Shown: piece after piece, positions 1-64,000 of the stretch
Numbering within the stretch: position 1 is the first letter of the stretch
How the letters are laid out: every line of letters starts with the position of its first letter
NCBI GenBank assembly: GCA_023261695.1
Contig: JAHFON010000003.1
Location: forward strand, 6,682-70,681
Length of the DNA stretch: 64,000 nucleotides
Reading direction: 5' to 3'
Source of the DNA: Candidatus Moraniibacteriota bacterium
GTDB taxonomy: Bacteria; Patescibacteriota; Minisyncoccia; Moranbacterales; UBA1568
The notes under the pieces: model-generated
What the model was told of the DNA's origin: nothing
Databases searched by the model: none
What the model saw: the letters and a program-made list of their open reading frames with translations, nothing else
Translations under genes and position numbers: made by a program

Positions 1-1374
1 AATGGACCATATCGTGTTTTAACTTTGGATGCATCTCAAAATGGTACATTTTCAAATAATTTAGCAATTACAAAAGTTTTGCAAGTCAACGGGACAGGGA
101 ATAGTTATATACAAGGCAACGTCGGCATCGGGACGACGAGTCCGACGACGCTGTTTGAAATTGGATCGTCCGATCTCGGCGATGGCGCGGCCGGTCCGAT
201 TATTACCTTGGGTCGTAACACAAACGCAACCAACACCGGAGCCGGTTCCATGAACTTTATGAGTAAAGCCGGTACGGCTGGTTATGTCTGGCAGGACAAT
301 GCCGGTCAGATGCGTATCAATACTGCCGCGCCAACCAATGCCAATGACACGGCGGGGACAGTGATCGGCACACAATCATCATCGCTGGCTTCCAAAAATC
401 TGGCGGGAGAATTTACTGATTACACGTCAGCCCTGAACATTATTGTTGACGCGCCGCTCTATAACTTCACTTACAAATCAGGCGCGTACAATAATCAGGA
501 ATTCACCGGTATCATCACCGATTATTCTCCGACTTTCGGTATGGATAAAGATGCGGAACATCCGGCAGGCAAGAGTCTGAATGTAGTCACAGCTATTGGT
601 TATACGTTTGGCGCCATCAAGCAATTGGATCGAAGCTTTGCCAGCGTGAATCTCAAAACCGATCAAAATATCACCACGCTGTCCGCTCTGCAGGTTTCCG
701 TGGACGCGCAACTGACAGTGATCGGCGGGACGTTGAATCAACTTACGACCAATGATCAACTGCAAACAACCAAGAATAACGAGCAAGACACGGCTCTGGA
801 AACCCTGACTTCCGACTATCAATCGCTCACCGCCAACTTTGCCAACCTGCAATCCGACATCAACGCGCAAGTGTCCAAAACCGCTCTGATAGAAACACAA
901 ATGGCGACACTCACCGAACAACTCGCCACGCTCACGGACTTCTACACCACGTTTGATCTGGGCAATCTGATAACTAAAGACACGCTCGGCAACGTGGATC
1001 TTTTGGGCGGTAAATTAAAAGCCAAGATATTGGAAACGGGCGCGCTCACCATAGAAGTGGTGGATCCGGACGCTCCGACTATCGGCTCGGCGGAGATTTT
1101 GCCGGTGGCCACGGATGCTGACAGTGACGGTAATGACGACTACACGAATAAACCGATGACCGATCCGGATGTGGCGGCGCGCGATGGAAAGAGTCTGGTG
1201 GTGAAAACCAAGTCCGTATCGGAGAAAACTCGGGTTTTCGTGACGCTGAAAAATTTGCTGGATGTTCCGCTGGTTGTTACCAAGATTGAAGAAGGCGAGA
1301 ACTTCAAAGTGGAGGTGAAAACTGCCGTATCAGAGAAGGTGAAATTTGACTGGCTGATAGTGGAGGAGAAGTAG
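1..1374 (+). CDS. Tail-fiber-like surface protein, 5'-partial at window edge, with a peptidase S74 / intramolecular-chaperone-like segment followed by a coiled-coil region
   Basis: Frame is open back to nt 1. Segment LYNFTYK...FTGIITDYSPTFGMDKDAEHPAGKSLNVVTAIGYTFGAIKQL matches the intramolecular chaperone (S74) pattern of phage tail fibres/endosialidases. Gly/Thr/Asn-rich N-part and Q/T/L-rich heptad-like stretch. Confidence 0.5.
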   Translation, partial: NGPYRVLTLDASQNGTFSNNLAITKVLQVNGTGNSYIQGNVGIGTTSPTTLFEIGSSDLGDGAAGPIITLGRNTNATNTGAGSMNFMSKAGTAGYVWQDNAGQMRINTAAPTNANDTAGTVIGTQSSSLASKNLAGEFTDYTSALNIIVDAPLYNFTYKSGAYNNQEFTGIITDYSPTFGMDKDAEHPAGKSLNVVTAIGYTFGAIKQLDRSFASVNLKTDQNITTLSALQVSVDAQLTVIGGTLNQLTTNDQLQTTKNNEQDTALETLTSDYQSLTANFANLQSDINAQVSKTALIETQMATLTEQLATLTDFYTTFDLGNLITKDTLGNVDLLGGKLKAKILETGALTIEVVDPDAPTIGSAEILPVATDADSDGNDDYTNKPMTDPDVAARDGKSLVVKTKSVSEKTRVFVTLKNLLDVPLVVTKIEEGENFKVEVKTAVSEKVKFDWLIVEEK

Positions 1375-1423
1375 TTTTGCTATGATGTACCCTGAATTCA
1401 AGGCGTGCGTGAAGTGAGATGAA

Positions 1424-2329
1424 TTATAACAATAGAGCGTCTTTCGGATTTGTTATCCAGTGTATTGTGGCGCCCATTTTTTCCAAACGGTAAAGCCAGG
1501 TGAGCTGGCGTTTGGCGTACTGAAAACTCTCCCGCAGAATGCGATCGCGCATTGTCTGACGGGGGATTTTGTTTTGGAGAAACAGCGCGATATTTCTGTA
1601 CTCCAACCCGAAACTTTCCAACCTTTTCCAACCGACGCCTTCTTCGCGCAAACGTTCCACTTCCGCGACCATTCCTCGTTTCAATCTTTTATCCAGCCGC
1701 GTTTCTATGTTTTTTTGCAAGATTTCTTTGTCCGGGTTTAAAGCAATGATGAGATAGTTTGCGGTTTTTAGTTTATGGTTCGCAGTCGGAGACGGAACTT
1801 TTCCGAGAGATTCTATAATTTCCAACGCTCGTATCAGTCGGACTTTATTTTTTGGGTCAATGCTTGCGGCGCGGGAGGGATCTTTTTTTGTAAGTATTGA
1901 AAAAAGTTTTTCTGCGGAAAGTTTTGTAAGTTTTTTGCGCAATTTCAAATCCGGTTTTACGGGCGGGAAAGTCGTGCCTTCAATTAAAGCTTGCGCCCAA
2001 AATCCCGTGCCGCCGCAGATAATGGGAATTTTACCGCGTTTTTGAATGTCTGTGGCGGCTTTTTTCGCGTCCCGCGCAAAATGCGTGACGTTGTAAGCGC
2101 GCTTGGGAGAGGCTACGTCTATTAAATGATGTCGTATGCCGTCCGAAAAAAATTCCGAATTCGCGGAAAAATCTCGCGGGACTTTTCCCGTTCCTATATC
2201 CATTCCTCTGTAAATCTGTCTTGAATCAGCCGAAATAATCTCGCCATTATATTTCTTGGCGAGCGCGATGGCCAAATCAGATTTGCCGCTCGCCGTCGGT
2301 CCGAGGACGCAGATATTTTTTTTATCCAT
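1424..2329 (-). CDS. miaA: tRNA dimethylallyltransferase
   Basis: N-terminal P-loop VLGPTASGKSDLAIALAKK...IISADSRQIYRGMDIGTGK is typical MiaA. 301 aa. Confidence 0.9.
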   Translation of the reverse strand: MDKKNICVLGPTASGKSDLAIALAKKYNGEIISADSRQIYRGMDIGTGKVPRDFSANSEFFSDGIRHHLIDVASPKRAYNVTHFARDAKKAATDIQKRGKIPIICGGTGFWAQALIEGTTFPPVKPDLKLRKKLTKLSAEKLFSILTKKDPSRAASIDPKNKVRLIRALEIIESLGKVPSPTANHKLKTANYLIIALNPDKEILQKNIETRLDKRLKRGMVAEVERLREEGVGWKRLESFGLEYRNIALFLQNKIPRQTMRDRILRESFQYAKRQLTWLYRLEKMGATIHWITNPKDALLL

Positions 2330-2333
2330 AACG

Positions 2334-5300
2334 TTAATTCGTGATTGATTCCACGCCGTCCAGATTTTTGATCTGCGCGAGATGGTCTTCAGTCGGAGAA
2401 AGCGAGAATGTGGTCTGGATGATGGTGCCTCCGATTTGCACTGCGACTTTTTTGGGTCCGGTGGGAATGGTTTTCAAGAGATGTGACAGGCGCTCTATGA
2501 TTTCTTGCGGCGCGGAGTTCCGGACGTTTATAACCAAGTTATTTTGGGCGCGCGGAGTATTGTGTTGCGCGCGGGTGGCTTCGCCGCGGGCGAATTGGAT
2601 CAGTGTGTCCGGCGAAACGCGTTCCAATGTTTCCGCGACGCATTTGAGCGCGCCGTCTTTGTGTGAAACGCGCGCGTTGACCAGCACCACCTCGCCTTCT
2701 ATTAAAAACGCCTGCACGAGCTCCGCCGTCTTGCCGAATATGAGCAGCTCCACGCGGCCTGTCAGGTCCTCAAGTCCCACGAAATACATTTCACTTTGAT
2801 TTTTGGTAATGATTTTGCGCACGCTGACAATCACGCCGCCCAAACGCACATAGGCATTGTTGGTTTTTTTCTCCAGTTCTTTAATGGTGACTGCTGTCTT
2901 GCTGAAATAGTCTTGGTAGTCTTTGACCGGATGGTCGCTGATATACAATCCCAATAATTCTTTTTCCCATTTGAGAGCCGTTTGCTTGGCAATGGGGATG
3001 GCTGGCGAAAGTTTGATGGGACTTGCGGCGAGCGTCATATTTCCAAAAAGGCTGGATTGATGAGTGTCGGCGATCGCTTTCAGATTTTTGGCGTGCCGCA
3101 GAATATCGTCCAGACTTTCCAGGAGTTCTCCGCGCTCTCCGAAATTTTCCAACGCGCCCACTTTGATCAGGGCTTCCAGCGACTTCTTGTTGAGATCTTT
3201 GGTTTTTACGCGTTCTATGAATTGTTCCAGCGTCGCATAGCGGCCGTTTTGTTTGCGTTGCGTTACGATGTCGGAAGCCGCGATGCGTCCCACGTTTTTG
3301 ACGGCATTCAAACCGAAACGGATGCGCTCAATCTGGTTATCCGCAATCACCGCGAATTCCTCAAAGCTTTCATTGACGGAAGGCGGCAGAACCTCAATGC
3401 CCATTTCGCGCGCTTCGTTAATTTCAATGGCGATGCGATCAATATTGTCCTGGTCGGATGTCAAAAGCGCCGCCATAAATTCAGCCGGATAATGCGCTTT
3501 GAGATAAGCCGTCTGATAACCGATGAGCGCGTAGCAGGCGGCATGCGCGCGATTGAAACCGTAATCAGCAAACGGCTCAATGAAGGAAAAAACTTTTTCC
3601 CCGATATTTTTTCCGACACCCGTGCGTATACAGCCCTGGATAAATTTTTCTCTTTGCTCGGCGACGAGTTCTTTGATTTTTTTGCCGACGGCTTTACGAA
3701 GTACGTCCGCTTCGCCCAAACTGAAACCGGCCAGATCGCGCGCGATTTGCATCAGCTGTTCCTGATATACGGCGACACCGTAGGTATTTTTGAGGATGGG
3801 TTCCAGGATAGGATGAAGATATTTGATTTTTTTCGTCCCGTGTTTTCCGTCTATGAAATCTTGTATGTACTCCATCGGACCAGGACGATAGAGAGCCACC
3901 ATCGCGATGATGTCTTCTAAAACGGTGGGTTTCAACTGCTTCAAATAGCGTTTCATACCGGAGCTTTCCAATTGAAAGACGCCCGTGGTGCGCGCTTCTT
4001 GTAAAAGTTTGAAAGTGAGTTTGTCGTCCAAAGGAATTTTTTCTATATGGACGGTTTCATTTTTTGTTTTACGGACGATGCGCAGAGTGTTCTGAATGAT
4101 AGTGAGGTTTTTCAGTCCCAGAAAATCCATTTTCAGCAAGCCGATTTTTTCCACGGCGTTGGATTTGGTGGAAGCGGAATACTGTGTGACCACGCCGCTT
4201 CGGTTGCCGGCGACGCGCTGGAGGGGAGTATATTCGGTAACCGGGTCTTTGGTGATGACGACGCCGCAGGCATGCATTGAAGCGTGTCTGACCAGACCTT
4301 CAACTTGCATTGCAATATCTATCAATTTTTTGGCTTGAGCGTCTGATTCGTACCACTGTTTGAATTCCCGCACTTCTTCCAGCGCTTTCGTGATGGATGT
4401 AAACATCGGGATCATTTTGGAAGTTTTGTCGCAGAATTCGTAAGTATATCCCAGCGCCCGTCCCACATCGCGCACGGCGGCGCGCGCCGCCATAGTGCCG
4501 AACGTAATGATCTGTGCTACGTGATCGTCACCGTACTTTTGTCGCACATAGTTGAGCACGTCATCGCGGCGATCGTCGGCGAAGTCCATATCCACGTCGG
4601 GCAGAGAAATACGTTCGGGATTGAGAAAGCGTTCGAAGAGAAGATTGTACTTAATCGGATCTATATCGGTGATGCCGGTCAAATAAGCGAGAAAACTGCC
4701 CGCGGCCGAACCGCGGCCGGGGCCTACGACCACGCCGTTATCTTTGGCCCAGTTGACGAAGTCTTGCACAATCAAGAAATATGAAGCGAAGCCGGTTTTT
4801 TTGACGACGCCAAGTTCGTAATCTATGCGCGCGCGCTGTTCTGGAGTAATCGTTTCTTCAGGGAAGCGCTTGCGTAATCCGAGTTCGCAGAGTTCGCGCA
4901 GATAGGCGTCGGCCGTTTTGTTTTCCGGCAGTGGAAATTCCGGCAGGTGATTTTCACCCAGAGGAATTTGGAAATTGATGTTCTGTACTATCTTTTCCGT
5001 ATTTTCAAGGGCTTCTGGCAAGTCTTTGAAAATCTCCGCCATTTCTTGCGGCGAGCGCAGAGAGAGATCAAGCGTCATCATACTGAAACGCTCGGTATCG
5101 GAAACTTTTTTGTTATCGCGAATGCACAGCAGAATGTCCTGGATTTCGGCGTGTTCCCGTTTGAGGTAATGCGCATCGCAAGCGGCCACGACGGGAATGT
5201 CGGTTTCGCGGCGCAACTGGACGAGTCCCTGATTGGCGATGATCTGATTTTCGTATTCCAGGTTCGGTCCGAGTTCCAGATAGAAGTTGCCCGCGCCGAA

Positions 5301-5792
5301 AATATCCTGATACTCCAAGGCTGCTTCTTTGGCGCGCGCGTAGTTGCCGTAGATGATTTCCGACGGCACCTCGCCCTGCAATGATCCGGAGAGCGCGATG
5401 AGTCCTTCGTGATATTGCCTAAGGAGATTTTTGTCGGCGCGCGCTTTATAATAAAAGCCTTCCAATTGGGCGATGGAAATGATTTTCATCAGATTTTTGT
5501 AGCCAGTCTGGTTTTTGACGAGGAGTACCAGCTGATGTCGGCGGCGGTCTTCGGCGGTGTTATTTTTGCTGTGCAGATCTTTGCAGACGAAAATCTCCGC
5601 GCCGATAATGGCTTTGATGCCAAAATCTTTAGCTTTGCTTTGAAATTCCACGGCGCCATAGAGCGCGGATGTGTCAGTGAGCGCGAGCGCCGTCATCCCG
5701 AGCTCCCGCGTCCGCGCCAAAAGCTCCTCTATTTTGGGCAGGGCGGTGAGTAGGGAGTAGTGAGAGTGAGTATGGAGATGCGTAAACCGCAT
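2334..5792 (-). CDS. dnaE: DNA polymerase III alpha subunit
   Basis: 1152 aa. N-terminal PHP motif MRFTHLHTHSHYSLL, polymerase core and OB-fold C-terminus. Confidence 0.95.
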   Translation of the reverse strand: MRFTHLHTHSHYSLLTALPKIEELLARTRELGMTALALTDTSALYGAVEFQSKAKDFGIKAIIGAEIFVCKDLHSKNNTAEDRRRHQLVLLVKNQTGYKNLMKIISIAQLEGFYYKARADKNLLRQYHEGLIALSGSLQGEVPSEIIYGNYARAKEAALEYQDIFGAGNFYLELGPNLEYENQIIANQGLVQLRRETDIPVVAACDAHYLKREHAEIQDILLCIRDNKKVSDTERFSMMTLDLSLRSPQEMAEIFKDLPEALENTEKIVQNINFQIPLGENHLPEFPLPENKTADAYLRELCELGLRKRFPEETITPEQRARIDYELGVVKKTGFASYFLIVQDFVNWAKDNGVVVGPGRGSAAGSFLAYLTGITDIDPIKYNLLFERFLNPERISLPDVDMDFADDRRDDVLNYVRQKYGDDHVAQIITFGTMAARAAVRDVGRALGYTYEFCDKTSKMIPMFTSITKALEEVREFKQWYESDAQAKKLIDIAMQVEGLVRHASMHACGVVITKDPVTEYTPLQRVAGNRSGVVTQYSASTKSNAVEKIGLLKMDFLGLKNLTIIQNTLRIVRKTKNETVHIEKIPLDDKLTFKLLQEARTTGVFQLESSGMKRYLKQLKPTVLEDIIAMVALYRPGPMEYIQDFIDGKHGTKKIKYLHPILEPILKNTYGVAVYQEQLMQIARDLAGFSLGEADVLRKAVGKKIKELVAEQREKFIQGCIRTGVGKNIGEKVFSFIEPFADYGFNRAHAACYALIGYQTAYLKAHYPAEFMAALLTSDQDNIDRIAIEINEAREMGIEVLPPSVNESFEEFAVIADNQIERIRFGLNAVKNVGRIAASDIVTQRKQNGRYATLEQFIERVKTKDLNKKSLEALIKVGALENFGERGELLESLDDILRHAKNLKAIADTHQSSLFGNMTLAASPIKLSPAIPIAKQTALKWEKELLGLYISDHPVKDYQDYFSKTAVTIKELEKKTNNAYVRLGGVIVSVRKIITKNQSEMYFVGLEDLTGRVELLIFGKTAELVQAFLIEGEVVLVNARVSHKDGALKCVAETLERVSPDTLIQFARGEATRAQHNTPRAQNNLVINVRNSAPQEIIERLSHLLKTIPTGPKKVAVQIGGTIIQTTFSLSPTEDHLAQIKNLDGVESITN

Positions 5793-6055
5793 AGCAATTT
5801 AATTCTCAATTATCAATTTCTAAAAATAAAAAACCAGGCTTCTTCCGAAAGACTGGTGCTGAAAAATAGGGAAAAATCTTGTGCATAGGTTCTGTATCCC
5901 TCATAGCCCGGACAAAGCCGTGGGTTCTGCAGGGAAATTTACTGCACTTGCAGTATAGCACAGCGCGCTTTCAGGATAAATCATTGAGGTTGATTATTTT
6001 CTCAAAAACGGGTATGCTAGACGATAGATGTCGGCCGTTTCAGGAGTAAAAATTT

Positions 6056-6433
6056 ATGTCGCTATCTGCTTATTTGTGGGGTATTCGCTTGTTTACGCTT
6101 TTGGCTCTCTTGGCGTTTCTGGGCGTGGTGATGGCGCTGGATCCGGAAAAAGCGGGTGGCAGGGAGCTTTTTTTTGTTAGTTTGCTGGCTCTTTTGAGCG
6201 GTATATTGACACTCTTGGTCACCGGAGCGTACCGTAGGGTATTGGGAGACTCTGGCGCGGTACACCATTTGGCTGGCGCTTTTCGTCAGGCGCTTCTGCT
6301 TTCTGTATACGCTGTCGGTATTGTTTTTTTTCAGTACGCGAAGATTTTAACGTGGTGGGACGCCTTGTTGCTTTTGGCGGCGGTATTATTGATAGAGTTT
6401 TCATTTCGGCGTTTTTTACAAACGCAAGACTGA
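6056..6433 (+). CDS. Hypothetical small membrane protein (about 4 TM helices)
   Basis: Hydrophobic segments, RBS caggag upstream, ATG start. Confidence 0.4.
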   Translation: MSLSAYLWGIRLFTLLALLAFLGVVMALDPEKAGGRELFFVSLLALLSGILTLLVTGAYRRVLGDSGAVHHLAGAFRQALLLSVYAVGIVFFQYAKILTWWDALLLLAAVLLIEFSFRRFLQTQD

Positions 6434-6464
6434 AATAAATTAAAGCCTAAAATTGTAAAATTAT

Positions 6465-8552
6465 ATGGCAAAGACAGAACAAACATACGGAGCCAAGGCT
6501 ATTCAGGTGCTTGAGGGTTTGGATCCTGTGCGCAAGCGTCCGGGGATGTATATCGGCGGCACGTCGCTGGAGGGATTGCACCATCTCATCTGGGAAGTGG
6601 TGAATAATTCCATTGATGAAGCAATGGCGGGTTATTGCACGCGCATTATCGTGCGTCTCCTGCCGGACAATTGGGTGGAAATCAAAGATAACGGCCGCGG
6701 TATTCCGGTAGACACTCACCCGCAAACCAAAAAATCCGCGCTGGAAACAGTGATGACTATGTTGCATGCCGGCGGCAAATTCGGCGGCGAGGGTTACAAA
6801 ATTTCCGGCGGTTTGCATGGGGTGGGTGTGTCTGTAGTCAACGCGCTTTCCCTGCATACTGTCGTGACGGTGGAACGCGACGGCAAAGTATGGACGCAAG
6901 AGTACAAGCGCGGCAAACCCCTTGCTCCCGTGAAGCCCAGCGGCAAATCTGCTGTCACCAGTACGACCGTGGCGTTTTGCGCCGATCCGGATATTTTTCC
7001 AGAGATCAGTTATTCTTGGACCAAAATTTTAGAGTATCTGCGTTATCAGGCGTTTCTGACCAAAGGCTTGCGCATAAATATAGAAGACTGGCGCGAAACC
7101 AAGGATCAGAATCAGGCGTACAAAGTGAAGCGTCACAGTTTTTATTTTGATTCCGGCATAGTTTCGTTCGTGAAATTTCTGAATCGCAAGAAAGAAGCGA
7201 GGAATCTCGCACCGGTGTATGTGGAAAAAACGGTTGAAAATATTTCTGTGGAGTTCTCGTTGCAATTTACCGAAGGGTTCAAAGAGCATCTGTTCGCGTT
7301 TGCCAATAATATCTTAAATCCCGGCGGCGGCACGCACGTGACCGGTTTCAAAATGGCGCTCACGCGCGTGTTGAATGATTACGCCAAAAAAAATAATCTG
7401 ATCAAAGAAAAAGAAGGGGCGATTACCTCCGACGATTTGCGGGAAGGACTCACGGCGGTTATTTCCGTGAAACTCGCCAATCCGCAATTTGAAGGTCAGA
7501 CCAAAGACAAGCTGAATAATAATGAAGTGCGCGGAGCCGTCTCGCAAGTGGTGGCGGAGGGCCTGAATGAATTTTTAGAAACTCATCCGGCGGACGCGAA
7601 AGCGATTATTGAAAAATGTTTGCTTACGGTGCGGGCGCGCGTGGCGGCGCGCGCCGCCAAAGACGCGGTGCTCCGCAAGGGCGCTTTGGAAGGGATGACA
7701 CTGCCGGGGAAATTGGCAGATTGTTCCACCCGCGACACGGAGCGCTCCGAAGTATATATCGTGGAAGGGGATTCTGCCGGTGGTTCGGCCAAGCAGGGAC
7801 GCAATCGCGAATTTCAGGCGATTTTGCCTTTGCGCGGTAAATTGGTAAATGTGGAAAAAACGAGTTTAGACAAGGTTGTAAAATCAGACACATTGAAACC
7901 GATTATCATCGCGCTCGGGGTCGGTATCGGAGAAACGTTGGATATTACGAAGTTGCGGTATGGCAAAGTGATCATTATGGCCGATGCCGATGTGGACGGT
8001 TCGCATATCCGCACATTGCTTCTGACATTTTTCTATCGTTATTATGAAGAGTTGGTGCGCGGCGGCCGTATTTTTATTGCGCAACCGCCGCTCTATCGTC
8101 TCCAGACAGGCAAAGACGTGCGTTATGCGTACACCGATGAAGAAAAATTGCGCGTGATGGAAGAAATGAAACGTGAAGCGGCAATGAAAAAATCTAAAGG
8201 GGTAAAAGGCGAAAAGGAAACAGAGAAAAAAAAGGTGGAGAGAAAAGAGGCGGGAGAAAATGTGGCAGGGGAAACGGAGGAAGGTGTTGGAGCAATGGCG
8301 GTGACCAAAGAAGGAGCGGAAGAAGCTATCGCGGGAATTTCCATTCAGCGTTATAAAGGTCTCGGAGAAATGAACCCGGAGCAGTTGTGGGAAACGACGA
8401 TGAACCCGGACAATCGCGTGATGCTCAAAGTGACCATTGAAAATGCCGAAGAAGCCGATGAACTTTTTGATATTCTGATGGGGAGCGAAGTGGAACCGCG
8501 CCGCCGTTTCATCCAAACCCACGCCAAAGCCGTGAAAAATCTGGACGTGTAG
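6465..8552 (+). CDS. gyrB: DNA gyrase subunit B
   Basis: GHKL ATPase N-terminus (MAKTEQTYGAKAIQVLEGLDPVRKRPGMYIGGT), Toprim (EGDSAGGSAKQGR...), C-terminal QRYKGLGEMNPEQLWETTM. Contains a K/E/G-rich low-complexity insert. Confidence 0.95.
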   Translation: MAKTEQTYGAKAIQVLEGLDPVRKRPGMYIGGTSLEGLHHLIWEVVNNSIDEAMAGYCTRIIVRLLPDNWVEIKDNGRGIPVDTHPQTKKSALETVMTMLHAGGKFGGEGYKISGGLHGVGVSVVNALSLHTVVTVERDGKVWTQEYKRGKPLAPVKPSGKSAVTSTTVAFCADPDIFPEISYSWTKILEYLRYQAFLTKGLRINIEDWRETKDQNQAYKVKRHSFYFDSGIVSFVKFLNRKKEARNLAPVYVEKTVENISVEFSLQFTEGFKEHLFAFANNILNPGGGTHVTGFKMALTRVLNDYAKKNNLIKEKEGAITSDDLREGLTAVISVKLANPQFEGQTKDKLNNNEVRGAVSQVVAEGLNEFLETHPADAKAIIEKCLLTVRARVAARAAKDAVLRKGALEGMTLPGKLADCSTRDTERSEVYIVEGDSAGGSAKQGRNREFQAILPLRGKLVNVEKTSLDKVVKSDTLKPIIIALGVGIGETLDITKLRYGKVIIMADADVDGSHIRTLLLTFFYRYYEELVRGGRIFIAQPPLYRLQTGKDVRYAYTDEEKLRVMEEMKREAAMKKSKGVKGEKETEKKKVERKEAGENVAGETEEGVGAMAVTKEGAEEAIAGISIQRYKGLGEMNPEQLWETTMNPDNRVMLKVTIENAEEADELFDILMGSEVEPRRRFIQTHAKAVKNLDV

Positions 8553-8636
8553 AGATTTGACGACCGGCTTTTCCGTATGTTAATGTGAAATGGCTCGGGA
8601 GGGCTTTTGGGGGTGGTTTTTTCTAGTTTAGTTTTT

Positions 8637-8963
8637 ATGAAAATGCCGTTTGATAATTTGCAGGCGGTGATTCGTTGTCCGGTGTGCGACAAGAAATACC
8701 TGCCAACGAAAATACTCGTACTGGATGAGGACGAGGGGCGCACGACGATTCACCTTACTTGTGAAAGTTGTGGGGCGGCGTCAATGGCGTTTATCTCGTT
8801 GGGGCAGTTTGGAGCGGTGAGCCTCGGTTTGCTCACTGATTTGGAACAGAATGAAGCAATGACGGTCTTCCAGCGTGAAACCATTTCTACGGATCAGGTG
8901 ATTGAAGTGCATCAATTTTTGAAACACTATACCGGAGGAGTCGAAGGTTTGCTCCGCGATTAG
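8637..8963 (+). CDS. Hypothetical zinc-ribbon protein (CxxC...CxxC)
   Basis: CPVCDKKY...CESCG pair of Cys dyads. Track ORF starts at TTG 8607; first ATG is 8637. Confidence 0.35.
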   Translation: MKMPFDNLQAVIRCPVCDKKYLPTKILVLDEDEGRTTIHLTCESCGAASMAFISLGQFGAVSLGLLTDLEQNEAMTVFQRETISTDQVIEVHQFLKHYTGGVEGLLRD

Positions 8964-9003
8964 GGCTGATTTTGAATTAATAAGCAGAATAAATAACGGA
9001 ATT

Positions 9004-9693
9004 ATGGCGGAATTTACATTGCAGGTGAAAACGCGTGAACAGGCGGGCAAAGATTTATATACGGCGCGCAAACGAGGACTGGTACCGTCGGTTATGTACG
9101 GACACGGAGTGGCGCCGCAGATGTTTTGGTTGCAGTATCTGGACTTTTCCAAATTGTATAATAAGGCCGGTGAGAGCAGTATCGTGGAAATTGTTCCAGA
9201 GGACGGCAAAGCGCTGAATGTGATTATCAGTGATGTCCAGTTTGACCCGCTCTCCAATCGTTTTACACACGTGGATTTTTTTAAGGTGCGTATGGATGAA
9301 AAGTTGGAAGCGCATATTCCGCTGGAGTTTATCGGTGAAGCGCCGGCGGTGCGCGAGCTGGGCGGTATTCTTGTAAAGCCGCTGGAAGAAATACAGGTGA
9401 AGTGTCTGCCTAAAGATTTACCGCACTCTCTTACGATTGATTTGTCTGTTTTGCAAATACTGGGGAGTCATATTCAGATCAAAAATATCAAGATGCCGGC
9501 CGGTGTGGAAGCGCTTACGGATACAGACGCGGTAATCGCGCTGGTGGAAGAACCACGCACCGAATCCGAAATAGCCGCCCTGGATGAAAAAGTGGAGGCC
9601 GATGTGACAAAGGTAGAGGGTGTTATAAAAGAGACTCCAGTGAGTACAGAGGCCCCGACCAAACCTTCTGAAGAAAAGAGAGAAAAGAAATAA
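9004..9693 (+). CDS. rplY: 50S ribosomal protein L25 / general stress protein Ctc with acidic C-terminal tail
   Basis: MAEFTLQVKTREQAGKDLYTARKRGLVPSVMYGHG is the L25/Ctc signature. Confidence 0.85.
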   Translation: MAEFTLQVKTREQAGKDLYTARKRGLVPSVMYGHGVAPQMFWLQYLDFSKLYNKAGESSIVEIVPEDGKALNVIISDVQFDPLSNRFTHVDFFKVRMDEKLEAHIPLEFIGEAPAVRELGGILVKPLEEIQVKCLPKDLPHSLTIDLSVLQILGSHIQIKNIKMPAGVEALTDTDAVIALVEEPRTESEIAALDEKVEADVTKVEGVIKETPVSTEAPTKPSEEKREKK

Positions 9694-9722
9694 TCTTGAG
9701 TGCGAAATCGATTTTTTGCACT

Positions 9723-9751
9723 TGTCATTTGCAGAAAATTTGTCTATAATT
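9723..9751 (+). promoter_or_regulatory. Sigma70-like promoter upstream of the TPR membrane protein gene
   Basis: TTGTCA (9723-9728), 17-nt spacer, TATAAT (9746-9751). Confidence 0.5.
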
Positions 9752-9786
9752 CACCATATAATAAATATTAAATAATTAACAAGTGT

Positions 9787-12384
9787 ATGCAGTCTGAAAA
9801 ACCGTCGTTTGCTCGTTTTGGTGGCAGTGGGAACTTGGCTTCGGATACCGGCGTTGCGCCGCATTCGACATCTGTCGCTGAAAAGTTAATCGGAGGCGAT
9901 ACGAATGTTTCTGGCGAGTCTGTTTCTTCGGATGGTACGGTTATGGGCGGAAAGATATCCCCGACAGCCAAATGGCTTGACGCGGTGATTTCCGTGAGTT
10001 TGGTGGCGTTATTTTTTGGGCTTCCGATTTTTTTTACGGGACTGACTTTTCAGGGCATCGCGTTTGAGAAGCAGATCTATTTTTATTTCTGGCTTCTTGT
10101 CGGCATAGTGGCCTGGGCGTCCCGAGGAGTCATTTTGGGTGAGATGCGCATTCGTCGCACGCCGCTGGATATTCCGATTGGGCTGTTTTGGTTGTTCTAT
10201 GTTGTGGCGGCATTTTTTTCCGTGGATCGTTGGCACAGTTTTTTTGGGTTTTTTGGCGACCCGTCGCGCGGTGTGATTTCTGTAACGGCGCTTGCGCTGG
10301 TTTATTATTTTCTTTTGAGCCACTTTACTCCAAAACGTTTTTATTTGATGTTTTGGTCGTTTGCGCTGTCCGGTTTCATTGTAACCATTTGGACTTTGCT
10401 GGTTATAAGGGAGATTCATTTCTTACCGACCGTTTGGGAAAGATACGCCCCGATAAGTTTGATAGGGTCTGTTTCCACGCTGGGTGTGTTTTTGGGTTTT
10501 ATGGCCCCGGTGTTTTTGACGGCGCTTTTTATGTTGTGGAAAAGCGATTTTCTCAAGAAAACGCCGCGATTGATACTCACTGTTTTAGTTTTTATCGGAC
10601 TTATTACTGATTTGTTTTTGCTTTTAGCGCTGTATCCGTTTGTCGTGTGGGTTGTCGTGCTGGGGGGACTTTCCTTTTTTATGGTTTATATTCTGGCGCA
10701 AATCGTGCGACCGCCGGAACAATGGACCTGGGTGCCGATGATCGCGTTCGTGCTGGTGCTGGTTTTTCTTATGTTGGGCAATGTCCATATCGTGCGTGAT
10801 AATCTTTTGCCCGCCGAAGTGATGCCAAGCGCAAGTCTTTCCTGGCAAGTTTCTAAAGACGCTATCAAAGAAAACTTTTTTGCCGGTGTTGGTCCGGCTA
10901 ATTATGGTTACGCGTTTTCTATGTTTCGTCCTGGGGAGTACAACTTAAACGAGCTCTACACACTGCGTTTTTATCAGGGTACGGGATTATTTTTTGAAGC
11001 CTTGCCGACTATCGGCGCGATAGGAACAGTATTATTTGTTCTCTTGTGGCTTTCATTTGTTTCGGTGGCGCTGTATCTTCTGACGCGTGAAAAACAGCGC
11101 AATAAAGTGTACTCTTTGGGTTTATTGACTGTCGCGATGATGTTCTTTTTAGCGAACTTTGTTTCCGCGGTAAATGGGTCGCTTCTCATTATTGGCGCCC
11201 TGCTTTCATCTTTGGCCCTGGGAGTTTTGCTTTGGGAGAGCGGCTCCGAAGAGCGTTATCTCCAACTTTCATTCAAGGCATCGCCGAAGTTTGCGTTGGC
11301 TCTAGCCTTTATTTTTATGGTGGTATCCGCTGGAGTAGCGTTCCTTTTCGTCTTTTTAGGCAAAGTGTTTATAGCCGATGTATATTTGGGCAAAGCCTCC
11401 GTACTTTCGGCTAGCGGTCCCAATAAAGACTCCGCCGCTTTGCTGGAGCGCGCCGTGGTGGCTTATCCGGAGGAGGGGCGGTATTACACGCGCTTGGGAC
11501 AGGAGTATATGATGCTTGCCAATGCCGAAGCGGGTAAAACGGAACAAGAAAAAAATACTGATGCGGTGGCTTTGTATGTTCGTCAGGCGATAGCCGTTGC
11601 GGAAAAGGGCAGAAGTTTGATGCCTAATGATGTGATGGCGGTGGAGTCACTCGGTCTGATTTATGAGAATGCCGGTTTGTATGCCAGCGATGCTTTTCCG
11701 AAAGCGGAAGAATTATACAATCGCTCGCTTGAACTTGAGCCGAAGAACCCGTTGTATTTTTTGAAGCTCGGCCAGATTAAGAGATCGGGCGGTGATGCCA
11801 AGCCGGAGGGGCAGGAGCGGGATAATCTTTATAAGGAGGCGCGTGATTTTTTCCAGAAATCCATTGATCAGAAAAAGAATCTGGCGGTCGCTCATTACAA
11901 TCTTTCTGTGACATTCTCTCGTTTGAAAGATCTGGATAAAGCTGTTGAAAGCGCGCAGGAAGCGTTGCGCATTGAAAATAATAATCCGAATTATGAGTAC
12001 AGTCTTGGCGTGCTCTATCAGTTGCGCGACGCAGAGGGTGATAAAAATCGCGCGGAAGCGATATTCAAAGATCTTTTGACGACGAACGAGAAACTGATTG
12101 ATGTGCGTTTGAGTCTGGGATTTTTGTATGAAGCGGAAAACAAAAATGATGCCGCGATATCCGAGTACAAGAAGTTATTGGATATTTTGCCGGATAATAC
12201 CGAAGGCAACGTCAAGCAGACGCGCGACCAGATTAAGAAATTTATTGAAAACGTGCAAAGCGGAGTGGGTAACTTGCCGAAGAAGGCCGCGGCGAGCGTT
12301 CCTGCTGAAGCGCCCGCAAAAACTGCCGCGCCCGCAGTTCCTGCAGGACCTAACGTATCGCCGCTCACGACGCCCAAACAATAG
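9787..12384 (+). CDS. Large polytopic membrane protein (O-antigen-ligase/polymerase-like N-domain, >10 TM) with C-terminal TPR repeats and an Ala/Pro-rich tail
   Basis: Many hydrophobic helices in residues 60-520. C-terminal repeats with AxxxY/LG...P patterns typical of TPR. Confidence 0.5.
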   Translation: MQSEKPSFARFGGSGNLASDTGVAPHSTSVAEKLIGGDTNVSGESVSSDGTVMGGKISPTAKWLDAVISVSLVALFFGLPIFFTGLTFQGIAFEKQIYFYFWLLVGIVAWASRGVILGEMRIRRTPLDIPIGLFWLFYVVAAFFSVDRWHSFFGFFGDPSRGVISVTALALVYYFLLSHFTPKRFYLMFWSFALSGFIVTIWTLLVIREIHFLPTVWERYAPISLIGSVSTLGVFLGFMAPVFLTALFMLWKSDFLKKTPRLILTVLVFIGLITDLFLLLALYPFVVWVVVLGGLSFFMVYILAQIVRPPEQWTWVPMIAFVLVLVFLMLGNVHIVRDNLLPAEVMPSASLSWQVSKDAIKENFFAGVGPANYGYAFSMFRPGEYNLNELYTLRFYQGTGLFFEALPTIGAIGTVLFVLLWLSFVSVALYLLTREKQRNKVYSLGLLTVAMMFFLANFVSAVNGSLLIIGALLSSLALGVLLWESGSEERYLQLSFKASPKFALALAFIFMVVSAGVAFLFVFLGKVFIADVYLGKASVLSASGPNKDSAALLERAVVAYPEEGRYYTRLGQEYMMLANAEAGKTEQEKNTDAVALYVRQAIAVAEKGRSLMPNDVMAVESLGLIYENAGLYASDAFPKAEELYNRSLELEPKNPLYFLKLGQIKRSGGDAKPEGQERDNLYKEARDFFQKSIDQKKNLAVAHYNLSVTFSRLKDLDKAVESAQEALRIENNNPNYEYSLGVLYQLRDAEGDKNRAEAIFKDLLTTNEKLIDVRLSLGFLYEAENKNDAAISEYKKLLDILPDNTEGNVKQTRDQIKKFIENVQSGVGNLPKKAAASVPAEAPAKTAAPAVPAGPNVSPLTTPKQ

Positions 12385-12416
12385 CATTTTAGCTTCACAT
12401 TTAGCGCGCTAAAATT

Positions 12417-12761
12417 ATGGGATTGTTTTCTTTGATGTCCAGAAAAAAGCCGATCACTTCCGGCAATTTGGGAAGCGGCGCGTCGCAACACAGTTATGAT
12501 CTTAACAGTCGCGGCATAATCACATCGCGGGAGACGTTGCGTATCCGACCAAAACTGGTGAGTAAATTAGGCCACAGGAGAGCGGAGGAGGTTATGGGAT
12601 TGCTGGAGTCTGATATGGATAGAGACGGCGGATGGGGAAGCAAGAGCGTCAGCTCCAAAGAAATTGATCAGATAATGAAAACTCTGGAGGAAGGCCGATA
12701 TAACGGTATGGATAGTCATGATTTAGAAAACACGCGCAAGATTCTGGAAGAGTACCAATAA
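12417..12761 (+). CDS. Hypothetical protein
   Basis: 114-aa ORF with ATG, no recognisable motif. Confidence 0.3.
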   Translation: MGLFSLMSRKKPITSGNLGSGASQHSYDLNSRGIITSRETLRIRPKLVSKLGHRRAEEVMGLLESDMDRDGGWGSKSVSSKEIDQIMKTLEEGRYNGMDSHDLENTRKILEEYQ

Positions 12762-12764
12762 ATT

Positions 12765-14804
12765 ATGCCGCTCTTTCAGCTCAAATCAGTTTATCGACCG
12801 GCGGGCGATCAGCCTCAAGCCATTGAATCTTTGACGCGGGGTTTGCGTGAGAACAAACGTTTTCAAACATTGCTCGGCGTAACCGGTTCCGGCAAGACCT
12901 TTACGATGGCCAATGTCATCGCGCGAATGGATAAGCCGGCGTTGGTGATCGCGCACAACAAAACGCTGACGGCGCAACTGGCCCAAGAGTATCAGGAACT
13001 TTTTCCCGATCACGCGGTGCATTATTTTGTTTCTTATTACGATTACTACCAGCCGGAGGCTTATATGCCGATGACGGATACGTACATAGAGAAAGACGCC
13101 CAGATCAACGCCGAGATTGATCGTTTGCGGCACGCCTCTACGCTTTCTCTTCTGACGCGCCGCGACGTGATTATCGTGGCGTCCGTGTCTTGCATTTACG
13201 GATTAGGAAGTCCGGAAGAATACGAGAAAGAGAATCTGCGGCTGGATGTCGGTTGGCAATGTTCGCGCATGGAGCTTTTGCGTAAGCTGGTGGCTATTTT
13301 TTTTGAGCGCACCAACGCTGATTTGCGAAGCGGGCAATTTCGGAGTATGGGCAATCGCGTGGAAATTATGCCGATGTCGGAAAAGTTCACCTATCTTTTG
13401 GAAATCTCCGGCGGCAGATTGGCGAGTATCAAAAAAATTGACCCCATTTCCCAAAAAATTCTGGATATGCCGCAAACAATTCTGCTCTTTCCGACAAAAC
13501 ATTTTGTCGCGAATGCGGAGCAAAAAGCTTCTGCGCTCAACTCTATTAGTCTGGAATTGGCAGAGCGCTTGCAAGAACTTGAAGCAGATGGGAAACTTCT
13601 GGAAGCGGAGCGGCTCAAGCGGCGCACGCATTACGATCTGGCGGTGATGCGGGAGATCGGTTATTGCAACGGCATTGAGAATTATTCTCGCCATCTTTCC
13701 GGAAAAAAACCGGGCGAACCGCCGGAAACTCTTCTTTCATATTTTCCGCGCACAAAAAGCGGAGAACCGGATTTTTTGACTATTATTGACGAATCTCACG
13801 CGACATTGCCGCAACTACGCGGAATGTACGCGGGCGATTTGGCGCGCAAAAAAACGCTGGTCCAATACGGTTTTCGTCTGCCATCCGCGCTGGATAACCG
13901 CCCGCTTCGTTTCGCGGAATTTATGTCTCGTGTCGGACAGGTAATTTTCACTTCGGCTACGCCGGCGGAATATGAACGTGAAACAAGCGAGCAGGTGGTT
14001 GAGCAAGTGATCCGTCCGACCGGATTGGTGGATCCGAGAGTTGAGACACGGCCGATTTTGGAGCAGGGAAAATATCACGGTCAAATACAAGATTTTATCG
14101 CTGAAGCGCTGAAAGAAATACAGGGCAAGGGACGCGTGATCGCGACGACGCTTACCAAAAAGATGGCTGAAGATTTGAGCGCGTATCTGAAAGAAAAACA
14201 GATTAAAGCCGAGTATTTGCACAGCGATATCAAAACGATTGAGCGCATCAAAATTTTGACGGCATTTCGCAGGGGGGAGTTTGACTGTTTGGTGGGGGTT
14301 AATTTGTTGCGGGAAGGTTTGGATTTGCCGGAAGTTTCTTTCATTGGAATTCTGGACGCGGACAAAACGGGATTTTTGCGTTCGGAAACCGCGTTGATTC
14401 AGATTATCGGACGTGCCGCGCGCAACGCATCCGGCCGCGTGGTGTTGTATGCTGATTATATGACTGACGCGATGCGCTATGCGCTTGATGAAACGAATCG
14501 ACGGAGAAAACTGCAATTAGCCTATAACAAGCGGCACAATATCACGCCGCGAACTATCCAAAAAACCATTCACGATATTACGGAGAGTCTGGAGAGCGAG
14601 CATAGCAAAGCGGTGCGCGCCAACGTGCTTTTGGATCGGGAAATTTTCGCGAATGATCCCAAACGTTTTATCGCCATCAAAGAAAAAGAGATGCGCCAAG
14701 CGGTGAAGGAGCTGGATTTTGAAACAGCCGCCATTCTGCGCGATGAGATTCGCGCGCTTCAAGTTCCTGCGGACGGTCCGTCGCGCAAAAAACCTCGCGG
14801 GTAA
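12765..14804 (+). CDS. uvrB: Excinuclease ABC subunit B
   Basis: MPLFQLKSVYRPAGDQPQAIESL...LLGVTGSGKTFTMANVI, helicase motifs and C-terminal UVR motif (ILRDEIRALQ). Confidence 0.95.
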   Translation: MPLFQLKSVYRPAGDQPQAIESLTRGLRENKRFQTLLGVTGSGKTFTMANVIARMDKPALVIAHNKTLTAQLAQEYQELFPDHAVHYFVSYYDYYQPEAYMPMTDTYIEKDAQINAEIDRLRHASTLSLLTRRDVIIVASVSCIYGLGSPEEYEKENLRLDVGWQCSRMELLRKLVAIFFERTNADLRSGQFRSMGNRVEIMPMSEKFTYLLEISGGRLASIKKIDPISQKILDMPQTILLFPTKHFVANAEQKASALNSISLELAERLQELEADGKLLEAERLKRRTHYDLAVMREIGYCNGIENYSRHLSGKKPGEPPETLLSYFPRTKSGEPDFLTIIDESHATLPQLRGMYAGDLARKKTLVQYGFRLPSALDNRPLRFAEFMSRVGQVIFTSATPAEYERETSEQVVEQVIRPTGLVDPRVETRPILEQGKYHGQIQDFIAEALKEIQGKGRVIATTLTKKMAEDLSAYLKEKQIKAEYLHSDIKTIERIKILTAFRRGEFDCLVGVNLLREGLDLPEVSFIGILDADKTGFLRSETALIQIIGRAARNASGRVVLYADYMTDAMRYALDETNRRRKLQLAYNKRHNITPRTIQKTIHDITESLESEHSKAVRANVLLDREIFANDPKRFIAIKEKEMRQAVKELDFETAAILRDEIRALQVPADGPSRKKPRG

Positions 14805-14889
14805 ATTTTTTTCCAGCTTCATTTTCGTTACTTGCCTTGCGGCCGCTTTTTTGCGAGAATGGGTAAGTGTTAATTTTTTTTGGCTTTTT

Positions 14890-15588
14890 ATGACACGAAA
14901 GATTCGTGAGAGTTTTGTTGTAACCGCGGATGATTACGGTATTCGCCAGACGGCGGAGCCGATTTTGCGTTTGGCGCACGAGGGGAAAGTGGATCGCGTG
15001 GCGGTGCTGATCAATTATGTTTCTTCCGAACAAGCGGAGGCGCTCAAAGCCACCGGAGTGAAAATTGATTTGCACTTAGAATTGATTGGCTTGCTCAAAA
15101 GAGGAGAGAAAGCGCATGAGAATTTTCTTTTACGGAGCGTGAATTTTTGTTTTCGTTACGCTTTTGGTTTGGTAACAATGAGAAAAGTGGAAGAAGAATG
15201 GAAAGATCAGATACGGCATTTTCAGGAGCTTTTCCAGCGTCTGCCGGACGGGCTGAATTCTCACGAGTATCTGCATTGTTTTCCGCCGTTTTTCAAGGTT
15301 TTCATTCGGCTGGCGAAAGAACACAATATATCCTATGTCCGTTTCGGCAAGAAAGGTGTCTTGACTGGTTTGCATAAAACTTTCATCAGCGCGATCCTTT
15401 CTTTTTTTTGGGAACGCACGCACGCGAGCTTCGCCAAAACTCATCTGGCGACATCTGATTATATTGTGAGTTTAGACTGGCTCTCTGATTTCAAATCTTT
15501 TAGTGAACACTTGCCGGAAGGCAATATTGAGCTGGTGGTGCATCTGGAGCGGGAGGAGGATTATCGCGTGATACTGGAGTATTGTTGA
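14890..15588 (+). CDS. YdjC/ChbG-family carbohydrate deacetylase-like protein
   Basis: [17 protein letters not shown] near the N-terminus matches the YdjC family ADDFG motif. Start moved to ATG 14890 to avoid overlap with uvrB. Confidence 0.55.
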
Positions 15589-15592
15589 GGAT

Positions 15593-18175
15593 ATGCCCAA
15601 GAATATTTCGCAGAAAAATATTTCAGATACGCCGGAGTCGGGGTGGATCGTAGTCAAAGGCGCGCGCACCCACAATTTGAAGAATATTACAGTTAAGATA
15701 CCGCGCAATAAAATGACGGCTTTTACGGGACTGTCCGGCTCGGGTAAATCGTCGCTCGCATTTGACACTATTTTCGCGGAAGGCCAGCGTCGCTACATAG
15801 AATCGCTTTCCGCTTACGCGCGGCAGTTTTTGAATACCATGCAAAAACCCGACGTGGACGAGATCATCGGGTTGTCTCCGGCTATCTCCATTGATCAAAA
15901 GTCGGCGGGGCGCAACCCGCGTTCCACGGTGGCGACGGTCACGGAGATTTACGATTATTTGCGTGTTTTGTACGCGCGTTTGGGACGCTTGCGTTGTTTG
16001 ATTTGCGGAAGGGATATAGAGAAGCTGTCGCTGGAGGAAATGCTCGGCATTATCGCAAGTAAAATCAAACAAGCGCAAGCGGATCCTAAAACGCGCAAAC
16101 ACGGTCTTATCATCACGGCGCCGGTGGTGCGCGGACGCAAAGGCGAATATTATCAGCTTTTATACAACGCTTTAGGGCGAGGATTCGCGGAGATTATCTT
16201 GGATGGGGAGCGCAAGAATCTGCGCGAGCGAATTATTCTCTCTAAAAACAAAAAACACAATATTGATTTCATCGTGGATGAATTGCCGCTGGCTGAATTT
16301 GAAAAATTTCCCAAAACATCCGAAGAGCGTTTGTCTGAGGCGGTGCAAAAAGCGTTGGAAGAAAGCGAAGGACTGGTAAACGTGCGCGTCGGAGAGCAAA
16401 ATTTTACGCTTTCGGCGAAATTCTCTTGTCCTGATGACGGCTTTTCTTATCCGGAGGTGGAACCGCGCTTGTTTTCGTTTAATTCTCCGTACGGAGCGTG
16501 CGAGGCCTGCAATGGTCTGGGCACCAAACATTTTTTCGGCGATGAGTTATGCGAGATTTGTCAGGGCGCGCGTTTGCGTCCCGAAGCGCTGTCTATTTTT
16601 ATCGGCGGAAAGAATATCGCCGAAGTGGCGGCGATGACGATTGAAGAAGCGAAAAATTTTTTTGACGCTTTGGAACTTACGCCCCGGGAAAAACAAATGG
16701 CGGCGGTGATGCTTCGGGAAATTAGCGCGCGTTTGAAATTTTTGCTGAATGTCGGATTGAATTATCTGACGCTGGATCGGCGCGGGAGCACGCTTTCCGG
16801 AGGAGAAGCACAGCGCATCCGCCTGGCCAGTCAGCTCGGTTCGCAGTTGGTGGGGGCGCTCTATGTATTGGATGAACCGACGATCGGTCTGCATCAGCGC
16901 GACAATGATCGTCTGATAGAAACACTGAAAGCCCTGCGTGACTTGGGCAATACTATTATCATCGTTGAGCACGACGAGGATACGATTTATGCCGCGGATT
17001 ATCTCGTGGACATCGGTCCGGGAGCGGGAGTGCACGGCGGTGAAATAGTAGTCTCCGGTTATTTGGATGATCTGCTGACGGCCAGAGAGAACGTCTCCGG
17101 ATCATTGACACTGGCCTATTTGCGCGGCGAGGAAAAAATAACTATACCAAATCAGCGCCGCAGCAAAGAAAAAGGAACGCTCAAGATTCGCGGTGCCAAC
17201 ATTTTCAATATTAAAAATATGAACGTGGATGTTCCGCTCGGCCGTTTCAATGTGATTACGGGTGTTTCCGGTTCGGGCAAATCCACTCTGCTATATGAAA
17301 TAATTTACAAGAATTTGCAGGCGCGTTTTGACCGCCGTTACAGATCCAATGAAGTTTTTTACTGCCAATCATTCGGCGGTTCGGAATATCTGGCGCGGAC
17401 CGTCCTGATTGATCAGAGTCCGATCGGACGCACGCCGCGTTCCAATCCGGCGACTTACACCGGAGCGTGGACGCATATCCGCGATCTTTTTGCCGCAAGC
17501 GAAGAAGCGCGGGTGCGCGGCTGGAAAGCCGGACGTTTTTCTTTCAATCGTCCCGGCGGGCGCTGTGAAACTTGCGAGGGAAACGGTTTTCTCGCGGTGG
17601 AGATGCACTTTTTGCCCACCGTGTATATGGTGTGCGACGTCTGCGGCGGAAAACGTTTTACCAAAGAAACTCTGGAAGTGAAATATAAGCACAAGAATAT
17701 TTATGAAGTGCTGGAAATGACAATTGAAGAAGCATCGTCGTTTTTCGCCGATATTCCGGGTGTGGCGGATCGTCTGAAAACATTGAGCGAAGTCGGTTTG
17801 GAATATTTGAAACTCGGCCAGTCGGCCACGACGCTTTCCGGCGGCGAGGCCCAACGCGTGAAAATTTCTGCGGAACTGCATCGCAAATTTTATGACCGCG
17901 CGATTTATCTTTTGGACGAACCGACGATCGGATTGCACTACGCGGACGTGAAGAAACTCATTAAAATTCTGGAGAGTCTGGTGATCAAGGGGAATACCGT
18001 GTTGGTGATAGAGCACAATATGGATTTTATCAAAAACGCCGATTATGTGATTGACATCGGTCCGGAAGGCGGTGCCGGTGGAGGGAAAATCGTGGCGGTC
18101 GGCACGCCCGAAGAGGTGGCGCAAGCGGCGCACTCGCACACGGGGCGGTATCTGAAACGGGCACTGAAGAAGTGA
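15593..18175 (+). CDS. uvrA: Excinuclease ABC subunit A paralog (860 aa, lacks the insertion-domain segment)
   Basis: Two ABC ATPase modules ([14 protein letters not shown]; [11 protein letters not shown]), zinc-finger cysteines, UvrB-binding-domain motif [11 protein letters not shown]. About 90 aa shorter than the second copy between the CxxC motifs of the signature domain. Confidence 0.9.
18101..18175 (+). repeat. Direct repeat copy 1 (last 75 nt of uvrA), 59-nt identical core plus a similar terminal codon run
   Basis: ggcacgcccgaagaggtggcgcaagcggcgcactcgcacacggggcggtatctgaaacg is identical to 22069-22127. Both copies end ...LKKstop. Confidence 0.9.
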
Positions 18176-18269
18176 TTCAAGATTTGACATGAAGCATTTT
18201 ATTTTACACAAATTTCTGTATAATGAAACTAAGGGGGTTGGCCCCTTTAATTATAATTGGTAAACATTT

Positions 18270-20084
18270 ATGGAATTATTGCTAGCCATCATCGCGCTAA
18301 TTTTTTCGGCGATAGCATATAATCGTGTATCCAATCTCGAAAAAGTAGTGAAACGGATACAGACAACAGGTGTTCAGGCGACACCTTTTATGGATCAGTC
18401 ATTAGAACCGCCGTCGCCAATATCCAAATCGGAGGATCTTTCTTCGCAATCTGGAGCAACCTCTTCGCCGGTGTCAGCATCGGAGGATGTTGTTTCTTCT
18501 CAGCAAAACGCGACACAGTTTCCCGGTTCGTCATCTTCTACGCAGCAAGTTTCGGCCCAGACTGTTTTGCAGAATGAGTCGAATGTTATTGAGCAGTTTT
18601 TTCATTGGCTTGCAGTTGATTGGTTAATGAAGCTTGGTGCAGTACTACTTTTTTTGGGAATTATTTGGTTTGTCAATGTCGCAGTATGGGATGCCATAGG
18701 TGAAACTGGACGTGTGTTGATCGGTGTTATGGTTGGTGTTAGTATACTTGTTTTTGGTCATGTTTGGATTGCTAAATATGTGAATCAAGGAACGGTATTG
18801 GAAGGATTGGGAGCGGGTGTTATGCTATTTACGATGTACGTAGCGCAAGAAAGTTACCATTTTTTCCCTCCTGTCGTAGCTCTGGGATTCCTTTTTCTCG
18901 TCTCTGTTTTTGTTGCGTTTTCAAGTGTTGTTAACGGAAGTCAGGCATTGGCGCTTCTCGGTATCGTGTTGGGTGGAGTAGCGCCGTTTTTGATTGGCTC
19001 GTCGGAAGCGAATTTTATCGGACTTTTCTCGTACCTTTTTGTAATATCTATCGGAACGCTTTGGGTCGTGCGTATTCGCGGTTGGCGACCGCTTATCTTT
19101 GCCGCCTTTCTTGCTTATTTTTTCTATTCGTTACCGTATATATTTGGAGCGATGGAGAAAGTTTCTATAGGAGAAGGGATGTTGGTCGCGCTTGTTTTCG
19201 CGACGCTCTTTTTTGTGTCAAATATATGGGCGGCACTCAAATCAGAAAAGATGCATCAGGCTGATATGGTTACCGCTTCTGCCAACGCGTTACTTCTTTT
19301 GGGATGGATAAATGCCCTTGTCCCGGCTGATTGGAAAGGGCTAGTGACAGCTGTATGTGCTTTGGCGTTTTGTTTTGGTGCGGCACTCGTGTTCCGTTTG
19401 CGGGGCAATGGAGTCCCCGTTATGCTCTATACGGCGGTTGCCGGTATGATGTTTGGAGTCGCAACGACCTTTGAGTTTTCCGGTCCGATGCTTGTCGTAG
19501 CATTAACTTTGGAAGTTGGTATCCTGGTAACCGCAACCATCGCTTTTGCTAGAGATATAAGTGCCGCCAATATTATGATGTATCTTTTTCTCATCCCTAT
19601 TTATTTGTCTGTGATGAATATAGGGAATTACTCGGTTGCCAAACAAGTATTTACGGTTGATTTTTTCGCCCTTGTTCTTTTGGGCGGGGCACTCTTCTTG
19701 ACAGCGAGGCTTTTCAGGACTCCGAAAGATGATAGTGAGCAGGTGACCAAATATCACGTTTTCACCGCAGTCGGTTCGCTGTATTTTTTATTGCTTATCT
19801 GGCTTGGTCTCGGGAACTTGTTATATCCGAACCGTGATTTGGCAGTCACTATTTCTTTGGTGATCTACACGATTATTGGTTTAACGTTGTATATTTTTGG
19901 CAAGCTTAATGCGGCGCGCGGCAAAATGTATAGTGGAGCAGCGCTGTTATTGTTTGTGGTGGGGTATCTTCTTTTGGTGTCTGTTCGGGAAATGGAGATT
20001 GTCGGGCGCATTGTGACTTTTTCTCTGGTGGGTATTTTACTCATGAGCACCGCCTTTATCGGAAGGTGGTCTCGTCGTAAATAG
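18270..20084 (+). CDS. Polytopic membrane protein with Ser-rich low-complexity N-terminus (about 14 TM)
   Basis: Long hydrophobic helices throughout residues 110-600. No catalytic motif recognised. Confidence 0.45.
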
Positions 20085-20101
20085 TATATTTTTCAAACAT
20101 T

Positions 20102-21268
20102 ATGAAAAAAATAGCCAAGAAAATAATAGTGGCCGTTTCGTTGTTTTTTGTCGGAGTTATATTCTTTTCGGTTTTAGCTGTTTTTGCCAAGGAAAAAACT
20201 GAAATGGCGGAGGATTCTTTGCGTGCATTTGTTTGGATGAAGGATGTGCCGGTTCCTGCAATAACAATTCCGACTGTTGTGGAGGCGCCTATTGATGAAT
20301 CTACAGGAAACGAAGGCTTTGCTGTATTCGAAGAAACAACGAAAACTTTTCAGCCAAGCCTTTTTAAGGAATCTATTCAATTTACAAAAGTGGCGTTTTC
20401 AGTCGAAGCTCTCGGGAAAACATCTCAAATTTTTTCCGATGGAGATGCGACTAATTTCATAGAATTTCCGGTAAGCGATGAGCGTGGAGCAACTGCCGAA
20501 TTACGTATCCATTCAATGTCTCCGATTGCTGCTACGGGTCTGATGTTTTCTTTAGATCGCTTTGTTGCTCTACCTCGAACAATCGAAGTGCGCGCGATAG
20601 TGGATGGGACAGAGAGAATTGTTTTGGCTTCTTCTATGCTGAATGATCGAGTGATTCGTTTTCCCAAAGTATCAGCGGCAGAATGGACGGTACGTTTTGG
20701 ATATGTTCAGCCACTTCGCATTACCGGACTTTCTTTTTTTGAAGAGGATAATGCGCATATCAATTCTGCTGGCGTGCGGTTTTTGGCGCGTCCAGGCGAG
20801 CGATATCGGTTGTATCTAGGGACTGACAGACTAGTACCGATCCGCGTCGGGGAGCGGCCAAATCTATTTGATGATAGAGATGTTGTGCGTATCGCTGATT
20901 CCGAAAAAGTTAAAAATCCATTATATGTTCCAGTTGATACTGATGAAGATGGTGTGAAAGATCTTTTGGATAATTGCGTTTTTGATAAGAACTCTGATCA
21001 GAAAGATGAAAATTCAAACGGGCGTGGTGATGTTTGTGATGATTATGATCACGACGGTATCGCGAATGGAAAAGATAATTGTATGTCCTATCCGAATAGT
21101 GATCAGAGAGACACGGACGGCGATGGGAAAGGTGACATATGTGACTCCGAAGAGAGTAGGGTTCTAGAAAAATATTCATGGTTATCATGGGCTGGTATCA
21201 GTTTAGCGGGAATTGTCGTTGCTATTTTGTTTGCTTTAACGATGCGGCAGATGAAGAGGAATAAATAA
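20102..21268 (+). CDS. Membrane-anchored protein with thrombospondin type-3-like calcium-binding repeats
   Basis: N-terminal [16 protein letters not shown]...[26 protein letters not shown]...[15 protein letters not shown] (DxDxDG...C repeats), C-terminal TM. Confidence 0.5.
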
Positions 21269-21292
21269 CTTAAGCATCTAATCAAAAGAATT

Positions 21293-22030
21293 ATGGAAGG
21301 CGGACAAGTTCCAATAAGTGAGAATGTACCCCCATCTGATCAGTTACTCGCTCTAAACAGTAACTATCAATTAGCAAGAGTGCTTTTTTTTGTACTTTTT
21401 ATTGGATTGATAATTTTCTTGCCGATCGGAGTTATTTTATCGAAGAAGCATGATACAGAAAAGGCAGCATTATTAAAGTCTCAACTGTTGGATGCACAAG
21501 CGAATCAGAAATTGCAAATGGATGCTCAAACAAATCAAAATCTGAAAATACAGAGTGATGCCGCGATGAATAACGAGACGACATATAAACAACCGGAAAA
21601 TAATTCCTTTCCAGCCGGACAGACTGCGCCGACTACTGTAGTGAATGGAAATGGGCAGACGCCCCAGTCTGTTCAGGTACCTGTTCGACAGTTACAACAG
21701 ACTGAAATAATAGGGATGATCCAAAATGCGCTTGTAAAGGTAACTGATAGTATAAAAGCGTGCAAGGCTGGATCTGGATTAATAGGCTCTCAAGGAACCG
21801 GAGGCATGCCACTCTGTGATTTCCAGTCTGATGTTTGGCCAGTGCTTGAATATTGCGGACAATGGCCATCAGACACAAAGTATATCGTGTTTAATTCTGG
21901 TACGGCTGATAATTGGGATGTGACTATAGTGTGTAGGCAAGTCCAAAGTTGTAATGGTCCAGAAAACGCTATTTGTAATAAAAATGGTTGTACATTTAAG
22001 GGGACGTGTCCGCCGGTGAGAGGCTACTAA
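21293..22030 (+). CDS. Hypothetical secreted/anchored protein, Q/N-rich with Cys-rich C-terminal domain
   Basis: N-terminal TM helix, 10 Cys in last 90 aa. Confidence 0.35.
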   Translation: MEGGQVPISENVPPSDQLLALNSNYQLARVLFFVLFIGLIIFLPIGVILSKKHDTEKAALLKSQLLDAQANQKLQMDAQTNQNLKIQSDAAMNNETTYKQPENNSFPAGQTAPTTVVNGNGQTPQSVQVPVRQLQQTEIIGMIQNALVKVTDSIKACKAGSGLIGSQGTGGMPLCDFQSDVWPVLEYCGQWPSDTKYIVFNSGTADNWDVTIVCRQVQSCNGPENAICNKNGCTFKGTCPPVRGY

Positions 22031-22068
22031 ACATATCGAAAAAACGCGCTGTAAAAATTGTTGTCAGT

Positions 22069-22143
22069 GGCACGCCCGAAGAGGTGGCGCAAGCGGCGCA
22101 CTCGCACACGGGGCGGTATCTGAAACGCGTGTTGAAAAAATGA
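22069..22143 (+). repeat. Direct repeat copy 2 (orphan duplicate of uvrA 3' end)
   Basis: 59-nt identity with 18101-18159. Retains in-frame ...GRYLKRVLKK stop but has no upstream uvrA body. Confidence 0.9.
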
Positions 22144-22185
22144 ATGTGTTATAATGCAGATAACCTAATTTTTTCACTAAATATT

Positions 22186-22770
22186 ATGCAAGATGTCAGC
22201 CAAGACGTTTCCGCGCCGGCGCCGAAAAAGAAATTGGGCATTGTCAAATGGGCGCTGATTGTCGGTATCGCGGTCGTGATAAATCTCTTTTTGGTTTACC
22301 TGGTGGACTCTATACGCAAGGAGCCTGGATATACGGATTTTTGTCCGGAGCGTCAGGTAAATCGGATGATTGAATCAGAGGCGGAATGTTTGAAAGTTGG
22401 CGGGCAATGGAACGAAAGCGCGGATGTAAGAATACAAAAAACGCCGGAGCAGTCTTTTCCCGCGCCTGCCGTTCCTAGCTATTGCGATCCTGATTACACT
22501 TGCCGCAAACAACACGAAGACGCGCTGAAAATATATAACCGCAACGTGTTTGTGATATTTGTGATCGCGGGGATTATGCTTTTGATTGCCGGCGTGTACG
22601 CGGGAGGGACTGAAGCGGTGTCATTGGGACTTTCTTTCGGCGGGGTGATCGCTTTAATTTACGGTTCAGGGCGCTATTGGTCGGATATGAACGATATTTT
22701 AAGAGTCATTGTTTTAGGTATGGCGCTGGTAGCTCTTATATATGTGGCGTGGAAAAAATTCCAAGATTAG
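22186..22770 (+). CDS. Hypothetical membrane protein (N- and C-terminal TM helices)
   Basis: Track start 22144 abuts the duplicated stop codon. A -10-like tgttataat precedes ATG 22186. Confidence 0.4.
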   Translation: MQDVSQDVSAPAPKKKLGIVKWALIVGIAVVINLFLVYLVDSIRKEPGYTDFCPERQVNRMIESEAECLKVGGQWNESADVRIQKTPEQSFPAPAVPSYCDPDYTCRKQHEDALKIYNRNVFVIFVIAGIMLLIAGVYAGGTEAVSLGLSFGGVIALIYGSGRYWSDMNDILRVIVLGMALVALIYVAWKKFQD

Positions 22771-22782
22771 CATTATTTTGTT

Positions 22783-24087
22783 ATGAAATTGTGGGATAAA
22801 ATTTTAACCTTGGAAAAATTCCAAAAGAAAAATACACTCCCTGATTTACCCGGAGTGTATTTTTTCTTGGGCGCGAAAAAAGAATTGCTCTACATCGGCA
22901 AGGCGACGATTCTTCGCGATCGGGTAAAAAGTTATTTCTCTCATAATGTTCTGGCTACGCGCGGACCCAAAATCGGGCGAATGCTGGAACTGACGCGTTT
23001 TGTCGCTTATCGGACGGCGGATTCCGTGTTGGAAGCGTTTATCTTGGAGACGAACTTGATCAAGCAATATCAGCCGCCGCACAATACTTCCGCTAAAGAT
23101 GACAAGAGTTTCAATTACGTCGTAATCACTCGGGAAAAATATCCGCGAGTGCTGGTCAAAAGGGGACGGGATATTCTTCATTCCCATCAAACGTTGGAAA
23201 CCGGTCGGGAGTATCAGAAAATATTCGGCCCTTTTGCTTCAGGTGGCGCGCTTCGCGAAGCGCTGAAAATCGTGCGCAAAATTTTCCCTTTCAGAGACAA
23301 ATGCGCGCCGTATGAGGAATGGTTCCTCAAACAAAAAATCAAAACGCGCGGCGGACAAAATAGCGGTGGTGCCGGCGCGCCGTGTTTTATGGCGCAGATC
23401 GGATTGTGTCCGGGTGTTTGCGAGGGAACGATTACCGCGCGCGAATATCAGCGGACGATTCGTAATATCATTATGTTTTTTGAAGGACGTAAAAATCAGC
23501 TTTTGAAAAAACTGGAACGTGAAATGCAAACGTCTGCGAAGAATTTGGAATTTGAACGGGCGGGTGAAATCAAAAAAACCTTGTTTGCTTTGCGGCACAT
23601 TCGTGACACGGCGTTGATCAAAAATGAATCAGGAATTTTGACAGGAAGAATTGAAGCCTATGATGTGGCGCATCTGGCGGGGACCGCGAGTGTCGGCGCG
23701 CTGGTCGTGGTGCAAAATGGTTTGGCGGACACGAGCCAGTATCGGAAATTCAAATTGCGGCGTAAACATCATGGCAACGACTTGACGGCTTTGCAGGAAA
23801 TTCTGGAGCGCCGCTTGAAGCATACGGAGTGGCCTTTGCCAGATATCATCGTGGTAGACGGAGCGGATCTGCAGATCGGCGCGGCCAAGCAGGCACTTTT
23901 GACTTCGGGTCTCACGATTCCGCTTATCGGGGTGGTGAAAGATGCCAAGCATCAGCCGGAGCGTTTGATGGGAGAGGAGAAGCTCACGAAACGTTTCCAG
24001 AAGGCCATTCTTCTGGCAAATAGCGAAGCGCATCGTTTTGCCATTACTTTTCACCGCCATCGCAGAAAAAAAGAGTTTTTACCATAG
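22783..24087 (+). CDS. uvrC: Excinuclease ABC subunit C, short form (GIY-YIG + UVR + endonuclease domain, no C-terminal HhH)
   Basis: GIY-YIG motif GVYFFLGAKKELLYIGKA...R, UVR-like FERAGEIKKTLFALRHI, RNase-H-like IEAYDVAHLAGTASVGALVV. 434 aa. Confidence 0.8.
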   Translation: MKLWDKILTLEKFQKKNTLPDLPGVYFFLGAKKELLYIGKATILRDRVKSYFSHNVLATRGPKIGRMLELTRFVAYRTADSVLEAFILETNLIKQYQPPHNTSAKDDKSFNYVVITREKYPRVLVKRGRDILHSHQTLETGREYQKIFGPFASGGALREALKIVRKIFPFRDKCAPYEEWFLKQKIKTRGGQNSGGAGAPCFMAQIGLCPGVCEGTITAREYQRTIRNIIMFFEGRKNQLLKKLEREMQTSAKNLEFERAGEIKKTLFALRHIRDTALIKNESGILTGRIEAYDVAHLAGTASVGALVVVQNGLADTSQYRKFKLRRKHHGNDLTALQEILERRLKHTEWPLPDIIVVDGADLQIGAAKQALLTSGLTIPLIGVVKDAKHQPERLMGEEKLTKRFQKAILLANSEAHRFAITFHRHRRKKEFLP

Positions 24088-24108
24088 TCGCTTAAAAAGG
24101 CGCGCCGC

Positions 24109-24138
24109 TTGACAAAATGGGCAGTTTTAGCGTAATAT
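24109..24138 (+). promoter_or_regulatory. Near-consensus sigma70 promoter for the HD/radical-SAM operon
   Basis: TTGACA (24109-24114), 18-nt spacer, TAATAT (24133-24138). RBS aaaggagaaagg before ATG 24217. Confidence 0.55.
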
Positions 24139-24216
24139 AAAACGTCATACCAGTGACGTTAAATTCTGGTAAGAACTTTGACAATTCAAGCAAAATTTAA
24201 GAAAGGAGAAAGGCGG

Positions 24217-25722
24217 ATGAACAAATTCGTGAATTATCTCGATCCGACTGTCCCGGTTGAGGAACGTCTGCGATGGGCATTCGATGAGTTACGGCTGTCA
24301 AATGATCAGCGGGAAGGCGTCGTTGCCTTTCTGCACCCACTCAAAGTCAAAGATCGTGCCACTTATGAACACAGTATTAGAGTGGGGTTGCTGGCTCGTC
24401 GCATTGCTCGCTTCATGCATCTTGATGAGAGGGCACTGCTCTATGCTGGCTTACTTCATGACACAGGAAAGTGTCAGACCTGGTTGGGAACACTTCAAAA
24501 GACTGAAGGCTGGACACCTGCCGATACAGAGGAAATCAAACAACATGTTCTTGATGGCCACCGACTAATTCATGGTCATTTTGATTTCACTGCAGAGGTT
24601 ATCCTTTGGCACCACCGTTTTCAGGCTGGCGGTTATCCAAAAAAAATGCCTGCGCCATTGCATGAATACAGCGAGGGAACTAAGACGATGATCGCTTTCT
24701 ATGGTCGTATTCTGGCGCTGGCTGACTGTTTCGATGCACTGCATCGGGTCAATGACAAGTTTGGCGCGCTTACCGGTGAGCAGGTAGAGGAAAAGATGAT
24801 CGCGCTCAATCGTGATCAGCGGGTTTTGGTCGAGGAGTTGTACAATGCCGGCGTTCTCACTACCTATGTGGTCAGTGAAGAACTGGCAATCCTGCAACCG
24901 CTCGATATTCACGATCAGCTGTACCTGCAAATCTGGGAGCGACAGCAGTCAGCACGGACAGTCGATGAGACAATTCGTGGTATCGTGCTGGCGACCGCAT
25001 TGGAACCATTATCCGACAAGGCAGGCTGCACCACCCGACACCGCAATCTGAATCGCTGGCAAAAGCTTGAGTACTTTATCGCAGCGGCGATAAATATTGG
25101 AGATGCGTTTCGCGACCTTCTTACTGCAATCGGTAGTAGTCGGCGACAAATGCCAACCATCTACCAATACGCTTTAGCGGCGCAGAAGGAGAGCAAACGT
25201 AACCGTCGTGGCGGTCGTGTGAACCATGGCATTATTGAGTTGCTGTTGCCCGTCGTGGTGGCACAGCACGTGTATGACATGGAACGACAACTCACGGCAG
25301 AGGAAGTTCTTACCAAAGCCGTTGAGGTGCTCAAGCAAACATCTGCGGATGATATCCGTTATCTCCGCGAGATGAAGCGATTTGCGTTTGACCTTAGTGG
25401 CTATTTCGATCGTCCTGTACCGGAGTGTTCGACGGCTCATACCGTATTTGAGTACTACGAACAAGACTTGGGTACCTCAACCAAACAAACTGGCATTGCT
25501 CATAATTCCGAGTTTGTGAAGGGGTTCCCAACGGTGGCAGCTGTTTACATGGCAATGTGTAAGTGTCAGCTTCCTGAACTGAACAGCAAAACAGAAGAAG
25601 CTTACCAGAGAGCGGCTGCTTTGCATCACGGTGATGTGGCGAGCGGTTTTTTGGCTGACTGTGTGGCTGTTGGGTTGTATCTGCAGCTGTCACATAATCC
25701 GAAGTGTAAACTCGTATCTTGA
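24217..25722 (+). CDS. HD-domain metal-dependent phosphohydrolase with about 300-aa C-terminal extension
   Basis: H...HD...H...D pattern: YEHSIRVGLLA...LLHDTGK...ILWHHRF...LADCFDALH. Track ORF begins at TTG 24178; ATG 24217 has a strong RBS. Confidence 0.7.
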   Translation: MNKFVNYLDPTVPVEERLRWAFDELRLSNDQREGVVAFLHPLKVKDRATYEHSIRVGLLARRIARFMHLDERALLYAGLLHDTGKCQTWLGTLQKTEGWTPADTEEIKQHVLDGHRLIHGHFDFTAEVILWHHRFQAGGYPKKMPAPLHEYSEGTKTMIAFYGRILALADCFDALHRVNDKFGALTGEQVEEKMIALNRDQRVLVEELYNAGVLTTYVVSEELAILQPLDIHDQLYLQIWERQQSARTVDETIRGIVLATALEPLSDKAGCTTRHRNLNRWQKLEYFIAAAINIGDAFRDLLTAIGSSRRQMPTIYQYALAAQKESKRNRRGGRVNHGIIELLLPVVVAQHVYDMERQLTAEEVLTKAVEVLKQTSADDIRYLREMKRFAFDLSGYFDRPVPECSTAHTVFEYYEQDLGTSTKQTGIAHNSEFVKGFPTVAAVYMAMCKCQLPELNSKTEEAYQRAAALHHGDVASGFLADCVAVGLYLQLSHNPKCKLVS

Positions 25723-25733
25723 AGGGAGATTCA

Positions 25734-27335
25734 ATGCAAACCAAGCGACATATCCAATTCTGGACAATCGCTGAGTCGGAGCCTTCAACACACGAAGACC
25801 TGGAAGAAGGTGTTGGCCCGTACCTTTTGGCCACGATGGCCAAAAGGGCGGGTTACACTGTTTCTTCTTACCAAGCCAGTCAATATGGCTGTGACGCAAA
25901 AGCGATAGTTACTCAGATAAAAACTGACTTGCCGGATATTCTGGCACTCAGCATTTTTTCTGGCGGCATCCATCTCCTTCGTGAAGTTCTAGGTAAGGTT
26001 GATAACGCCCTTCCTGTGATGATCGGAGGGCCCGGAGCAACCAGTGAACCAGCGCGCGTTCTGTCAGAGATCGGCACTTCGCGACAACCAATAGGACCAG
26101 TTGCCCTGGTACAGTCGGAGGGAGAAAGTGCCTTTGCAGCACTCCTCGCAAGTGAACCAGGACAATGGGGTACGATTCCGCAGTGTTGGCGATTGAGCCA
26201 TGATGGGAAAATCCTGTCTGGACAGTTCGGTGCACTGCGTGACCTGGATGAAAAACCGCTGGTTGATCTGTCTTCCAGCGTCATGCGGCGTAAGTGTGAA
26301 GGTGTTTTCCGAGATGATGCGATGCCGTTGCAACAAAGGATTCGTGCCATTCAGGCACTGCAACACTGCTACGTTGAAACTCGCCGTGGGTGTTTTTTCA
26401 AGTGCGAGTTCTGTAGCGAACCGCAACTTACCGTGAAGGGTGTCAGAAAAACATCGCCTGCACGGGCAATTCAAGAGGTGCAGCATCTCTTTGAGAATTT
26501 CGGCATCACGTTCTTCAACTACGCTGATAATATCGCCTTTGATGACGAAGTGTGGTGGCGAACATACGCTGAACTCCTGCAACAACTTCCGTACCATCAC
26601 CTGATCCAGTTTGGCGGTTACGGTACGCCAAAGTTTTTCAGTAAGAAGATGTGGTTTTCGGAAACACTGCCTCTGCTGTGTAGGGCTGGTCTCTGCTTCG
26701 TTACGCTGGGCGTCCAATCGGGATCGCGACGAATTTTGAAAGACATCATCCACCGTCCACCCGATGATCCTGAGAAGGCCATGGAAGTTGTGCGTCAATG
26801 TGCCCCACTAGGATTGAATGTTAAAACAGACTTCATCGTGGGTCATCCCACCGAAACAATTGATGATCTAAAGATGACTCATCGCTGGGTCAGGCAGCTG
26901 TATAACGCTGGAGCACAGGTTTTTGTTCGAAGATTAGGTATCGTTCCCAAATCGGGTTATGATTTCCGCCTTCGTGACAACTTCTACACCCCGCCTGCTC
27001 ATAGTGAGGAGTCAGAAGGTGTTATAACTGACATTCTCTGGTACCACAGCAGAAAGGATAACTGGCTGAAGGCTGTTGCTAACACGCAACCAAATCTGTT
27101 CTTGATTGATCGGGAACAACACACGTTGTTTCCGAAGCCCCGATACGATATGACTACACTTTTGACTGACGCCAAGAAAGTGGTCTATCTACCGGAGCCG
27201 CTCCGAGAGCGATTCACGACACTCTTCGAGTTGGTTATTAGACTGAAATCGTGGCCGTCCCGGTCCCGTGGGAATAACATCTCGCGGGACTTTTTTATTT
27301 TCTTCTCGTCAACCTTTTTGAATTTCGGCGAGTAG
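25734..27335 (+). CDS. Cobalamin(B12)-binding-domain radical SAM enzyme
   Basis: N-terminal Rossmann-like B12-binding region (ILALSIFSGG...PVMIGGPG), canonical CxxxCxxC (CFFKCEFC). RBS aagggag before ATG 25734 (track start is TTG 25719). 11 nt after the HD gene stop, same strand. Confidence 0.75.
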   Translation: MQTKRHIQFWTIAESEPSTHEDLEEGVGPYLLATMAKRAGYTVSSYQASQYGCDAKAIVTQIKTDLPDILALSIFSGGIHLLREVLGKVDNALPVMIGGPGATSEPARVLSEIGTSRQPIGPVALVQSEGESAFAALLASEPGQWGTIPQCWRLSHDGKILSGQFGALRDLDEKPLVDLSSSVMRRKCEGVFRDDAMPLQQRIRAIQALQHCYVETRRGCFFKCEFCSEPQLTVKGVRKTSPARAIQEVQHLFENFGITFFNYADNIAFDDEVWWRTYAELLQQLPYHHLIQFGGYGTPKFFSKKMWFSETLPLLCRAGLCFVTLGVQSGSRRILKDIIHRPPDDPEKAMEVVRQCAPLGLNVKTDFIVGHPTETIDDLKMTHRWVRQLYNAGAQVFVRRLGIVPKSGYDFRLRDNFYTPPAHSEESEGVITDILWYHSRKDNWLKAVANTQPNLFLIDREQHTLFPKPRYDMTTLLTDAKKVVYLPEPLRERFTTLFELVIRLKSWPSRSRGNNISRDFFIFFSSTFLNFGE

Positions 27336-27386
27336 GTAAAAATTGGGGAGTTTGAGGGGAAAATTTTTTGCCCGCGAGCGAAATTA

Positions 27387-27430
27387 CCGCCGCCCGAGCG
27401 TCAGCTGGCGGCGGGTTAGCGTTTGTTTTG
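27387..27430 (+). terminator. Rho-independent terminator after the radical SAM gene
   Basis: ccgccgcc-(12-nt loop)-ggcggcgg followed by gttagcgtttgttttgg. Confidence 0.6.
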
Positions 27431-27740
27431 GAAATAGGTTCTAACTTGGTACAATAGAGACACAAATAAATAGTTTTTTTGTGCTGTAATTATACACCTC
27501 GTGCGCCATCAGTTCCGTTCAAAGTAGGTTCGGATTTCGTCAAATAAACGCACTATCTAAATAGTACTCCTTTTTGGAATGCTATTTTCAATAATTTGAG
27601 CGGGAGGAATGAGAAGGGCGCGAGTAGAAAGCGAGCAAGCAATCTCTCACTGAAGCTATACAAGCCTCTTTACACCGCGCGAAAAAGAATGTATGCTGGG
27701 AGACAATTGCGTTTTCTTTGTCAGCAGACTTTCCATAACT

Positions 27741-30539
27741 ATGCCGGGAAAAAAATCGGTTATTGAAATTCGCGGCGCGCGCGTCAACAATCTGAAAAAC
27801 GTGAACGTGGACATTCCGCGTGACGCTCTTGTGGTGATCACCGGACTTTCCGGTTCCGGAAAATCTTCTTTGGCTTTTGATACTTTGTTCGCGGAGGCCA
27901 ATCGGCGCTATGTGGAATCGCTTTCTTCGTACGCGCGCAATTTTCTGGACAATCTGGATAAACCGGATGTGGATGCGATTCACAATCTCTCACCGGCCAT
28001 TTCTATTGATCAGAAGAGTGTGTCGCGCAGTCCGCGTTCCACCGTCGGCACAATGACGGAAGTTTATGATTATCTGCGAGTGCTGTTTGCCAAACTCGGT
28101 GTGCCGCATTGTCCTGTGTGCGGCAAGCGTCTGACAAGAAAGAGCGCGCGCGAAATACTGGACGAGATTTTGCGTTTACCTGATGAGACGGCGCTGATTT
28201 TTACGGCTTATAATCCGACCTTGGTTGGAAAAACTGAAACTGAAGCGCTGGTCTCCATTGGCGGTTTAGGTTACGCGCGGGTGTTTTTTCGCGGAACTTT
28301 GTTGACGGTTGCCGAAGCCTCTGCCTTGGCTTCTCCCGTGAAAGTTTCCAAGGTAGAAATTGTTATTGATCGTCTGACTCTGGATTTCTCTCGCCTCGAC
28401 AAGGAGCGTATATTGGATTCTGTGCAGACGGCTTTTCACGTGGGGCAGGGAACATTTGTATTGCGCGTTCCTGCCACCGGCGAAGAGCGTTTTTATAATG
28501 AAGAGTACCTCTGTGAAAAATGCGGCGTGCATTTGCCGGAATTTACGCCGCGGCATTTTTCTTTCAATAATCCTGAAGGGGCCTGCGAGCAATGCGCCGG
28601 CCTTGGCGTAACATTGAAATTTGATCCGGAGCTCATCATTCCCAATAAAAATCTCTCGCTCTCCGAGGGGGCGATCCGTCCTTGGAGCAAAACCAACGGT
28701 GATCGCCATACCGGACAGGGGACGATGCAGTGGCTTCGCGAAGCCAGCCGCCAACACAAGTTTTCGCTGGACGTGCCGGTGAAAAAACTTTCTGCCAAAC
28801 ATTTGAATCTTATATTGTACGGAGAACGCGATGAACGCCAAGACGCTTTTCCGGGAGTCGTGGCACTGCTTCAAAAGAAATACCGTGAGACTAAATCCGA
28901 CCACTCACGTGCCGATATTGAGGCGTATATGTTGGTTAAAATCTGTTCGCTTTGCGAAGGCAGACGTCTGAAAGCCTCGGCGCGGGCCGTGAAGTTGGAA
29001 GGGTTTTCCATCAGTGATCTGACGCGCCAAAGCGTGGCGGCATTTTTGGAAACGCTGAAAGTTTTGCGCGAAAAATTATTGAAGACGGAGAAGTTGAAAA
29101 TTCTTGATCCTTTGTTTCGCGAGATGTCTATGCGTCTGCACGCGGTGGAAAAAGTGGGTTTGGGATATCTGGAACTCTCTCGCGGCGCCGACACTCTTTC
29201 TGGCGGAGAAGCCCAGCGTATACGTCTGTCGGTGCAGATGAAATCCGGGCTCTCGGGCATCATTTATGTTTTGGATGAACCGACCATCGGATTGCACAGC
29301 CGTGACACGGAAAGATTGATCAATGCGCTGGAAGATTTGCGCCGCGCCAATAATTCGCTGGTGGTGGTGGAACACGACGTTGCGATTATGCGTCGGGCGG
29401 ACTATATCATTGATATGGGTCCGGGGGCTGGCAGTAACGGCGGAGAGGTTATTTTCGCGGGCACGCCGAATATGCTTACGCATTCCAAACTTCTGACGGG
29501 GCAATATCTCTCCGGCAAGCGCGTTTTATCCGAAAAGAAACAATCGCGGCGCTTGAGCGAAGCGGCGATTACTATCTGCGGCGCGACCGAGCACAATCTG
29601 AAAAATATTGACGTAACGATTCCTCTGGGTATGCTGGTGGCGGTTTCCGGTGTTTCTGGTTCAGGGAAATCCAGTTTGGTGCATAATATTCTTTCCCGCG
29701 CTTTGTCCAAATATTTCTATCGTGCCAAACTTGAGCCGGGAGCGCATAAAAAAATCACCGGACTTTCCAATCTGGACAAAGTGATCACTGTCACCCAAGA
29801 TCCGATAGGCCGGACGCCGCGCTCCAATGCCGCGACATATACGGGGGTGTTTAGTTTGATCCGCGACTTGTTCGCGGAAACGATTGAAGCGGAGCGTGAT
29901 AAATATTCAGCCAGCCATTTTAGTTTCAATATGCGCGGCGGCCGCTGTGAAGCATGTCAGGGCGGCGGGTTGAAAAAAATTGAAATGTATCTTTTGCCGG
30001 ATGTTTACGTGCCGTGCGAAGTTTGCCAAGGAACGCGGTATAATGCCAAGACGCTGGCCATTGAATATCGCGGAATGAATATTGCCGACGTGTTGCGTAT
30101 GACGATAGCGGACGCGCGGAAATTTTTTCTGGATCAGCCGCTGATTGAAGAGAAATTGCGCGTTTTGGAAGAAGTCGGTCTCGGGTATCTCGTGTTGGGT
30201 CAGAGCGCGACCAATCTTTCCGGCGGAGAAGCCCAACGTATCAAACTGGCGACGGAACTTGCGCGCAAATCAACGGGCAAGACGCTCTATATTCTGGACG
30301 AGCCGACAATCGGTCTGCATTTTGAAGATGTGCGGCGTTTGTTTGAGGTGTTGGAGGCTCTGGTGGCGAAGGGGAACAGCGTGCTGGTCGTGGAGCACAA
30401 TATTGACGTGATTCGTTATGCCGATTGGGTGTTGGAGCTTGGTCCGGAGGGCGGCGAGCAGGGCGGCGAACTTATTTTCTCCGGCAGTCCCGCGAAATTA
30501 AAAACTTGCGCGCGTTCTTTCACGGCAAAGTATTTGTAA
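27741..30539 (+). CDS. uvrA: Excinuclease ABC subunit A (full-length, class I)
   Basis: [20 protein letters not shown]...[14 protein letters not shown], UvrB-binding and insertion domains present, second ABC module [11 protein letters not shown]. About 930 aa from ATG 27741. Confidence 0.95.
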
Positions 30540-30547
30540 AGAAATCT

Positions 30548-31468
30548 ATGTCCTACCATTTGGGAAAAAATATCCTGGCGACGGTGACGTATTATGATGT
30601 TTTGGATATGCCGCTTTCGGCATTTGAGATTTGGAAACATTTGCTTGTACAGGAGGTTTCGCAAGTGACGCGCGAACCGATTACGCTCAGACAGGTTTTT
30701 GGATCGTTTGCGTCGGATACGCTCAATTCCAAGGTTAGTCATAAAAACGGATTTTATTTTTTGCGCGGACGCGATGATCTGGTGACCCGGCGCATTCGAG
30801 CGGAAAAAATCTCCGTTGGGAAACTGAAACGTATCCGGCGTCTGGCGCGGTGGCTTGTGTACATCCCATACGTCAGAATGCTGGGCGCTACCGGCAGTCT
30901 GGCTATGAAAAACGGCGAACACGAGAGCGATTGGGACATATTTGTTGTTTTGCGTTCGGGAAAAATTTGGAGCGGGCGGACGATGCTGACGGGGTTTCTT
31001 CACCTGATAGGCAAGAGACGGCATCATGGCAAAATACAAGATCGCGTGTGCCTCAATTATTTTGTGACGGATGACAATCTGGAGATAGGCACCAAGGATT
31101 TGTTTTCCGCTCACGAGTACAGTTTTTTGATCCCGCTGTGGAATTTTCCGCTGTTTCAAATTTTTGAATTGAAGAATCGTTGGATACGAGATTACTATCC
31201 GAATTTTACTCCGACGACACTGCCCAGCCTCTGGACATTGAAAAATAGTCCGCCTGCGCGACATATTCAAAAAATACTGGAAAGAGTTTTTGACCTGCCC
31301 AATCTGGAGCGATGGCTGGCTGGCTGGCAGAAGGAAAAAATTTTCCGCAATCCCAAAACGCACATTGAAGGGAGCCTGATTGAGGCTAGTGATCGAGCCT
31401 TGATTTTCTTGCCCCGCCCGCGTGGTCCGCGCGTCTTCCAAAAATTCAAGGAACGTTTGAATGTTTGA
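30548..31468 (+). CDS. Hypothetical protein with minimal nucleotidyltransferase-fold motif
   Basis: GATGSLAMKNGEHESDWDIFVV fits hG[GS]x(9-13)DhD of Pol-beta-type NTases. The opposite-strand ORF 30416-31474 is an Arg-rich shadow. Confidence 0.4.
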   Translation: MSYHLGKNILATVTYYDVLDMPLSAFEIWKHLLVQEVSQVTREPITLRQVFGSFASDTLNSKVSHKNGFYFLRGRDDLVTRRIRAEKISVGKLKRIRRLARWLVYIPYVRMLGATGSLAMKNGEHESDWDIFVVLRSGKIWSGRTMLTGFLHLIGKRRHHGKIQDRVCLNYFVTDDNLEIGTKDLFSAHEYSFLIPLWNFPLFQIFELKNRWIRDYYPNFTPTTLPSLWTLKNSPPARHIQKILERVFDLPNLERWLAGWQKEKIFRNPKTHIEGSLIEASDRALIFLPRPRGPRVFQKFKERLNV

Positions 31469-31510
31469 GATCAATCCGATCTGGCTTCAAAAGTTAAAAT
31501 GAGAAACCAA

Positions 31511-31536
31511 AAACCGCTCCACCAATGGAGCGGTTT
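31511..31536. terminator. Bidirectional terminator hairpin between convergent genes
   Basis: aaaccgctcca-ccaa-tggagcggttt, a perfect 11-bp stem. Confidence 0.6.
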
Positions 31537-31557
31537 AGATAGGTATCGGCGCTTAAA

Positions 31558-31755
31558 TTAGACGCGAGATACACCGGTGGCCGCGGGTCCTTTTTCACCT
31601 TCTGTAACTTCGAAAGTTACGGCATCGCCGACTTTGAGTTCATCGAAAGTAACACCTACGAGCTCTTTGGAGTGGAAGAAAAGATCCTTCGCCTCGCCAT
31701 CGCGAGAGATGAATCCGAAACCACGGTCCGTGAGCGTTTTGATTGTTCCGTTCAT
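31558..31755 (-). CDS. cspA: Cold-shock protein
   Basis: GTIKTLTDRGFGFISRDGEAKDLFFH carries RNP1/RNP2 motifs. 65 aa. Confidence 0.9.
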   Translation of the reverse strand: MNGTIKTLTDRGFGFISRDGEAKDLFFHSKELVGVTFDELKVGDAVTFEVTEGEKGPAATGVSRV

Positions 31756-31915
31756 AGTTTTTACTATTGCTGCTTAAATTGAAAGTTTTAGAAATCCGAC
31801 TACATTTCCTCTGTTTCATCTTCCACTCTACCGCTGAATTCCGAATCAGTCAAGCGATAGAACGGAGTAGTTTTTTATGGTATAATGACACAGTAAAACA
31901 AAACCAAAAATTGCA

Positions 31916-33136
31916 ATGCCGAAATTTTTTTATACTGCGAAAAATATCACCACAGGAGAAACGGCCGGCGGTGAGATGGAGGCCAAAGATGAGAGAGCGC
32001 TGGCTCAAGATTTACGAGCCAGAGGTTTTTTGTTGACCTCGCATAAGGCAATTCAGGAGACGCAATCCATCCATATAAAATTTTTTGATCGTTTTTCTTC
32101 CGTTCCGCTTAAGGAAAAAATGATATTCACGCGGAATATGGCTGTGATGATATCGTCCGGATTGACCGTGTCGCGCGCGGTGCATAATTTGAGCCTTCAG
32201 ACCAGAAATAAAAAATTCAAAAAAATTCTTTCGAGTGTTTATGACAGTCTGCAGTCTGGCAAAAGTATGTCGGAAGGCATGGCGCAGTACCCGGGAGTTT
32301 TTAGTGAATTATTTATCAACATGATTTCCGTGGGAGAGGTCAGCGGCAATTTGGAAGAAGTGTTGGATATCTTGGCTTTGCAGTTGGAAAAAGAACACGA
32401 TCTTTTAAGTAAAGTACGCGGAGCGCTGATTTATCCCGGGGTAATTGTAGCGGCCATGATCGGTATCGGCATTTTGATGCTGACGTATATCTTGCCGAGA
32501 ATAACGAGCGTTTTCAAAGATATGGATGTCAAACTGCCCGCGAGTACCTTGTTCATCATTGGTATCAGTGATTTTTTGCGCAATCATTATATTTTGACTG
32601 TAGGCATAATCGCGGCTTTGACTATGGGTGTAAAAATGTTTGCTTCCACAAAAGCAGGCAAACGGTTTTTCGGATTGCTGGCTTTGTATCTGCCGATTGT
32701 CGGCAACATTGTCGTCAAAGTGAATTGCGCGCGCTTTGCTCGTATTTACAGTTCGCTTTTGAGAAGCGGCATCTCGGTGGTGAATACGCTGACGATTGTT
32801 TCCAAAACACTGGGAAACGTATATTACAAAGACGCGCTTGCAGAAGCCTTGGGAGAAGTACAAAAAGGCGTGGAGTTGAGCAAGGTGATCGGCAAATATC
32901 CGCGCATATTTCCGATTTTGGTAACTCAGATTCTGGAAGTGGGCGAGGAAACCGGTAAGACGGAAACGGTGCTTCAGCGTTTGGCGGAATTTTACGAAGA
33001 GGAAGTTTCGCAAATTACCAAAAATATGTCGTCGATTATTGAACCGATTCTGATGTTGCTGATCGGTAGCGCGGTGGGATTTTTCGCGGTGGCTATGTTA
33101 CAGCCGATGTACAGCGTTCTGGAAAATATCAAATAA
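31916..33136 (+). CDS. pilC: Type IV pilus assembly / T2SS platform protein F
   Basis: 406 aa, duplicated GspF domain pattern, 3 TM. -10 tggtataat upstream. Confidence 0.85.
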   Translation: MPKFFYTAKNITTGETAGGEMEAKDERALAQDLRARGFLLTSHKAIQETQSIHIKFFDRFSSVPLKEKMIFTRNMAVMISSGLTVSRAVHNLSLQTRNKKFKKILSSVYDSLQSGKSMSEGMAQYPGVFSELFINMISVGEVSGNLEEVLDILALQLEKEHDLLSKVRGALIYPGVIVAAMIGIGILMLTYILPRITSVFKDMDVKLPASTLFIIGISDFLRNHYILTVGIIAALTMGVKMFASTKAGKRFFGLLALYLPIVGNIVVKVNCARFARIYSSLLRSGISVVNTLTIVSKTLGNVYYKDALAEALGEVQKGVELSKVIGKYPRIFPILVTQILEVGEETGKTETVLQRLAEFYEEEVSQITKNMSSIIEPILMLLIGSAVGFFAVAMLQPMYSVLENIK

Positions 33137-33161
33137 GATTGAAAGTAGTATAAAAAACAAA

Positions 33162-34538
33162 ATGAGGTCCTGGTTTGGAAAGATGAGGCAACAGAAATTG
33201 AAAGGATTTACTCTTATAGAGTCCTTGGTTTTGTTGTTTATTTTTGCGATTACCGCGCTGGCTTTTTCTGAAACGTATACGGTGGGAACCCGGATGATTA
33301 TAGAATCCAAAAATCGTCTGGGAGCGACTGCGCTGGCCAATCAGAAGATGGAAATCATTCGCAGTATTGATTACGCTACCATCGGCACGACTACGGGTAT
33401 TCCGGCGGGTGATATTCCAGAATATGAAACCATTAGTGTCAATACGGTGAACTATCAAGTGCACACTTTTGTGCAGTATGCGGATGACGTTTTTGACGGC
33501 CAACTGGGAAGCACTCCGACTGATGCGATTCCCAATGATTACAAGCGCGTGCGCGTGGCTGTTTCTTGGGGCGCGGGCGGTGATGATCAGACAGTTTCCA
33601 TTTTCGCGAATATTTCTCCAGAGGGAGTTGAGACATCATCCGGCGGAGGCGTGTTATCCATCAATATTTTGAGCATTGTTGATGGCGGGGCGGTAGCTTT
33701 GGCAGGCGCGACCGTGCACATCGTCAATAGTTCCGCGGGTATCAATATCACAACGGCCACCGATGCCACGGGCAATATCACTTTGCCGGGAACGCCCGCC
33801 GGGCAACAAAATTACGCGCTGACGATTTCCAAAAGCGGGTATTACGGCACGCAAACATATCCGCCCTACCCGACATCCAACTACAATCCCGTAGACGAGC
33901 ACGCTTCCGTGGTAGCCGGAGTTGTGAATCCTAAAACAATGTGGATGAACCAATATGCCGATATCACGATACGTTCTCAGGATCCATTCACATCAGCTGT
34001 TCCGGACATCAGTTTTCATATGACAGGCGGAAAAAAACTGGGTACAGATCCAGACACATCGGCTTCTGTATATGAATATGATCAAATTTTGAGCACGAAC
34101 GCGTCTGGCATCAAGGATATACCGGATCAAAGCGATGGCCAGTACACTCTCTCGGAATCCGACGCGCGTTATCAGTTTTACAAACTAAATCCTAGCGGAA
34201 TTACTTATGATGTTTTTGACGCTCCGGCGGGGCAAACTACAACGGTAGATATGATACTGCTGGATACCCAAATTGGCTCATTGAAAGTGATTGTGACCAA
34301 CGCCGGAGACGGAAGCCCTGTGGCGGGAGCTACCGCGCACCTTACAAGCTCCGCGCTCGGATATTATGCGACCACGGTTACCGATCAATACGGATTCGCG
34401 TATTTTCCGCAAACTTTACCCGAGCTGGTTGTCGGAACTTATGATTTAACAGTGAGCGCCGCCGGTTTTGCCGACAATAATTCCACGGTGGATGTGAATG
34501 GCGGTTTAATCACAAAAGCCGTCAATCTTAATCCATAG
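33162..34538 (+). CDS. Prepilin-type N-terminal cleavage/methylation-domain protein (large pilin-like)
   Basis: KGFTLIESLVLLFIFAI class III signal. Thr/Gly-rich beta-rich body. Confidence 0.6.
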   Translation: MRSWFGKMRQQKLKGFTLIESLVLLFIFAITALAFSETYTVGTRMIIESKNRLGATALANQKMEIIRSIDYATIGTTTGIPAGDIPEYETISVNTVNYQVHTFVQYADDVFDGQLGSTPTDAIPNDYKRVRVAVSWGAGGDDQTVSIFANISPEGVETSSGGGVLSINILSIVDGGAVALAGATVHIVNSSAGINITTATDATGNITLPGTPAGQQNYALTISKSGYYGTQTYPPYPTSNYNPVDEHASVVAGVVNPKTMWMNQYADITIRSQDPFTSAVPDISFHMTGGKKLGTDPDTSASVYEYDQILSTNASGIKDIPDQSDGQYTLSESDARYQFYKLNPSGITYDVFDAPAGQTTTVDMILLDTQIGSLKVIVTNAGDGSPVAGATAHLTSSALGYYATTVTDQYGFAYFPQTLPELVVGTYDLTVSAAGFADNNSTVDVNGGLITKAVNLNP

Positions 34539-34541
34539 TTT

Positions 34542-35168
34542 ATGAGATATTCAAGATACAAAGCTATGACGCTGATAGAGGGACTGGTGGCTATTGCCGT
34601 TATGCTGATCGCGATGGAAGGCTTTACGCAGTTCTTCGTCAGAAGTTGGAATACAAACAAGTTTATTCTTGAAGAAGGGTTGGCTTCGGCGGCGGCCTCG
34701 CGCGCGACCAACAAGATTATTACCAAATTACGCAGCGTGCGTCAGGCTGATAACGGCGATTTTCCTATTGAGTCCGGGTCTGATTTTGATCTTAAAGTGT
34801 ATATTGATATTGATGATGATGGGGTGACTGAACGCGTGCATTATTTTCTGGATCTGGCTACCGATCAATTGAAAGTCGGCGTTACCAATCCGGTTGGTAC
34901 AACTCCGGTCAGTTATCCGGCGGCCGATGACACCGTATCAATACTCACGGATTACGTCGTGAACGAGAACGCGAATCCGGTTTTTTATTATTATAACAAG
35001 AATTATCCGGGGGATACGGTGAATAATCCGCTTACAACTCCCATCAATGTTGAAGACGTGCGTTTGATCCGCGTGCATCTTCTGGTGAATATCGATCCAG
35101 TACGGGCGCCGAACAATATCAATATTGAATCGTTCGCTGATCTGCGTAATCTCAAAAATTATGAATGA
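34542..35168 (+). CDS. Pseudopilin-like protein
   Basis: AMTLIEGLVAIAVMLIAM prepilin-like N-terminal helix. Confidence 0.45.
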   Translation: MRYSRYKAMTLIEGLVAIAVMLIAMEGFTQFFVRSWNTNKFILEEGLASAAASRATNKIITKLRSVRQADNGDFPIESGSDFDLKVYIDIDDDGVTERVHYFLDLATDQLKVGVTNPVGTTPVSYPAADDTVSILTDYVVNENANPVFYYYNKNYPGDTVNNPLTTPINVEDVRLIRVHLLVNIDPVRAPNNINIESFADLRNLKNYE

Positions 35169-36678
35169 CGATCGAAATAAAAAACTTGTCCGCCGTAGTT
35201 CCCGCCTTGCCAGAGTTCTTGGTGTAGCGTGGATTGACGAAGGCGGATTGAAAGGCTCCGCGTTGGTCTATGGTCTTGTCATTATGACGGTGGTGGCGAT
35301 TGTGCTGACATCCATCGTTGGTTTTGTGGCGGCGCAGACTAAATATGCTCTGCGGGTACATGCTCGCGAGCAGGCATTCCAAGTCGCGGATACAGGTATT
35401 CAATTTTACAAATGGTATCTGGCGCATAATACGGACGGACGAACGGCGCAACAAATACAGGATTTCTGGACGACTGGTAATCCTTACGGCGTAGCTTCGC
35501 CTTATGAGGTGGAGTATAACGACCCTTCAGGTTCTGCGATAGGGAAATATCGTTTGGAAGTCACGCCACCGACATTGGGTTCTACAATTGTGACTGTCAA
35601 GTCAACCGGCTTTGCATATCGTTATCCCAACGATACGCGCGTTTTGGAAGTGCGTTTTCGGCGTCCTTCTTGGAGCGAAAGCGCTGTTTTGGCGAATGAT
35701 TTTATGCGGTTTGGCAGTGGCACGGAAGTGTTTGGTAAAATCCATTCAAATAAGGGAATCCGTTTCGACGGAGTGGCGCACAATATCGTATCAAGCGCCG
35801 TTTCTACTTTTATTGACCCTGATCATAGTGTTAATGAATTCGGCGTGCATACGCATAAGAATCCGATTGATCCTCTGCCGCCGGCGGCCGTACCGGCGCG
35901 CACTGATGTTTTTGAGGCGGGGCGAAAGTTTCCGGTAGCCACGGTAGACTTCAACGGACTACTGGGAGATTTAAGTTTGATGAAAACGGCGGCGCAGGCG
36001 ACCAATTCTTACTTTCTTGGTACAGGGGCCAACAATAATGGGAAAAAGATCACCCTCAAGACGGACGGCACGTACGATGTCTGTAAAGTGAACACGTTCA
36101 ACAGCGGATATTCGATAACGAAGTATACCAAGAACTCTGGTGGCGGTACCTGCAGTACCTGTTCTGGGAGTTGCGCGCCGACGAATTATCCCATACCCGA
36201 TAACGGGGTTATCTTTGTGGAAGGCAACGCGTGGGTGAGCGGCACGATCAACAACAAGAAAGTGACTATCGCTGCGGCTGATATTTCCGGCGGAGCCGCG
36301 CCCTCAGTGTATATTTTGAATGATATTCGGTATACCAACACGGACGGACGCGATATTATCGGCATTATCGGCCAGAATAATATAGAAATCGCCTACGCGA
36401 GCGAGAGCGATCTGCGGATTGATGCGGCGCTTCTGGCGCAACAAGGACGCGTTGGACGCGAACATTACAGCAGTCCGAAAGGCCTCAATCCGGATAGTAA
36501 GTCTGTCATCACCGTAAACGGTGCGATCGCGACTAACTTGCGCTACGGTTTCGCGTGGACGGACGGCACCGGCTATACAACGCGCAACCTGTACTATGAT
36601 AATAACTTGCTGTATTATCCGCCGCCGTACTTTCCGACCGGCACGCAATATCAAATGGACTTGTGGGAGGAAAAATAA
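35161..36678 (+). CDS. Hypothetical pilus-associated protein (N-terminal TM helix)
   Basis: Single N-terminal hydrophobic helix, in pilus cluster. ATG 35161 chosen over overlapping 35125. Confidence 0.35.
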   Translation: MNDDRNKKLVRRSSRLARVLGVAWIDEGGLKGSALVYGLVIMTVVAIVLTSIVGFVAAQTKYALRVHAREQAFQVADTGIQFYKWYLAHNTDGRTAQQIQDFWTTGNPYGVASPYEVEYNDPSGSAIGKYRLEVTPPTLGSTIVTVKSTGFAYRYPNDTRVLEVRFRRPSWSESAVLANDFMRFGSGTEVFGKIHSNKGIRFDGVAHNIVSSAVSTFIDPDHSVNEFGVHTHKNPIDPLPPAAVPARTDVFEAGRKFPVATVDFNGLLGDLSLMKTAAQATNSYFLGTGANNNGKKITLKTDGTYDVCKVNTFNSGYSITKYTKNSGGGTCSTCSGSCAPTNYPIPDNGVIFVEGNAWVSGTINNKKVTIAAADISGGAAPSVYILNDIRYTNTDGRDIIGIIGQNNIEIAYASESDLRIDAALLAQQGRVGREHYSSPKGLNPDSKSVITVNGAIATNLRYGFAWTDGTGYTTRNLYYDNNLLYYPPPYFPTGTQYQMDLWEEK

Positions 36679-36732
36679 AAGCAAAATTGTGTTACAATGG
36701 TCAATGACCCAAGAAAGGCAAAACAAAAAACA

Positions 36733-37827
36733 ATGAGCATCTTGCAGAAAAAATTTTTTGATCTTTTTCCCAGTTCGTTCGGTTTGGATTTGAGCGATCT
36801 GTCTATCAAAGCCGTCTGGCTGGATCGGACTGGAAATCAAGATTTTATTATGAGTTTCGGATCAGTACCGCTTCCGATGGGGAGCGTGGCGGATGGCGAG
36901 ATTATGGATCCGGAAGCGGTAAAAAATGCCATCGTTAAACTTTTACAAGAATCCGGACCCAAAAAAATTAAAACGCGCAAAGTAATTTGTTCGTTGCCGG
37001 AAACCAAGGCGTTTTTGCGCATCATCTCTTTGCCCGTGATGGAAAAAAGTGAGGTGAAAGAAGCTATCAAGTGGGAAATTGAAGCCAACATTCCGCTTAT
37101 GTTGGATCAGGTGTATTACGATTGGCAGATACTTGATCTGAATCTGGATCAAAAAAAAGAAAAGATGAACGTGCTGGTGGTGGCGGTAGCCAGAAGCAGT
37201 GCGGATCAATTTCAGGCAGTGCTGGAATCGGCGGGGCTTGAAGTGCTCGGACTAGAGACGGAATCCATTGCCCAAGCGAGAAGTCTTTTGCCTGAAAAGG
37301 ACGATAAGAGCACGACGCTGATTGTGGACATCGGCGACCGTCGGACAAGTTTTTTTATTGCGGTTGGCAGTATGCCGTGTTTCACTTCCAGCGTACCGCT
37401 TTCTTCGCAGATGATTACGGACGCTATTGCCAAGTCGTTCAATATTCCTTTCGCGGAAGCTGAAGACATCAAAATTAAACAGGGATTGGGGTCTTTAGCT
37501 ATGAAAAGTCAGGTTTTGAAAGCAGTGTCTCCGGTGTTAGAGAACATTTTGACGGAAATAGAGAAGTCTATGGATTTTTATTTGAGCAACTTGCGTTATT
37601 CGGAAAAGATAGATTCTATTGTGCTGTGCGGAGGAGGAGCGAATATGCAGGGGCTGTTGCCGTATTTCTCGCGTTGTCTGGGGAGGCCGATAGAATTCGG
37701 CAATCCGTGGGTGAACGTGCGTCTCGGTCAGAGATTGCCTATAATTGAACGCAAGCGCGCCGTGCAGTATTCCACGGCTATCGGACTCGCGCTTCGCGGA
37801 CTTGACGAGTATGAAGATTTTACTTAA
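36733..37827 (+). CDS. pilM: Type IV pilus assembly ATPase-like protein PilM
   Basis: Actin-like fold signature: FGLDLSDLSIKAVWL, DIGDRRTSFFIA, LCGGGANMQGL. Confidence 0.8.
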   Translation: MSILQKKFFDLFPSSFGLDLSDLSIKAVWLDRTGNQDFIMSFGSVPLPMGSVADGEIMDPEAVKNAIVKLLQESGPKKIKTRKVICSLPETKAFLRIISLPVMEKSEVKEAIKWEIEANIPLMLDQVYYDWQILDLNLDQKKEKMNVLVVAVARSSADQFQAVLESAGLEVLGLETESIAQARSLLPEKDDKSTTLIVDIGDRRTSFFIAVGSMPCFTSSVPLSSQMITDAIAKSFNIPFAEAEDIKIKQGLGSLAMKSQVLKAVSPVLENILTEIEKSMDFYLSNLRYSEKIDSIVLCGGGANMQGLLPYFSRCLGRPIEFGNPWVNVRLGQRLPIIERKRAVQYSTAIGLALRGLDEYEDFT

Positions 37828-38374
37828 TCTCCTGCAGGAGAAAAATAAAGAGGACATAGAGAGGCGGTTTTATCTGCGCTTCTTTTTGTGGCAATTTTTT
37901 TTGGTACTGGCTCTGGAAATATTTTATCTGGCAATTCTGGTCGGTATATATTTCATTCTGGATTTTCAACTGCAGGGTTTGGAGAGCGCCGGACAACAAT
38001 ATGACGCGACGCGTTCCGAACAAAAAACGCTGGATGTGTATCGGAAAAAGTTTAAGGAAACAAACGTGCTCGTGGAAACGGTTGGCAAGATAGAACGTCA
38101 GCATTTTTCTTTTACGCAAATGTTTCTTTTGTTGGATACCGCGTTGCCGGAAAGTATCGCGATTGAACACTTAACCACTAAAGAATACACGGTATTGCTG
38201 GCCGGTCGGGCGGCAACTCGCGATGATTTGTTAACGTTTGAAAATCGTCTCAAAGAATCAGAGTGCGTGCAGAACGTCAATGTTCCGCTCGCCAATCTTT
38301 TTTCGCAGGACAATGTGGATTTTCAGATGGATTTTGAAATGCGCAAGAAATGTTTACAAAAAAATGCTTTATGA
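37811..38374 (+). CDS. pilN: PilN-like pilus assembly protein
   Basis: Short cytoplasmic N-terminus, one TM, periplasmic coiled coil. Follows pilM with overlap. Confidence 0.55.
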   Translation: MKILLNLLQEKNKEDIERRFYLRFFLWQFFLVLALEIFYLAILVGIYFILDFQLQGLESAGQQYDATRSEQKTLDVYRKKFKETNVLVETVGKIERQHFSFTQMFLLLDTALPESIAIEHLTTKEYTVLLAGRAATRDDLLTFENRLKESECVQNVNVPLANLFSQDNVDFQMDFEMRKKCLQKNAL

Positions 38375-39132
38375 TTATCTCTTTACCCAAAAAATATAGG
38401 CCGCTCATTGCTTTAGGTGTTTTGCTTATAGTGATAGGTTGTATTGTTTGGCTGGGTCTGTTGCCGCTCAAGCAGTCCATAGTAAAAAAGATGCAAGACA
38501 TTCAGGAGTTTTATGCCGGCCGGGAAAACCGCGAAAAGCAGGTTGACAAATTGCCGGAACTGCAGGGACAATATGACGCTATCCTTGAAAATGAAAAAAC
38601 ATTTAACATTTTGATTACGGAAGACAAAGTGGTGGATTTTGTGAAAATATTGGAAACATTAGCGAGTGCTACAAATGTTACATTAAGTATCACGTCCAAA
38701 GATAACGGCAAAATCATCGAATCCAAGAAGCCTGAAAAAGAAACCAGCCCATCGAGCGATGCCGATCAACAGCCCGTTTCCGGAACAAACAATGCCGCGC
38801 CGAAAACACCCAACATTCTGGACACTGTGCCGTTTGGCCGCTATTTATTTTTAAGCGTGAAGACGGAGGGGCGTTACAGCGATATCGTGAAGTTTCTGGG
38901 CAAAGCTGAAGCTCTGCCGTTTGGATTAGATGTAATCAAGGTGGATATAAAAAAGAAGGATGCCGAAAACAATTCCCAAGCAACTGCCGCAAGAAGTCCC
39001 GCCAACCCTTTCGCTATACTGGGCGATAACAGCAATCTGGCACAAAAACAGCCGCCAACCGAAGGGGAAAATAAAAATGGAATAGAGGCGGTGTTCGATA
39101 TGCTTGTGTATGTAAAAAAAACTGATTTATGA
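38371..39132 (+). CDS. pilO: PilO-like pilus assembly protein
   Basis: N-terminal TM plus coiled coil (KQSIVKKMQDIQEF...), position after pilN. Confidence 0.5.
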   Translation: MIISLPKKYRPLIALGVLLIVIGCIVWLGLLPLKQSIVKKMQDIQEFYAGRENREKQVDKLPELQGQYDAILENEKTFNILITEDKVVDFVKILETLASATNVTLSITSKDNGKIIESKKPEKETSPSSDADQQPVSGTNNAAPKTPNILDTVPFGRYLFLSVKTEGRYSDIVKFLGKAEALPFGLDVIKVDIKKKDAENNSQATAARSPANPFAILGDNSNLAQKQPPTEGENKNGIEAVFDMLVYVKKTDL

Positions 39133-39476
39133 TAATGCCATTCCATACTTTTTTCCAAAAGACGAGTGAACGTTTTTCTTTGAGAAGAATATTGTTTTTT
39201 TGGTACCGTCATCACAAAGCATTATTTTTTTGTTTTTTTTGCGGCGTGGTTTTGATCGGAGTATGGGATTGGTATTATAGTTTTTATCAATACCGTTTTA
39301 GCGACGAAGAAAAGAAACAGTATATCGAACAGCATTTTAAGGAAACGGCATTCAAAGAAACGGAATTTCGCCAAGCGGTGGATATGCTGGCGCGGCGAAC
39401 GCGTCTGTCGGAAACGCCTGAAGTCAAACACGACATTTTTCAAGGCACAGGCATACAAAGTAAAGAAAAGAAATAA
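39129..39476 (+). CDS. Hypothetical small membrane protein
   Basis: ATGA overlap with pilO-like gene, one TM. Confidence 0.3.
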   Translation: MIMPFHTFFQKTSERFSLRRILFFWYRHHKALFFCFFCGVVLIGVWDWYYSFYQYRFSDEEKKQYIEQHFKETAFKETEFRQAVDMLARRTRLSETPEVKHDIFQGTGIQSKEKK

Positions 39477-39515
39477 AATTGACTGGCTGGTATTTTTTGA
39501 GTATGCTGTTTGCTT

Positions 39516-40595
39516 ATGGTGCTTTTGACTCGCGAGGAACAATTCAGAAAACTTTTTCCCAAAGCGCCGGCTTTTCGTTTTAGGCAAATGGAAGAGGCTT
39601 TGTTTTCCCCTGTTTTTAAGAGTTTCGCGGATATTTCCAATATGTCTCTGGCGATGCGAGAGCTATTGACCAAAGAAATTTCTTGGTTGGCCATCAAAGA
39701 AGTGCAGGTGCTTGAGAGCGCGAAGAGGGATACTTTTAAGGCGGTAGTGGAGATGGTTGATCAGAAGCGAGTGGAAACCGTGCTGATGAAAAACGCGCGT
39801 GCTCAATGGACGGTATGCGTTTCGTCCCAAGTCGGGTGCGCGATGGCCTGCACTTTTTGCGCTACGGGCAAGATGGGTTTTACGCGCAATCTGATTGCGG
39901 ATGAAATTGTTGATCAGGTGCGTTTCTGGAATATATTTCTCCGCGAGCGGCCCAAACTCGCCCAGAGAATCAGCAACGTGGTTTTTATGGGAATGGGGGA
40001 GCCGCTGGCCAATTATGAAAATGTCAAAGAAACGCTCTCTGTGTTGCTTGCGCATACTGATATGGGAATGACGAGGATAACAGTTTCAACCGTGGGGTTG
40101 ATTCCTATGCTCCGGAAACTGCTTGCTGATCCCAAGTGGCCGGCAGTACGTCTGGCAGTTTCGTTACACAGCGCGGATGCGGTGACGCGCCAGGTGATGA
40201 TGCCGAGTTCCTTTCCGGCATTTCTAAATGATTTGGCTGTGTGGACGCAAGAGTATTTTGAGAAATTTGACAGCCGCAGGCGGCACCTGACTTTTGAATA
40301 CGTGATGCTCTCAAAAATCAATGATACTGAAATGCACGCGCAGGCATTGATTACTTTTGCGAGAAAAGTGGGCAATGTCAGGATCAATTTGATACCTTAT
40401 AATTTCATCCCGCAAACTTCGAAGCGAAGTGCGGAACAAGCAAAGAATGTCTATCGCGGGAGTCTTCCGGGGGATTTTGCTCATTTTGAAAAAACATTGG
40501 AAGAGGCGGGCGTAACGGTGACGCGGCGGCGCACGATGGGCGATGATATCGCCGCCGCTTGCGGGCAGTTGATTGTGGACAAATCTGAATCATAG
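39516..40595 (+). CDS. rlmN: 23S rRNA/tRNA (adenine-C2)-methyltransferase, radical SAM
   Basis: CVSSQVGCAMACTFCATG (CxxxCxxC) plus C-terminal conserved Cys. Track start is TTG 39510; first ATG is 39516. Confidence 0.85.
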   Translation: MVLLTREEQFRKLFPKAPAFRFRQMEEALFSPVFKSFADISNMSLAMRELLTKEISWLAIKEVQVLESAKRDTFKAVVEMVDQKRVETVLMKNARAQWTVCVSSQVGCAMACTFCATGKMGFTRNLIADEIVDQVRFWNIFLRERPKLAQRISNVVFMGMGEPLANYENVKETLSVLLAHTDMGMTRITVSTVGLIPMLRKLLADPKWPAVRLAVSLHSADAVTRQVMMPSSFPAFLNDLAVWTQEYFEKFDSRRRHLTFEYVMLSKINDTEMHAQALITFARKVGNVRINLIPYNFIPQTSKRSAEQAKNVYRGSLPGDFAHFEKTLEEAGVTVTRRRTMGDDIAAACGQLIVDKSES

Positions 40596-40646
40596 GCGGG
40601 GAGCATTGATTTTTAACCGAGAACAACGTACAATGTCCGAACGCGT

Positions 40647-41834
40647 ATGACAGAAAAATATTTCATAAAAACATTCGGATGCCAGCAAAACGTGGCTGAT
40701 TCGGAACGGTTGCGGAGTTTTTATGAATCGCGCGGTTTTGCGCCGGCGGAGACGTTGGAGGAGGCGGACGTACTTATATTGAATACTTGCGTGGTACGCG
40801 ATCGGGCGGAAGAAAAAGTTTATGGAATGATCAAAACTTTGCGTGCGCGCCTGAAAGAAAAATCGCCGCGCATCATTGTGACCGGTTGTCTCATCGGCGC
40901 GGCGGCGCGCGTTCCCGGCGGCAGAATGATGAAACGCCTGACAGCGCGCCTGCCCGCCGTGGAGGGTTTGCCGGATGTGGAATTTTTGCCGTTGGAAGAA
41001 GTGGGATTTGAATACGCGCCTCGGCGCGCGCCAGGTAAAACGGCCTCCATAGTTATTTCCAATGGATGCAATAATTACTGCGCTTATTGCATCGTGCCGT
41101 TTTCGCGCGGTCAAGAACGTTCGCGTCCACTGGCGGAAATTTTAGACGAAGTGAAGAAGGCGGCGGCTGACGGATATACGGAAGTGATGCTTCTCGGACA
41201 AAATGTGAATTCTTACGGCGCGGATTTTTTGAAAGACAAAATCAAAGAAAACGAAAAATACACGTTGCCGAATGGCGAGAGCATTAAGCCGGTAATGGTC
41301 AAACATTTGAATCGCCATCGCATTCCGACGCTTTTTCCTCATCTTTTGGAAAGTGTGGCGCGAATTTCGGGACTTGCAAAAATTTCTTTTATTTCTTCCA
41401 ATCCGTGGGATTTTTCAGATGAACTGATTGATGTCATCGCGCGAAATGAGAATATTGATCGCCTGCTCCATCTGCCGGTACAGGCGGGAAGCAACGCGGT
41501 GCTCAAACGGATGAATCGCTGGTACACGCGCGAAGAATATCTGGCACTGATAGACAAAATTCGCGCCCGTGTTTTCGGCGCGCGTTTTATGACTGATATA
41601 ATTGTGGGTTTTCCCGGAGAAACGGAAGAGGATTTTTTAGAGACAGTGGATTTGATCAAGCGCGTAAATTTTGAAAAAACTTTTATCGCGTGGTATTCTC
41701 CGCGCCCGGGAACGTCTGCTACGAAAAACTTGCAAGACGATGTGCCCATTCACGAAAAAAAACGCCGCTTTAGCGAATTGGACAAAGTGGCGTTTAAGGG
41801 AAAATCTCACAAACATCTCGCGCTTCAGAAATAA
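40647..41834 (+). CDS. miaB: MiaB-family tRNA methylthiotransferase
   Basis: N-terminal MTTase cysteines IKTFGCQQNVADSE, radical SAM CNNYCAYC, TRAM-like C-terminus. Confidence 0.8.
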   Translation: MTEKYFIKTFGCQQNVADSERLRSFYESRGFAPAETLEEADVLILNTCVVRDRAEEKVYGMIKTLRARLKEKSPRIIVTGCLIGAAARVPGGRMMKRLTARLPAVEGLPDVEFLPLEEVGFEYAPRRAPGKTASIVISNGCNNYCAYCIVPFSRGQERSRPLAEILDEVKKAAADGYTEVMLLGQNVNSYGADFLKDKIKENEKYTLPNGESIKPVMVKHLNRHRIPTLFPHLLESVARISGLAKISFISSNPWDFSDELIDVIARNENIDRLLHLPVQAGSNAVLKRMNRWYTREEYLALIDKIRARVFGARFMTDIIVGFPGETEEDFLETVDLIKRVNFEKTFIAWYSPRPGTSATKNLQDDVPIHEKKRRFSELDKVAFKGKSHKHLALQK

Positions 41835-41892
41835 TTTTTTTATCTAAAATTATTCTTGGAGCGAAATGCCATTATAAGTAAGAGTGTTTTAT

Positions 41893-42708
41893 ATGATGAA
41901 GAAACAAACTATCAAACTTTTTTCCTGGAACGTAAATGGTATTCGCGCCGTGCATAAAAAGGGCCTGTTTTTATCGTTTGTGGAAAAATATAATCCTGAT
42001 ATTTTATGTTTGCAGGAAACGAAGGCTATGCAGGGACAGGCGGAGATTGATTTGCCGCGATATGAAGAATATTGGAACTCCGCTCAGAAAAAAGGTTATG
42101 CCGGCACTGCGATATTTACGCAACCAAAACCTTTGTTTGTCCAAAATGATTTTCCTAAAGAAATTGCCGTAAAATACAGCTTGGGTCATGACGGGTACGG
42201 TGATCCCACGCTGGAAGGAAGAATGATCGCGGCGGAATACGAAAAATTTTTTCTTGTGACCGTGTATACTCCCAATTCCAAACCTGACTTAAGCCGACTT
42301 CAGTTACGCCACAAAAAATGGGATCCGGCTTTTTTGGCGTATTGCAAATTTCTGGAGAAAAAGAAACCGGTGGTGTTTTGCGGAGATTTCAATGTGGCTC
42401 ACACACCCGATGATCTAGCCAATCCCAAGCAAAACGAAGGTGAGCACGGGTTTACCCAAGAAGAACGGGCGGGGTTTCAGAATTTTCTTGACGCAGGATT
42501 TGTGGACACGTTTCGAATGTTTCATCAGGGGAACGGGTTCTATACGTGGTGGTCGCATTTTGCGAACGCCCGCGCGCGCAACATCGGCTGGCGTCTTGAT
42601 TATTTTTTGACTAGTGAAAAATTACGGGGCTGCGTCAAAGACGCTTTCATTTTGCCGGAAGTCATGGGATCAGATCATTGCCCCGTCGGAATTACATTGG
42701 AAATATGA
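41893..42708 (+). CDS. xth: Exodeoxyribonuclease III
   Basis: LFSWNVNGIRA, catalytic His near C-terminus (SDHCPV). Track start is GTG 41884. Confidence 0.85.
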   Translation: MMKKQTIKLFSWNVNGIRAVHKKGLFLSFVEKYNPDILCLQETKAMQGQAEIDLPRYEEYWNSAQKKGYAGTAIFTQPKPLFVQNDFPKEIAVKYSLGHDGYGDPTLEGRMIAAEYEKFFLVTVYTPNSKPDLSRLQLRHKKWDPAFLAYCKFLEKKKPVVFCGDFNVAHTPDDLANPKQNEGEHGFTQEERAGFQNFLDAGFVDTFRMFHQGNGFYTWWSHFANARARNIGWRLDYFLTSEKLRGCVKDAFILPEVMGSDHCPVGITLEI

Positions 42709-43940
42709 AAAACCATTATGCTCCGTTAGCCGAAAGAATGCGTCCGAAAAAATTGGAAGATTTTTTGGGACAGGAGCAAGTTTTTGGCGCCGATACTTTT
42801 TTGAGGCTGGCTTTGGCGGAGGGGCATATTCCCTCGCTCATTTTATGGGGGCCTCCCGGAAGCGGCAAGACGACTCTGGCGCGTTTGTTGTCCCAAGAAT
42901 TGTCGGCGGATTTCATCCAATTTTCTGGTGTGGCGAGCGGTAAAAAGGATTTGCGGGAGGTTACCTTGCGCGCTGAGAATAATTATAAGGACAAGAAGCA
43001 GACGATTTTATTTTTAGATGAAATCCATCGCTGGAACAAAGCGCAACAAGACGCGCTTTTACCGTATGTGGAATCCGGTGTGATAACGCTTGTCGGCGCA
43101 ACGACGGAAAATCCGAGTTTTGAAATCAACGCCGCTTTGCTTTCCCGGACGCGCGTACTAGTTCTGAAAAAATTGAATCAGGAAATTTTGGTAACGCTTC
43201 TCAAACGGGCGCTCAAGACTGATGAAATACTGCTTAAACAAAAAATAAAAGCGGATGAAAAAGCATTCACTTTTATTGCGGCAGTTTCCGGAGGCGACGC
43301 GAGGCAGGCGTTTAATATTTTGGAGGCCTGCGCTTCTCAAGAAAAAAATATTACGCCAAAAATTGTGGAAAAAGTGGTGGAGCGTTCGCATATACTTTAT
43401 GATAAAGGCGGTGAGGAGCATTACAATATTATTTCCGCTTTGCATAAATCAATGCGCGGTAATAATGCTGACGCGGCGCTGTATTGGCTCGGGCGGATGT
43501 TGGAAGCGGGAGAGGATCCGCTCTATGTGGCGCGGCGGTTAGTGCGGTTTGCTTCCGAGGACGTGGGACTAGCCAACTCATTTGCTTTGCCGCAGGCTGT
43601 TGCGGTCTATCAAGCCTGCCAATATCTTGGAATGCCGGAGTGCGAGGTGCATCTGGCGCAGGCGGTGGTATATCTCGCGAGTTCCAAGAAAAGTAACGCG
43701 CTTTACGCGGCTTATAACCAAGTAAAAGAGGATGTCCGCCAATTTCCCAACGAACCCGTCCCGCTTCATTTGCGAAACGCCCCAACCAGACTAATGAAAG
43801 AATTGGGATACGGAAAAGATTATAAATATACGCCGAATTTCAAAAATGCAAAATCTGCTCAACAGGAATATCTACCGGAAATACTCAAAGAACGGAAATA
43901 TTTGGAGATTAAGAGTAAAAACAGCACAACAGAAACGTGA
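42705..43940 (+). CDS. rarA: Replication-associated recombination protein A (AAA+ ATPase)
   Basis: [18 protein letters not shown] Walker [13 protein letters not shown] Walker B. ATGA overlap with xth. Confidence 0.9.
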
Positions 43941-44014
43941 TCTCAAAACAATGATTGCGGAATTATGTTACATTCTATAATAAGAATATGAATTGTATTT
44001 AACTATTTTAAATT

Positions 44015-45497
44015 ATGAAAATACTGGTTTCTCGGGAAGATGCGAATTATTGGCAGAAGAAAGGCGCTTTAGCATTCCGTTTTCAATTTGGAAATGAGAG
44101 TAAAGACGGAATTATCATAGAGCGAAACGGACAACATACGTGCTTTATCGCTTTGGGAGAGAAAGAAAAACCCGCCCGCAACGATTCGCAGGCGAAACGC
44201 GGTGATTCTGGCGGGATGACGCGGCGTAAGCTGATACTTCTGGCACGGCGGGTAGTCTTTGAGGCGTTGAGGAAAAAATACACAAACATCGTCTTGGACT
44301 TCCGGCAGTTTCGTTTTCCGGCAATCAAGATAACTGATGGCGAACTGGCTGAATTATTGGCGATAAACTTTCTGATGGCGAGTTTTGAATTTCGGGATTT
44401 TCTTTCCAAACCGAAAGAGGGGTTTCCAAAAGTAAATACCATTACTCTTGTGAACGCATCCGGAAAAGAAATTCAGAGTGGTATAGAACGCGGTATTATC
44501 ATCGGAGAAGAAGTGAATCATGCTCGGCATATTGCGACGATGCCGGGAGGAAATATGACGCCGGCGATTCTCGCCAAACATACCAAGCAATCCGTGAAAG
44601 GTTTGCCTATCCAATTCAGCGTTTTGAATGAGACGCAAATGGCGCGTTTGAAAATGGGCGGCGTGCTGGCTGTTGGTCAGGGGTCTCAAGAGAAGTCGCG
44701 TTTTATTATTTTGGAATATTTTGGCGCGGGTAAGCCCGCCCAAGGCGGATCCGCCTCTAGCGGAAAAGAAAAACCAATTTGTCCTTGTGGGCAAGGGCGT
44801 GACATTTGATACAGGCGGAATCAATCTCAAACCCACCGATGCCATTCTGGGGATGAATATGGATATGTCTGGCGGCGCGGCGGTTATTCATACGTTGATT
44901 GCTGCGGCTCGTTTGAAGCTTCGGAAAAATATTGTGGCGCTCATTCCGGCCGTGGAGAATGCGCCGTCGGGATCAAGTTATCGCCCCGGGGACGTGCTTC
45001 GTTCAATGTCCGGCAAGACGATTGAGGTGCGAAACACGGACGCGGAAGGCAGAATTATTTTGGCCGACGCGCTTACTTATGCCAAGCGTTACCGACCGGC
45101 GTTGGTTGTGGATGTCGCGACACTCACGGGTTCCGCGGTGGTCGCGCTCGGAGAAAGAGCCATCGCGCTTTTTACGCAAGACGAAAAATTGGAACAAACA
45201 TTTCGTCTTTTGGGTGAGGAGAGCGGGGATTATGTCTGGCCGTTGCCTTTGTGGGACGAGTATGACGAAGACATCAAAGGAGTGTTTGGCGATGTGGCGA
45301 ATGTCGGCAAAACGCGCTACGGAGATGCTATTTTAGCAGCCGTGTTTCTCAAACAATTTGTAGCGGACGCGTATCCATGGACGCACCTGGATATCGCGCC
45401 GCGGATGACGGCTTTACCTGATGAATTTCTAGCTAAAGGTTCCGCCGGCGCTCCCGTGAGACTTTTGGTAAAATTGCTGGAGAAGTTTACGAAGTAG
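44015..45497 (+). pseudogene. pepA: Leucyl aminopeptidase (M17) interrupted by a frameshift near 44745-44790
   Basis: N-part (frame 2, 44015-44809) and C-part (frame 0) with VGKGVTFDTGG and NTDAEGR motifs. A-rich run gaaaagaaaaacc at the junction. Confidence 0.75.
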
Positions 45498-45527
45498 TTG
45501 CTTCAATTGGATCATAAAAATAACTTT

Positions 45528-45555
45528 GCCCTTAGCGGGCATTTTATTTTTTTAT
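45528..45555 (+). terminator. Weak terminator after pepA
   Basis: gccc-ttagc-gggc then attttattttttt. Confidence 0.3.
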
Positions 45556-45594
45556 GGCTTTTTCTAGCCATTTTTTTGGTGTATAACTTTTGTG

Positions 45595-45623
45595 TTGACG
45601 AGTGAATATTGGTGGCATATAAT
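45595..45623 (+). promoter_or_regulatory. Sigma70-like promoter of the dcw cluster
   Basis: TTGACG (45595-45600), 17 nt, TATAAT (45618-45623). Confidence 0.55.
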
Positions 45624-45658
45624 GTGGAAGCAGTTAATAGAAGTGGGTAATAGTGGGG
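45624..45658 (+). promoter_or_regulatory. Putative MraZ operator (direct GTGGG repeats)
   Basis: GTGGA 45624, GTGGGT 45643 and GTGGGG 45653 with 19- and 10-nt spacing, immediately downstream of the -10. Confidence 0.4.
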
Positions 45659-45811
45659 AAACATAGAAAAAGGAAAATTAAAAAATTAAAATTAAAAATG
45701 ACAGATAAAAAACTTTCAAATAAGCAAAATCTAAAACATTTTTGAATTTAACGGGTTTTTCTTTTTGCGTTATCACTTTCCATTTTGATATTTACATTTT
45801 GATTTGAAATT

Positions 45812-46246
45812 ATGTTCATCGGAGAATATACGCACACTATAGATCCTAAAAAGCGTCTGGCGCTTCCTTCCAAGTTTCGCGGCGAACTGGGAAGCAAAGT
45901 CGTAGTGACGCGCGGACTGGATAATTGTTTGTTCGTGTATCCGATAAGAGTCTGGGATGAACTGGCATCAAAATTAGGAACATTACCCGTCGGCGAATCT
46001 GGCACGCGCAGTTTCATTCGTGTGATGTTGGCTGGAGCGACAGATGTGGAACTGGACAGTCAGGGACGCATTCTGCTTCCGGAATATTTGAAAACTGATG
46101 GAGGGTTGAAGAAAGACGTCACCATAGTCGGACTTTTCAACCGTTTGGAGATTTGGGATACGCCCCGGTGGAAAAAATATAAGAATCAAGCAGAGAAGAA
46201 TACCGGTAAGATTGCTGAAGAACTGGGTAAGCTGGGAGTCTACTAA
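45812..46246 (+). CDS. mraZ: Transcriptional regulator MraZ
   Basis: MFIGEYTHTIDPKKRLALPSKFR, duplicated MraZ fold. 144 aa. Confidence 0.9.
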   Translation: MFIGEYTHTIDPKKRLALPSKFRGELGSKVVVTRGLDNCLFVYPIRVWDELASKLGTLPVGESGTRSFIRVMLAGATDVELDSQGRILLPEYLKTDGGLKKDVTIVGLFNRLEIWDTPRWKKYKNQAEKNTGKIAEELGKLGVY

Positions 46247-46276
46247 GTTACTACAAATTTGTAATTTGTAGAGGTT

Positions 46277-47227
46277 ATGACAAGACATATTCCCGTATTG
46301 CTGGAAGAGACGATAGATGAGTTGCACCTTACAAAAGGAAATATGGTGGTGGACGTTACTTTGGGCGGCGGAGGGCATACGCGGGAAATACTGAAACGCC
46401 ACGGTAGAGTAATCGCGTTGGACGCGGACGAAGACGCACTCGCAAGATTTCAGACACACGCGCAGTCTGACCCCGTTCTCAAACGCGCGCTCACGGATAG
46501 ATCTCTAGTGCTCGTGCGCGCCAATTATTCTACGCTTGATGAAGTGTTGGAGCATGCGGGAGTCGAATTGTGTGACGCGATTGTCGCGGATCTCGGATTT
46601 TCTTCCGATCAGATTGAAGAGGGAGAAAGGGGTTTCAGTTTTTTACACAGCGGCCCTTTGGATATGCGCTTTGATCGGACGACGGAACTTACGGCCGAGA
46701 AAATAGTGAACACGTTTTCGGCTGCGGAGCTCTCCAGAATTTTTCGCGAGTACGGAGATGAGAGCGAAGCCAAGCGCATAGCTCTGGCGATTGAAATTTC
46801 TCGTCGGGAGAAGTCCATTATGACAACCGAAGAATTGCGTGAAATTATTACCCAAGCCTATCCCAAGGGCAAGCGGCGCGGAATGAAAATCCACCCGGCC
46901 ACGAAGGTATTTCAGGCTCTGCGCATAGCGGTTAATCATGAGTTTGAACACCTGGAGAGTTTTCTTTCGCAAGCGCTGAAACATTTGAAACCGAGCGGAC
47001 GTTTGGCGATTATCACGTTTCACTCCGGCGAAGACGGTCTGGTCAAGAGATTTTTCAAAAACCAAGCGCGCGGCTGTATCTGCCCGCCGAAATTTCCCGT
47101 CTGTATCTGCGGACGTAAGCCGGCCATCAAAATAGTTACCAAAAAGCCCATTATGCCGAACGCAACAGAAATAAAAAATAATCCGCGATCCCGAAGCGCC
47201 AGACTGCGTGTCGTGGAAAAATTATGA
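46277..47227 (+). CDS. rsmH: 16S rRNA (cytosine1402-N4)-methyltransferase
   Basis: HIPVLLEETIDEL...VDVTLGGGGHT SAM-binding motif. Confidence 0.9.
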   Translation: MTRHIPVLLEETIDELHLTKGNMVVDVTLGGGGHTREILKRHGRVIALDADEDALARFQTHAQSDPVLKRALTDRSLVLVRANYSTLDEVLEHAGVELCDAIVADLGFSSDQIEEGERGFSFLHSGPLDMRFDRTTELTAEKIVNTFSAAELSRIFREYGDESEAKRIALAIEISRREKSIMTTEELREIITQAYPKGKRRGMKIHPATKVFQALRIAVNHEFEHLESFLSQALKHLKPSGRLAIITFHSGEDGLVKRFFKNQARGCICPPKFPVCICGRKPAIKIVTKKPIMPNATEIKNNPRSRSARLRVVEKL

Positions 47228-47276
47228 CGAAAATTTGATCCGTACTCGCGAATACCCAAAAACAAAAATACAATTT

Positions 47277-47630
47277 ATGAAAACTTACAGCTGTCCCGTT
47301 AAAATAACGTCGTCTTTGGAGAAGAAAAGAAAGATGGCCGCTGGTCTTTCTGGCGCGACGCACATATTCACGCTCGGTATTCTGCTGATAATTTTCGCGG
47401 CGGGCGGCGGTTATTTGTATTCCGTCAATCGCAGCGCCGTGCAAGGTTATCGTATGCGTGCGCTGGAAAAAGAAATTGACAGACTCAAACAGGAAAACGC
47501 TGAATTCAAAATTAATGAAGCCGATTTGCGCTCGCTCTATCGGATTGAAGCTTCGGAAGAAGCGCTCTCTATGCAGAAACCCGAGTCGATAATTTATCTT
47601 GAAGAACGCGGTCCGGTGGCTTTGAAATAA
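47277..47630 (+). CDS. ftsL: FtsL-like cell-division protein (TM + coiled coil)
   Basis: Position between rsmH and ftsI, single TM (IFTLGILLIIFAAGGGYLY) followed by heptad region. Track start is GTG 47208, which overlaps rsmH. Confidence 0.45.
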   Translation: MKTYSCPVKITSSLEKKRKMAAGLSGATHIFTLGILLIIFAAGGGYLYSVNRSAVQGYRMRALEKEIDRLKQENAEFKINEADLRSLYRIEASEEALSMQKPESIIYLEERGPVALK

Positions 47631-47673
47631 TTTGAAATAAATTAACTGGATTGCGCGGCAGATACATATATGT

Positions 47674-49449
47674 ATGCGAAGCGGAGGTTATATCCGATCA
47701 AAAATAGAGAAGAAAAAACGCGCTTTTTCCGGAAATGAGAATCGGGTGCGGAGTCTGGGCGCGGTGGTTTTTTTTATCGGCGCGATTTTAATCGCGCGTT
47801 TGTATTTTATTCAGGTTGTAAGCTATGACAAATGGGTAGCCATCGCGGAGAATCAGCACAACGCTTTTCAGGCATTGATAGCTGATCGCGGAGAAGTCTA
47901 TATGCGCGATGGCGATGGCCGGTATCCGCTGGCTGTCAATCGCGAGTATCAGATGGTTTATGCTGTGCCGAGGGATATTATCGAAAAAGATTATACGGCT
48001 TCGGAACTCGCGCGTATTTTGTCACTGGATCGGTCCGTGATTGCGGAAAAGCTGAATCTCGCGAATGATCCTTTTGAAATCATCAAGAAGCGTTTGACGG
48101 ATGAAGAAGTGCAACAAATGAAACAAGTCGGACTCAAAGGCGTGGCCCTGCTTCCTGAAAAATATCGGTATTATCCGGCGGGAGAACTGGCTTCGCAGGT
48201 GGTGGGTTTCGTAAGTCTGGGCGGAAAAGACAGCGCGAGCGGATACGGCATAGAGTCGTCGCAGAATGATCACTTGCGGGGGAAAGACGGCGAGGTTTCA
48301 CAGGAAAAAGACGCGGCTGGCCGGTGGATTCCGCTGTCTGATCGTAATTTGGTATCTCCTCAAAATGGCGCCAGTTTGGTATTGACATTGGATCGCGTGA
48401 TCCAGTATGAAACGGAGAAGATACTTGGTGAAGCACTCCAAAGTTACGAAGCAAAGGGGGCATCGGCCATTGTGATGGATCCGAAAACCGGCGCAATTCT
48501 CGCGATGGCATCCCAGCCGCAATTTGATCCGAATAATTATTCCCAAGTGGAAGATTATTCCGTGTTTCTTAATCCCGCGATCAGCTTTTCGTATGAGCCG
48601 GGATCAATAATGAAGCCGATCACTATGGCCATCGGTATTGAAGAAGGAAAAGTCAACTCCAACACTGAATATGTGGACACGGGATCGGTATCTGCCAACG
48701 GCTATGTGATACGCAACGCTGAAGGCAAGGTATACGGCAGAAGCGCAATGACAAAAGTTCTGGAAGAATCCATCAATACCGGCGTGATCTTTGTGGAAAA
48801 ACTCATAGGACATCTCACTTTTAAGGAATATTTCGAACGTTTCGGATTTGGCGCGAAAACCAATATCGCCTTGCCGGCTGAACTGGCTGGCAATACGCTG
48901 AACTTGGAAAATACCCGCTCCGACGTGGCTTTTTTCACCGCGGCTTTCGGTCAAGGCGTGGCCGTGACGCCGCTTCAGATGACAACGGCGTACGCTGTTT
49001 TGGCCAATGGAGGCACGCTTTACAAACCGCAAATTGTTGAACGCGTTATCAACGCCGATGGGACGCAGGAAAAAATAGAGCCACAAGCAGTGCGCCGTGT
49101 TTTGAGTGAAGAAACCAGCCGGACTATAAGTGAGATGTTGCGCGGTGTTGTCACGCGCGGGCACGGAAAACGAGCGGACGTTCCGGGATATTTGGTCGGC
49201 GGCAAGACCGGTACGGCGCAAGTGGCGAAAAGTGACAGCAAGGGCTATGAAGAGGGGTTAAGCATCGGATCTTTTGTGGGTTACGCGCCGCTCAATGATC
49301 CGCGTTTTGTGGTTTTGGTGAAAATTGATAATCCCAAAAATGTGCAGTGGGCGGAATCCAGCGCCGCGCCGACCTTTGGCAAGATTATGAAATTTTTATT
49401 GGAGTACGCCAAGATCAAGCCGACAGAAATCGTTGCGCCGAAAAAGTAA
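47674..49449 (+). CDS. ftsI: Peptidoglycan D,D-transpeptidase (PBP2/FtsI class)
   Basis: N-terminal TM, SxxK (SIMK), SxN (SIN), KTG (KTGTA) motifs. Confidence 0.85.
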   Translation: MRSGGYIRSKIEKKKRAFSGNENRVRSLGAVVFFIGAILIARLYFIQVVSYDKWVAIAENQHNAFQALIADRGEVYMRDGDGRYPLAVNREYQMVYAVPRDIIEKDYTASELARILSLDRSVIAEKLNLANDPFEIIKKRLTDEEVQQMKQVGLKGVALLPEKYRYYPAGELASQVVGFVSLGGKDSASGYGIESSQNDHLRGKDGEVSQEKDAAGRWIPLSDRNLVSPQNGASLVLTLDRVIQYETEKILGEALQSYEAKGASAIVMDPKTGAILAMASQPQFDPNNYSQVEDYSVFLNPAISFSYEPGSIMKPITMAIGIEEGKVNSNTEYVDTGSVSANGYVIRNAEGKVYGRSAMTKVLEESINTGVIFVEKLIGHLTFKEYFERFGFGAKTNIALPAELAGNTLNLENTRSDVAFFTAAFGQGVAVTPLQMTTAYAVLANGGTLYKPQIVERVINADGTQEKIEPQAVRRVLSEETSRTISEMLRGVVTRGHGKRADVPGYLVGGKTGTAQVAKSDSKGYEEGLSIGSFVGYAPLNDPRFVVLVKIDNPKNVQWAESSAAPTFGKIMKFLLEYAKIKPTEIVAPKK

Positions 49450-49461
49450 TATTCAATACGT

Positions 49462-50253
49462 ATGGCCTCGCATCAAAGAAAAATGTTTGAAAATATTTTG
49501 CGTTTTATGGCGTGCGTGGTAATTCGCGCGCGTCAGCCGCTGATTATCGGGATCCTCGGATTATCCGGAAACACATTAACTAAAGAAGCAGTAACTTTGG
49601 TTTTATCCCAAACATATTTTGTCCGTAAGATACAAGGAGAACGCGCTGATGAAACCGATGTTTGGTTGACGATTATCGGCGCGTCAGACGCTCGCGCGCC
49701 GCTTATATATTTGATGGCGGCTTTTTTTCGCTGGCTGGCGATAATGGTTCTGCCTATACGCTATCCGGATGTGCTGGTGCTGGAAATGAACATTGAACAA
49801 CTTGGGGACGCAGAACATTTAATGAGTTGCATACCGATGAAAATCGGCGTGGTTACGCAGATTATCTCAAACGACAACACGTCTTCCGAATTTGCGGGAG
49901 ATGTCGTCAAAAAATATGGGAAGCTGATGGCGCTTCTGCCGGAAGACGGCTTTGCCATTTTGAACGCCGATGATAAACGCATACTTAAGCTTAGGGAAAA
50001 AACGCCAGCCAAAGTTATCACTTATGGTTTTGGCGCAGACGCGTTGTTGTTGGCGGATAACCCGGTTTCTCATCGCGAACTGGGGGGGGATGAAGGATTT
50101 AGTTTCAAACTTAATTATGATGGCAAAACGATACCTGTGCGCTTGCCGAAATCAGCTACCACGGCGCACATTGAACCGGCGCTTACGGCGGCGGCTGTCG
50201 GCATCGCGCTCAAAATGAATCTGGTGGAGATCGTTTCAATTTTGGAAACGTAA
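49462..50253 (+). CDS. Truncated/degenerate Mur-ligase-like protein (MurF/MurE-like fragment)
   Basis: LNADDKR, ITYGFG and a degenerate P-loop GLSGNT in place of GTNGKT. 263 aa, lacks C-terminal domain. Lies at the boundary of the AT-rich island. Confidence 0.45.
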   Translation: MASHQRKMFENILRFMACVVIRARQPLIIGILGLSGNTLTKEAVTLVLSQTYFVRKIQGERADETDVWLTIIGASDARAPLIYLMAAFFRWLAIMVLPIRYPDVLVLEMNIEQLGDAEHLMSCIPMKIGVVTQIISNDNTSSEFAGDVVKKYGKLMALLPEDGFAILNADDKRILKLREKTPAKVITYGFGADALLLADNPVSHRELGGDEGFSFKLNYDGKTIPVRLPKSATTAHIEPALTAAAVGIALKMNLVEIVSILET

Positions 50254-50407
50254 TTTGTTAAATTTTCCTTGATTTGCTACACTAACACCTCACAATCGAG
50301 TGGGTTAATTATGTTGAAATTGTGGAAACAAGTTCTTTATCAATTGAATGTATGATGAAGGAGAGCGTTGGTATTTTACAACAATGAAAAAACTAGGGAG
50401 GGGTATT

Positions 50408-50842
50408 ATGAAGTACATTCATATTCACGTACGAGTTGTTGATCTTGTAGAGATTCTCGGAAAAGACAGGTTTCCCAATCAAGAGGATGAGAAAGTCAAT
50501 GCTGGAGATCTTTTGGAATGGTGTGTTGTTAAATATCCTTCTGGTAATACTGGTAATAAAAATTCTCCCGGCAGAATAGGTGAGGTTTCATTGCTCTCGT
50601 TTCCTGTTCAGTTTATGCAGGACATGTTACTTTCTACCCTTGAGGGAAAAGAGTATGGCGTTGAAGAATGCAGAGGCATGAAGCATGTTCATTCTTGCGG
50701 TTGTATTGAAATCACTCGCTGGGCGCATTTAGATCGCGAGTTTGGCCAGTCTGTTCTTTGCCCAACTTGTAATGACCGCATGTATCGCACCGTTCCTTTT
50801 ATACAAAATACCGTTTCAAAATGTTCATTGCATGCTACATAG
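50408..50842 (+). CDS. Hypothetical Cys/His-rich small protein (first gene of AT-rich island)
   Basis: RBS gggagggg before ATG 50408. HSCGC...CPTC cysteine cluster. Confidence 0.35.
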   Translation: MKYIHIHVRVVDLVEILGKDRFPNQEDEKVNAGDLLEWCVVKYPSGNTGNKNSPGRIGEVSLLSFPVQFMQDMLLSTLEGKEYGVEECRGMKHVHSCGCIEITRWAHLDREFGQSVLCPTCNDRMYRTVPFIQNTVSKCSLHAT

Positions 50843-50980
50843 TCAGCTAACGAAGAAGGGTAGTTTACTATTTGCTGTAAGCCCTCGTGGTGGTAAGTTG
50901 TCCACCACGGGGGACTTTTTATTTTTGGAAAAATACCATATTATTAAATTCGGGTAGTCTATTAATATTGCTTAGTTTGT

Positions 50981-53900
50981 ATGTGCGGTATCGTAGGTAT
51001 TTTCGGAAAAAATAACGCAAGCCAAAGAGCTCGCGCCTCACTGGAGAAGATTGTTCATCGGGGTAGCAATGTGTACGAATTGAAAGATTTTGTAGGAGGA
51101 ACATTGGGGGCGAATAGGTTGCCTATTGTAGACCGTGAATTTGGCCAACAACCTTTGCCGAATGAGGATGGCGGTATCTTTGTTGTACAAAACGGAGAAG
51201 TTTTTAATTACAAGGAATTACAGGCAGAGCTCAAACAAAAGGGTCATAATTTCAAAACCGATTGTGATACAGAGGTGCTTGTACACTTATACGAAGAATA
51301 TCGTGAAAAAATGATGGATAAGATAGATTCTGAAATGTTTGCATTTGTTATTTATGATACCAAGACTAATTCAGTATTTGCGGCGCGAGATGCGTTAGGC
51401 GTTAAGCCATTGTATTATGCAACAGATAAAACTGGACAATTTTATTTTGCATCCGAGATTAAACAACTTTCTTGTTTTGATGACATTAAAAATATTCGTG
51501 TTTTTCCGCCAGGGCATTATTATGAAAATGGTAAGTTTAAACAGTACCTATCATTAAAAATCGGCAATAATATTAAAAATGAAAAGAGAGCAACTAGGGA
51601 GCTCGAGGTGCGCTTAGTAGATGCTGTGAAAAAACGTGTTAAGACAGATTTACCTATAGGTGTGTTGTTATCTGGGGGCGTCGATAGTAGTTTAATCATG
51701 GAAATTGCATCTCGCTTACATCCTGATGTAACTGGAATTATTCTCGGTTATCCTGGTTCGTCTGATCATGAATTCGCACTTCGTTTATGCAAAGAGCGTG
51801 GATATAAATATCATATAGTGAGGCCGGATATAGATTACAAGCAAGAGTTAGATCTGCTGATCTATCACTTAGAAACTTACGAGCCGCTTATTATTAGGCA
51901 ATCATTTGCTTTAGATATTTGCGCGCGTGAAGCGCAGCGGCTAGGGTTAAGAATTGTTTTGGTTGGAGAGGGTTCTGATGAGTTGTTTGGCGGATATAAT
52001 GAATTTTCCAATTTGCCTGATAAACTGATCAACAAGGGCTGCGAGATGTTAGTTAAATCCTTGCATGCCGGACATTTACAACGTGTTGACCGCATGAGTA
52101 TGAAGCATACGGTTGAAGTTCGCTGTCCGTTTTTTGATAAAGATGTTGTAAAATTAGCGTTGCAGATTCATGGGGATCTAAAAGTTAGAAGGCAAAACCA
52201 TCAAATAATAACTAAATATATTGTCAGAAAGGTTGCGGAGAATTTTTTACCCTCTTATATTGCATGGAGATACAAAGTTCCTTTTAGCAATGGAGCCGGT
52301 ATGAATGTGGGAAGTAACTTTAAGGTTCAAGATGGCGATGTTGCAAAAGTAGTATTGCAAAAAGCGGAAGTAAATATAGAGACAGAGGTTGTCAAAAAAT
52401 ATGGTGTAAATACCAAAGAAGGTAGGTATTATTTAAAAAAATACTTTGAATATGGCTTTGATAAAGTTGTTGGTTCAGAAAGGCGTTTAATTGTGAAGGA
52501 CAATTTAGGTGATTTATATAAGGCGAAAAGAACTCGGCTTGTGATGGCTGAATTTGACAGGTTGGCTATATATTTTCCTGTGTATTTTGCCGCCCAAGAG
52601 GGGTATTTCAAAACTCATGATCTTGAGGTGGATTTTATAGCAACTGGAGGTGATGATCGTACGTATGCTTCGCTTGTCAATAACTCAGCTCACATAGGGC
52701 TTGCTGATCCTATGTTTGCAATGTTTGAAAATATCGGGGGAGTAAAAGGTGAAATTATTGGAGAGTTGGTTAATATTGTTCCGAATGTTGCGGTGACAAT
52801 AAACCCAAGTATACAGATTAACGAAATTAAAGATTTTACAAAATATAGGGTGGGGACTTTTCAAAAATTCACTACTACGCACAGCGTAGCGAAATATTTT
52901 TTGCCTTCGCAAACCGAAATTATTCCTTATGATTATGATGAATTAGTCGGGAAATTAATAGATAGAAAAATAGATGTGGCGATAGTTATCCCGGAACAAG
53001 CGGTTGAACTTGTTGCTTCTGGCGGACGGATTGTTTTTGATTTTAAGATTTTAGGTAAAAACTTTTTATTTAGCGGCTTTACGATATCCAATCTGATTGA
53101 ATTAAAATACAGGAAAAAACTCAAGTCTTTTATTAGCGCAATTCGTGAATCAACTCGTTACATTATTAAAAATAAAGAAATTTCATTTAAAACTTTTCAA
53201 AAACTCTTTCCGTATCTAAAAAATCCGCGAGTGATTTTTGATTATTATCTGGATATTTGGTCGCCGACTATTAAGGTTGAGAATTCAGATTATCACGCAG
53301 CCCAAAAAATGTGGAAACAAGTCTGTCCGGAACTCTTGAAAGAATATTTGCCTTATTTCGGAACTAAATCAATTACTGAGCCTGTTCTCGAAAAAATTAA
53401 TGATAGAAATTTTAGGAGAGATTTTCCATTTTTAGAAGATCGTCTAGAAGAATTAATAATCAATTCAATGAGCAACGGCGCTGTTTTAAAATTTATCGGG
53501 TTTTGGGGCGCTGGCAAGAAAAATCGAATTACGACCTTGGATAAAGAAATAATAGACAGATTAAAAAAGTATTTTGATGGGATCAGGAAGGTTTTGGGCG
53601 CGAATATTGAGATTACTTTTATTCTTGCAGATGAGCACGCAAAAAATAACGGTTTCGTTCCCAGAGAATACAATAGTTACCTTTCAGGAATAAAAGAATA
53701 TTTGGAAAAAAATGATTTCAAAACGATGCATTTAAATATTTTATGGAAAAAATGGGGATTAAATCAGAGTTGCATTATTAAATTGTTAGAGAAAAAATCT
53801 GAAAGATGGTGGAGAGATGTTCCGATAGCAGAAAAATTAGAAAATCAGGCAGTAAAGAGATTCCTATTCAAAAATAAAAAAGAGGGGGCGCAAAAATATT

Positions 53901-54067
53901 ATATAATGCGTATGCTTGAGAAATCACATATGGAAAAAAGTTTTAAGGATAGTGTATTTTTTGTCTTTTCAGATGGTGCAATGCAAACAATCTATCCGAA
54001 AATTGCAACTTTGTATTTAAACACAAGAAAACGAGGATTTGGGGAGGCGCCATGGTTTGAGAATTAA
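50981..54067 (+). CDS. Asparagine synthetase-family amidotransferase (class II GATase + PP-loop synthetase) with about 490-aa C-terminal extension
   Basis: MCGIVGIF (Cys2 nucleophile), SGGVDSS PP-loop. Residues 540 onward include a region resembling SsuA/NMT1-type substrate-binding folds, then an unknown domain. About 38% GC. Confidence 0.8.
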   Translation: MCGIVGIFGKNNASQRARASLEKIVHRGSNVYELKDFVGGTLGANRLPIVDREFGQQPLPNEDGGIFVVQNGEVFNYKELQAELKQKGHNFKTDCDTEVLVHLYEEYREKMMDKIDSEMFAFVIYDTKTNSVFAARDALGVKPLYYATDKTGQFYFASEIKQLSCFDDIKNIRVFPPGHYYENGKFKQYLSLKIGNNIKNEKRATRELEVRLVDAVKKRVKTDLPIGVLLSGGVDSSLIMEIASRLHPDVTGIILGYPGSSDHEFALRLCKERGYKYHIVRPDIDYKQELDLLIYHLETYEPLIIRQSFALDICAREAQRLGLRIVLVGEGSDELFGGYNEFSNLPDKLINKGCEMLVKSLHAGHLQRVDRMSMKHTVEVRCPFFDKDVVKLALQIHGDLKVRRQNHQIITKYIVRKVAENFLPSYIAWRYKVPFSNGAGMNVGSNFKVQDGDVAKVVLQKAEVNIETEVVKKYGVNTKEGRYYLKKYFEYGFDKVVGSERRLIVKDNLGDLYKAKRTRLVMAEFDRLAIYFPVYFAAQEGYFKTHDLEVDFIATGGDDRTYASLVNNSAHIGLADPMFAMFENIGGVKGEIIGELVNIVPNVAVTINPSIQINEIKDFTKYRVGTFQKFTTTHSVAKYFLPSQTEIIPYDYDELVGKLIDRKIDVAIVIPEQAVELVASGGRIVFDFKILGKNFLFSGFTISNLIELKYRKKLKSFISAIRESTRYIIKNKEISFKTFQKLFPYLKNPRVIFDYYLDIWSPTIKVENSDYHAAQKMWKQVCPELLKEYLPYFGTKSITEPVLEKINDRNFRRDFPFLEDRLEELIINSMSNGAVLKFIGFWGAGKKNRITTLDKEIIDRLKKYFDGIRKVLGANIEITFILADEHAKNNGFVPREYNSYLSGIKEYLEKNDFKTMHLNILWKKWGLNQSCIIKLLEKKSERWWRDVPIAEKLENQAVKRFLFKNKKEGAQKYYIMRMLEKSHMEKSFKDSVFFVFSDGAMQTIYPKIATLYLNTRKRGFGEAPWFEN

Positions 54068-54091
54068 TGATAATTTTTTTAGTTTTAATAT

Positions 54092-55966
54092 ATGGAAAAT
54101 TGGAATTTGTTAAAGCAGGAGACCTCTGTTGTTTCAGGGGATAGAAAAATTGAACAAGAAGAAAAAGAGCGGGTTATTCGAAAAATTGCTCTTGCGACGA
54201 CCAACCAAATGGATACAGGAATTCGGGCTGTATCTGCAGCACTTAAAGACGCCGGGTTTGATGTCATGAAATTAAATTTATACGAAGATGCTAAACATAA
54301 GACTGGCGCTGATTATTCCGAAGAAGAATTACAGGCTATAATAGAAAAATTGAAAGAATTTGGAACTAATGCTTTTGGTATTTCTATTTTTGAAGTGGGT
54401 TCTACACGGGCTTTTACTTTAATTAAAAAAGTAAAAGAAGTTCTCAAGATACCAGTTTTATTGGGTGGACAACACGCAATTCAGTATCCTGATGAGTGCT
54501 TGCAATCTGGCGCTGACGCAGTCTGCATAGGAGAGGGAGAATCTGGTTTAGTGGAGTTGCTGGAAAATTGGGACAGACGTTTTGAAAGGAAGAATCTTAA
54601 TTTTGTGATTCGGAAAGAAGATTTGGTCAAATTAGATGAATTACGATCCAAGTTATTTACAGAAGAGGAAATAAGTAATTTTACTTTTGATTTTAGTTAT
54701 CACAACTACTTCGTTTTGCGGGAAGGGAAAATGGTTCCTCTGACACCAGATAATGTTAAAAACCCGGAACATCACCAGGTTGATCGTGAAGCAAAAACAT
54801 TTGTTTACGCTTCCGATAGAGGTTGTCCTCTGAATTGTTCTTTTTGTTATATCAGTAATTTGCGTAAAGAATTCATCAAAGCGAGTGTTGCAAAAGGAGA
54901 AAAGCCAATTCCTTTTTTGAGAAGAAAGAAGGCAGGTGCGGTAATCAGAGATCTTGAAGATGCAAAGAGACAGAATTCATGGATAGAATTTTTGAATCTT
55001 ATGAATGATGATACGGCTGCGCGTGATAAAGATGATCTGCAAGAATTTTCAAGGTTGTATAAAGAAAAAATAGGGTGGCCGTTTTATTGTATGGTAAGTC
55101 CGATAAGTCTTTTTGATAAGTCAAAATGGCAAACTGGTAACACCCTGGGTGCAGTAGAGGAAGGAAGATTAAAAATTCAAGCTCTTGTTAATGCTGGATT
55201 GAAAGAATTGAATATGGGTATACAAACGAATGGGAAAACAAATTTTGAAATATATGATAGATGGCAACCAGATGAAGTGATGCTTATGATTACACACATG
55301 CTTCATGAGTTTGCTCGTTTAGACTTGAATAAAAATGAAGACGGTAAAGTGGATTTATTTTTTGATTTTATTATTCATAATCCACTTGAAATGCGAGAAG
55401 ACATAAAGCGCACAATAGAACTTATAAAGAGACTGAAGCCGCCATTTGATCTTGTAGCTCATACTCTATATGTGGGAAAAAGGTCAAGAATGCGCAGCGC
55501 TTATGAATACGAAAAAAAGAAGGCAACACAAGAAGAGAGACCTTATGAAAAGGTTATAGAAGATGTTGTCGGGGAATCGGATTTTCATGATACGCACAGA
55601 TTTTATGACTATCTCAAAGACAATCATAATTTTGTGATTAACTCTGTTATAGAATTTATGGCCGGCAGACATGATGTAAATATGACAGGCAGAATTCCAA
55701 GGCATGCCAAAGATTTGATGGTATTTGATGTGTTTAGAGCGTTACGAGAAAAGCATCCTGATTTTGAAAAATTATTGTTAGAGCTTCAAATTTCAGATTC
55801 ATTGTTGTCTATTGATTTATTTGCTTCAGATAAGGTAGATCGATATTTTAGGGAAAACGAAGGTGTGTTTAAGGAATTATTTGTATCAATGCAAGAAGCG
55901 CATCCGATTTGTTATTCTAATGAAGCCAAGGCACGGACGGGGAGAATTTTAACTCAACAAGAATAA
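54092..55966 (+). CDS. Cobalamin(B12)-binding-domain radical SAM enzyme (second paralog in window)
   Basis: N-terminal B12-binding-like Rossmann (IPVLLGGQHA), CxxxCxxC (CPLNCSFC). AT-rich. Confidence 0.75.
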   Translation: MENWNLLKQETSVVSGDRKIEQEEKERVIRKIALATTNQMDTGIRAVSAALKDAGFDVMKLNLYEDAKHKTGADYSEEELQAIIEKLKEFGTNAFGISIFEVGSTRAFTLIKKVKEVLKIPVLLGGQHAIQYPDECLQSGADAVCIGEGESGLVELLENWDRRFERKNLNFVIRKEDLVKLDELRSKLFTEEEISNFTFDFSYHNYFVLREGKMVPLTPDNVKNPEHHQVDREAKTFVYASDRGCPLNCSFCYISNLRKEFIKASVAKGEKPIPFLRRKKAGAVIRDLEDAKRQNSWIEFLNLMNDDTAARDKDDLQEFSRLYKEKIGWPFYCMVSPISLFDKSKWQTGNTLGAVEEGRLKIQALVNAGLKELNMGIQTNGKTNFEIYDRWQPDEVMLMITHMLHEFARLDLNKNEDGKVDLFFDFIIHNPLEMREDIKRTIELIKRLKPPFDLVAHTLYVGKRSRMRSAYEYEKKKATQEERPYEKVIEDVVGESDFHDTHRFYDYLKDNHNFVINSVIEFMAGRHDVNMTGRIPRHAKDLMVFDVFRALREKHPDFEKLLLELQISDSLLSIDLFASDKVDRYFRENEGVFKELFVSMQEAHPICYSNEAKARTGRILTQQE

Positions 55967-56082
55967 TTGACCGGCTTGCTCAATTAGAAATGTAGGTGTG
56001 TAAATGTATGATAGAGTTTCTGGATTTTTAGTGGGGCTGCATAAGTTCAGATACATTTGGCAGTCCTCTTAATTGAGGACTT

Positions 56083-57189
56083 ATGCAACAATTCAACAAG
56101 TTTAGGGGAACGAAAGGATTTATTGTAGCTTGGCAACATCTGTTACGCTTTCGGTATATGATTACCGAACAAGCGCAAGAACGGTGCCGCAGACTCGCTT
56201 TCTGGGAGCGTCATGGCACCAAGGCAGCCACAGAAGCCTTTCATATCTCAGAACGCACATTGTTTCGTTGGCAGGCGGCGTTGAAAACCTCACGGGGAAA
56301 ACTGGACGGACTTAATCCGAAGAGTACGGCTCCGCGCGCGAGGAATCAAAGAATCGTTTCGCCCCAACTGGCACAAGCTATCATCGCGCTCCGTTTTGCA
56401 CACCCTCGCCTTGGCAAAGACAAGCTCCGGCCTCTGCTTTTAGCCAGCAAGCATCCGGTGTCTGTCTCAACGATAGGCCGGATCCTCGCTGATTTGAAGC
56501 AAGCGGGGAAACTGCCTGATCCAAAGAAGCTTTCTCTGTCAGGCGCTACCGGGAAACTGTTGGAAAAGAAGCGTCAGAAAAGGAAAAAACTGCGGAGACC
56601 AAAGGGACAGAGAGTTCTTGAAGTGGATACCGTTGTCCGTTTCATTGACGGCGTAAAACGCTACATCGTCACGGGCATTGATACGGAAACCCGAGTCGCC
56701 TTTGCCGCCTGCTATACGAATCACGGATCCTCCTCGGCCTCTGACTTCTTGCAAAGAGCCCAACAAGTTATTCCGGATTGTCCGGAGGCCGTCCAGACGG
56801 ATAATGGCAGTGAGTTTGCGCTCCATTTTGAAACGGCCTGTCTGCTACTGGGTCTGACTCATTTCCATACTTATCCCAGATCTCCCCAGATGAATGCTCA
56901 CATCGAACGCTTTAATCGTACGTTAGATGAAGAATTTCTCTGTTACTCCAAAGCGTTAATGCGAGATGATGTCCAGAGCTTCAATCAGAAGCTCATTGAC
57001 TGGTTCCTCTGGTACAATGGCGAAAGGCCGCACTATGCTCTTGGCCAAGTTGCCCCCTTGAGGTATATGATGAGATTATTATTCGCAGAGGACTGCCAAA
57101 TGTGGTGGACGCATACAGGGGCTTGCGTGCTTGCGAGAAAAAAGTTATTATATTTGCAGAGAGAAAATGCGTCGGTTTTTCTCCGCTAA
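56083..57189 (+). mobile_element. IS481-family-like single-ORF DDE (rve) transposase
   Basis: N-terminal HTH, integrase core D...D...E: DTVVRFIDG...IDTETR, QTDNGSEF, ERFNRTLDEEF. GC close to host (about 52%). No terminal inverted repeats could be defined. Confidence 0.75.
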
Positions 57190-57204
57190 GATTTAATTAG
57201 TACA

Positions 57205-57591
57205 ATGCAAAGTCTTATGACAGACAATGTGAAGGACCGGGATTTTATAGAGTATATTGTTAAAATGTTGGTGGATAATCCGGACGATGTGAAAGTGGAG
57301 CGCAAGATTGATGAAATGGGGGTGCTGATTACGCTGGACGTGAACCCGAGCGATATGGGTATGGTGATTGGACGCGAGGGTATGACGGCCAAGGCGCTCC
57401 GCACACTGCTCCGTGTCATCGGTGCTCGCAATAACGCGCGTGTTAATTTGAAAATCAACGAACCGGAAGGCTCCGAGCGTCGCTCCCGCGAGCCGCGCGA
57501 AGAACGGACAGAAGACCGTTCAGTCTCGTCGCCCGCTTCACCGGAAGAAAAAAAGACTTTGGATGACGTAATGAACGATATTCAAATTTAG
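57205..57591 (+). CDS. KH-domain RNA-binding protein (KhpA-like) with basic/acidic C-terminal tail
   Basis: DFIEYIVKMLVDNPDDVKVE...MGMVIGREGMTAKALRTLL contains the GxxG KH signature. Confidence 0.7.
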   Translation: MQSLMTDNVKDRDFIEYIVKMLVDNPDDVKVERKIDEMGVLITLDVNPSDMGMVIGREGMTAKALRTLLRVIGARNNARVNLKINEPEGSERRSREPREERTEDRSVSSPASPEEKKTLDDVMNDIQI

Positions 57592-57617
57592 TCGTTGAAT
57601 ATTTTTTGATTATCCTA

Positions 57618-57649
57618 AAATACTCTGCGCTTTATAACGCAGAGTATTT
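57618..57649 (+). terminator. Perfect 12-bp hairpin after the KH gene
   Basis: aaatactctgcg-ctttataa-cgcagagtattt. Confidence 0.4.
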
Positions 57650-57737
57650 GTTGTCACTGACCATTTTATTTGTATTGGGGGGTTTATGTTTTTATGCTAG
57701 GCTGGTGATAGTTATGTATTTGCGAAAAAAATGTGTT

Positions 57738-58298
57738 ATGAAAGTTGAGCGTTTGGATATTGAGGGATTGTTAGTTTTGGCGCCGAAGGTTTTTTGCGAC
57801 AGCCGCGGGTATTTTTTTGAGACGTTTAGTCAGATTAAATATGAAAAGATCGGCATAGCGGAAACATTCGTTCAAGACAATGAGTCAGAATCAGCAAGCG
57901 GCGTTTTGCGCGGGTTGCATTTTCAAGCACCGCCTTTTGCGCAAGGAAAATTGGTGCGGGTGATTGCCGGTCGTGTGATTGATGTGGCGGTGGACATTCG
58001 CGTCGGCTCTCCCACATTTGGGAAGTACGCGTCGGTGGAACTTTCCGCGGAAAACAAAAAACAATTCTGGATTCCTGCCGGTTTTGCTCACGGATTTGTC
58101 GCTTTGGAAGCGGACACGATTTTTGCTTACAAAGTGACAGCGCCCTATTCCCAAGAATGCGACGGCGGTATTCTGTGGAATGATCCGGCGCTGAATATTA
58201 AGTGGCCGATCCCAGCGCCTATCGTTTCCGAAAAAGATAGCCATTTGCCGTCCCTGAATGAGTATTTGAAAGATCCCAAGTTTCACTATGAAAAATAA
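57738..58298 (+). CDS. rfbC: dTDP-4-dehydrorhamnose 3,5-epimerase
   Basis: Cupin epimerase motifs GVLRGLHFQ, KLVRVIAGRVIDVAVDIR. ATG 57738 chosen; the track N-extension is hydrophobic junk. Confidence 0.85.
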   Translation: MKVERLDIEGLLVLAPKVFCDSRGYFFETFSQIKYEKIGIAETFVQDNESESASGVLRGLHFQAPPFAQGKLVRVIAGRVIDVAVDIRVGSPTFGKYASVELSAENKKQFWIPAGFAHGFVALEADTIFAYKVTAPYSQECDGGILWNDPALNIKWPIPAPIVSEKDSHLPSLNEYLKDPKFHYEK

Positions 58299-58304
58299 TC
58301 ACGT

Positions 58305-59312
58305 ATGAAAATTTTAGTTACCGGAGGCGCCGGTTTCATAGGCTCAAACTTTATTCATTATATCCTGCGGATATATCCGGAATATCACGTTATCAATCTG
58401 GACGCTGTAACGTATGCGGGAAATCTGGAAAATTTGAAAGAGTGGAAGGATGACGCGCGTTATAGTTTTGTGAAGGGGAGTATTACGGACAAAGATCTGG
58501 TGGACGGTCTTGTGGCAGAGGCGGACATCATAGTGCATTTCGCGGCGGAGTCGCATGTGGATCGTTCTATTCTGAACCCCGACGCTTTCATTGTTACGAA
58601 TATCTGCGGCACATACACACTGCTTGAGGCGGCGCGCAAATATAACCGGCGCTTTCATCATATTTCCACGGACGAAGTTTTTGGCGCGCTCGGACCCAAT
58701 GATAGACCGTTTGATGAAAATACCGCTTATGATCCCAGAAGTCCATATAGCGCTTCCAAGGCCAGCTCCGATCATTTGGCTCGCGCTTATTTTCACACTT
58801 ACGGTTTACCGATAACTATTTCCAATTGTTCCAATAATTACGGACCGTACCATTTTCCGGAAAAACTGATTCCGCTCGCGATCACCAATCTTTTGGAAAA
58901 CAAAAAGGTGCCGGTATACGGCGACGGTTTACAAGTGCGCGATTGGCTATACGTGGAAGATCATTGCAAAGCGATTGATCTGATTATGCACAAGGGAAAA
59001 ACCGGAGAGACGTATTGCGTGGGCGGCGGAAGTGAACAGCCGAATATCTGGATTGTAAAAAAGTTGCTCGCCTTGCTGGGCAAAGACGAGAATCTGATTG
59101 AATATGTAAAAGATCGCGCCGGACATGACCGCCGCTACGCGATTGATTTTTCCAAAATTAAGAAGGAATTGGGCTGGGAGCCGCAAGTGAATTTGGAAGA
59201 AGGGTTGAAAAATACCATTGAGTGGTACAAAAATAATCAGGATTGGTGGAGAAAAATAAAAAGCGGGGAGTATAAAGATTATTACGCGAAACAATACAAC
59301 GATGGCAAGTGA
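58305..59312 (+). CDS. rfbB: dTDP-glucose 4,6-dehydratase
   Basis: MKILVTGGAGFIGSNF, YSASK catalytic motif. Confidence 0.9.
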   Translation: MKILVTGGAGFIGSNFIHYILRIYPEYHVINLDAVTYAGNLENLKEWKDDARYSFVKGSITDKDLVDGLVAEADIIVHFAAESHVDRSILNPDAFIVTNICGTYTLLEAARKYNRRFHHISTDEVFGALGPNDRPFDENTAYDPRSPYSASKASSDHLARAYFHTYGLPITISNCSNNYGPYHFPEKLIPLAITNLLENKKVPVYGDGLQVRDWLYVEDHCKAIDLIMHKGKTGETYCVGGGSEQPNIWIVKKLLALLGKDENLIEYVKDRAGHDRRYAIDFSKIKKELGWEPQVNLEEGLKNTIEWYKNNQDWWRKIKSGEYKDYYAKQYNDGK

Positions 59313-60168
59313 AAAAGTTTTAGTATTGGGCGCCAAAGGAATGCTCGGACAGGAATTAGTGCGGGTTTTTAGCGTGGATAAAAAGTATGAGGTAACGGGG
59401 TGGGACAGGGAAGAGATTGATGTTACGAATTTTTCCGAGGCGGAAAGAAAAATTAAAAAATATGCGCCGCGGATTATTATAAACGCGGCGGCTTATAACG
59501 CCGTTGATTTGTGTGAAGAAAGCGAGGAGGAGTATCAGAGGGCGTTGACGCTTAACGCTGAAGTTCCGAAATTTCTTGCCTGTTTGGCGAAAGATTTGGA
59601 CGCAGTATCTGTTCATTATTCCACGGATTATGTGTTTGACGGGGAGAATGGTAATGAGGGATATGATGAGCGGGCTGAACCAAATCCCATTTCAAAATAC
59701 GGAAAGAGCAAATGGGAAGGGGAGAAAAATGTTTTGGCGCAAAGCGGAAAATCGTACTTGATTCGGCTGTCAAAATTATTTGGAAAACCGGCATTATCCA
59801 TCGGCGGCAAAAAAAGTTTTTTTGAAAAAATGCTGGAAGTTGCAAAAGATAAATCGGAAGTAAGCGCGGTGGATGATGAAAAAAGCTGTTTTACATACGC
59901 GCCCGATTTGGCGAAGGCGACGCTTGCGCTCATCAGAGACAATGCACCGTATGGTATTTACCATTTGCCAAATGAGAAACCAGCGACGTGGTACGGGGCG
60001 GCTTTAGAACTTTTTCGTTTGGCCAAAATGGACATGACCGTGGAAGCGGTACCGGCGGAGACTTTCCCGCGCCCAGCCCGTCGGCCGAAATATTCTGCCT
60101 TGTTGAATACAAAGAGACCGCTCCTTCGTTCATATACTGAAGCGCTGAAAGAATTTTTAGAAAGTTAA
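59302..60168 (+). CDS. rfbD: dTDP-4-dehydrorhamnose reductase
   Basis: VLVLGAKGMLGQEL Rossmann, overlaps rfbB by 11 nt. Confidence 0.85.
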   Translation: MASEKVLVLGAKGMLGQELVRVFSVDKKYEVTGWDREEIDVTNFSEAERKIKKYAPRIIINAAAYNAVDLCEESEEEYQRALTLNAEVPKFLACLAKDLDAVSVHYSTDYVFDGENGNEGYDERAEPNPISKYGKSKWEGEKNVLAQSGKSYLIRLSKLFGKPALSIGGKKSFFEKMLEVAKDKSEVSAVDDEKSCFTYAPDLAKATLALIRDNAPYGIYHLPNEKPATWYGAALELFRLAKMDMTVEAVPAETFPRPARRPKYSALLNTKRPLLRSYTEALKEFLES

Positions 60169-60217
60169 AACCGCTACCGGATTTTCACGAGGTTTCGTGA
60201 GTTATCCGATAGCGGTT
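60169..60217. repeat. 49-bp nested-palindrome element, copy 1
   Basis: aaccgctaccggattttcacgaggtttcgtgagttatccgatagcggtt. Outer 13-bp arms plus inner tcacga/tcgtga hairpin. Identical to 60831-60879. Confidence 0.9.
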
Positions 60218-60248
60218 ATCTATCTCCTTTCTTTATTTTACACAAACG

Positions 60249-60800
60249 TTACAAATATTGTTTGCGTGATGTCGGTACTGTCGGCGCCGGCGGTGGGGGA
60301 GATGGCTCTGGTAATACTGGTACTTTGGAGGGGGTTATCACCAATGGCAACCCCTCATTGAGTATGATTGAGATTAATTCTGCTACTTTACTACCTAAAT
60401 CCACTACCACTACTTGTTTGCATTTTTTAAATTCCTGATGTTTTATAATACCATGTGCCACAAGCAACTCACCTTTAACATTCTCAAGAATGCTTCCGGT
60501 TAAAGATTCATCGGTATTTTTTTCTACCAACACCGCTATTTCTATTACCACCATGGGGGCTTCCACTCCGTTCTGCTTTGCGATCTCTTTGGCTATCTCG
60601 TCAAATTTCCCAGTGGAACACAGTACGAGGTCGCTTGGTTTAACCATTTGAAGCTTTATCATCTTTGCTGATGTTGCCATTCCTTGTTCTTGGGCGGCAA
60701 CATCGCGAATGTTCCATCCAAGAGAGAGAAAAATAGCGGCGACGAAGAAACACGAAATGTAAATCATGTTTACGAATGTTTTTTGCACTGACTTGTTCAT
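60249..60800 (-). CDS. Hypothetical secreted/anchored protein with Pro-rich C-terminus
   Basis: N-terminal hydrophobic signal/anchor, RBS gaggaggg upstream on minus strand. Confidence 0.4.
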   Translation of the reverse strand: MNKSVQKTFVNMIYISCFFVAAIFLSLGWNIRDVAAQEQGMATSAKMIKLQMVKPSDLVLCSTGKFDEIAKEIAKQNGVEAPMVVIEIAVLVEKNTDESLTGSILENVKGELLVAHGIIKHQEFKKCKQVVVVDLGSKVAELISIILNEGLPLVITPSKVPVLPEPSPPPPAPTVPTSRKQYL

Positions 60801-60830
60801 CTTTCCCTCCTCTTCTCTTTGGATGTGTTA

Positions 60831-60879
60831 AACCGCTACCGGATTTTCACGAGGTTTCGTGAGTTATCCGATAGCGGTT
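60831..60879. repeat. 49-bp nested-palindrome element, copy 2
   Basis: Exact copy of 60169-60217 in the same orientation. Confidence 0.9.
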
Positions 60880-60905
60880 GGTTCCATCTCCTCTCTCGTT
60901 AGAAA

Positions 60906-61076
60906 TCAGAAATATGTGCGGCCTGGTGGCTTTGGTGTTAATTCTTCCTGTTCCTGTACCACGTGCCGTGCGGAAAATCTTTTGTAATCCTTGTATATCG
61001 TTGACCATCCTAAGACGGCCAAAGATACCACAACTCCGATTGCCAATAATTTAACAAACGTCCAGACCTCATTCAT
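60906..61076 (-). CDS. Small (56 aa) single-TM protein, below the ORF-track cutoff
   Basis: Strong RBS gggaggg 7 nt upstream of ATG (minus), TM helix FVKLLAIGVVVSLAVLGW. Confidence 0.3.
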   Translation of the reverse strand: MNEVWTFVKLLAIGVVVSLAVLGWSTIYKDYKRFSARHVVQEQEELTPKPPGRTYF

Positions 61077-61326
61077 TTCTCGCCCTCCCAGTTAAATGTT
61101 AGATTTTTAAGGTTACATCATTAGAATTGTTTAGATTATACATCCTTTTATCGTCATTGTCAATAGTGCGGAAAGGGCTGTTTTTTGGTAGTATGGAGAA
61201 GTATTTTTGGTGTCATCCCGATTGAAGTTCGCCAAAAGCGGACAAGTGGAAGGATCTGTTTTGTAAAAACACAGAGTCCTCGGTTCGCGGGCTCGCCCGG
61301 AATGGCAGCTTGAAGTTTTTATTTAT

Positions 61327-62568
61327 ATGCAACATAACATTCTCAAAAAATCCGACAAGGAAATATACCGGGCGCTATTGGGAGAGGAGAGGCGCCAAAA
61401 GGAAGGTTTGGAAATGATCGCGTCGGAAAATTATGTATCCGTTGCGGTACTGGAAGCGCTTGGCACCGTGTTTACCAACAAATACTCTGAAGGTTATCCG
61501 GGTAGGCGGTATTACGGCGGGCAGGAATTTACGGACGCGGTGGAGACGCTGGCGATCGCGCGCGCCAAGAAATTGTTTGGCGCGGAACATGCGAACGTTC
61601 AGCCGCTCTCGGGAGCTTCTGCAAATCTGGCGGCTTACGCGGCGATACTGAAACCGGGCGATACGGTTCTGGGAATGGACCTTTCGCATGGCGGACATTT
61701 GACGCACGGCCATCCCGTAACACTCTCCGCGCAAATTTATCGCTTCGTGCGTTACAAGACGGAACCGGATGGCAGTCTTGATTACAAAAAACTTGAAACT
61801 CTAGCGAAAAAAGAAAAGCCGCGTTTAATTTTAGCCGGATTTTCTGCTTATACGCGCCAATTGGACTATGCCAAGTTTTCCGCTATTGCCAAAAAGGCGC
61901 AAGCGTACTCTATGATGGATATGGCGCACATTGCCGGACTGGTGGCGGGCAAAGCGCTTCCCAATCCGATTCCGTATTTTGACATTGTTACCACCACGAC
62001 GCACAAGACGCTTCGCGGACCGCGCGGCGGAGTGATTTTTTGCAAACAAGAATTGGCACAGGCCATTGATAAATCTGTTTTCCCGGGACTGCAGGGAGGT
62101 CCGCATATGCACATCATTGCGGCCAAAGCCGTGGCTTTTGGAGAAGCGCTTAAGCCCGCTTTCAAAAAATACGCCGAGCAAACACTCAAAAATGCCAAAG
62201 CGCTGGAAAAAGAATTAGCCAAACACAGTTACAAAATTGTTTTCGGCGGGACGGACAATCATATGATACTGGTGGATGTTTTTGCGACACTTCAGATTTC
62301 CGGCAAAGAAGCCGAGCGTGCGCTGGACACGGTCGGGATTACGGTGAACAAAAATATGATTCCCGATGACACGCGCAGTCCGCTTGATCCATCGGGCATT
62401 CGGATCGGCGTGCCGGCGATTACAACGCGGGGAATGAGAGAAAAAGAAGTGCGGCAATTGGCGCGCGTTATAGACAAAACGCTCCGTCAGCGCGATGACC
62501 AAAAGACATTAAAACAATTGCGGGAGGAAGTGAAAAAACTTTGTAAAAAATTTCCCATATATCACTGA
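61327..62568 (+). CDS. glyA: Serine hydroxymethyltransferase
   Basis: Full-length SHMT: IASENYVS, PLP-Lys region TTTHKTLRGPRGG. Confidence 0.95.
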   Translation: MQHNILKKSDKEIYRALLGEERRQKEGLEMIASENYVSVAVLEALGTVFTNKYSEGYPGRRYYGGQEFTDAVETLAIARAKKLFGAEHANVQPLSGASANLAAYAAILKPGDTVLGMDLSHGGHLTHGHPVTLSAQIYRFVRYKTEPDGSLDYKKLETLAKKEKPRLILAGFSAYTRQLDYAKFSAIAKKAQAYSMMDMAHIAGLVAGKALPNPIPYFDIVTTTTHKTLRGPRGGVIFCKQELAQAIDKSVFPGLQGGPHMHIIAAKAVAFGEALKPAFKKYAEQTLKNAKALEKELAKHSYKIVFGGTDNHMILVDVFATLQISGKEAERALDTVGITVNKNMIPDDTRSPLDPSGIRIGVPAITTRGMREKEVRQLARVIDKTLRQRDDQKTLKQLREEVKKLCKKFPIYH

Positions 62569-62612
62569 CGATGACTCGTGTATTCGTAGATTATTTGTAA
62601 TTTGTATTTTGT

Positions 62613-63407
62613 ATGAAAGGAATAATTTTAGCCGGAGGCACTGGCACGCGGCTTTTGCCGCTGACAGCGGTGACTTCCAAACAGCTTCTGCCGGTGTATG
62701 ATCGGCCAATGATATTTTACCCGCTCAATACTCTGATCAAGGCTGGCATCAAGGATATTTTGGTGATTGTGACGCCGGAACACTCGGGAGACTTTTTGAA
62801 CCTTTTGGGATCTTTGTTGCGGAAGTTTGGCATCAATGTTTCTTTCATTGTCCAGCCTGCGCCGCGCGGTTTGGCTGAAGCATATGTTTTAGCGGAGGAT
62901 TTTTTAGACGACGCATCATCCACGCTTATTTTAGGCGACAATATTTTTGAGGACGATTTTGCGGAGGCGATACAAACATTTACCGGAGGCGGGCGGATTT
63001 TTGCCAAAGAGGTCGCTGACCCTGAGCGTTTTGGCGTGGTAGAATTCAATGGTGATTATCAGGTGCTTTCCATTGAAGAAAAACCGGAAAGGCCGCGCAG
63101 TCGTTTTGCCATCCCGGGTATTTATATTTTTGACAATACCGCGGTTGCGATAGCGAAAGGGCTTGCGCCTTCGCCGCGCGGTGAATTGGAAATTACCGAT
63201 TTACACAAACATTATCTGGGCGAGCAATCGTTGGATGTGCGCGTTATTCGCGGAGCGTGGTTTGATGCCGGAACCCACGAGGCGCTTTTTGAGGCGGGGG
63301 CGTACGCCAAGGAGCATAATTTTGCCAGCAATTTTCATCCGATGTTGAATGATGCCATCCGAGAATTTAACGTGGAATTCAAGAAAACTATTTCTCTTAA
63401 AAAATAA
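62613..63407 (+). CDS. rfbA: Glucose-1-phosphate thymidylyltransferase
   Basis: MKGIILAGGTGTRLLPLT. Confidence 0.9.
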   Translation: MKGIILAGGTGTRLLPLTAVTSKQLLPVYDRPMIFYPLNTLIKAGIKDILVIVTPEHSGDFLNLLGSLLRKFGINVSFIVQPAPRGLAEAYVLAEDFLDDASSTLILGDNIFEDDFAEAIQTFTGGGRIFAKEVADPERFGVVEFNGDYQVLSIEEKPERPRSRFAIPGIYIFDNTAVAIAKGLAPSPRGELEITDLHKHYLGEQSLDVRVIRGAWFDAGTHEALFEAGAYAKEHNFASNFHPMLNDAIREFNVEFKKTISLKK

Positions 63408-63419
63408 TTGAATTAATTT

Positions 63420-64000
63420 ATGCAAACTAATCCGCCGAGAAAAATAAAAAAAGCCATTCTGCCCGTAGCCGGATTCGGGACGCGGTTTTTACCCGCCACC
63501 AAGGCGCAACCCAAAGAGATGTTACCGATCGTGGACAAGCCGGTGGTGCAATATCTGGTGGAAGAAGCCGTAGCCGCCGGCATTGAAGAAATTATTTTTG
63601 TGACCGGTCGAGGCAAGCGGGCGATTGAAGATCACTTTGACGTTTCGTATGAATTGGAGAGCACTTTGGTTGAAAAGAACAAACACGACTTGTTGGACAC
63701 GGTGCAGAAAATTTCCGGACTGGCTAGATTTTCTTATGTGCGTCAGCCGGTGCCGCTCGGAGACGGGCACGCGCTTTTGCAGGCCGCGCATCTGGTAGAT
63801 GATGACGAATCAGTAGCCGTGGTTTTTGGCGATTGCATTTATGATAGCGCCACGCCGGCTATCGGTCAGTTGATTGAGGCTTATGAAGAGTTTCGCGCTC
63901 CAATTATCGGTATGGCCAGCGTGGAACATTCTGAAGTATCTAAATTTGGCGTGATTGACGGAAAGCCTGTGGATGAGAAGCACTGGAAAATATCGCGTAT
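63420..64000 (+). CDS. galU: UTP-glucose-1-phosphate uridylyltransferase, 3'-partial (runs off window)
   Basis: KAILPVAGFGTRFLPATKAQPKEMLPIVDKP. No stop before window end, so absent from the track. Confidence 0.8.
   Translation, partial: MQTNPPRKIKKAILPVAGFGTRFLPATKAQPKEMLPIVDKPVVQYLVEEAVAAGIEEIIFVTGRGKRAIEDHFDVSYELESTLVEKNKHDLLDTVQKISGLARFSYVRQPVPLGDGHALLQAAHLVDDDESVAVVFGDCIYDSATPAIGQLIEAYEEFRAPIIGMASVEHSEVSKFGVIDGKPVDEKHWKISR

Follow-up and report, generated by a model that had tools for sequence, protein, structure and literature searches.

How did three envelope genes come to lie between the short uvrA paralogue of a Candidatus Moraniibacteriota bacterium and a second copy of that gene's 3′ end? 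An earlier note on this DNA had proposed site-specific insertion into the gene end, with a recombination-generated cassette swap as the alternative. Analysis of the window (the whole stretch of 64,000 nucleotides) and of related loci led us to conclude that the block is a genuine, recent, integrase-less insertion of a structural kind that is already known (e14/icd-like, CIME-like). The features of the locus are as follows.

15593–18175, + strand: short uvrA paralogue, 860 aa, intact; Pfam ABC_tran and UvrA_inter, UvrA_DNA-bind without a hit
18086–18175, + strand: repeat copy 1, putative attL-like hybrid (host-type 5′ part 18086–18100, core 18101–18159, predicted foreign uvrA tail 18160–18175)
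18101–18159, + strand: core copy 1, perfect 59 nt, exact positions; two copies in the window
18176–18269, + strand: non-coding left end of the insert, upstream of the DUF2339 gene; TATAAT at 18219–18224 and 18252–18257, hairpin at 18230–18249
18270–20084, + strand: cargo gene 1, DUF2339 polytopic membrane protein, 604 aa; Pfam PF10101, E = 2.4e-35
20102–21268, + strand: cargo gene 2, double-anchored surface protein, 388 aa; Pfam TSP_3, AlphaFold2, Foldseek
21293–22030, + strand: cargo gene 3 (Cys245), 245 aa; one N-terminal hydrophobic segment, C-terminal 8-Cys domain
22054–22143, + strand: repeat copy 2, putative attR-like hybrid (predicted foreign 5′ part 22054–22068, core 22069–22127, host tail 22128–22143)
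22144–22770, + strand: TM208 membrane protein; homologues follow uvrA in the closest relatives
22783–24087, + strand: uvrC; Pfam GIY-YIG, UVR and UvrC_RNaseH_dom

Structure and authenticity of the repeat

Repeat search and alignment delimited a direct repeat of 90 nt (18086–18175 and 22054–22143) with a start-to-start distance of 3968 nt. The 59 identical bases that had been reported to duplicate the uvrA 3′ end lie at 18101–18159 and 22069–22127, and the repeat as a whole proved longer than the roughly 75 nt first described, by 15 nt on the 5′ side. The 59-nt core occurs exactly twice in the window, with no occurrence expected by chance (100 shuffles). All 13 mismatches between the copies are confined to the outer 15 nt and 16 nt (positions 5–14 and 74–86 of 90), edges that are about 40% diverged; random placement of 13 mismatches gave a clean run of at least 59 in 0 of 200,000 trials (chance < 5e-6). 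The copies differ at 0 of 59 core positions; for orthologous uvrA ends compared with the window, the count is 10–21 of 59. As the earlier note had read it, copy 2 closes in frame at a stop codon; it is a 29-codon uvrA relic with the tail RVLKK-stop and a TAA just ahead. The core peptide (19 residues plus the first two bases of an R codon) matches uvrA tails of the closest host clade, and the putatively foreign repeat ends are true uvrA, with KIVVS and ALKK-stop in frame and inside the variation of 120 orthologue tails.

Because the source is a metagenome assembly, we also weighed whether assembly had gone wrong, or had fused two co-occurring strains through a uvrA core common to both. The sequence recurs in two Logan runs, where the contigs end exactly within the core, as expected of a 59-nt repeat assembled at k=31. 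Both copies lie on a single 88-kb k141 contig, and k=141 is longer than the core and than the whole 90-nt repeat. The right junction is also crossed by a separate k141 assembly (L001, ERZ27279977), with a single mismatch over 2905 nt. In the Logan and ENA datasets checked the block matches at 100% identity, four datasets agree on the junctions, and each junction is real DNA whichever reading is adopted. An assembly error, which the earlier note had named as a possible refutation, was not borne out by the k141 contigs and independent datasets and is very improbable. One Logan contig (L003), corresponding to window positions 18130–22098 (3909 + 60 = 3969 bp), was considered as an excised circle and rejected as a k=31 graph break inside the core.

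Hybrid repeat ends and the empty site

Segment-wise mismatches of the repeat copies were counted against the uvrA ends of six relatives. The 5′ part of copy 1, AAAATCGTGGCGGTC, differs from the relatives at 1–5 of 15 nt. Copy 1 and copy 2 have 1 and 6 mismatches here to L006 and 2 and 8 to L005, and copy 2 is the less relative-like in four of the six, with a tie in L169. In the 3′ tail, copy 2 has 1 mismatch in 16 nt to L169 and 2 to L004, versus 5 each for copy 1; against the five closest relatives, copy 1 differs at 4–5 of 13–16 compared positions and copy 2 at 1–4. Sequence downstream of copy 2 matches the uvrA–TM208 junction of L169. Because the relatives' uvrA ends resemble copy 1 at the 5′ side and copy 2 at the 3′ side, copy 1 can be read as host 5′ part, core and foreign tail, and copy 2 as foreign 5′ part, core and host tail. 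The counts from the six relatives thus support reciprocal host/element hybrids, as expected of attL and attR after a single crossover. By the tail comparison, the last 16 nt of the short uvrA (RALKK-stop) come from the inserted DNA.

Short uvrA orthologues in Moranbacteria share 83–86% amino acid identity. In L169 (86%), L004 and L005 (83%), uvrA is followed directly by TM208, and in L170 and L174 one different small gene lies between them. The block is therefore missing from the junction in all five closest relatives with a visible downstream flank (three empty, two with the other gene). In none of 80 species-representative loci did DUF2339, TSP3 or Cys245 occur at a distance of up to 10 kb from uvrA, and none showed a second relic. 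The comparison of uvrA–uvrC regions that the earlier note had suggested thus found the block lacking in the closest relatives and in all 80 loci. All comparators are other species, with uvrA DNA only about 80% identical, so this empty site is a cross-species one rather than a within-population polymorphism; no conspecific empty site was found. Gene uvrC, present within 10 kb after uvrA in about three-quarters of 80 Patescibacteria loci, marks the ancestral uvrA–uvrC neighbourhood. These comparisons support the block as an insertion relative to the closest relatives, with the target gene end reconstituted.

A different route to the same arrangement is homology-facilitated illegitimate recombination during natural transformation. 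In that case homologous exchange in uvrA would anchor one end of a linear piece of foreign DNA bearing a uvrA end and the operon, and the other end would be joined illegitimately about 90 nt before the host stop, thereby duplicating the host's own uvrA end with no circle and no att sites. Patescibacteria are regarded as naturally competent (PMC12455944), the window carries the type IV pilus genes T2SSF, PilM, PilN and PilX_N at 31.9–38.4 kb, no integrase is present, and the junction accepts other insertions in L170 and L174. However, this route predicts an all-host copy 2, yet the first 15 nt of copy 2 are less relative-like than those of copy 1 in most relatives, as counted above, and it requires that donor and host share 59 identical nt despite about 40% divergence on either side. 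We consider it quite unlikely.

Cargo genes and their distribution

The block had been described as encoding a 14-TM protein with a Ser-rich N-terminus, a double-anchored protein with TSP3 repeats and a Cys-rich secreted protein. The first is indeed a membrane protein, and close to its N-terminus, after the first helix, runs a segment rich in Ser (29%); a crude hydropathy scan found 19 partly overlapping hydrophobic segments, about 15–17 of them distinct. The second description is borne out by Pfam TSP_3 and both terminal helices. The predicted layout of this protein is an N-terminal helix, a CBM32/F5-8 type C-like beta-sandwich, TSP3 calcium-binding repeats and a C-terminal helix; the AlphaFold2 model has a pLDDT of 92.7, and Foldseek matched it to CBM32 modules in the PDB (E about 1e-4). 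The third protein does have 8 Cys, but the hydropathy scan favours a membrane anchor over simple secretion; it had no match in the Pfam scan and is 29% identical to the third operon gene in L086. The operon probably serves binding to glycans or host surfaces. No canonical two-hexamer promoter was called in 18176–18269, which may nevertheless serve as a promoter.

Cargo gene 2 has 181 homologues of the same length, whose sources, where named, are Moranbacteria, Parcubacteria, Paceibacterota or Patescibacteria. A DUF2339 gene directly followed, on the same strand, by a gene for a double-anchored TSP3 protein of about 390 aa is a Patescibacterial operon, represented in the window by 18270–21268. 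The pair has the same order and similar sizes in about 70 of 85 loci (L084–L168), the rest ending at a contig edge upstream. In other Moranbacteria it occupies different neighbourhoods away from uvrA; in L084 and L087, for example, it lies between M48 peptidase and pyruvate kinase. Canonical uvrA lies 2–5 kb from the pair in two distant Patescibacteria (L126 and L164), and otherwise the pair never adjoins uvrA. The cargo is thus a conserved chromosomal gene pair of Patescibacteria and not typical mobile-element content. For this reason the "decayed island" of the earlier note survives only as one option, the other being a housekeeping surface operon that was horizontally exchanged or relocated.

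Composition of the block relative to the host, a check the earlier note had recommended, gave a mixed answer. GC3 of the cargo genes is 0.44 (DUF2339, 0.436), 0.34 and 0.35 versus a mean of 0.50 for other genes, with normal GC1 and GC2. This deficit suggests foreign origin, but the suggestion is weakened by L087: although the pair sits in its usual neighbourhood there, these genes partly show a low GC3 as well.

These observations bear on a local, non-horizontal event, in which the bacterium's own DUF2339–TSP3 operon moved or was duplicated beside uvrA, duplicating 90 nt of the target. The edges of the relic would then have decayed while gene conversion held the middle identical. The pair is a native operon of the phylum, with low GC3 in L087 also, and comparable bracketing exists in L087, where paralogous gene ends flank the pair (119 nt at 92%); elsewhere a flanking gene-end repeat was seen only in L087/L088. 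Decay should, however, scatter mismatches, and the 13 observed sit at two ends only. The tail of copy 1 resembles the host less, even though this copy is under selection, and edges diverged by about 42% would imply an old event, which is hard to square with 0 of 59 core differences. Moreover, the closest TSP3 homologue is 60% identical and all others at most 48%, although uvrA has relatives at 86%. A local event is therefore unlikely.

Search for a recombinase and an excised form

Recombinases were sought by Pfam scans of the three cargo genes and all larger open reading frames of the window, and by gene calls for a further 10 kb of contig. No tyrosine or serine recombinase was found in the block, beside the att-like site, in the 64-kb window or in the additional 10 kb, so that the absence of an integrase noted earlier now extends over about 74 kb. 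An rve DDE transposase at 56083–57189, 34 kb from the block, is the sole gene of recombinase type. A transposon or insertion sequence was also rejected as the source of the block: the repeat is 59–90 nt, running into gene-like diverged flanks, rather than 2–14 bp, none of 14 inverted pairs represents terminal inverted repeats, and Pfam detected no transposase in the block. Exact-protein look-ups and core searches yielded no attP or attB junction contig. The core had no match in JGI metagenomes or IMG/VR, and no TSP3 homologue was found in IMG/VR either.

A model for the insertion

Taken whole, the explanation we favour, with moderate confidence, is Campbell-type integration of a circle bearing a foreign uvrA 3′ end. 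A circular or circularised DNA of 3,968 bp, comprising the DUF2339/CBM32-TSP3/Cys-rich operon and 90 nt copied from the 3′ end of a foreign uvrA, would have undergone one reciprocal crossover with the chromosomal short uvrA at its 3′ end, within the 59 nt of identity between the partners. The gene would stay intact because the incoming DNA provides a new tail (RALKK-stop), and the original host tail would be left as the 29-codon relic before TM208. The insert would bring its own upstream non-coding region, and the TM208 promoter region would be retained; TM208 likely starts at 22186, with a candidate extended −10 element, TGTTATAAT, at 22147–22155 (motif read from the sequence). Both the circular intermediate and the foreign origin of the insert are inferred. 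The crossover may have been catalysed by a trans-acting site-specific recombinase, as for a CIME-like element, or by host RecA acting on the 59-nt identity, about equally. Such a crossover comes close to the cassette swap that the earlier note had listed second.

Flanks diverged by about 40% beside 59 identical nt call for an extra assumption, namely conversion or repeated crossovers; gene conversion could account for the host-like core, as could cycles of excision and re-integration at differing points. The chromosomal conservation of the cargo pair, the lack of a recombinase in about 74 kb and the lack of an attP or attB contig also speak against Campbell-type integration.

Relation to known systems and significance

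Prophage e14 (like phage 21) occupies the 3′ end of icd in E. coli, leaving the C-terminal pseudogene icdC (PMC13626634, citing Hill et al. 1989). The likeness to the uvrA locus is close: insertion lies inside the 3′ end of a protein gene, the element's diverged replacement end keeps that gene intact, the original end survives on the far side as a C-terminal fragment pseudogene, and the ends are direct repeats. Element e14 has its own integrase and is excised upon SOS induction. The uvrA block, by contrast, has neither recombinase nor phage genes, no excision evidence, a cargo of three envelope genes and a CPR bacterium as host.

CIMEs (defined in PMC5704250) resemble the block in lying between att-like repeats at a target gene 3′ end without their own integrase; here the bracketing repeats rebuild that end as RALKK-stop in uvrA and RVLKK-stop in the relic. 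The block differs in that its cargo has no mobility-gene remnant. A CIME is recognised through a cognate ICE or IME of the same att specificity in related strains. Neither the 80 loci of related species nor the viral contigs of IMG/VR yielded such an element at uvrA, the host species being unsampled. Of the site-specific insertion first proposed, then, the insertion itself and the rebuilt end hold, and the repeat copies are reciprocal hybrids, but a related element at uvrA is lacking in 80 species. Campbell-type RecA integration, as of suicide plasmids, likewise leaves the homology segment flanking the insert as direct repeats, which are hybrids if the homologues differ; its substrate here, at 59 nt, is short.

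Bulk predictions of genomic islands, transferred genes and prophages exist for Patescibacteria, and in the excerpted text of the work concerned we found no insertion resolved to recombination junctions (PMC12455944). The uvrA junction can be read base by base, and the insertion is a tidy case, from a little-studied phylum, of a structural pattern already known. To our knowledge, natural single-crossover delivery of a conserved operon into a gene 3′ end is undescribed for CPR bacteria. The locus indicates that a conserved envelope operon can enter a new chromosomal site by one reciprocal crossover and leave a DNA-repair gene undamaged.

More tentatively, and as a doubtful proposition, the DUF2339/CBM32-TSP3 operon could be a recombinase-free mobile cassette of CPR bacteria that carries a mimic of a host gene 3′ end. 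It may pop out and re-integrate in Campbell fashion between lineages, driven by the host's own recombination or by an integrase from another locus; a 59-nt core that looks like the host, set between foreign edges, may be a trace of repeated cycles, and L087/L088, where paralogous genes with 92%-identical 3′ ends bracket the pair, may be a second example. The effect may be to swap cell-surface alleles for host attachment or phage reception. If the cassette is mobile, episymbiotic bacteria would be able to exchange surface-protein alleles without a dedicated recombinase.

Results

Repeat search and alignment placed a 90-nt direct repeat at 18086-18175 (copy 1) and 22054-22143 (copy 2), with a start-to-start spacing of 3968 nt. 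The duplication of the uvrA end described in the earlier note is thereby confirmed: the window contains a perfect 59-nt core in two places and no more, where none is expected by chance. Copy 1 forms the 3' terminus of a uvrA paralogue (860 aa) that is intact. Copy 2 starts directly behind a TAA and is a uvrA relic of 29 in-frame codons with a stop.

Features of the uvrA region (window positions, all + strand, in gene order)
uvrB
ydjC
15593-18175, +, short uvrA (860 aa), ending in copy 1 (18086-18175; core 18101-18159)
18270-20084, +, DUF2339 gene
20102-21268, +, TSP3-protein gene
21293-22030, +, Cys-rich protein gene (Cys245)
22054-22143, +, copy 2, uvrA-end relic (core 22069-22127)
TM208, +, small membrane protein gene
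uvrC, +
24178-25722, +, 514-aa protein with an HD phosphohydrolase domain and a weak match to CitG (triphosphoribosyl-dephospho-CoA synthase), located after uvrC and before the second uvrA
radical SAM/B12-binding protein gene, +, adjoining the HD/CitG gene
27693-30539, +, second, canonical uvrA (948 aa)

Two uvrA paralogues thus lie 9.5 kb apart in this small genome. A UvrA_DNA-bind Pfam match is present in the 948-aa paralogue and absent from the 860-aa one, which keeps the order uvrB ... uvrA ... uvrC in the majority of 80 Patescibacteria loci. Its relatives at 83-86% amino acid identity, where named, are all labelled Candidatus Moranbacteria or Moraniibacteriota (Patescibacteria/CPR). The second paralogue was rejected as the source of the relic, similarity to it not being found.

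The structure is not an assembly artefact, a possibility raised in the earlier note, as the junctions recur across k141 assemblies and Logan runs. Both copies lie on one 88-kb MEGAHIT k141 contig. The right junction is also covered, at 1 mismatch per 2905 nt, by a second k141 assembly (L001, from ERZ27279977), and the sequence is identical in two Logan runs. A 3969-bp Logan contig (L003), close in length to the repeat spacing, was considered as an excised circle and rejected; it corresponds to window 18130-22098, in which the sequence between the cores keeps 30 nt of core at either end, and a k=31 graph is expected to break in this way at a repeat of 59 nt.

The 13 mismatches between the copies all lie at the edges, with 7 in the outer 15 nt and 6 in the outer 16 nt; random placement of 13 mismatches gave a clean run of at least 59 in 0 of 200,000 trials. 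Within the core the copies show 0 differences, versus 10-21 of 59 positions differing in orthologues. To assign polarity, the last 90 nt of uvrA from six relatives were compared with both copies, segment by segment.

Mismatches between window copies and uvrA ends of relatives
Segment; relative; copy 1; copy 2
5' 15 nt; L006; 1; 6
5' 15 nt; L005; 2; 8
5' 15 nt; L170; 3; 6
3' 16 nt; L169; 5; 1
3' 16 nt; L004; 5; 2
3' 16 nt; L005; 4; 2

Copy 1 is host-like on its 5' side and copy 2 on its 3' side, and DNA past copy 2 resembles the uvrA-TM208 junction of L169. Copy 1 would therefore consist of host 5' segment, core and foreign tail, and copy 2 of foreign 5' segment, core and host tail. The odd segments are themselves genuine uvrA, encoding KIVVS and ALKK-stop in frame and falling inside the variation of 120 orthologue tails. 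Collectively, mismatch counts against the six relatives indicate that the copies are the reciprocal host/element hybrids, attL and attR, expected from one crossover between a chromosomal and a foreign uvrA end.

The earlier note had proposed comparing orthologous uvrA-uvrC regions. We examined 80 species-representative loci with short-uvrA orthologues, each including as much as 10 kb of flanking sequence if its contig was long enough. A DUF2339, TSP3 or Cys245 homologue near uvrA was found in none of the 80, nor was a second uvrA-end relic; roughly three quarters of them have uvrC no more than 10 kb after uvrA.

The uvrA-TM208 junction in the five closest relatives
Locus; uvrA amino acid identity; sequence after uvrA
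L169; 86%; TM208 directly
L004; 83%; TM208 directly
L005; 83%; TM208 directly
L170; 86%; different 211-aa anchored Cys-containing protein (3443-4078), then TM208
L174; 85%; different 214-aa anchored Cys-containing protein (2939-3583), then TM208

The block is thus absent from the orthologous site in L169, L004 and L005; in these three empty loci TM208 starts 35-50 nt past the uvrA stop. The comparators are other species, at approximately 79-80% uvrA DNA identity. The gene in L170 and L174 is conserved, encodes an N-terminally anchored product and sits exactly at the junction, with no uvrA-end repeat around it. Across the window and its five closest relatives the junction therefore occurs in three states, that of the window being unique, and is a variable spot.

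The DUF2339 product is a polytopic membrane protein (Pfam E = 2.4e-35). The 388-aa TSP3 protein was modelled at a pLDDT of 92.7 as an N-terminal helix, a beta-sandwich, TSP3 calcium-binding repeats and a C-terminal helix, and the modelled beta-sandwich matches CBM32/F5-8 type C carbohydrate-binding modules (Foldseek E about 1e-4). Cys245 combines a hydrophobic segment at its N-terminus with a domain containing 8 Cys. Among 85 loci fetched by TSP3 homology, a DUF2339 gene precedes the TSP3 gene in every locus with visible upstream sequence (about 70), and the window likewise has it directly upstream. L084 and L087, from two other Moranbacteria, have the pair flanked by genes for an M48 peptidase and pyruvate kinase. 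L086 has it in a different setting again, with a 29%-identical Cys245 homologue as the third gene. The nearest TSP3 homologue is 60% identical (L175) and all others 48% or lower; L175, the closest operon relative, lies on a 1.7-kb contig and gave no context. A profile search of IMG/VR returned 0 TSP3 homologues. Given the conserved pair, its other chromosomal homes and its absence from IMG/VR, the cargo is a phylum-typical envelope operon and not classic mobile DNA. In two distant Patescibacteria (L126 3128-11134; L164 8387-18881) the pair lies 2-5 kb from canonical uvrA/uvrC, on different sides and with no uvrA-end relic at either locus; this proximity may reflect chance or old linkage.

Composition, which the earlier note proposed to compare with the host, gave a divided answer. 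GC3 of the three cargo genes is low (0.44, 0.34 and 0.35 versus a mean of 0.50 for the other 42 genes) with normal GC1 and GC2, which points to a lower-GC donor. As a control, operon GC3 is in line with that of its neighbours in L084 and L086, but the L087 TSP3 gene shows a similar drop (0.54 versus about 0.68 for neighbours), and composition is thereby weakened as proof of foreign origin.

Two further irregularities were seen in the window. A second low-GC3 block at 49462-57189 (0.29-0.34 versus about 0.50), with a 164-aa ORF, a 1028-aa asparagine synthase-NMT1 fusion and a B12-binding radical SAM protein, lies between a short Mur-ligase ORF (263 aa, partial Mur_ligase_M) and an rve DDE transposase (56083-57189), and looks like another acquired insertion, within the mraW-PBP-mur cluster. 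A frameshift within 44015-45497, whether from pseudogene formation or from misassembly, divides an M17 leucyl aminopeptidase into overlapping ORFs at 44015-44809 and 44673-45497, which match PF00883 profile positions 2-74 and 74-310.

Gene-end repeats around the pair were surveyed in 47 loci. Apart from the window, only L087/L088 have one bracketing the pair: the flanks (L087 7622-8163 and 11163-11700; also L088) are paralogous genes for 160- and 159-aa membrane proteins whose bodies are 56-59% identical in amino acids, versus 92% identity over 119 nt for the last 19 codons plus terminator hairpin. In L084 the flanking paralogue is present downstream only, L158 has a 48-nt intergenic, terminator-like repeat, and L142/L143 have the pair flanked by two different tRNA-Val genes. 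Two cases among 47 testable loci make no pattern, and the idea that such repeats generally bracket the pair was rejected. L158 also carries, about 2 kb upstream of the pair, a large serine recombinase (4666-6342; Resolvase, Recombinase and Zn_ribbon_recom domains) abutting tRNA-Arg; no link to the pair was found, and a connection with the operon was rejected.

Discussion

We propose a Campbell-type integration, in which the uvrA end of the chromosome and a foreign one carried by incoming DNA would have recombined once, producing attL and attR. The predicted attB would read ...GGAGGGAAAATCGTGGCGGTC + core + CGTGTTGAAAAAATGAATGTGTTATAATGC... and the predicted attP ...AAACGCGCTGTAAAAATTGTTGTCAGT + core + GGCACTGAAGAAGTGATTCAAGATTTGACATG...; neither junction was found in public contigs. 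Counted from the sequence, third codon positions are rich in G and C within the core and rich in A and T, like those of the cargo, within the foreign 5' 15 nt; the element's core is therefore probably host-derived, and the peptide it encodes is of the kind usual in the closest host clade. Conversion may have homogenised the core, or crossovers may have recurred at varying points. The exact core had 0 matches in IMG/VR, and a codon-degenerate pattern of it 0 in JGI metagenomes.

As the earlier note held, no integrase is present: neither a tyrosine nor a serine recombinase is encoded in the block, the window or the next 10 kb of the contig. The only recombinase-type gene in all of this DNA is the rve DDE transposase (56083-57189). 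Transposition is inconsistent with a repeat of 59-90 nt and absent terminal inverted repeats. An RNA gene as target was rejected, since ARAGORN found no tRNA or tmRNA anywhere in the 64 kb and Rfam gave only a chance-level match in 17000-23500. Two catalysts are equally conceivable for the crossover: a site-specific recombinase supplied in trans, which would make the insertion CIME-like in the sense of PMC5704250, or RecA using the 59 nt of identity. The DNA may have arrived by natural transformation, given the type IV pilus genes in the window and competence in the phylum, described in PMC12455944.

Structurally, the nearest parallel is prophage e14 in Escherichia coli icd: the prophage substitutes its own diverged copy for the 3' end of the gene, and the displaced original persists as the icdC fragment (PMC13626634). 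The window has the same anatomy of replaced 3' end and leftover fragment, although, unlike e14, the block has no integrase of its own. We file the insertion as one that would work like the e14/CIME type, membership being unproven. Of the earlier interpretation, insertion with a reconstituted gene end stands, whereas "site-specific" and "island" are not yet upheld. We consider it improbable that the operon is a recombinase-free mobile surface cassette. Together with the window, the bracketing in L087/L088 hints that the pair has been exchanged via recombination in more than one lineage. The structural kind is already known; this case sits in an understudied phylum.

Follow-up and report, generated by a model that had tools for sequence, protein, structure and literature searches.

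A candidate mobile nucleotide- or cofactor-tailoring cassette joining an HD-GYP/CitG-like fusion protein to a B12-type radical SAM enzyme in a Candidatus Moraniibacteriota genome

In this study, we analysed two adjacent genes in a 64,000-nucleotide stretch of a Candidatus Moraniibacteriota genome (the window) and propose that they form an uncharacterised mobile module for the tailoring of a nucleotide or cofactor. The reading we favour, to which we assign a probability of about 45%, is that the two genes make up a cassette that moves horizontally and encodes a pathway of three activities, which would tailor a small molecule containing a nucleotide or ribose. A preliminary description of this DNA had noted two co-directional genes with an 11-nt spacer between uvrC and a second uvrA, and both the ORF coordinates and our domain searches bear this out (Table 1). 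It had also proposed nucleotide-directed chemistry, and the enzyme set, consisting of an HD phosphohydrolase, a B12-type radical SAM enzyme and a domain of an ATP-using ribosyl-transferase type, does point to chemistry on nucleotides or ribose.

Table 1. Coordinates of the cassette genes, their domains and predicted signals, and related genes of the window
Feature	Position	Strand	Remarks
UvrB	12765..14804		elsewhere in window
Other UvrA	15593..18175		elsewhere in window
UvrC	22783..24087		flank of cassette; 434 aa
Sigma-70-like promoter TTGACA-N18-TAATAT	24109..24138	+	predicted; 10/12 consensus match (pattern scan)
Perfect 7-bp palindrome AACGTCA-N6-TGACGTT	24141..24160	+	immediately 3' of the -10 element
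RBS of ORF A	24203..24208	+	AAGGAG
ORF A	24217..25722	+	501 aa from ATG; HD-GYP-class phosphohydrolase fused to CitG-like domain
HD-GYP-class HD domain	24310..24750	+	aa 32-178; PDB profile search, alignment A2
CitG-like all-alpha domain	24919..25719	+	aa 235-501 of ORF A
Intergenic spacer	25723..25733	+	exactly 11 nt; carries AGGGAG, the RBS of ORF B (sequence)
ORF B	25734..27335	+	533 aa; B12-binding-type radical SAM enzyme, orphan family
N-terminal Rossmann-type, cobalamin-binding-like domain	25746..26183	+	ORF B aa ~5-150
Radical SAM core	26346..26948	+	ORF B aa ~205-405; Pfam Radical_SAM 1e-15
Intrinsic-terminator-like hairpin and U-run	27262..27301	+	12-bp stem at 27262-27291; dG -20.6 kcal/mol, z -2.6
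GC-rich hairpin CCGCCGCC...GGCGGCGG	27387..27415	+	3' of ORF B stop, then weak T-run
UvrA	27693..30539		flank of cassette
Second B12-binding radical SAM of window	54092..55966		

The cassette lies between DNA-repair genes and deviates in composition more than any other 3 kb of the window. Codon-usage z scores are 6.8 and 9.0 for its two genes versus 1.1 for uvrC and 2.6 for uvrA, its dinucleotide signature distance (x1000) of 180 is the window maximum, with most of the window at 20-85, and its relative CpG abundance is 1.00 versus 1.37 for the window, total GC being unchanged. These statistics strongly confirm the earlier remark that the pair is visibly unlike its flanks, although the codon details given with it held only in part: the host is rich in GCG, AAA and TTT and CTG is enriched in the pair, but CAG is not enriched and ACC is only marginally so. 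The genomic context differs at each locus, with uvr genes here, rpiB-rpe/tkt at L063 and ATPase/PPDK at L004. Foreign composition, differing neighbourhoods and the cassette's own promoter-like site and terminator-like hairpins together indicate that it is mobile. The earlier description of a self-contained operon with foreign codon usage is thereby supported, and the operon is read as horizontally acquired. The proposed link to excision repair is not supported, as the surroundings of the cassette change from one genome to the next.

ORF A is an HD-GYP-class metal phosphoesterase, predicted to be catalytically intact, that is joined to a CitG-fold domain. Pfam identified an HD domain (2e-14), HD_5 matches 37 of the 38 aligned family members, and in a PDB profile search the N-terminal domain came closest in sequence to the HD-GYP phosphodiesterases PmGH (4mcw, 6.5e-22), V-cGAP3 (5z7c, 2.3e-12) and PA4781 (4r8z). 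Like those enzymes, ORF A keeps the H...HD...H...HH...D ligands and, of the GYP motif, its last two residues, YP; residues H52, H81-D82, H110, H132-H133 and D173 are invariant or nearly so across the 38 sequences (alignment A2) and align with the metal ligands of PmGH. Unlike them, the family has HHxFQxxxYP instead of HHExxDGxGYP, the E and D being replaced and Q136, Y140 and P141 invariant in the 38 sequences. It also lacks a receiver, GAF or other sensor domain and has the enzyme-like CitG domain as its C-terminal partner instead. HD-GYP phosphodiesterases act on c-di-GMP, cGAMP or pGpG, and the usual substrates of HD-GYP domains are cyclic dinucleotides, hydrolysis of which would fit a signalling role and counts against a tailoring pathway. 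Full-length homologues of ORF A number about 78 and occur mostly in CPR bacteria and DPANN archaea.

The preliminary description had mentioned an extra C-terminal domain of ~300 residues in the HD protein. Such a domain is present (~270 residues), but it had been given too little weight, since it is with this CitG-fold domain that the radical SAM enzyme is consistently paired. It shares its fold and PF01874 membership with the CitG/MdcB synthases (1e-6; 29.0 bits, cutoff 27), the Pfam model matching 15 of the 38 family members with a best E value of 2.9e-10, and its invariant residues include R254, E263, K268 and N329. The relationship is a distant one, however: hhalign found nothing when the domain was compared to the single E. 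coli CitG sequence, and an exhaustive HMM search did not recover canonical CitG above noise. Conservation of the CitG reaction in ORF A is consequently an assumption. The CitG-like domains also differ from CitG/MdcB in forming a family of their own, very small at 149 clusters in a set of 1.84 billion representatives, and, in ORF A, in fusion to HD-GYP and pairing with a radical SAM enzyme.

CitG and MdcB are triphosphoribosyl-dephospho-CoA synthases whose partners are CitX/MdcG and, from citrate lyase or malonate decarboxylase, the acyl carrier protein, as in the E. coli operon citCDEFXG. CitG converts ATP and 3'-dephospho-CoA to adenine and 2'-(5''-triphosphoribosyl)-3'-dephospho-CoA, an alpha-linked 5-(tri)phosphoribosyl glycoside. 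Genes for CitX/MdcG or the acyl carrier subunit were absent among the annotated or clustered neighbours at ~30 distinct loci, and no lyase or decarboxylase genes were seen at the loci examined; the lack of a CitX/MdcG-type transferase or acyl-carrier partner counts against a tailoring pathway.

ORF B carries the invariant cluster motif C220-x3-C224-x2-C227 (26391-26414; alignment A1) within its TIM-barrel-type radical SAM core. Its nearest solved relatives are MgmA (9ccb, the methyl-coenzyme M reductase glutamine C-methyltransferase), TsrM, CysS and TokK. It is nevertheless only ~17-21% identical to MgmA and other class-B radical SAM methylases, scores 67-75 bits, far below the NCBIfam family cutoffs of 251-360, and has a private C-terminal domain of ~100 residues. 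The last ~24 residues of ORF B are a non-conserved, low-confidence tail. In addition, no methyl-coenzyme M reductase setting was present in the hosts at the examined loci. Cobalamin binding by ORF B is uncertain, which counts against the tailoring reading. The N-terminal domain has a Rossmann-type fold, but its B12-binding score of 29.8 bits is just below the 32.1 cutoff, a precomputed PF02310 match is missing in several homologues, and AprD4, an enzyme not known to use B12, matches ORF B in structure as well as the B12-using enzymes do.

At all 12 distinct loci of the rare ORF B family the radical SAM gene lies immediately beside a CitG-like gene and was never found without it, and at two of these (L009 and L044) the CitG-like gene stands alone without HD, indicating that the conserved partner is the CitG-like domain rather than HD. 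Sequence identities of the partner proteins co-vary (r 0.75, 55 pairs). The radical SAM gene is missing at most HD-CitG genes (17 loci), so that the radical step is accessory, a point against the tailoring reading. Three lineages of B12-type radical SAM enzymes co-locate with CitG-like genes: besides the ORF B family, a distant one at L031, where it and a His-phosphatase lie on either side of a stand-alone CitG-like gene, and a TIGR03960-like one at L065 that overlaps a cNMP-binding/CitG-like fusion. In several further cases CitG-like domains are fused to, or encoded beside, phosphoesterases of unrelated kinds, namely two HD types, HAD-PNKP, His-phosphatase and DHH. The second HD-like N-terminal domain (P0158) was seen by motif alone and has no Pfam HD match, P0185 is a fusion to a PNKP-type HAD 3'-phosphatase, the His_Phos_1 protein at L031 is CobC-like but matches phosphoglycerate mutases equally well, and the DHH/DHHA1 assignment is a weak Pfam match below cutoff; in P0135 a cNMP-binding sensor domain takes the place of HD. 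The module is optional and patchy in distribution. The pairing recurs in ultra-small symbionts, both bacterial and archaeal, with CPR bacteria, DPANN archaea and Bdellovibrionota as its hosts.

By analogy with CitG/MdcB, the CitG-like domain would take ATP as donor, displace adenine and move a 5-triphospho-alpha-ribosyl group to an acceptor hydroxyl. The HD domain would cleave a phosphoester, either trimming the product triphosphate or unmasking the acceptor ribose, an option raised by the need of CitG itself for a 3'-dephosphorylated acceptor. The radical SAM enzyme would modify the same metabolite by radical chemistry, most likely C-methylation, as its nearest solved relatives are methylases. 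A more far-reaching proposal, which we regard as possible but doubtful, is that CitG-like domain, phosphoesterase and B12-type radical SAM enzyme constitute an unrecognised mobile pathway to a new ribosylated, C-modified nucleotide-type metabolite (a cofactor, signal or antimetabolite), restricted to organisms whose way of life is on other cells (CPR bacteria, DPANN archaea, Bdellovibrionota). In it, the CitG-like domain would carry out ATP-dependent triphosphoribosylation, with an acceptor other than dephospho-CoA.

The preliminary description had likened the pair to OxsA/OxsB of Bacillus megaterium, in which case the radical SAM enzyme would act on a (deoxy)adenosine phosphate, remodelling its sugar, and dephosphorylation by the HD protein would yield a chain-terminating antiviral or antibiotic nucleoside analogue. 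The reaction typical of the oxetanocin pair is ring contraction of 2'-dATP/dAMP to an oxetane nucleotide. The likeness lies in adjacent, same-strand genes of the same two superfamilies, here with an 11-nt spacer, and action on an adenine nucleotide is plausible in both, characterised CitG relatives being known to bind one; whether ORF A does so would depend on that analogy. OxsA, however, is a YfbR-like HD enzyme, small and encoded on its own. The HD domain of ORF A sits inside a 501-residue fusion and was placed by profile search in the HD-GYP class, an outcome that the preliminary description had itself listed among those that would refute its proposal. The two-enzyme logic of oxetanocin-A biosynthesis is on record, and OxsB has four domains (N-terminal, Cbl, radical SAM and C-terminal) in ~730 residues (PMC13331322); the 533-residue ORF B lacks the extra N- and C-terminal ones. 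Neither OxsA nor OxsB was matched at E<=10 in the profile searches with ORF A and ORF B, respectively, and while Foldseek placed OxsB among the top matches for ORF B, its score was equal to those of MgmA and TsrM. The suggested defence role fared no better: PADLOC gave only weak generic matches (Cas3 HD at 3e-6; PDC-M51A at 1e-6 over 70 residues), no viral homologues of ORF A were found and viral radical SAM matches reached at most 26% identity, and the annotated neighbours at the loci were housekeeping or hypothetical genes, with no defence genes noticed. Together with the conserved partner being the CitG-like domain and not HD, these results argue against kinship with OxsA/OxsB, and we consider such a pathway quite improbable here.

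Three other explanations draw on the same associations. An effector of cyclic-nucleotide-linked signalling or abortive-infection type, in which HD-GYP degrades a cyclic (di)nucleotide and the CitG-like domain is the regulated output (e.g., an ATP N-glycosidase depleting ATP), would agree with the c-di-GMP and cGAMP phosphodiesterases closest to the HD domain, the sensor domain of P0135, and metallo-beta-lactamase genes near L065 and L011 that are weakly similar to cyclic-nucleotide-degrading phosphodiesterases (the L011 match being Anti-Pycsar_Apyc1). We think it unlikely, as none of the loci has a cyclase, CD-NTase or other sensor gene next to it, the HHExxDGxGYP motif is altered, PADLOC was negative, and the obligate B12-type radical SAM partner and the HAD, His-phosphatase and DHH associations would be left unexplained. 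The rather improbable idea of a cofactor-service module has the CitG-like domain and phosphatase build or activate an alpha-ribotide (e.g., the alpha-ribazole-type lower-ligand unit of a cobamide) or a phosphoribosyl prosthetic group needed by the radical SAM or another enzyme. The alpha-linkage expected from CitG chemistry, the CobC-like neighbour at L031, the three radical SAM lineages and the second B12-binding radical SAM gene of the window would be consistent with it, but CobS, CobU, CobT and corrinoid-transport genes were not seen among annotated neighbours, the His_Phos_1 match is ambiguous and the argument is inferential throughout. Modification of RNA or nucleotide 3' ends, with the phosphoesterase healing a 3'-phosphate or 2',3'-cyclic phosphate, the CitG-like domain ribosylating the 2'-OH and the radical SAM enzyme modifying the RNA or adduct, is very improbable. 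It is suggested by the PNKP-type fusion, by DHH/DHHA1, Dus and RNase Z-like genes near CitG-like genes, and by good structural matches of ORF B to the tRNA-modifying MiaB and to RimO, whose target is a ribosomal protein; however, the neighbours vary between loci and may be coincidental, neither protein has an RNA-binding domain (TRAM, PUA, THUMP), and the N-terminal domain of ORF B lacks a conserved Cys triad that could hold a second cluster (alignment A1).

The tailoring cassette likely matters to the biology of its hosts, as it is conserved and mobile, yet retained in very small genomes; nucleotides and cofactors are believed to reach CPR bacteria and DPANN archaea from their hosts. To our knowledge, CitG chemistry has otherwise been characterised only where it supplies citrate lyase and malonate decarboxylase with their prosthetic groups, and the cassette would extend it into a new context. 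Its radical SAM enzyme belongs to an orphan clade of the B12 type, set apart by an obligate partner, and the cassette provides a concrete, cloneable two-gene system for finding a new nucleotide-derived metabolite. In addition, it is a cautionary case, in that having two superfamilies in common with OxsA/OxsB did not imply homology with that system.

The signals around the cassette are candidates from its sequence. The near-consensus promoter described earlier was found, a call made by consensus match, which does not imply function; the region overall shows no enrichment of such sites (5 found versus 3.3 expected). The adjacent palindrome forms a hairpin in the centroid fold and is possibly an operator or 5' leader hairpin, and an Rfam search of the leader gave no match. 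A strong GC hairpin had been said to close the operon. A GC-rich hairpin does follow the stop codon, in a region folding at -31.3 kcal/mol (z -2.4), but the classic terminator-like one sits inside the end of ORF B, overlapping its final ~25 codons. An alternative, in-frame TTG start for ORF A is located at 24178, upstream of the ATG.

We rate the cassette formed by ORF A, which fuses an HD domain to a CitG-like domain, and ORF B, a B12-type radical SAM protein, as a small, putatively nucleotide-tailoring radical SAM type whose CitG-like core is unprecedented. No NCBIfam family model or PADLOC model describes the cassette, and no paper in the literature searched describes it or connects CitG to a radical SAM enzyme or to HD-GYP. 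The N-terminus of ORF A matched Pfam HD (2e-14) and HD_5, and a PDB profile search using 38 family members retrieved HD-GYP phosphodiesterases, namely PmGH (4mcw, 6.5e-22), the cGAMP phosphodiesterase V-cGAP3 (2.3e-12) and PA4781. The catalytic ligand residues are conserved in this domain (H52, H81-D82, H110, H132-H133 and D173), as is a YP motif (HHxFQxxxYP). ORF B matched Pfam Radical_SAM (1e-15), and its C220-x3-C224-x2-C227 motif is invariant. Its Pfam B12-binding score (29.8) was slightly below the threshold of 32.1, and its NCBIfam matches (TIGR04013, TIGR04014, HpnJ and others) were all far under their cutoffs. The PDB profile search with ORF B recovered MgmA (9ccb, 1.4e-10), as well as TokK, CysS and TsrM.

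The CitG assignment is based on fold and Pfam evidence. Residues 257-446 of ORF A matched Pfam CitG (PF01874; E 1e-6, 29.0 bits, cutoff 27), and the same model was found in 15 of 38 family members, with a best value of 2.9e-10. When the domain profile was run exhaustively with HMMER, just 149 clusters among 1.84 billion representatives were returned and canonical CitG did not rise above noise; the C-terminal domain of ORF A therefore represents a small, remote CitG-fold family. An hhalign comparison of the family profile with a single E. coli CitG sequence gave no significant match.

The family is rare. Approximately 78 full-length homologues of ORF A were found in 5.8 billion clusters, mostly in CPR bacteria (Parcubacteria, Jorgensen-, Harrison- and Yanofskybacteria) with some in archaea and Bdellovibrionota, and there were only about 21 homologues of ORF B. 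Among 185,579 species genomes scanned there were 24 loci, again in hosts of these kinds: CPR, Woesearchaeota and other archaea, Bdellovibrionales and one Gammaproteobacteria-labelled MAG. A CitG-like gene directly adjoins the ORF B homologue in all 12 distinct loci with a visible flank. In two of the homologous loci, L009 and L044, that neighbor is a stand-alone CitG-like gene without an HD domain, indicating that the conserved partner of the radical SAM protein is the CitG-like domain. Conversely, 17 HD-CitG loci have no radical SAM gene. The identities of the partner proteins co-vary (r 0.75), and a neighbor-joining tree intermingles the members linked to a radical SAM gene with the solo ones, a pattern that fits either joint inheritance followed by repeated losses or transfer of the two genes together. 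The cassette is a real, conserved and mobile module in poorly understood symbiotic lineages. A viral origin was considered and rejected, as IMG/VR contained no HD-CitG homologue and only remote radical SAMs.

The genomic setting of the cassette varies from one genome to the next. Its neighbors are uvr genes in the window, a P-type ATPase with MOFRL/PPDK at L004, patatin at L064, and PolD and eIF genes at the archaeal locus L011. On the related CPR contig L063 (1278-6927) a cassette with 67% identity lies between rpiB-rpe and split transketolase genes. That location inside a pentose-phosphate gene cluster could be a functional hint toward ribose-phosphate or a neutral insertion site. As the neighborhood differs each time, the DNA-repair setting is incidental, a DNA-repair role was rejected, and the behavior of the pair is that of a mobile cassette.

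The foreign codon and dinucleotide usage reported for the pair was borne out. The GC content of the pair (0.48-0.51) is the same as that of the window; its synonymous codon usage deviated from resampled host usage with z values of 6.8 and 9.0, compared with 1.1 for uvrC and 2.6 for uvrA among the flanking genes. Segment 24217-27335 had the largest symmetrised dinucleotide signature distance in the window, 180 (x1000) versus 20-85 for most segments, and its relative abundance of CpG was 1.00 versus 1.37 for the window. Host genes prefer the CpG-containing codons GCG, CGC, ACG and CCG along with AAA, TTT and TAT, a preference the pair does not have; the earlier depiction of a GCG-, AAA- and TTT-rich host was accurate, but that of a CAG- and ACC-rich pair was weak. 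Neither insertion scars nor transposase genes came to light, searches for bounding direct or inverted repeats found only short ones at chance level, and the window has no tRNA genes and no tRNA integration site.

The features of the cassette are listed in the table. An 11-nt spacer containing AGGGAG separates the two genes. The palindrome may serve as a repressor operator; regulators of the TrmB type recur near several of the loci in other genomes, and none adjoins the cassette in the window. The final ~24 codons of ORF B are non-conserved and of low confidence. Rfam searches of the leader and the whole window found no riboswitch, including cobalamin riboswitches, or other RNA.

Coordinates of the cassette, its flanking repair genes and the archaeal His-rich proteins
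Feature	Location	Coordinates	Strand	Remarks
UvrB	window	12765-14804		farther upstream of cassette
UvrA (other)	window	15593-18175		farther upstream of cassette
UvrC, short	window	22783-24087		upstream of cassette
Sigma-70-like promoter site	window	24109-24138	+	TTGACA-N18-TAATAT; 10/12 match to consensus
Perfect palindrome	window	24141-24160		AACGTCA-N6-TGACGTT; directly 3' of the promoter's -10 element
ORF A	window	24217-25722	+	501 aa counted from ATG; AAGGAG upstream
ORF B	window	25734-27335	+	533 aa
Textbook terminator hairpin and U-run	window	27262-27301		overlaps last ~24 codons of ORF B
GC-rich hairpin	window	27387-27415		3' of the terminator hairpin
UvrA	window	27693-30539		downstream of cassette
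His-rich protein, ~210 aa	L009	7355-8017
His-rich protein, ~210 aa	L032	6367-6987
His-rich protein, ~210 aa	L034	85-798
His-rich protein, ~210 aa	L035	2649-3293

A CitG-like domain together with a phosphoesterase of varying fold, often with a B12-type radical SAM protein, is a recurring theme among the loci. At L031 (archaeon JABHNB010000005.1, 4282-8342) a stand-alone CitG-like gene lies between a His_Phos_1 phosphatase and a different B12-binding radical SAM protein, which hhalign related to the ORF B family (probability 95%, E 2e-8). The L031 phosphatase is CobC/PGM-like, and the flank also holds a Dus-family (dihydrouridine synthase) gene. At L065 (Woesearchaeota JBDRIZ010000072.1, 1378-5096) a cNMP-binding/CitG-like fusion, P0135 (677 aa), is overlapped by a few bases by a TIGR03960-like B12-type radical SAM gene (563 aa), and this pair has a gene for an RNase Z-like metallo-beta-lactamase beside it. 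Two other proteins join the CitG-like domain to a PNKP-type HAD phosphatase (P0185) or to a second HD-like N-terminal domain recognized by motif only, Pfam HD not being matched (P0158). Genes that are DHH/DHHA1-like (a weak match), thymidylate-kinase-like or NUDIX occur near some loci. In four loci of DPANN-type archaea, a conserved His-rich protein (motifs HVQH, RPHDIIG and HRxQYHH), whose copies are 65-69% identical to that of L009, is encoded directly upstream of the stand-alone CitG-like gene or its radical SAM gene. It had no Pfam, PDB or HD-GYP-profile match and may be an unrecognized metal hydrolase that replaces the HD domain.

CitG converts ATP and 3'-dephospho-CoA to adenine and 2'-(5''-triphosphoribosyl)-3'-dephospho-CoA. 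By analogy with this chemistry, the CitG-like domain would use ATP to place a triphosphoribosyl group on a hydroxyl of an acceptor. The phosphoesterase would either unmask the acceptor or trim the triphosphate of the product; HD-GYP, PNKP-HAD and DHH types characteristically act on nucleotide 3'-phosphoesters. The radical SAM protein would contribute an additional, radical step, with C-methylation the likeliest reaction in view of the nearest solved relatives of ORF B. We give this overall scheme of (tri)phosphoribosyl transfer, phosphoester hydrolysis and a radical step a probability of roughly 45%, and it is tentative.

Several other functions were weighed against this scheme, all of them unlikely. 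The least improbable is a cyclic-nucleotide signaling or effector role. An OxsAB-like nucleoside-analogue pathway, as first proposed, is slightly more doubtful: the HD profile did not match OxsA even at E<=10, OxsB was absent from the profile matches of ORF B, and Foldseek scores of ORF B against MgmA, OxsB and TsrM were indistinguishable, reflecting only a shared generic architecture. The likeness to the Oxs pair is limited to a phosphohydrolase and a B12-type radical SAM protein that would act on a nucleotide. We consider a cofactor or alpha-ribotide service for a B12 enzyme just as doubtful as the Oxs pathway, and RNA 3'-end modification the most improbable. The cassette also did not prove to be a member of the CitG/CitX prosthetic-group system or of known defense systems, and the suggested defense annotation was abandoned as PADLOC matches were at noise level.

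Elsewhere in the window, the excision-repair cluster (12765-30539) has two UvrA paralogues and a uvrC of 434 aa, and is interrupted by membrane/secreted-protein genes of lower GC3 (18270-22770) as well as by the cassette. No gene in the window departs further in codon usage than dnaE (DNA polymerase III alpha; 2334-5792, - strand; z 15). As dnaE is among the few minus-strand genes and the GC skew of the window is persistently positive (~+0.15), its deviation may represent strand-specific bias rather than foreign origin. A low-GC island at 50348-55966 (0.32-0.37 versus ~0.47) also deviates strongly in codon usage (z 12-14) and is probably another acquired biosynthetic cassette. Its products are a fusion of an asparagine-synthase/GATase to an NMT1/THI5-like domain (50981-54067) and the second B12-binding radical SAM protein of the window (54092-55966; B12-binding 1.6e-14).

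Follow-up and report, generated by a model that had tools for sequence, protein, structure and literature searches.

The window analysed here, a 64,000-nucleotide stretch of a contig from a Candidatus Moraniibacteriota bacterium, holds an AT-rich segment between cell-wall and rfb genes, which raises the question of where this DNA came from and what its genes make. The first-pass annotation had read it as a foreign island carrying three cargo genes and followed by a transposase. The features that matter for the argument are listed below in window coordinates.

49462 to 50253, plus strand: murF stump of 263 codons, a decaying pseudogene without the C-terminal Mur-ligase domain
50251 to 56052, no strand assigned: AT-rich foreign block of 5.8 kb, set apart by GC and tetranucleotide deviation and absent from the colinear genomes L035 and L034
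50408 to 50842, plus strand: orphan Cys/His protein of 144 aa with 7 Cys and 6 His, outside the conserved cassette
50882 to 50913, plus strand: terminator-like hairpin between the orphan gene and the cassette, with a 12-pair stem (9 G-C pairs) and then a T-run
50981 to 54067, plus strand: three-domain enzyme (AsnB, THI5-like, PvcA-like) of 1,028 aa, starting MCGIVG, with GATase_7, Asn_synthase and the PP-loop SGGVDS
50981 to 52465, plus strand: domain 1 (residues 1-495), AsnB-type glutamine-hydrolysing adenylating amidotransferase, from matches to TIGR01536 and 1ct9
52526 to 53335, plus strand: domain 2 (residues about 516-785), THI5/NMT1/SsuA-type two-lobed binding-protein fold, Pfam NMT1 at 53.7 bits
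53336 to 54064, plus strand: domain 3 (residues about 786-1028), PvcA/DIT1 (isonitrile synthase)-type fold, suggested by fold and profile evidence
54092 to 55966, plus strand: radical SAM enzyme of 624 aa with a cobalamin-binding domain (B12-binding 54.2 bits, cut-off 32.1)
56053 to 57103, plus strand: IS481-family insertion sequence of 1,051 bp, with IRL at 56,053-56,069 and IRR at 57,087-57,103
56083 to 57189, plus strand: DDE transposase ORF of 368 aa with rve, rve_3 and HTH_32 domains
57104 to 57204, plus strand: resumption of host DNA, the khpA upstream region, from alignment with L035 and L034

Each 500-nt window between 50,250 and 56,249 had a GC content of 0.32-0.41, as against 0.45-0.53 on both flanks. 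By part, GC was 0.362 in the block (50,251-56,052), 0.500 in the insertion sequence (IS) and 0.474 in the remaining window, which places the block at z = -8.1 relative to 228 equally long host windows (mean 0.474, sd 0.014, minimum 0.444). The tetranucleotide distance between block and host was 0.40, compared with 0.134 ± 0.025 (maximum 0.20) for host windows, and GC3 was 0.29-0.35 in the three cargo genes versus 0.48-0.57 in neighbour genes. A second assembly, L003 (Logan SRR14366796), was 100% identical from ftsI through transposase codon 30. The 5.8-kb island is confirmed as a real, compositionally foreign feature, and both the GC drop over 50.3-56.0 kb and the host-like GC of the transposase gene agree with what had first been described, as does the layout of the open reading frames (144 aa, 1028 aa with Cys2 and a PP-loop, B12 radical SAM, transposase).

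Two related genomes, L035 and L034 (FtsI identity 71%), were colinear with the window (PepM17-mraZ-rsmH-ftsL-ftsI-murF-khpA-rfbC-rfbB-rfbD-glyA-rfbA), with a full-length murF and without the insert, so that relatives lack the cargo genes at the equivalent place, which favours an island over an ancestral feature. Since ftsI-murF-khpA-rfb is uninterrupted in both, the block and the IS481 element replaced the last third of murF; together they took the place of the last ~175 murF codons and of the greater part of the spacer between murF and khpA. The host looks to be one of the ultra-small, CPR-type bacteria. The dcw cluster had been thought to be split before murE/murF/mraY, a view that this gene order in relatives does not bear out. 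The truncated Mur-ligase-like ORF reported at the island start is the murF stump, at whose stop codon lies the left border of the block (50,251). Its sole domain is Mur_ligase_M, it covers positions 127-279 of the 418-position murF model, and it matches residues 1-263 of the L035 and L034 MurF proteins (438 and 440 aa), ending …VEIVSILET* where both go on ALETFEPLPGRL. The MurF P-loop GSVGKS has become GLSGNT in the stump, which is 51-53% identical to L035 and L034 MurF (70% between those two), while FtsI identity is 68-71% for all three pairs. By these comparisons the stump has diverged faster than the neighbouring genes and is a decaying pseudogene.

The block originates from another lineage, and its right side is joined to a resident-type IS481 element. 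Like members of this family, the element measures 1,051 bp, has one DDE (rve) transposase gene, whose product carries an HTH at its N-terminus, and ends in perfect 17-bp inverted repeats (ACATTTGGCAGTCCTCT). It differs from them in that its transposase, for which IS481 is the best family (in keeping with the original call), scored 180 bits against NF033577, under the cut-off of 224; in that no target-site duplication was found (flanks gttcagat versus ggtggacg); and in that the ORF reads through IRR into host DNA, 86 nt beyond the right repeat. Host DNA restarts immediately 3' of the right end of the IS, and from ~57,115 onwards it can be aligned to the DNA upstream of khpA in both L035 and L034 (GGGCTTGC…AAAAAAGTTAT…TTTAAT…GTACAATG); this right junction is supported by one assembly only. 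The IS is a passenger, outside the pathway.

Which of the cargo genes belong together became clear from their occurrence elsewhere. The co-occurrence of the AsnB fusion with a B12 radical SAM enzyme, suggested as a search by the first-pass annotation, was found at eight further unrelated loci, from CPR bacteria and a single DPANN archaeon, with the two genes adjacent in either order. The fusion comes first in the window, L031 and the P0023 contig, and the radical SAM gene comes first in L004, L007 and L033, whereas in L008, L009 and the archaeal L016 the fusion is followed by a different B12-type radical SAM enzyme (24-28% identical). All context-checked close relatives of the radical SAM enzyme directly adjoin a ~1,028-aa AsnB-NMT1-Cterm fusion, and relatives of the fusion with the same length and domain order are present in L004 (70% identity), L033, L008 and L009. 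The flanks of the pair are different at each locus and include dnaJ with tRNA-Ala and tRNA-Lys, a restriction-modification/reverse-transcriptase island, a resolvase with ThsB, a HepT/MNT pair, a Y1 transposase and, in L016, an intein-bearing aRF1; in L004 the pair is likewise AT-rich (0.374 versus 0.492). At about five or six loci (L002, L011, L012, L014, L021 and the P0012 contig) the fusion had no adjacent radical SAM gene, and therefore this enzyme is either dispensable or encoded elsewhere. Horizontal acquisition of the island is supported by the empty site in two related genomes together with the same cargo at other sites elsewhere. We found no description of the cassette. The window does contain a second B12-type radical SAM gene (25,719-27,335), as had been pointed out, but its GC is host-like.

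The cassette had been drawn with three genes, of which the first does not belong to it. The Cys/His protein had no match in Pfam, NCBIfam, PDB, PADLOC or PHROG, its sole match among 5.8 billion (5.8e9) proteins was itself, it was missing from every other fetched locus, and its gene is followed by its own terminator. An alternative ATG at 50,348 would extend it to 164 aa, and GGGAGGGG is located 6 nt upstream of the ATG at 50,408. This small protein is a passenger, outside the pathway.

Profile matches agreed with the initial domain calls for the AsnB part and the B12 radical SAM enzyme. Domain 1 scored 340.9 bits against TIGR01536 (asparagine synthase; cut-off 267) and matched E. coli AsnB (1ct9) with E = 2e-62; having passed the TIGR01536 cut-off, it might conceivably just synthesise asparagine. 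Like AsnB and the AsnB-family amidotransferases, it keeps the Cys2 nucleophile, the glutamine-site residues R-L-x-I, N-G-E and D, the SGGxDS-type PP-loop (SGGVDS) and GEGSDE. Unlike AsnB, it reads LIIR in place of TTxR, residues reported to bind aspartate/ATP (PMC5775275), and all family members are non-Thr here ([LQNH][IV][IV]R). The last ~50 AsnB residues, with Cys-523, are absent and give way to a linker and two extra domains, and the score against the AsnB equivalog NF006949 falls below its cut-off (394 vs 499). The extension behind AsnB had been put at 490 aa; it spans about 535 aa, and its identity, now a THI5/SsuA fold followed by a PvcA/isonitrile-synthase fold, points to amino-acid-type chemistry. 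Domain 2, modelled with AF2 at pLDDT 87, had its best Foldseek matches in THI5 (E = 4e-14), ThiY, SsuA and MqnD. Its resemblance to THI5/NMT1 HMP-P synthase, ThiY and SsuA lies in an NMT1 score above the Pfam cut-off and a TM of about 0.7 on the THI5 target; it differs from them in sequence (12-16% identity) and in its place inside a cytoplasmic enzyme. The Lys and His that THI5 uses for catalysis are probably not conserved in it.

Fold and profile evidence suggests a link between domain 3 and isonitrile synthases. The top PDB match of the domain 3 family profile was the isonitrile synthase 9dhm, at a modest 22.5 bits over about 80 residues, and with PvcA, IsnA and Dit1 (PF05141) the domain shares the central I-[LC]-[AS]-D-x-H strand motif and the following Tyr. 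Identity to these enzymes is about 12%, and the window domain is below all family thresholds, including that of Pfam DIT1_PvcA, which the stand-alone relative P0089 alone passes (32.9 vs 26.4). Domain 3 carries GFWGAxxK at the site where PvcA presumably has FPxKSxN, its hosts are CPR and DPANN, and no PvcB/IsnB-type dioxygenase partner lies beside the fusion. Because TyrRS and cyclodipeptide synthases have a similar fold as well, another reaction is possible, for instance with an aminoacyl-tRNA or acyl-adenylate as electrophile. Among the top 150 domain 3 representatives, 38 were fused behind an unrelated ANL adenylating enzyme and 17 behind AsnB, so that domain 3 is joined to two different carboxylate activators; the N-terminus of one ANL fusion (P0113) matched oxalate-CoA ligase with E = 4e-53, and such fusions adjoin carrier proteins and acyltransferases. 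Divergent AsnC/Lrp-type regulators lie upstream in L008, L010 and L033; the stand-alone PvcA-like gene of L017 follows the genes for a regulator and an Asp/Glu racemase. A published parallel in architecture is fungal CrmA, an isocyanide synthase (ICS) fused to an AMP-binding NRPS-like enzyme (PMC5974471). Such hybrids also unite an isocyanide-synthase-type domain and a carboxylate-adenylating enzyme in one protein; however, the adenylating partner in the window is a PP-loop/Ntn AsnB enzyme leading to an amide, not a thioester, it comes first, and the protein is prokaryotic and without a carrier domain. The combination of AsnB, THI5-like domain and domain 3 is absent from the three architectures listed in PMC5974471.

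In the radical SAM enzyme, the three cysteines of the CxxxCxxC motif GCPLNCSFC (C245, C249 and C252) were invariant in 32 relatives. Its nearest solved relatives, by weak profile matches, were AprD4 (E = 4e-12), TokK (6e-10), CysS and TsrM; it shares with these the N-terminal B12-binding-type domain preceding the CxxxCxxC core and differs in a C-terminal region of ~200 aa that matched nothing. No curated NCBIfam equivalog fitted (best 50 bits vs cut-off 251), and it is only from the domain that we infer dependence on B12. AprD4 itself catalyses a dehydration rather than a methylation.

The occurrence of the PvcA-like domain behind an unrelated carboxylate-adenylating enzyme elsewhere suggests that one amino-acid-like substrate is modified at its amine end as well as its carboxyl end. 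PvcA, IsnA and Dit1 convert an amino group into an N-formyl or isocyano group using a phosphosugar-derived carbon. By analogy, the PvcA-like domain would do the same to a small amino-acid-like substrate, with the THI5/SsuA-like domain perhaps holding an anionic co-substrate (phosphosugar) or intermediate; the AsnB domain would then adenylate the carboxyl group and amidate it with glutamine-derived ammonia, and the radical SAM enzyme would methylate, or carry out other radical chemistry at, an unactivated carbon. This three-step scheme in its entirety is tentative, and we would not expect it to hold in every step. Our best guess for the product, by analogy, would be an N-formyl or isocyano amino-acid amide, additionally methylated. 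Alpha-isocyano carboxamides do occur naturally: hazimycin has an isocyanide geminal to an amide (PMC13647977), that is, an isocyanide and a primary amide on one carbon, as predicted for PvcA-like and AsnB-like action on an amino acid, although it is an actinomycete dityrosine-type compound and the comparison holds at the compound level only.

The enzymes could instead act directly on a nucleotide-sugar or peptidoglycan precursor, by amino-sugar N-formylation, amidation of uronic-acid or peptide-stem carboxylates, and sugar C-methylation, for example, which we consider unlikely. O-antigen clusters commonly encode AsnB-like amidotransferases, N-formyl sugars are found together with uronamides in P. 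aeruginosa O6, and AprD4 acts on an aminoglycoside sugar. The island also lies between murF and the rfb genes, from which such a role had been argued; this position, however, results from insertion, the rfb genes of relatives are the same although the cassette is missing there, and the pair is found in at least eight other contexts. At the eight other pair loci it is flanked by chaperone, tRNA, restriction-modification, toxin-antitoxin or transposase genes, not glycan genes. The ANL-PvcA-like fusion of L044 sits within an O-antigen-type cluster (Wzt, DegT aminotransferase, PglD-like acyltransferase, GT2, GT4, carrier protein), an arrangement that equally fits an N-modified amino acid which is first loaded on the carrier protein and later joined to an amino sugar; a glycan-linked destination for the product is therefore conceivable. 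A GT2 gene adjoins the stand-alone domain in L020, and in L004 the pair has GT2 and GT4 genes at a distance of 1.7 kb, but the latter are at host GC, beyond the AT-rich block. The pair is not accompanied by any glycosyltransferase, nucleotidyltransferase or sugar aminotransferase, and profile searches assigned none of the proteins to a known O-antigen pathway.

Less probable still is a role in defence, in which the pair would make a toxic or antiviral small molecule, or modify a nucleic-acid component, as an anti-phage or conflict system. Defence or mobile genes often flank it: type I restriction-modification, a Shedu-like SduA_C domain, PDDEXK and reverse transcriptase in L007; resolvase, methylases and ThsB-TIR on the P0023 contig; a HepT/MNT pair, DUF3800 and a type IIG-like methylase in L031; and Fic, RhuM and TnsA-like genes in L001. 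Variable regions gather all sorts of accessory genes, though, several loci adjoin housekeeping genes, the pair was not found on viral contigs, and in PADLOC neither the fusion nor the small protein had a significant match, while the radical SAM enzyme had negligible ones only. Very doubtful as well is that domain 1 is the organism's asparagine synthetase and that the extra domains and the radical SAM enzyme serve unrelated salvage, such as thiamine-pyrimidine handling. The TIGR01536 and E. coli AsnB matches, the THI5 and ThiY folds closest to domain 2, and stand-alone PvcA-like genes adjoining glycolytic and aminoacyl-tRNA synthetase genes in some CPR/DPANN genomes would suit this reading; the replaced TTxR residues and lost AsnB C-terminus (PMC5775275) and the missed NF006949 cut-off do not. 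Moreover, the fusion gene is accessory, since close relatives lack it and it lies on a foreign island both in the window and in L004, and salvage leaves the radical SAM pairing and the recurrent PvcA-like fusion unexplained. Finally, a RiPP pathway had been raised. In such a pathway the Cys/His protein would serve as the precursor, which the AsnB-like enzyme would cyclise or amidate and the B12 radical SAM enzyme would methylate. Lasso cyclases, which are AsnB homologues, and B12 radical SAM methylases are established RiPP enzymes, and a small Cys-rich ORF does lie upstream on the same strand; yet this orphan is absent at all other pair loci and cut off by a strong terminator, no conserved small ORF accompanies the pair elsewhere, the lasso-cyclase model gave 135 bits against a cut-off of 525, and the glutaminase site is intact in domain 1, unlike in lasso cyclases. 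This reading is close to refuted.

The initial interpretation is thus partly supported, and on balance we lean towards the explanation as a whole in which a foreign island carries a mobile two-gene cassette that tailors an amino-acid-like substrate. Metal binding or antibiotic action is typical of isonitriles. The two genes that form the functional cargo make up a self-contained cassette, which moves horizontally and is no accessory of the dcw or rfb genes. Its product is probably a modified amino-acid-like compound of an unusual kind, and this small metabolite would be either secreted or attached to the cell surface.

The AT-rich composition that the first-pass annotation had claimed for this region proved real and sharp. 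All 500-nt windows across 50,250-56,249 had a GC content of 0.32-0.41, against 0.45-0.53 in the flanks on both sides, and the block as a whole (50,251-56,052) stood at 0.362 compared with 0.474 for the remaining window (z = -8.1 versus 228 host windows of equal length). The tetranucleotide distance between block and host was 0.40, host windows lying at 0.134 +/- 0.025 with a maximum of 0.20, and third-position GC (GC3) was 0.29-0.35 in the cargo genes versus 0.48-0.57 in their neighbours. Nowhere in the rest of the 64-kb window did we find a GC break near that of the block. Two lesser dips were present, at 45,250-46,000 (0.35-0.39), upstream of mraZ, and at 19,000-22,000 (0.41-0.44), where a DUF2339 membrane protein, a thrombospondin-repeat protein and two ORFs without a Pfam match are encoded. 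The ORF positions and domain calls of that annotation were likewise borne out, and are listed here with the features added in this analysis.

Features of the island and its borders (window positions)
49,462-50,253: truncated murF stump (Mur-ligase fragment)
50,408-50,842: small protein of 144 aa, with 7 Cys and 6 His
50,981-54,067: fusion enzyme of 1,028 aa, comprising an AsnB-type domain 1 (1-495), a THI5/NMT1/SsuA-type domain 2 (~516-785) and a predicted PvcA/DIT1-fold domain 3 (~786-1028)
54,092-55,966: B12-type radical SAM enzyme (rSAM)
56,053-57,103: insertion sequence (IS) of 1,051 bp with an rve/IS481-like transposase and perfect 17-bp inverted repeats (56,053-56,069 and 57,087-57,103)

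Scanning metagenome contigs for FtsI yielded two relatives, L035 and L034 (FtsI 71% identical to that of the window), which are colinear with the window over 12 genes (PepM17-mraZ-rsmH-ftsL-ftsI-murF-khpA-rfbC-rfbB-rfbD-glyA-rfbA). Both have an empty site, with a full-length murF (438 and 440 aa, respectively), khpA directly next and no insert. In the window MurF ends after residue 263 (…VEIVSILET, then stop), where the relatives continue with ALETFEPLPGRL…, and host DNA is back ~10 nt past the right IS end, the khpA upstream region then aligning with both relatives. It follows that 6.85 kb took the place of ~650 bp, made up of the final ~175 murF codons and most of the murF-khpA spacer. The earlier expectation that murE, murF and mraY would follow at this point does not fit the synteny; since the local dcw block of this lineage ends with murF, no murE- or mraY-like gene is expected here.

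The P-loop of the murF stump has changed from GSVGKS to GLSGNT, and the stump is only 51-53% identical to either relative, the two relatives being 70% identical to each other; FtsI and RsmH show no such asymmetry among the three. The stump, with its broken P-loop and faster divergence, is decaying. As this is the only murF copy within the 64-kb window, either a second murF lies elsewhere in the genome or the organism has stopped adding D-Ala-D-Ala to its peptidoglycan precursor, and the destruction of the gene by the insertion raises the question of how, or whether, that precursor is completed. Also in the dcw surroundings, the M17 leucyl aminopeptidase gene (44,015-45,497) is split by a frameshift into overlapping ORFs at 44,015-44,809 (profile positions 2-74) and 44,673-45,497 (74-310), representing a pseudogene or a sequencing error. 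Elsewhere in the window there are two UvrA-like genes (15,593-18,175 and 27,693-30,539) with uvrB and uvrC nearby; the first product (860 aa) has no match to the UvrA DNA-binding domain and the second has one.

An assembly artefact is an unlikely origin for the island because a second assembly (contig L003, from Logan SRR14366796) is identical to the window from ftsI through the transposase start, and because the murF stump has decayed. This independent contig breaks off within the IS, as would be expected of an element with several genomic copies. With its deviant composition, the empty site in relatives and the presence of its cargo elsewhere, the block is a horizontally acquired island. As an island it is ordinary, and every cargo domain comes from a known superfamily.

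We found no integrase in the window, no flanking direct repeats or att-like sites around the island, no tRNA at its border (tRNA scan on L003) and no Rfam family, riboswitches included, across 49.4-57.7 kb. The sole mobile-element sign at the border is the IS, which has a host-like GC content of 0.50, forms a unit separate from the AT-rich block and has no target-site duplication at its flanks. Its transposase is of the rve-type DDE class, with IS481 as the best family (score under the family cut-off), and the ORF overruns the right repeat by 86 nt, into host sequence. The missing target duplication fits an IS-associated deletion or recombination at the junction, not a simple hop.

The cargo turned out to be shared with other genomes. 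Among close relatives of the window rSAM (49-75% identical), every one with an examined context directly adjoins a ~1,028-aa fusion of AsnB, NMT1-type and C-terminal domains, in either gene order, and in three further loci found via the fusion (L008, L009 and L016) the gene immediately downstream of it encodes another B12-type radical SAM protein, 24-28% identical. Altogether the cargo pair was present in eight further loci, with different flanks at each.

Order and flanks of the gene pair at other loci
L004/L005: rSAM then fusion, the fusion being 70% identical to the window's over its full length; flanks of L004, dnaK-dnaJ and tRNA-Ala/tRNA-Lys
L007: rSAM then fusion; restriction-modification/Shedu/reverse-transcriptase region
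L033: rSAM then fusion
L031/L032: fusion then rSAM; flanks of L031, HepT/MNT pair
P0023 contig: fusion then rSAM; resolvase, methylases, ThsB
L009: Y1 transposase
L016: archaeal release factor aRF1 with an intein

In L004 the pair is again AT-rich relative to its host (GC 0.374 vs 0.492), and it begins right behind tRNA-Ala and tRNA-Lys. These varied flanks and the repeated AT-richness therefore indicate a mobile, self-contained cassette, and we hold the conclusion of an acquired island carrying such a cassette with high confidence. The pairing is not obligatory, since the fusion occurs without an adjacent radical SAM gene in L002, L011, L012, L014, L021 and the P0012 contig. No cassette relatives were found on viral contigs or in PLSDB plasmids, where the P0113 query matched only ordinary AMP-binding enzymes. 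At the tRNA border of L004 (9013-9243), 21 nt resembling the anticodon arm of tRNA-Lys recur 106 nt onward (9,223-9,243); the repeat is only partial and may be a tRNA remnant of integration. The aRF1 gene of L016, a Woesearchaeota contig, lies at 4946-7564 on the minus strand, and its intein contains a LAGLIDADG endonuclease and an HTH insert; an intein-bearing aRF1 beside the cassette means that this contig is really archaeal. The bin label Gammaproteobacteria looks doubtful for L021 (CAZUKA010000002.1), where the three-domain fusion has a GC content of 0.30-0.33 and flanks almost without Pfam matches.

At three loci a tandem AsnC/Lrp-type HTH regulator lies divergently upstream of the cassette, on the minus strand.

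Tandem AsnC-type regulators
L008: 5506-6531, minus strand
L010: 1657-2640, minus strand
L033: 6779-7768, minus strand

Regulators of this type typically sense amino acids. These three are 78-81% identical, which exceeds the conservation of the cassette proteins there, and are possibly carried along with the cassette in one sub-lineage.

The first-pass annotation had described a three-gene cargo. The fusion and the rSAM are indeed conserved as a pair, but the small Cys/His protein does not belong to the cassette: its gene is absent from all other cassette loci, and the protein has no relatives among 5.8 billion proteins and no match in PDB, Pfam, NCBIfam, PADLOC or PHROGs. The gene is preceded by a Shine-Dalgarno sequence of its own and ends in a strong terminator. 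Across 16 loci no conserved small ORF that could be a candidate precursor lies beside the enzymes, with the exception of a 75-aa ORF common to L008 and L010.

Domain 1 of the fusion matches E. coli AsnB with E = 2e-62, and scores 340.9 with TIGR01536 (cut-off 267.1) and 394.5 with NF006949 (499). The glutaminase residues MCGIVG (Cys2), R-L-P-I, N-G-E and D, taken from the glutamine-site list in PMC5775275, align with E. coli AsnB, and the PP-loop is intact (LSGGVDSS vs SGGLDSS). Since Cys2, the glutamine site and the PP-loop are all intact, the activities expected of domain 1 are glutamine hydrolysis, adenylation of a carboxylate and amide formation. Two alterations leave room for an acceptor other than aspartate. 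The Thr-Thr-x-Arg motif, whose residues are involved in aspartate and ATP binding (Boehlein et al., cited in PMC5775275), reads LIIR in the window vs TTIR in AsnB, with the Thr pair absent from every family member, and the match to the AsnB model stops at position 506 of 554, so that the last ~50 residues, Cys-523 included, are missing. Domain 2 is a Pfam NMT1 match that shares its two-lobed binding-protein fold with THI5, ThiY and SsuA (Foldseek E = 4e-14).

The last domain was modelled alone, as the Foldseek search of the 534-aa two-domain model was dominated by binding-protein matches, and is predicted to adopt the PvcA fold. With a profile built from 59 family members the top PDB match was the isonitrile synthase 9dhm (E = 5e-4), and the strand motif I-[LC]-[AS]-D-x-H is common to the family and the isonitrile synthase alignment. 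Against Pfam DIT1_PvcA (PF05141, cut-off 26.4) the stand-alone relative P0089 scored 32.9 and P0085 fell below at 21.8; domain 3 of the window had no match. The NCBIfam TyIsonSynPvcA score was 19 against 600. No PvcB/IsnB-type Fe/2-oxoglutarate dioxygenase was adjacent or fused among the scanned neighbours. The signatures of a cyclodipeptide synthase (CDPS; a catalytic Ser after strand 1) and of a class I aminoacyl-tRNA synthetase (aaRS; HIGH and KMSKS motifs) are lacking: strand 1 is followed by GFWG[AVIG][GS]xK, in which neither a Ser nor a His is invariant, and there is no KMSKS.

A profile search of 1.84 billion representatives placed domain 3 in a family of 592 clusters. The CPR-type motif was present in 23 species genomes, which belong to CPR bacteria (Moranii-, Nomura-, Sacchari- and Paceibacterota, Roizman-, WWE3 and Curtissbacteria) and DPANN archaea (Woese-, Pace- and Micrarchaeota), plus two MAGs labelled Methanosarcinales and Gammaproteobacteria.

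Architectures of domain 3 among the best 150 of 592 representatives
Stand-alone: 85
Behind a ~500-aa ANL adenylating enzyme: 38
Behind AsnB: 12
Behind a THI5-like domain: 9
Behind AsnB and a THI5-like domain: 5

In the ANL class, unrelated to AsnB, the N-terminus of P0113 matched oxalate-CoA ligase 5ie0 with E = 4e-53. As both the ANL and the AsnB fusions recur, the PvcA-like domain has been repeatedly joined to two unrelated carboxylate-adenylating enzymes, the simplest reading being that the two partners act on two ends of one substrate. In both L043 and L044 an ANL fusion is accompanied by a carrier protein; in L043 an LpxL-like acyltransferase also lies next to it, and in L044 it is embedded in an O-antigen-type cluster that also encodes a DegT aminotransferase and a PglD-like acyltransferase. 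Stand-alone PvcA-like genes had no consistent partner, their neighbours being enolase, PGK, iPGM, aminoacyl-tRNA synthetases, a racemase, creatininase, IMPDH and GT2; in L017 an AsnC/Lrp-type regulator and an Asp/Glu racemase precede the gene.

The rSAM has an invariant CxxxCxxC motif (C245, C249, C252; GCPLNCSFC) and a B12-binding domain (PF02310, 54.2 vs 32.1); for PF04055 the window protein scored 26.4, just below 29.5, and close relatives pass. Motif and domain together make it a predicted class B (cobalamin-binding) radical SAM enzyme, assignable to class only: it falls in no characterised NCBIfam subfamily (best 50 bits vs a cut-off of 251), and its nearest solved relatives, AprD4, TokK, CysS and TsrM, gave weak scores, the best (AprD4/TokK) over partial regions only. 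A second B12-type radical SAM gene does exist in the window, as previously reported (25,719-27,335; Radical_SAM 58.7 bits, B12-binding 29.8 bits; 21% identical to the island enzyme), directly preceded by a gene for an HD-domain and CitG-like protein (24,178-25,722). Given its host-like GC it does not look foreign, contrary to the earlier count of two foreign cassettes built around such an enzyme, and it suggests that radical SAM enzymes of the cobalamin type are already part of the host's repertoire.

From these domain assignments we tentatively propose a chemistry for the cassette. The PvcA-like domain would turn the amino group of an amino-acid-like substrate into an N-formyl or isocyano group, perhaps with an anionic co-substrate held by the THI5-like domain; the AsnB domain would amidate the carboxylate; and the rSAM would methylate or otherwise rearrange the product. 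Precedents exist for the two halves of this proposal: in hazimycin an isocyanide and a primary amide are geminal (PMC13647977), and in fungi an AMP-binding NRPS-like enzyme and an isocyanide synthase are combined in CrmA, the paper on which lists only three isocyanide synthase architectures, none with AsnB (PMC5974471). Literature searches returned nothing usable on the hazimycin gene cluster or on a structure paper for 9dhm.

That the enzymes act directly on a sugar or peptidoglycan precursor, as earlier argued from the dcw genes upstream and the rfb genes downstream, is unlikely. Some glycosyltransferase neighbours and the O-antigen-type context of L044 speak for it, but position in the window carries no weight, because it results from an insertion and the cassette moves without glycan genes; a tie to the rfb or dcw genes was rejected, the empty-site relatives having the same genes in the same order without the cassette. 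A role in defence, for which the neighbourhoods are the sole support, seems improbable, as PADLOC gave no match for the fusion or the small protein and only partial matches for the rSAM (E = 2e-4 and 6e-3). Plain asparagine synthesis is likewise improbable, since it would leave the accessory status, the altered aspartate site and the partnerships unexplained. Least credible is the RiPP-like pathway also raised in the first-pass annotation, which is contradicted by the orphan small protein and by the lack of a conserved precursor ORF beside the pair across loci.

A further, speculative reading is that domain 3 may represent an unrecognised isonitrile-synthase branch wired to carboxylate activators (AsnB in CPR/DPANN, ANL in other bacteria), and that the fusion and rSAM may form a pathway, exchanged between Bacteria and Archaea, to new N-formyl or isocyano, C-methylated amino-acid amides made by ultra-small episymbionts. 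We found no published description of the PvcA-fold clade, of its fusion to AsnB and THI5-like domains or of the pairing with a cobalamin radical SAM enzyme in CPR/DPANN, and in this sense all three appear new. The PvcA fold is poorly understood beyond Tyr/Trp isonitrile formation, and its recurrent fusions to two unrelated adenylating enzymes offer a testable handle on what else it does. CPR bacteria and DPANN archaea are regarded as organisms of minimal metabolism that live off their hosts, and these ultra-small episymbionts are considered nearly devoid of secondary metabolism. A conserved, mobile, cobalamin-dependent cassette common to both would show investment in specialised small-molecule chemistry, the product of which might function in metal capture, in antagonism or in interaction with a host.

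Follow-up and report, generated by a model that had tools for sequence, protein, structure and literature searches.

The DNA analysed here (the window) is a stretch of 64,000 nucleotides from a contig of a Candidatus Moraniibacteriota bacterium. It contains a 5.8-kb low-GC island, bordered by a truncated Mur ligase gene and an IS481-family element, which harbours a pair of genes on the (+) strand. The first is an ORF of 1028 codons (50981-54067, with an ATG start and zero internal stops) coding for a fusion protein with an AsnB-type core, and the second, located 24 nt downstream and probably co-transcribed with it, codes for a B12-binding radical-SAM protein of 624 aa (54092..55966). The Mur ligase gene at the left border (49462..50253, (+) strand) is C-terminally truncated: its product of 263 aa comprises the Mur_ligase_M domain only, while the homolog found in another locus, L025, has 429 aa. 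Directly after this gene the G+C content falls from ~0.47 to 0.30-0.42. The left end of the island is occupied by a Cys-rich ORF of 164 aa (50348..50842, (+) strand) with its own terminator, a strong terminator-like hairpin at 50882-50913; the ORF has no match in Pfam, NCBIfam or PADLOC, shows no homology with the small ORFs that precede other cassettes, and is probably not part of the two-gene cassette. The insertion sequence at the right border (56053..57103, (+) strand) has perfect 17-nt inverted repeats (56053-56069 and 57087-57103) and a transposase ORF (56083-57189) matching rve/rve_3 and NF033577 IS481 (E 5e-53). Just past it lie the dTDP-rhamnose genes rmlC, rmlB, and rmlD. Elsewhere the contig carries ordinary bacterial genes, such as dnaE, gyrB, uvrA, uvrB, type IV pilus genes, and the dcw cluster, as well as at least one apparent frameshift, in pepA, which is split over 44015-44809 and 44673-45497.

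The fusion family appears to move horizontally, since the island is of low G+C content and bordered by an IS element, and since the fusion proteins of the window and of L025 are 63% identical while the neighbouring FtsI proteins share only 40% identity. The scan of IMG/VR gave zero relatives, and a phage-borne gene was ruled out.

The long ORF is a genuine single gene. An ortholog of the same length, 1028 aa (L010), aligns with it at 62% identity with zero gaps, about 20 further full-length orthologs (1026-1051 aa) comprising all four modules come from independent MAG or metagenome loci, and a separate Logan assembly (L017, run SRR14366796) covers 9065 bp of the locus at 100% identity, which makes a dN/dS comparison with it uninformative. 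Because of these sequences the fusion is not an artefact: the collinear orthologs and the identical assembly exclude two genes joined by a sequencing error, a possibility raised in the preliminary description, whose view of a 1028-aa fusion of an AsnB core, a binding-protein-like domain and a further C-terminal domain is thus borne out. The four modules are, in order, a Cys2 glutaminase, an AsnB-type adenylating synthetase, a Thi5/NMT1/SsuA-type fold, and a C-terminal domain of 235 aa. An alignment of 17 orthologs showed that all four are kept, each with invariant polar residues, at an identity to the window protein of 55-70% for the glutaminase, 53-73% for the synthetase, 40-75% for the binding fold, and 30-54% for the C-terminal domain; the AsnB part is the best-conserved stretch (up to 73% identity). 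Homologous copies broken by an in-frame TAA (L004) or a frameshift (L005) were also found.

One ortholog of the tri-domain version comes from a Pacearchaeota (DPANN) MAG and many from low-GC uncultured contigs, and three others have W-for-G substitutions typical of UGA=Gly lineages; the Pacearchaeota MAG and these substitutions suggest that its hosts include ultra-small bacteria and archaea. Word-index protein searches with alignments gave 2-3 proteins, the exhaustive search of representatives and the metagenome scan being far more productive. No description of the AsnB–binding fold–C-terminal domain architecture was found in the searchable literature, so it had rightly been called novel in that sense; it is, however, a recurrent natural family, and the term is only partly apt. 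Automated annotations currently name such proteins 'asparagine synthase', 'ABC-type nitrate/sulfonate/bicarbonate substrate-binding protein' or 'hypothetical protein'.

Module 1 (50981..51565, (+) strand, residues 1-195) is a class II (Ntn) glutamine amidotransferase matching Pfam GATase_7 (residues 45-163, E 4e-39) and GATase_6 (E 1e-31). The protein starts with MCGI, and the nucleophile C2 together with R46, N71, E73, and D96, all of which align with E. coli AsnB (1ct9), is invariant in 17/17 orthologs. Module 2 (51566..52534, (+) strand, residues 196-518) is an AsnB-type PP-loop adenylating synthetase, matched by Pfam Asn_synthase from residue 208 (E 2e-51). The core scores above the cut-off of TIGR01536, the glutamine-hydrolysing asparagine synthase (340.9 bits vs 267.1), and below the equivalog threshold of PRK09431, 'asparagine synthase B' (394.5 bits vs 499); by sequence, the nearest entry in the PDB is E. 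coli AsnB 1ct9 (phmmer E 2e-62). The SGGxDSS PP-loop (S231-G-G-x-D235-S236) and D333/E334 are invariant among the orthologs, and the acidic GEGSDE pocket is kept as E330 (E or D in the family), D333, and E334. With Cys2, the Arg/Asn/Glu/Asp of the glutamine site, SGGxDSS and GEGSDE all conserved, the core looks catalytically intact, in keeping with its earlier designation as functional. In human ASNS, Glu364, Asp367, and Glu368 bind the alpha-amino end of beta-aspartyl-AMP (PMC6748925). Their equivalents in the alignment are E330, D333, and E334, and the retention of this pocket implies that the substrate carries a free alpha-amino group, L-aspartate being the simplest candidate. The position of ASNS Asp400 is occupied in the fusion family by an invariant His365.

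Module 3 (52535..53359, (+) strand, residues 519-793) has a Thi5/NMT1/SsuA-type periplasmic-binding-protein fold and is cytoplasmic. Pfam NMT1 (PF09084) matches residues 533-731 (E 3.4e-14, 53.7 bits vs a cut-off of 20.5). In the AF2 model of residues 519-1028 (pLDDT 89.9, pTM 0.88) the best Foldseek matches of the module are Thi5 4h67/4esx (E 4e-14), followed by AF1704, ThiY, MqnD, and SsuA, the scores for Thi5, ThiY, SsuA, and MqnD lying between E 1e-10 and 4e-14 at TMt 0.6-0.7. The peptide previously singled out as SsuA/NMT1/THI5-like falls at the N-terminus of the NMT1 match, and the structure prediction and Foldseek search show a binding-protein fold rather than merely the long helical C-domain of some AsnB homologs. 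The pTM of the two-domain model also suggests a fixed arrangement of modules 3 and 4. A Thi5-like HMP synthase activity was ruled out, as the Thi5 segment GLKAMIH aligns with GLADPMF and both the PLP-binding Lys62 and the sacrificial His66 are absent. The invariant residues of the module are mostly acidic (D558, D559, D576, D618, E524, and E723), a pattern not suggestive of a site for sulfonate or phosphate. The ligands proposed earlier, a pyrimidine, a sulfonate or a sugar nucleotide, find no support in these features. Rfam gave zero matches in the whole window, and an upstream riboswitch or other known RNA was dropped as a clue to the ligand.

Module 4 (53360..54067 including the stop codon, (+) strand, residues 794-1028) had been described as some 300 aa without a recognisable motif. 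No Pfam or NCBIfam model matches it even at E<=10; its length, however, is about 235 aa, the binding fold extending to roughly residue 793, and the label 'unknown' no longer holds. Judging by its predicted fold and by linking sequences, it is a divergent member of the PvcA/IsnA/Dit1 superfamily. The AF2 model of the domain (pLDDT 93.3, pTM 0.90) has as its top 8 Foldseek matches in the PDB PvcA 3e59 and PIsnA 9dhm/9dh4, with a probability of 1.00, E 9e-7 to 7e-6, TMq 0.60-0.66, an rmsd of about 6 A, and 11-15% identity; TyrRS, TrpRS, and CDPS rank behind them. PF05141 (gathering score 26.4 bits) has zero match in the module itself at E<=10, so the link to PvcA rests on intermediate sequences and a moderate structural match: 14/56 standalone relatives match PF05141 at E<=0.01 (best 6e-8), and the relatives in L024 and L057 score 17.9 bits. 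A profile built from the 56 sequences matches PIsnA 9dhm (E 3.8e-4), placing 'ilaDtHa' on 'ICSDGHV', Tyr on Tyr, and 'GxWGxGxK' on 'PAFPTKSPN', while a narrow profile of 12 sequences found nothing in the PDB. In the domain, the Asp-x-His motif together with one Tyr and one acidic residue aligns with 'SDGH', Tyr, and 'DMAE' of PIsnA. Nineteen positions are invariant across 17 orthologs, among them N890, K847, E980, and Q1002, which have no demonstrated counterpart in IsnA. Module 4 is probably a second catalytic centre.

The family of the C-terminal domain comprises at least 609 clusters (representatives of clusters at 50% identity, matched at E<=1e-3) and forms a large sister branch of PvcA/IsnA, largely missed by Pfam and NCBIfam. 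The domain occurs alone, behind AsnB, behind the binding fold, behind both, and behind ANL AMP-binding adenylases; in an archaeal locus (L013) the fusion is split into a gene pair coding for AsnB (506 aa) and the C-terminal domain (223 aa), 2 nt apart. Because of the AsnB and ANL fusions and the archaeal pair, the recurrent partner of the domain can be defined as a carboxylate-adenylating enzyme, which may have one or the other of two unrelated folds. Isonitrile synthases are usually partnered by an IsnB/PvcB-type Fe(II)/2-oxoglutarate oxygenase. No oxygenase of this type was recognised among the most recurrent neighbour families of 49 locus groups, in which neighbour ORFs were grouped by all-against-all similarity and Pfam was applied to the most recurrent families, so that an oxygenase of low recurrence could be missed. 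The habitual fusion or adjacency to adenylating enzymes points to a different downstream logic: carboxylate activation or amidation, not oxidative decarboxylation.

The radical-SAM protein has an N-terminal B12-binding domain (PF02310, E 2e-14, 54.2 bits vs a cut-off of 32.1), a Radical_SAM match slightly under the cut-off (PF04055, E 9e-6, 26.4 bits vs 29.5), a CxxxCxxC motif seen in the alignment as GCPLNCSFC, and a C-terminal extension of roughly 250 aa. It is not near the cut-off of any curated subfamily (best TIGR04013, 50 bits vs 251), and no solved homolog is detectable by sequence. In about 10 locus groups, homologous genes directly neighbour either the fusion gene or some of its parts; they are missing, despite enough flank, from several loci (L012, L026, L027, L037, L041, and L044). 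The recurrent neighbours identified over the 49 locus groups are the B12 radical-SAM gene, HTH regulators (a divergently transcribed double-HTH regulator adjoins in 5 groups), TrmB, and a Creatininase-family protein. The ORFs of 136-164 aa upstream of different cassettes are mutually unrelated, and a conserved small ORF or precursor peptide was ruled out. Some cassettes have ART-PolyVal, PemK, Fic or an RM-like gene nearby, hinting at an anti-phage defence system; this candidate was rejected, PADLOC giving no match for the fusion protein, the C-terminal domain or the 164-aa ORF, and only marginal ones for the radical-SAM protein (E 2e-4, 18 bits).

The domain identities, the intact catalytic motifs, the recurrence of the fusion, its pattern of partners and neighbours, and the island context are matters of observation. 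The reading that we favour, with a confidence somewhat short of even, is that of a horizontally transferred cassette of two genes, the fusion and the radical-SAM gene, making a modified amino-acid amide, with two catalytic centres in one polypeptide. What we infer about substrates, reaction order, and product is as follows. Glutamine would be hydrolysed at Cys2 and the ammonia would pass to the PP-loop site, where a carboxylate would be adenylated, most simply in the conversion of L-aspartate to L-asparagine. Module 4, if it acts like its relatives, would convert a primary amine, by condensation with a ketose phosphate, to an isonitrile or N-formyl group. Module 3 may be a non-catalytic clamshell packed tightly on module 4, most likely holding a substrate or intermediate or scaffolding both sites, and the B12 radical-SAM enzyme could tailor the product further, e.g., by C-methylation. 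The emphasis thereby moves from a binding domain that gates an amidotransferase to an amidotransferase, itself adenylating, that is coupled to an isonitrile-synthase-like enzyme, the binding fold lying between the two. The more specific proposal is possible, though on the doubtful side: an IsnA-like domain working in cis with an adenylating enzyme (AsnB here, ANL in sister proteins) would give an isocyano- or N-formyl-amino-acid amide, e.g., asparagine-derived and tailored by the radical-SAM enzyme, a small bioactive or metal-binding metabolite exchanged horizontally between ultra-small bacteria and archaea. Alternatively, the divergent module 4 could catalyse another, undescribed amine–ketose condensation.

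The protein could also be a plain asparagine synthetase with accessory domains, since its AsnB part is the best conserved and passes the TIGR01536 cut-off; the binding-like and IsnA-like domains would then be non-catalytic sensors or regulatory modules tuning asparagine synthesis by a metabolite. E. coli AsnB being the best solved relative and the archaeal split pair lying among housekeeping sugar-nucleotide genes are consistent with such a role. We nevertheless consider it unlikely, as the same C-terminal domain is joined to ANL adenylases unrelated to asparagine and keeps invariant polar residues aligned with the PIsnA motifs, the window gene lies in a low-GC, IS-bordered island with a radical-SAM gene, and the PRK09431 threshold is missed.

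AsnB homologs amidate meso-diaminopimelate in some bacteria, and an amidotransferase of the cell envelope, acting on peptidoglycan stem peptides or glycans with module 3 holding a muropeptide or sugar-nucleotide acceptor, would fit several neighbours: in both the window and L025, though with a different orientation in the latter, the cassette directly adjoins ftsI and a Mur ligase gene, L005 and L039 have a class A PBP gene at a distance of a few genes, and rmlC, rmlB, and rmlD follow the IS element. This is improbable, however, for PBP genes (in the cell-wall sense) are nearby in only 4/49 locus groups, a weak excess over chance by a rough estimate; most loci, including those of archaea, which have no murein, lack envelope genes; the adjacency in the window arose when the island was inserted and cut the Mur ligase gene short; and the IsnA-like domain and radical-SAM enzyme would be left without a role. 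That a sequencing or assembly error has merged two or three genes into this ORF, or that the ORF is a decaying pseudogene, as the pepA frameshift on the same contig and the two broken copies might hint, is hardly credible in view of the gapless ortholog, the separate full-length orthologs, the identical assembly, and the invariance of catalytic residues in every module.

Ultra-small bacteria and archaea are regarded as nearly devoid of secondary metabolism. Given the Pacearchaeota MAG, the UGA=Gly-like contigs, and the apparent mobility of the family, the favoured two-gene cassette could therefore be a rare specialised-metabolite cassette of minimal organisms. If its chemistry is confirmed, it would provide a new enzyme architecture for amidotransferase and isonitrile biochemistry and correct the present annotations; if module 4 has a purely regulatory role, what remains is a modest note about an atypical AsnB.

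The N-terminal 518 residues of the fusion have the same two-domain layout as E. coli AsnB and human ASNS, with the nucleophilic Cys, the residues of the glutamine site, the PP-loop SGGxDSS, and the acidic pocket GEGSDE all retained; the fusion differs in its 510 extra C-terminal residues, the invariant His365, the PRK09431 score below cut-off, and the location of its gene on a mobile island, next to one for a radical-SAM protein. Module 3 has the fold and the Pfam NMT1 match in common with the Thi5/NMT1 HMP-P synthase and with class II binding proteins of the SsuA/ThiY type; unlike them, it is internal, cytoplasmic, and without a signal peptide, with Lys62 and His66 of Thi5 replaced and conserved residues that are mostly acidic. 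The neighbour gene shares the B12-binding domain and the CxxxCxxC core with class B (cobalamin-dependent) radical-SAM enzymes and differs from the known ones in scoring far below the subfamily cut-offs and in carrying its long C-terminal extension. The closest structural relatives of module 4 are PvcA/IsnA/Dit1 (PF05141; 3e59, 9dhm), with which it aligns at the Asp-x-His motif and a Tyr and which have a core of similar size; it falls short of PvcA by about 70 residues, is marked by an invariant signature of its own (FWG...K, ...H..N, PWF), and belongs to a family joined to AsnB or ANL adenylases. Most known isonitrile synthases of the PvcA/IsnA type stand alone and pair with Fe/2OG oxygenases. 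In the fungal ICS-NRPS-like hybrid CrmA, the isocyanide synthase is covalently joined to an adenylation domain and the isocyano acid is activated in cis. CrmA differs from the fusion in being eukaryotic, in its domain order, in its NRPS A-T part (not AsnB or a stand-alone ANL enzyme), and in having neither a glutaminase nor a binding-protein fold; with an isocyanide-synthase domain and a carboxylate-adenylating domain in one chain, it is a conceptual precedent for the fusion family.

The fusion gene is a single ATG-initiated ORF on the forward strand (50981–54067), devoid of internal stops and coding for a protein of 1028 aa. Four modules follow one another in it: a glutaminase, an AsnB-type synthetase, a middle domain with a periplasmic-binding-protein-like fold (module 3, residues 519–793) and an IsnA-like C-terminal domain (module 4, residues 794–1028). 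Pfam places GATase_7 at residues 45–163, Asn_synthase from residue 208, and an NMT1/THI5-like domain at residues 533–731 (E 3.4e-14, exceeding the gathering score). The peptide from which the preliminary description had proposed an SsuA/NMT1/THI5-type fold falls at the beginning of the last match, and that fold assignment is borne out both by Pfam and by Foldseek comparison with the PDB. The description of an asparagine synthetase joined to a binding-protein-like and an unknown C-terminal domain was accurate as well, except that the unassigned tail, estimated at about 300 aa, is reduced to ca. 235 aa, since the binding-protein fold reaches approximately residue 793. Residues 794–1028 match no Pfam or NCBIfam model even at E ≤ 10.

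Among solved structures, E. coli AsnB (1ct9; E 2e-62) is closest to the AsnB part and human ASNS comes next. The glutaminase site (Cys2, Arg46, Asn71, Glu73, and Asp96), the PP-loop S231-G-G-x-D235-S236, and D333 and E334 are invariant in 17 orthologs. In human ASNS the alpha-amino end of beta-aspartyl-AMP is bound by Glu364, Asp367, and Glu368 (PMC6748925), to which E330 (either Glu or Asp across the family), D333, and E334 are equivalent; human Asp400 corresponds to an invariant His365. Judging from the conserved catalytic and acidic-pocket residues, the core looks active and its substrate probably carries a free alpha-amine, with aspartate as the simplest candidate. The fusion protein passes the NCBIfam asparagine-synthase model TIGR01536 (340.9 vs. 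267.1 bits) and does not reach the narrower AsnB equivalog PRK09431 (394.5 vs. 499); that it is just an ordinary asparagine synthetase furnished with regulatory appendages is considered rather unlikely.

An AlphaFold2 model of residues 519–1028, built from an alignment of 13 sequences, has a pLDDT of 89.9 and a pTM of 0.88, a value so high for two domains that it suggests a fixed mutual arrangement of modules 3 and 4. The first Foldseek matches in the PDB are structures of Thi5 HMP-P synthase (4h67, 4h6d, and 4esx; E ca. 4e-14, TM on target 0.6–0.7), followed by AF1704, ThiY, and a thiamin-binding SBP, and then by MqnD, SsuA, PqqT, and TauA. The Thi5 motif GLKAMIH, with the PLP-binding Lys62 and the sacrificial His66, is aligned with GLADPMF in module 3; neither residue is kept and module 3 is therefore not an HMP synthase. 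Its invariant polar residues are mostly acidic (E524, D558, D559, D576, D618, and E723), which would speak against a sulfonate or phosphate site and fit a cationic or amine ligand, or else a purely structural role.

The C-terminal region, modelled from a 12-sequence alignment (A2; pLDDT 93.3, pTM 0.90), resembles the isonitrile synthases. The top eight places in the Foldseek comparison with the PDB belong to PvcA (3e59) and the isonitrile synthase PIsnA (9dhm and 9dh4), with probability 1.00, E from 9e-7 to 7e-6, and TM on query of 0.60–0.66; behind them come the catalytic domains of class I Tyr/Trp-tRNA synthetases and the cyclodipeptide synthases. PF05141 (DIT1_PvcA) is matched by 14 of 56 stand-alone relatives (best E 6e-8), and one relative bears the JGI label "pyoverdine/dityrosine biosynthesis protein Dit1". 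A profile of the 56 finds PIsnA among 177,635 PDB sequences (E 3.8e-4), in whose sequence ICSDGHV is the counterpart of ilaDtHa, PAFPTKSPN that of GxWGxGxK, and a Tyr that of a conserved Tyr. Module 4 of the window itself falls short of PF05141 in Pfam at E ≤ 10 and has an invariant signature of its own (F841-W842-G843…K847, H886…N890, Y900, E980, Q1002, and P1024-W1025), for which reason it is placed in the superfamily as a divergent member rather than a proven isonitrile synthase, this activity being at most predicted.

An exhaustive HMM search with the C-terminal domain over 1.84 billion cluster representatives yielded 609 proteins at E ≤ 1e-3, 133 of them at E ≤ 1e-30. Among the best 150 of the 609, the domain stands alone (ca. 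220–290 aa) or sits C-terminally of AsnB (ca. 720–790 aa), of the PBP-like domain (ca. 500 aa), of both in the full tri-domain form (1024–1036 aa) or, frequently, of an ANL-type AMP-binding adenylase (ca. 710–810 aa), and in two cases it is fused to a PxpB/KipI-type CT_C_D domain. AsnB and PBP-like domains are also found together without it (locus L006, proteins P0011 and P0013), so that all pairwise combinations of the three occur, a classic sign of functional linkage. In another locus (L013), probably archaeal as TrmB and STT3/AglB genes are among the neighbours, a stand-alone 223-aa copy begins 2 nt downstream of a 506-aa AsnB gene. What the family has in common is a partner that adenylates carboxylates, its fold being one of two that are unrelated. 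In loci L001–L003 (L001 gene 7506–9674), on a probably archaeal contig with ABCE1/RLI and TrmB genes close by, an AsnB and IsnA-like protein lacking the PBP-like domain is encoded 15 nt downstream of a pyroglutamyl peptidase (Peptidase_C15) gene; this neighbour and the 5-oxoprolinase-type PxpB/KipI fusions may hint at a connection with lactams or pyroglutamate.

The fusion protein is tentatively regarded as a multi-step biosynthetic enzyme, at somewhat less than even confidence. Its AsnB half would use glutamine and ATP to amidate the carboxylate of an amino acid, probably converting Asp to Asn, and the IsnA-like domain would then condense a primary amine of the same molecule with a ketose phosphate to give an isonitrile or formamide; this order is proposed because the synthetase site keeps the alpha-amine pocket. 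The clamshell domain would hold the substrate or intermediate, or serve as a scaffold for both sites, and the product would be tailored by a B12 radical-SAM enzyme. Other chemistries account for the probability left over by the readings named in this text.

Gene neighbourhoods were compared by clustering the ORFs of 65 stretches, made up of the loci collected and window positions 40001–64000 and representing 49 non-redundant locus groups. The commonest neighbour is a B12-binding radical-SAM gene homologous to that at 54092–55966 (pairwise E-values 1e-42 and 1e-101), present in the window and in L010, L019, L021, L022, L025, L046, L006, L023, and L024; its absence from several adequately flanked loci marks it as an optional partner. 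Five loci carry a regulator gene with two AsnC-type HTH domains, transcribed divergently, and four carry TrmB-family regulators. A second conserved gene pair comprises distant stand-alone copies of the IsnA-like domain (23–30% identity) followed immediately by a Creatininase-family amidohydrolase gene (PF02633, E 7e-60), ca. 8 kb into each of six loci (L052, L054, L056, L057, L058, and L060). In this clustering, in which identification by Pfam covered the most recurrent families, none of the recurrent neighbours was recognised as belonging to an Fe/2OG oxygenase family; small ORFs upstream of different cassettes show no mutual relationship, and neither PADLOC nor a scan of IMG/VR nor Rfam returned anything of relevance.

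In the window, the G+C content drops from ca. 0.47–0.50 to 0.30–0.42 over roughly 50250–56050. At the left edge, a Mur ligase fragment following ftsI (49462–50253; 263 aa, middle domain only, the L025 homolog having 429 aa) ends exactly at the drop; downstream of it, mraY, murD, ftsW, and the other genes usual in a dcw cluster are missing. The right edge is formed by an element of the IS481 family, whose 17-nt inverted repeats (56053–56069 and 57087–57103) are perfect; the transposase ORF (56083–57189) continues across the second of them. The left end of the island carries a Cys-rich ORF of 164 aa (ORF164; HSCGC…CPTCN; 50348–50842), which belongs to no database family and was not found beside other cassettes; its own strong terminator-like hairpin (50882–50913) separates it from the fusion gene, 24 nt after which the radical-SAM gene begins. 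The two-gene cassette adjoins ftsI–mur genes both in the window (47674–55966) and in L025 (2160–10607), on opposite sides and in different orientation, and a class A PBP gene lies near family members in L005 and L039. Identity between the window and L025 is 63% for the fusion protein, 40% for the adjacent FtsI, and 30% for the Mur ligases. The position beside ftsI–mur could mark a hot spot of insertion, or the cassette may have some weak link in function to the cell-wall genes; a cell-envelope amidotransferase is an improbable identity for the fusion protein. Most contigs with the family have 31–40% G+C, and three full-length tri-domain proteins (P0025, P0032, and P0033) have Trp where all other orthologs have Gly (MCWI, SGWVDSS, WEWADE), so they probably come from bacteria with UGA=Gly (genetic code 25), their UGA codons misread as Trp. 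Taken together, the G+C drop, the edges, the transcription layout, the divergence from L025, and the host range indicate a horizontally mobile cassette circulating in low-(G+C) uncultured lineages, including one Pacearchaeota MAG. Elsewhere in the window, pepA (M17 leucyl aminopeptidase; 44015–45497) is split by a frameshift, due to pseudogenization or an assembly error, into two overlapping ORFs in different frames covering Pfam profile positions 2–74 and 74–310, and two UvrA-like paralogs, of 860 aa (15593–18175) and 948 aa (27693–30539), are encoded on one strand within 12 kb, besides uvrB (12765–14804).

Full-length orthologs are encoded in a MAG contig of "uncultured bacterium AM_bin-0953" (L010; 1028 aa, 62% identity, gapless), the Pacearchaeota MAG (L011; 1026 aa), and another bacterial MAG (L012; 1051 aa). 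Scanning metagenomes brought in another 47 loci, of which about 20 are distinct and encode proteins with all four modules (1026–1051 aa), and run SRR14366796, assembled independently in Logan (L017), gives a sequence 100% identical over 9065 bp of the window locus. Broken copies elsewhere, one with an in-frame TAA at codon 83 (L004) and one frameshifted (L005), show that the family also decays in places; the full-length orthologs and the identical assembly reject a joined-gene artefact, and an artefact or pseudogene as the source of the long ORF is scarcely credible.

Every single domain of the fusion falls in a known superfamily, and public annotations name the family proteins piecemeal. In the literature searched, no description was found of a PvcA/IsnA/Dit1-like domain fused to AsnB or ANL, nor of an AsnB–NMT1 fold fusion. 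The main gain is the recognition that the isonitrile-synthase superfamily has a large branch tied to adenylating enzymes and largely missed by current HMM libraries.
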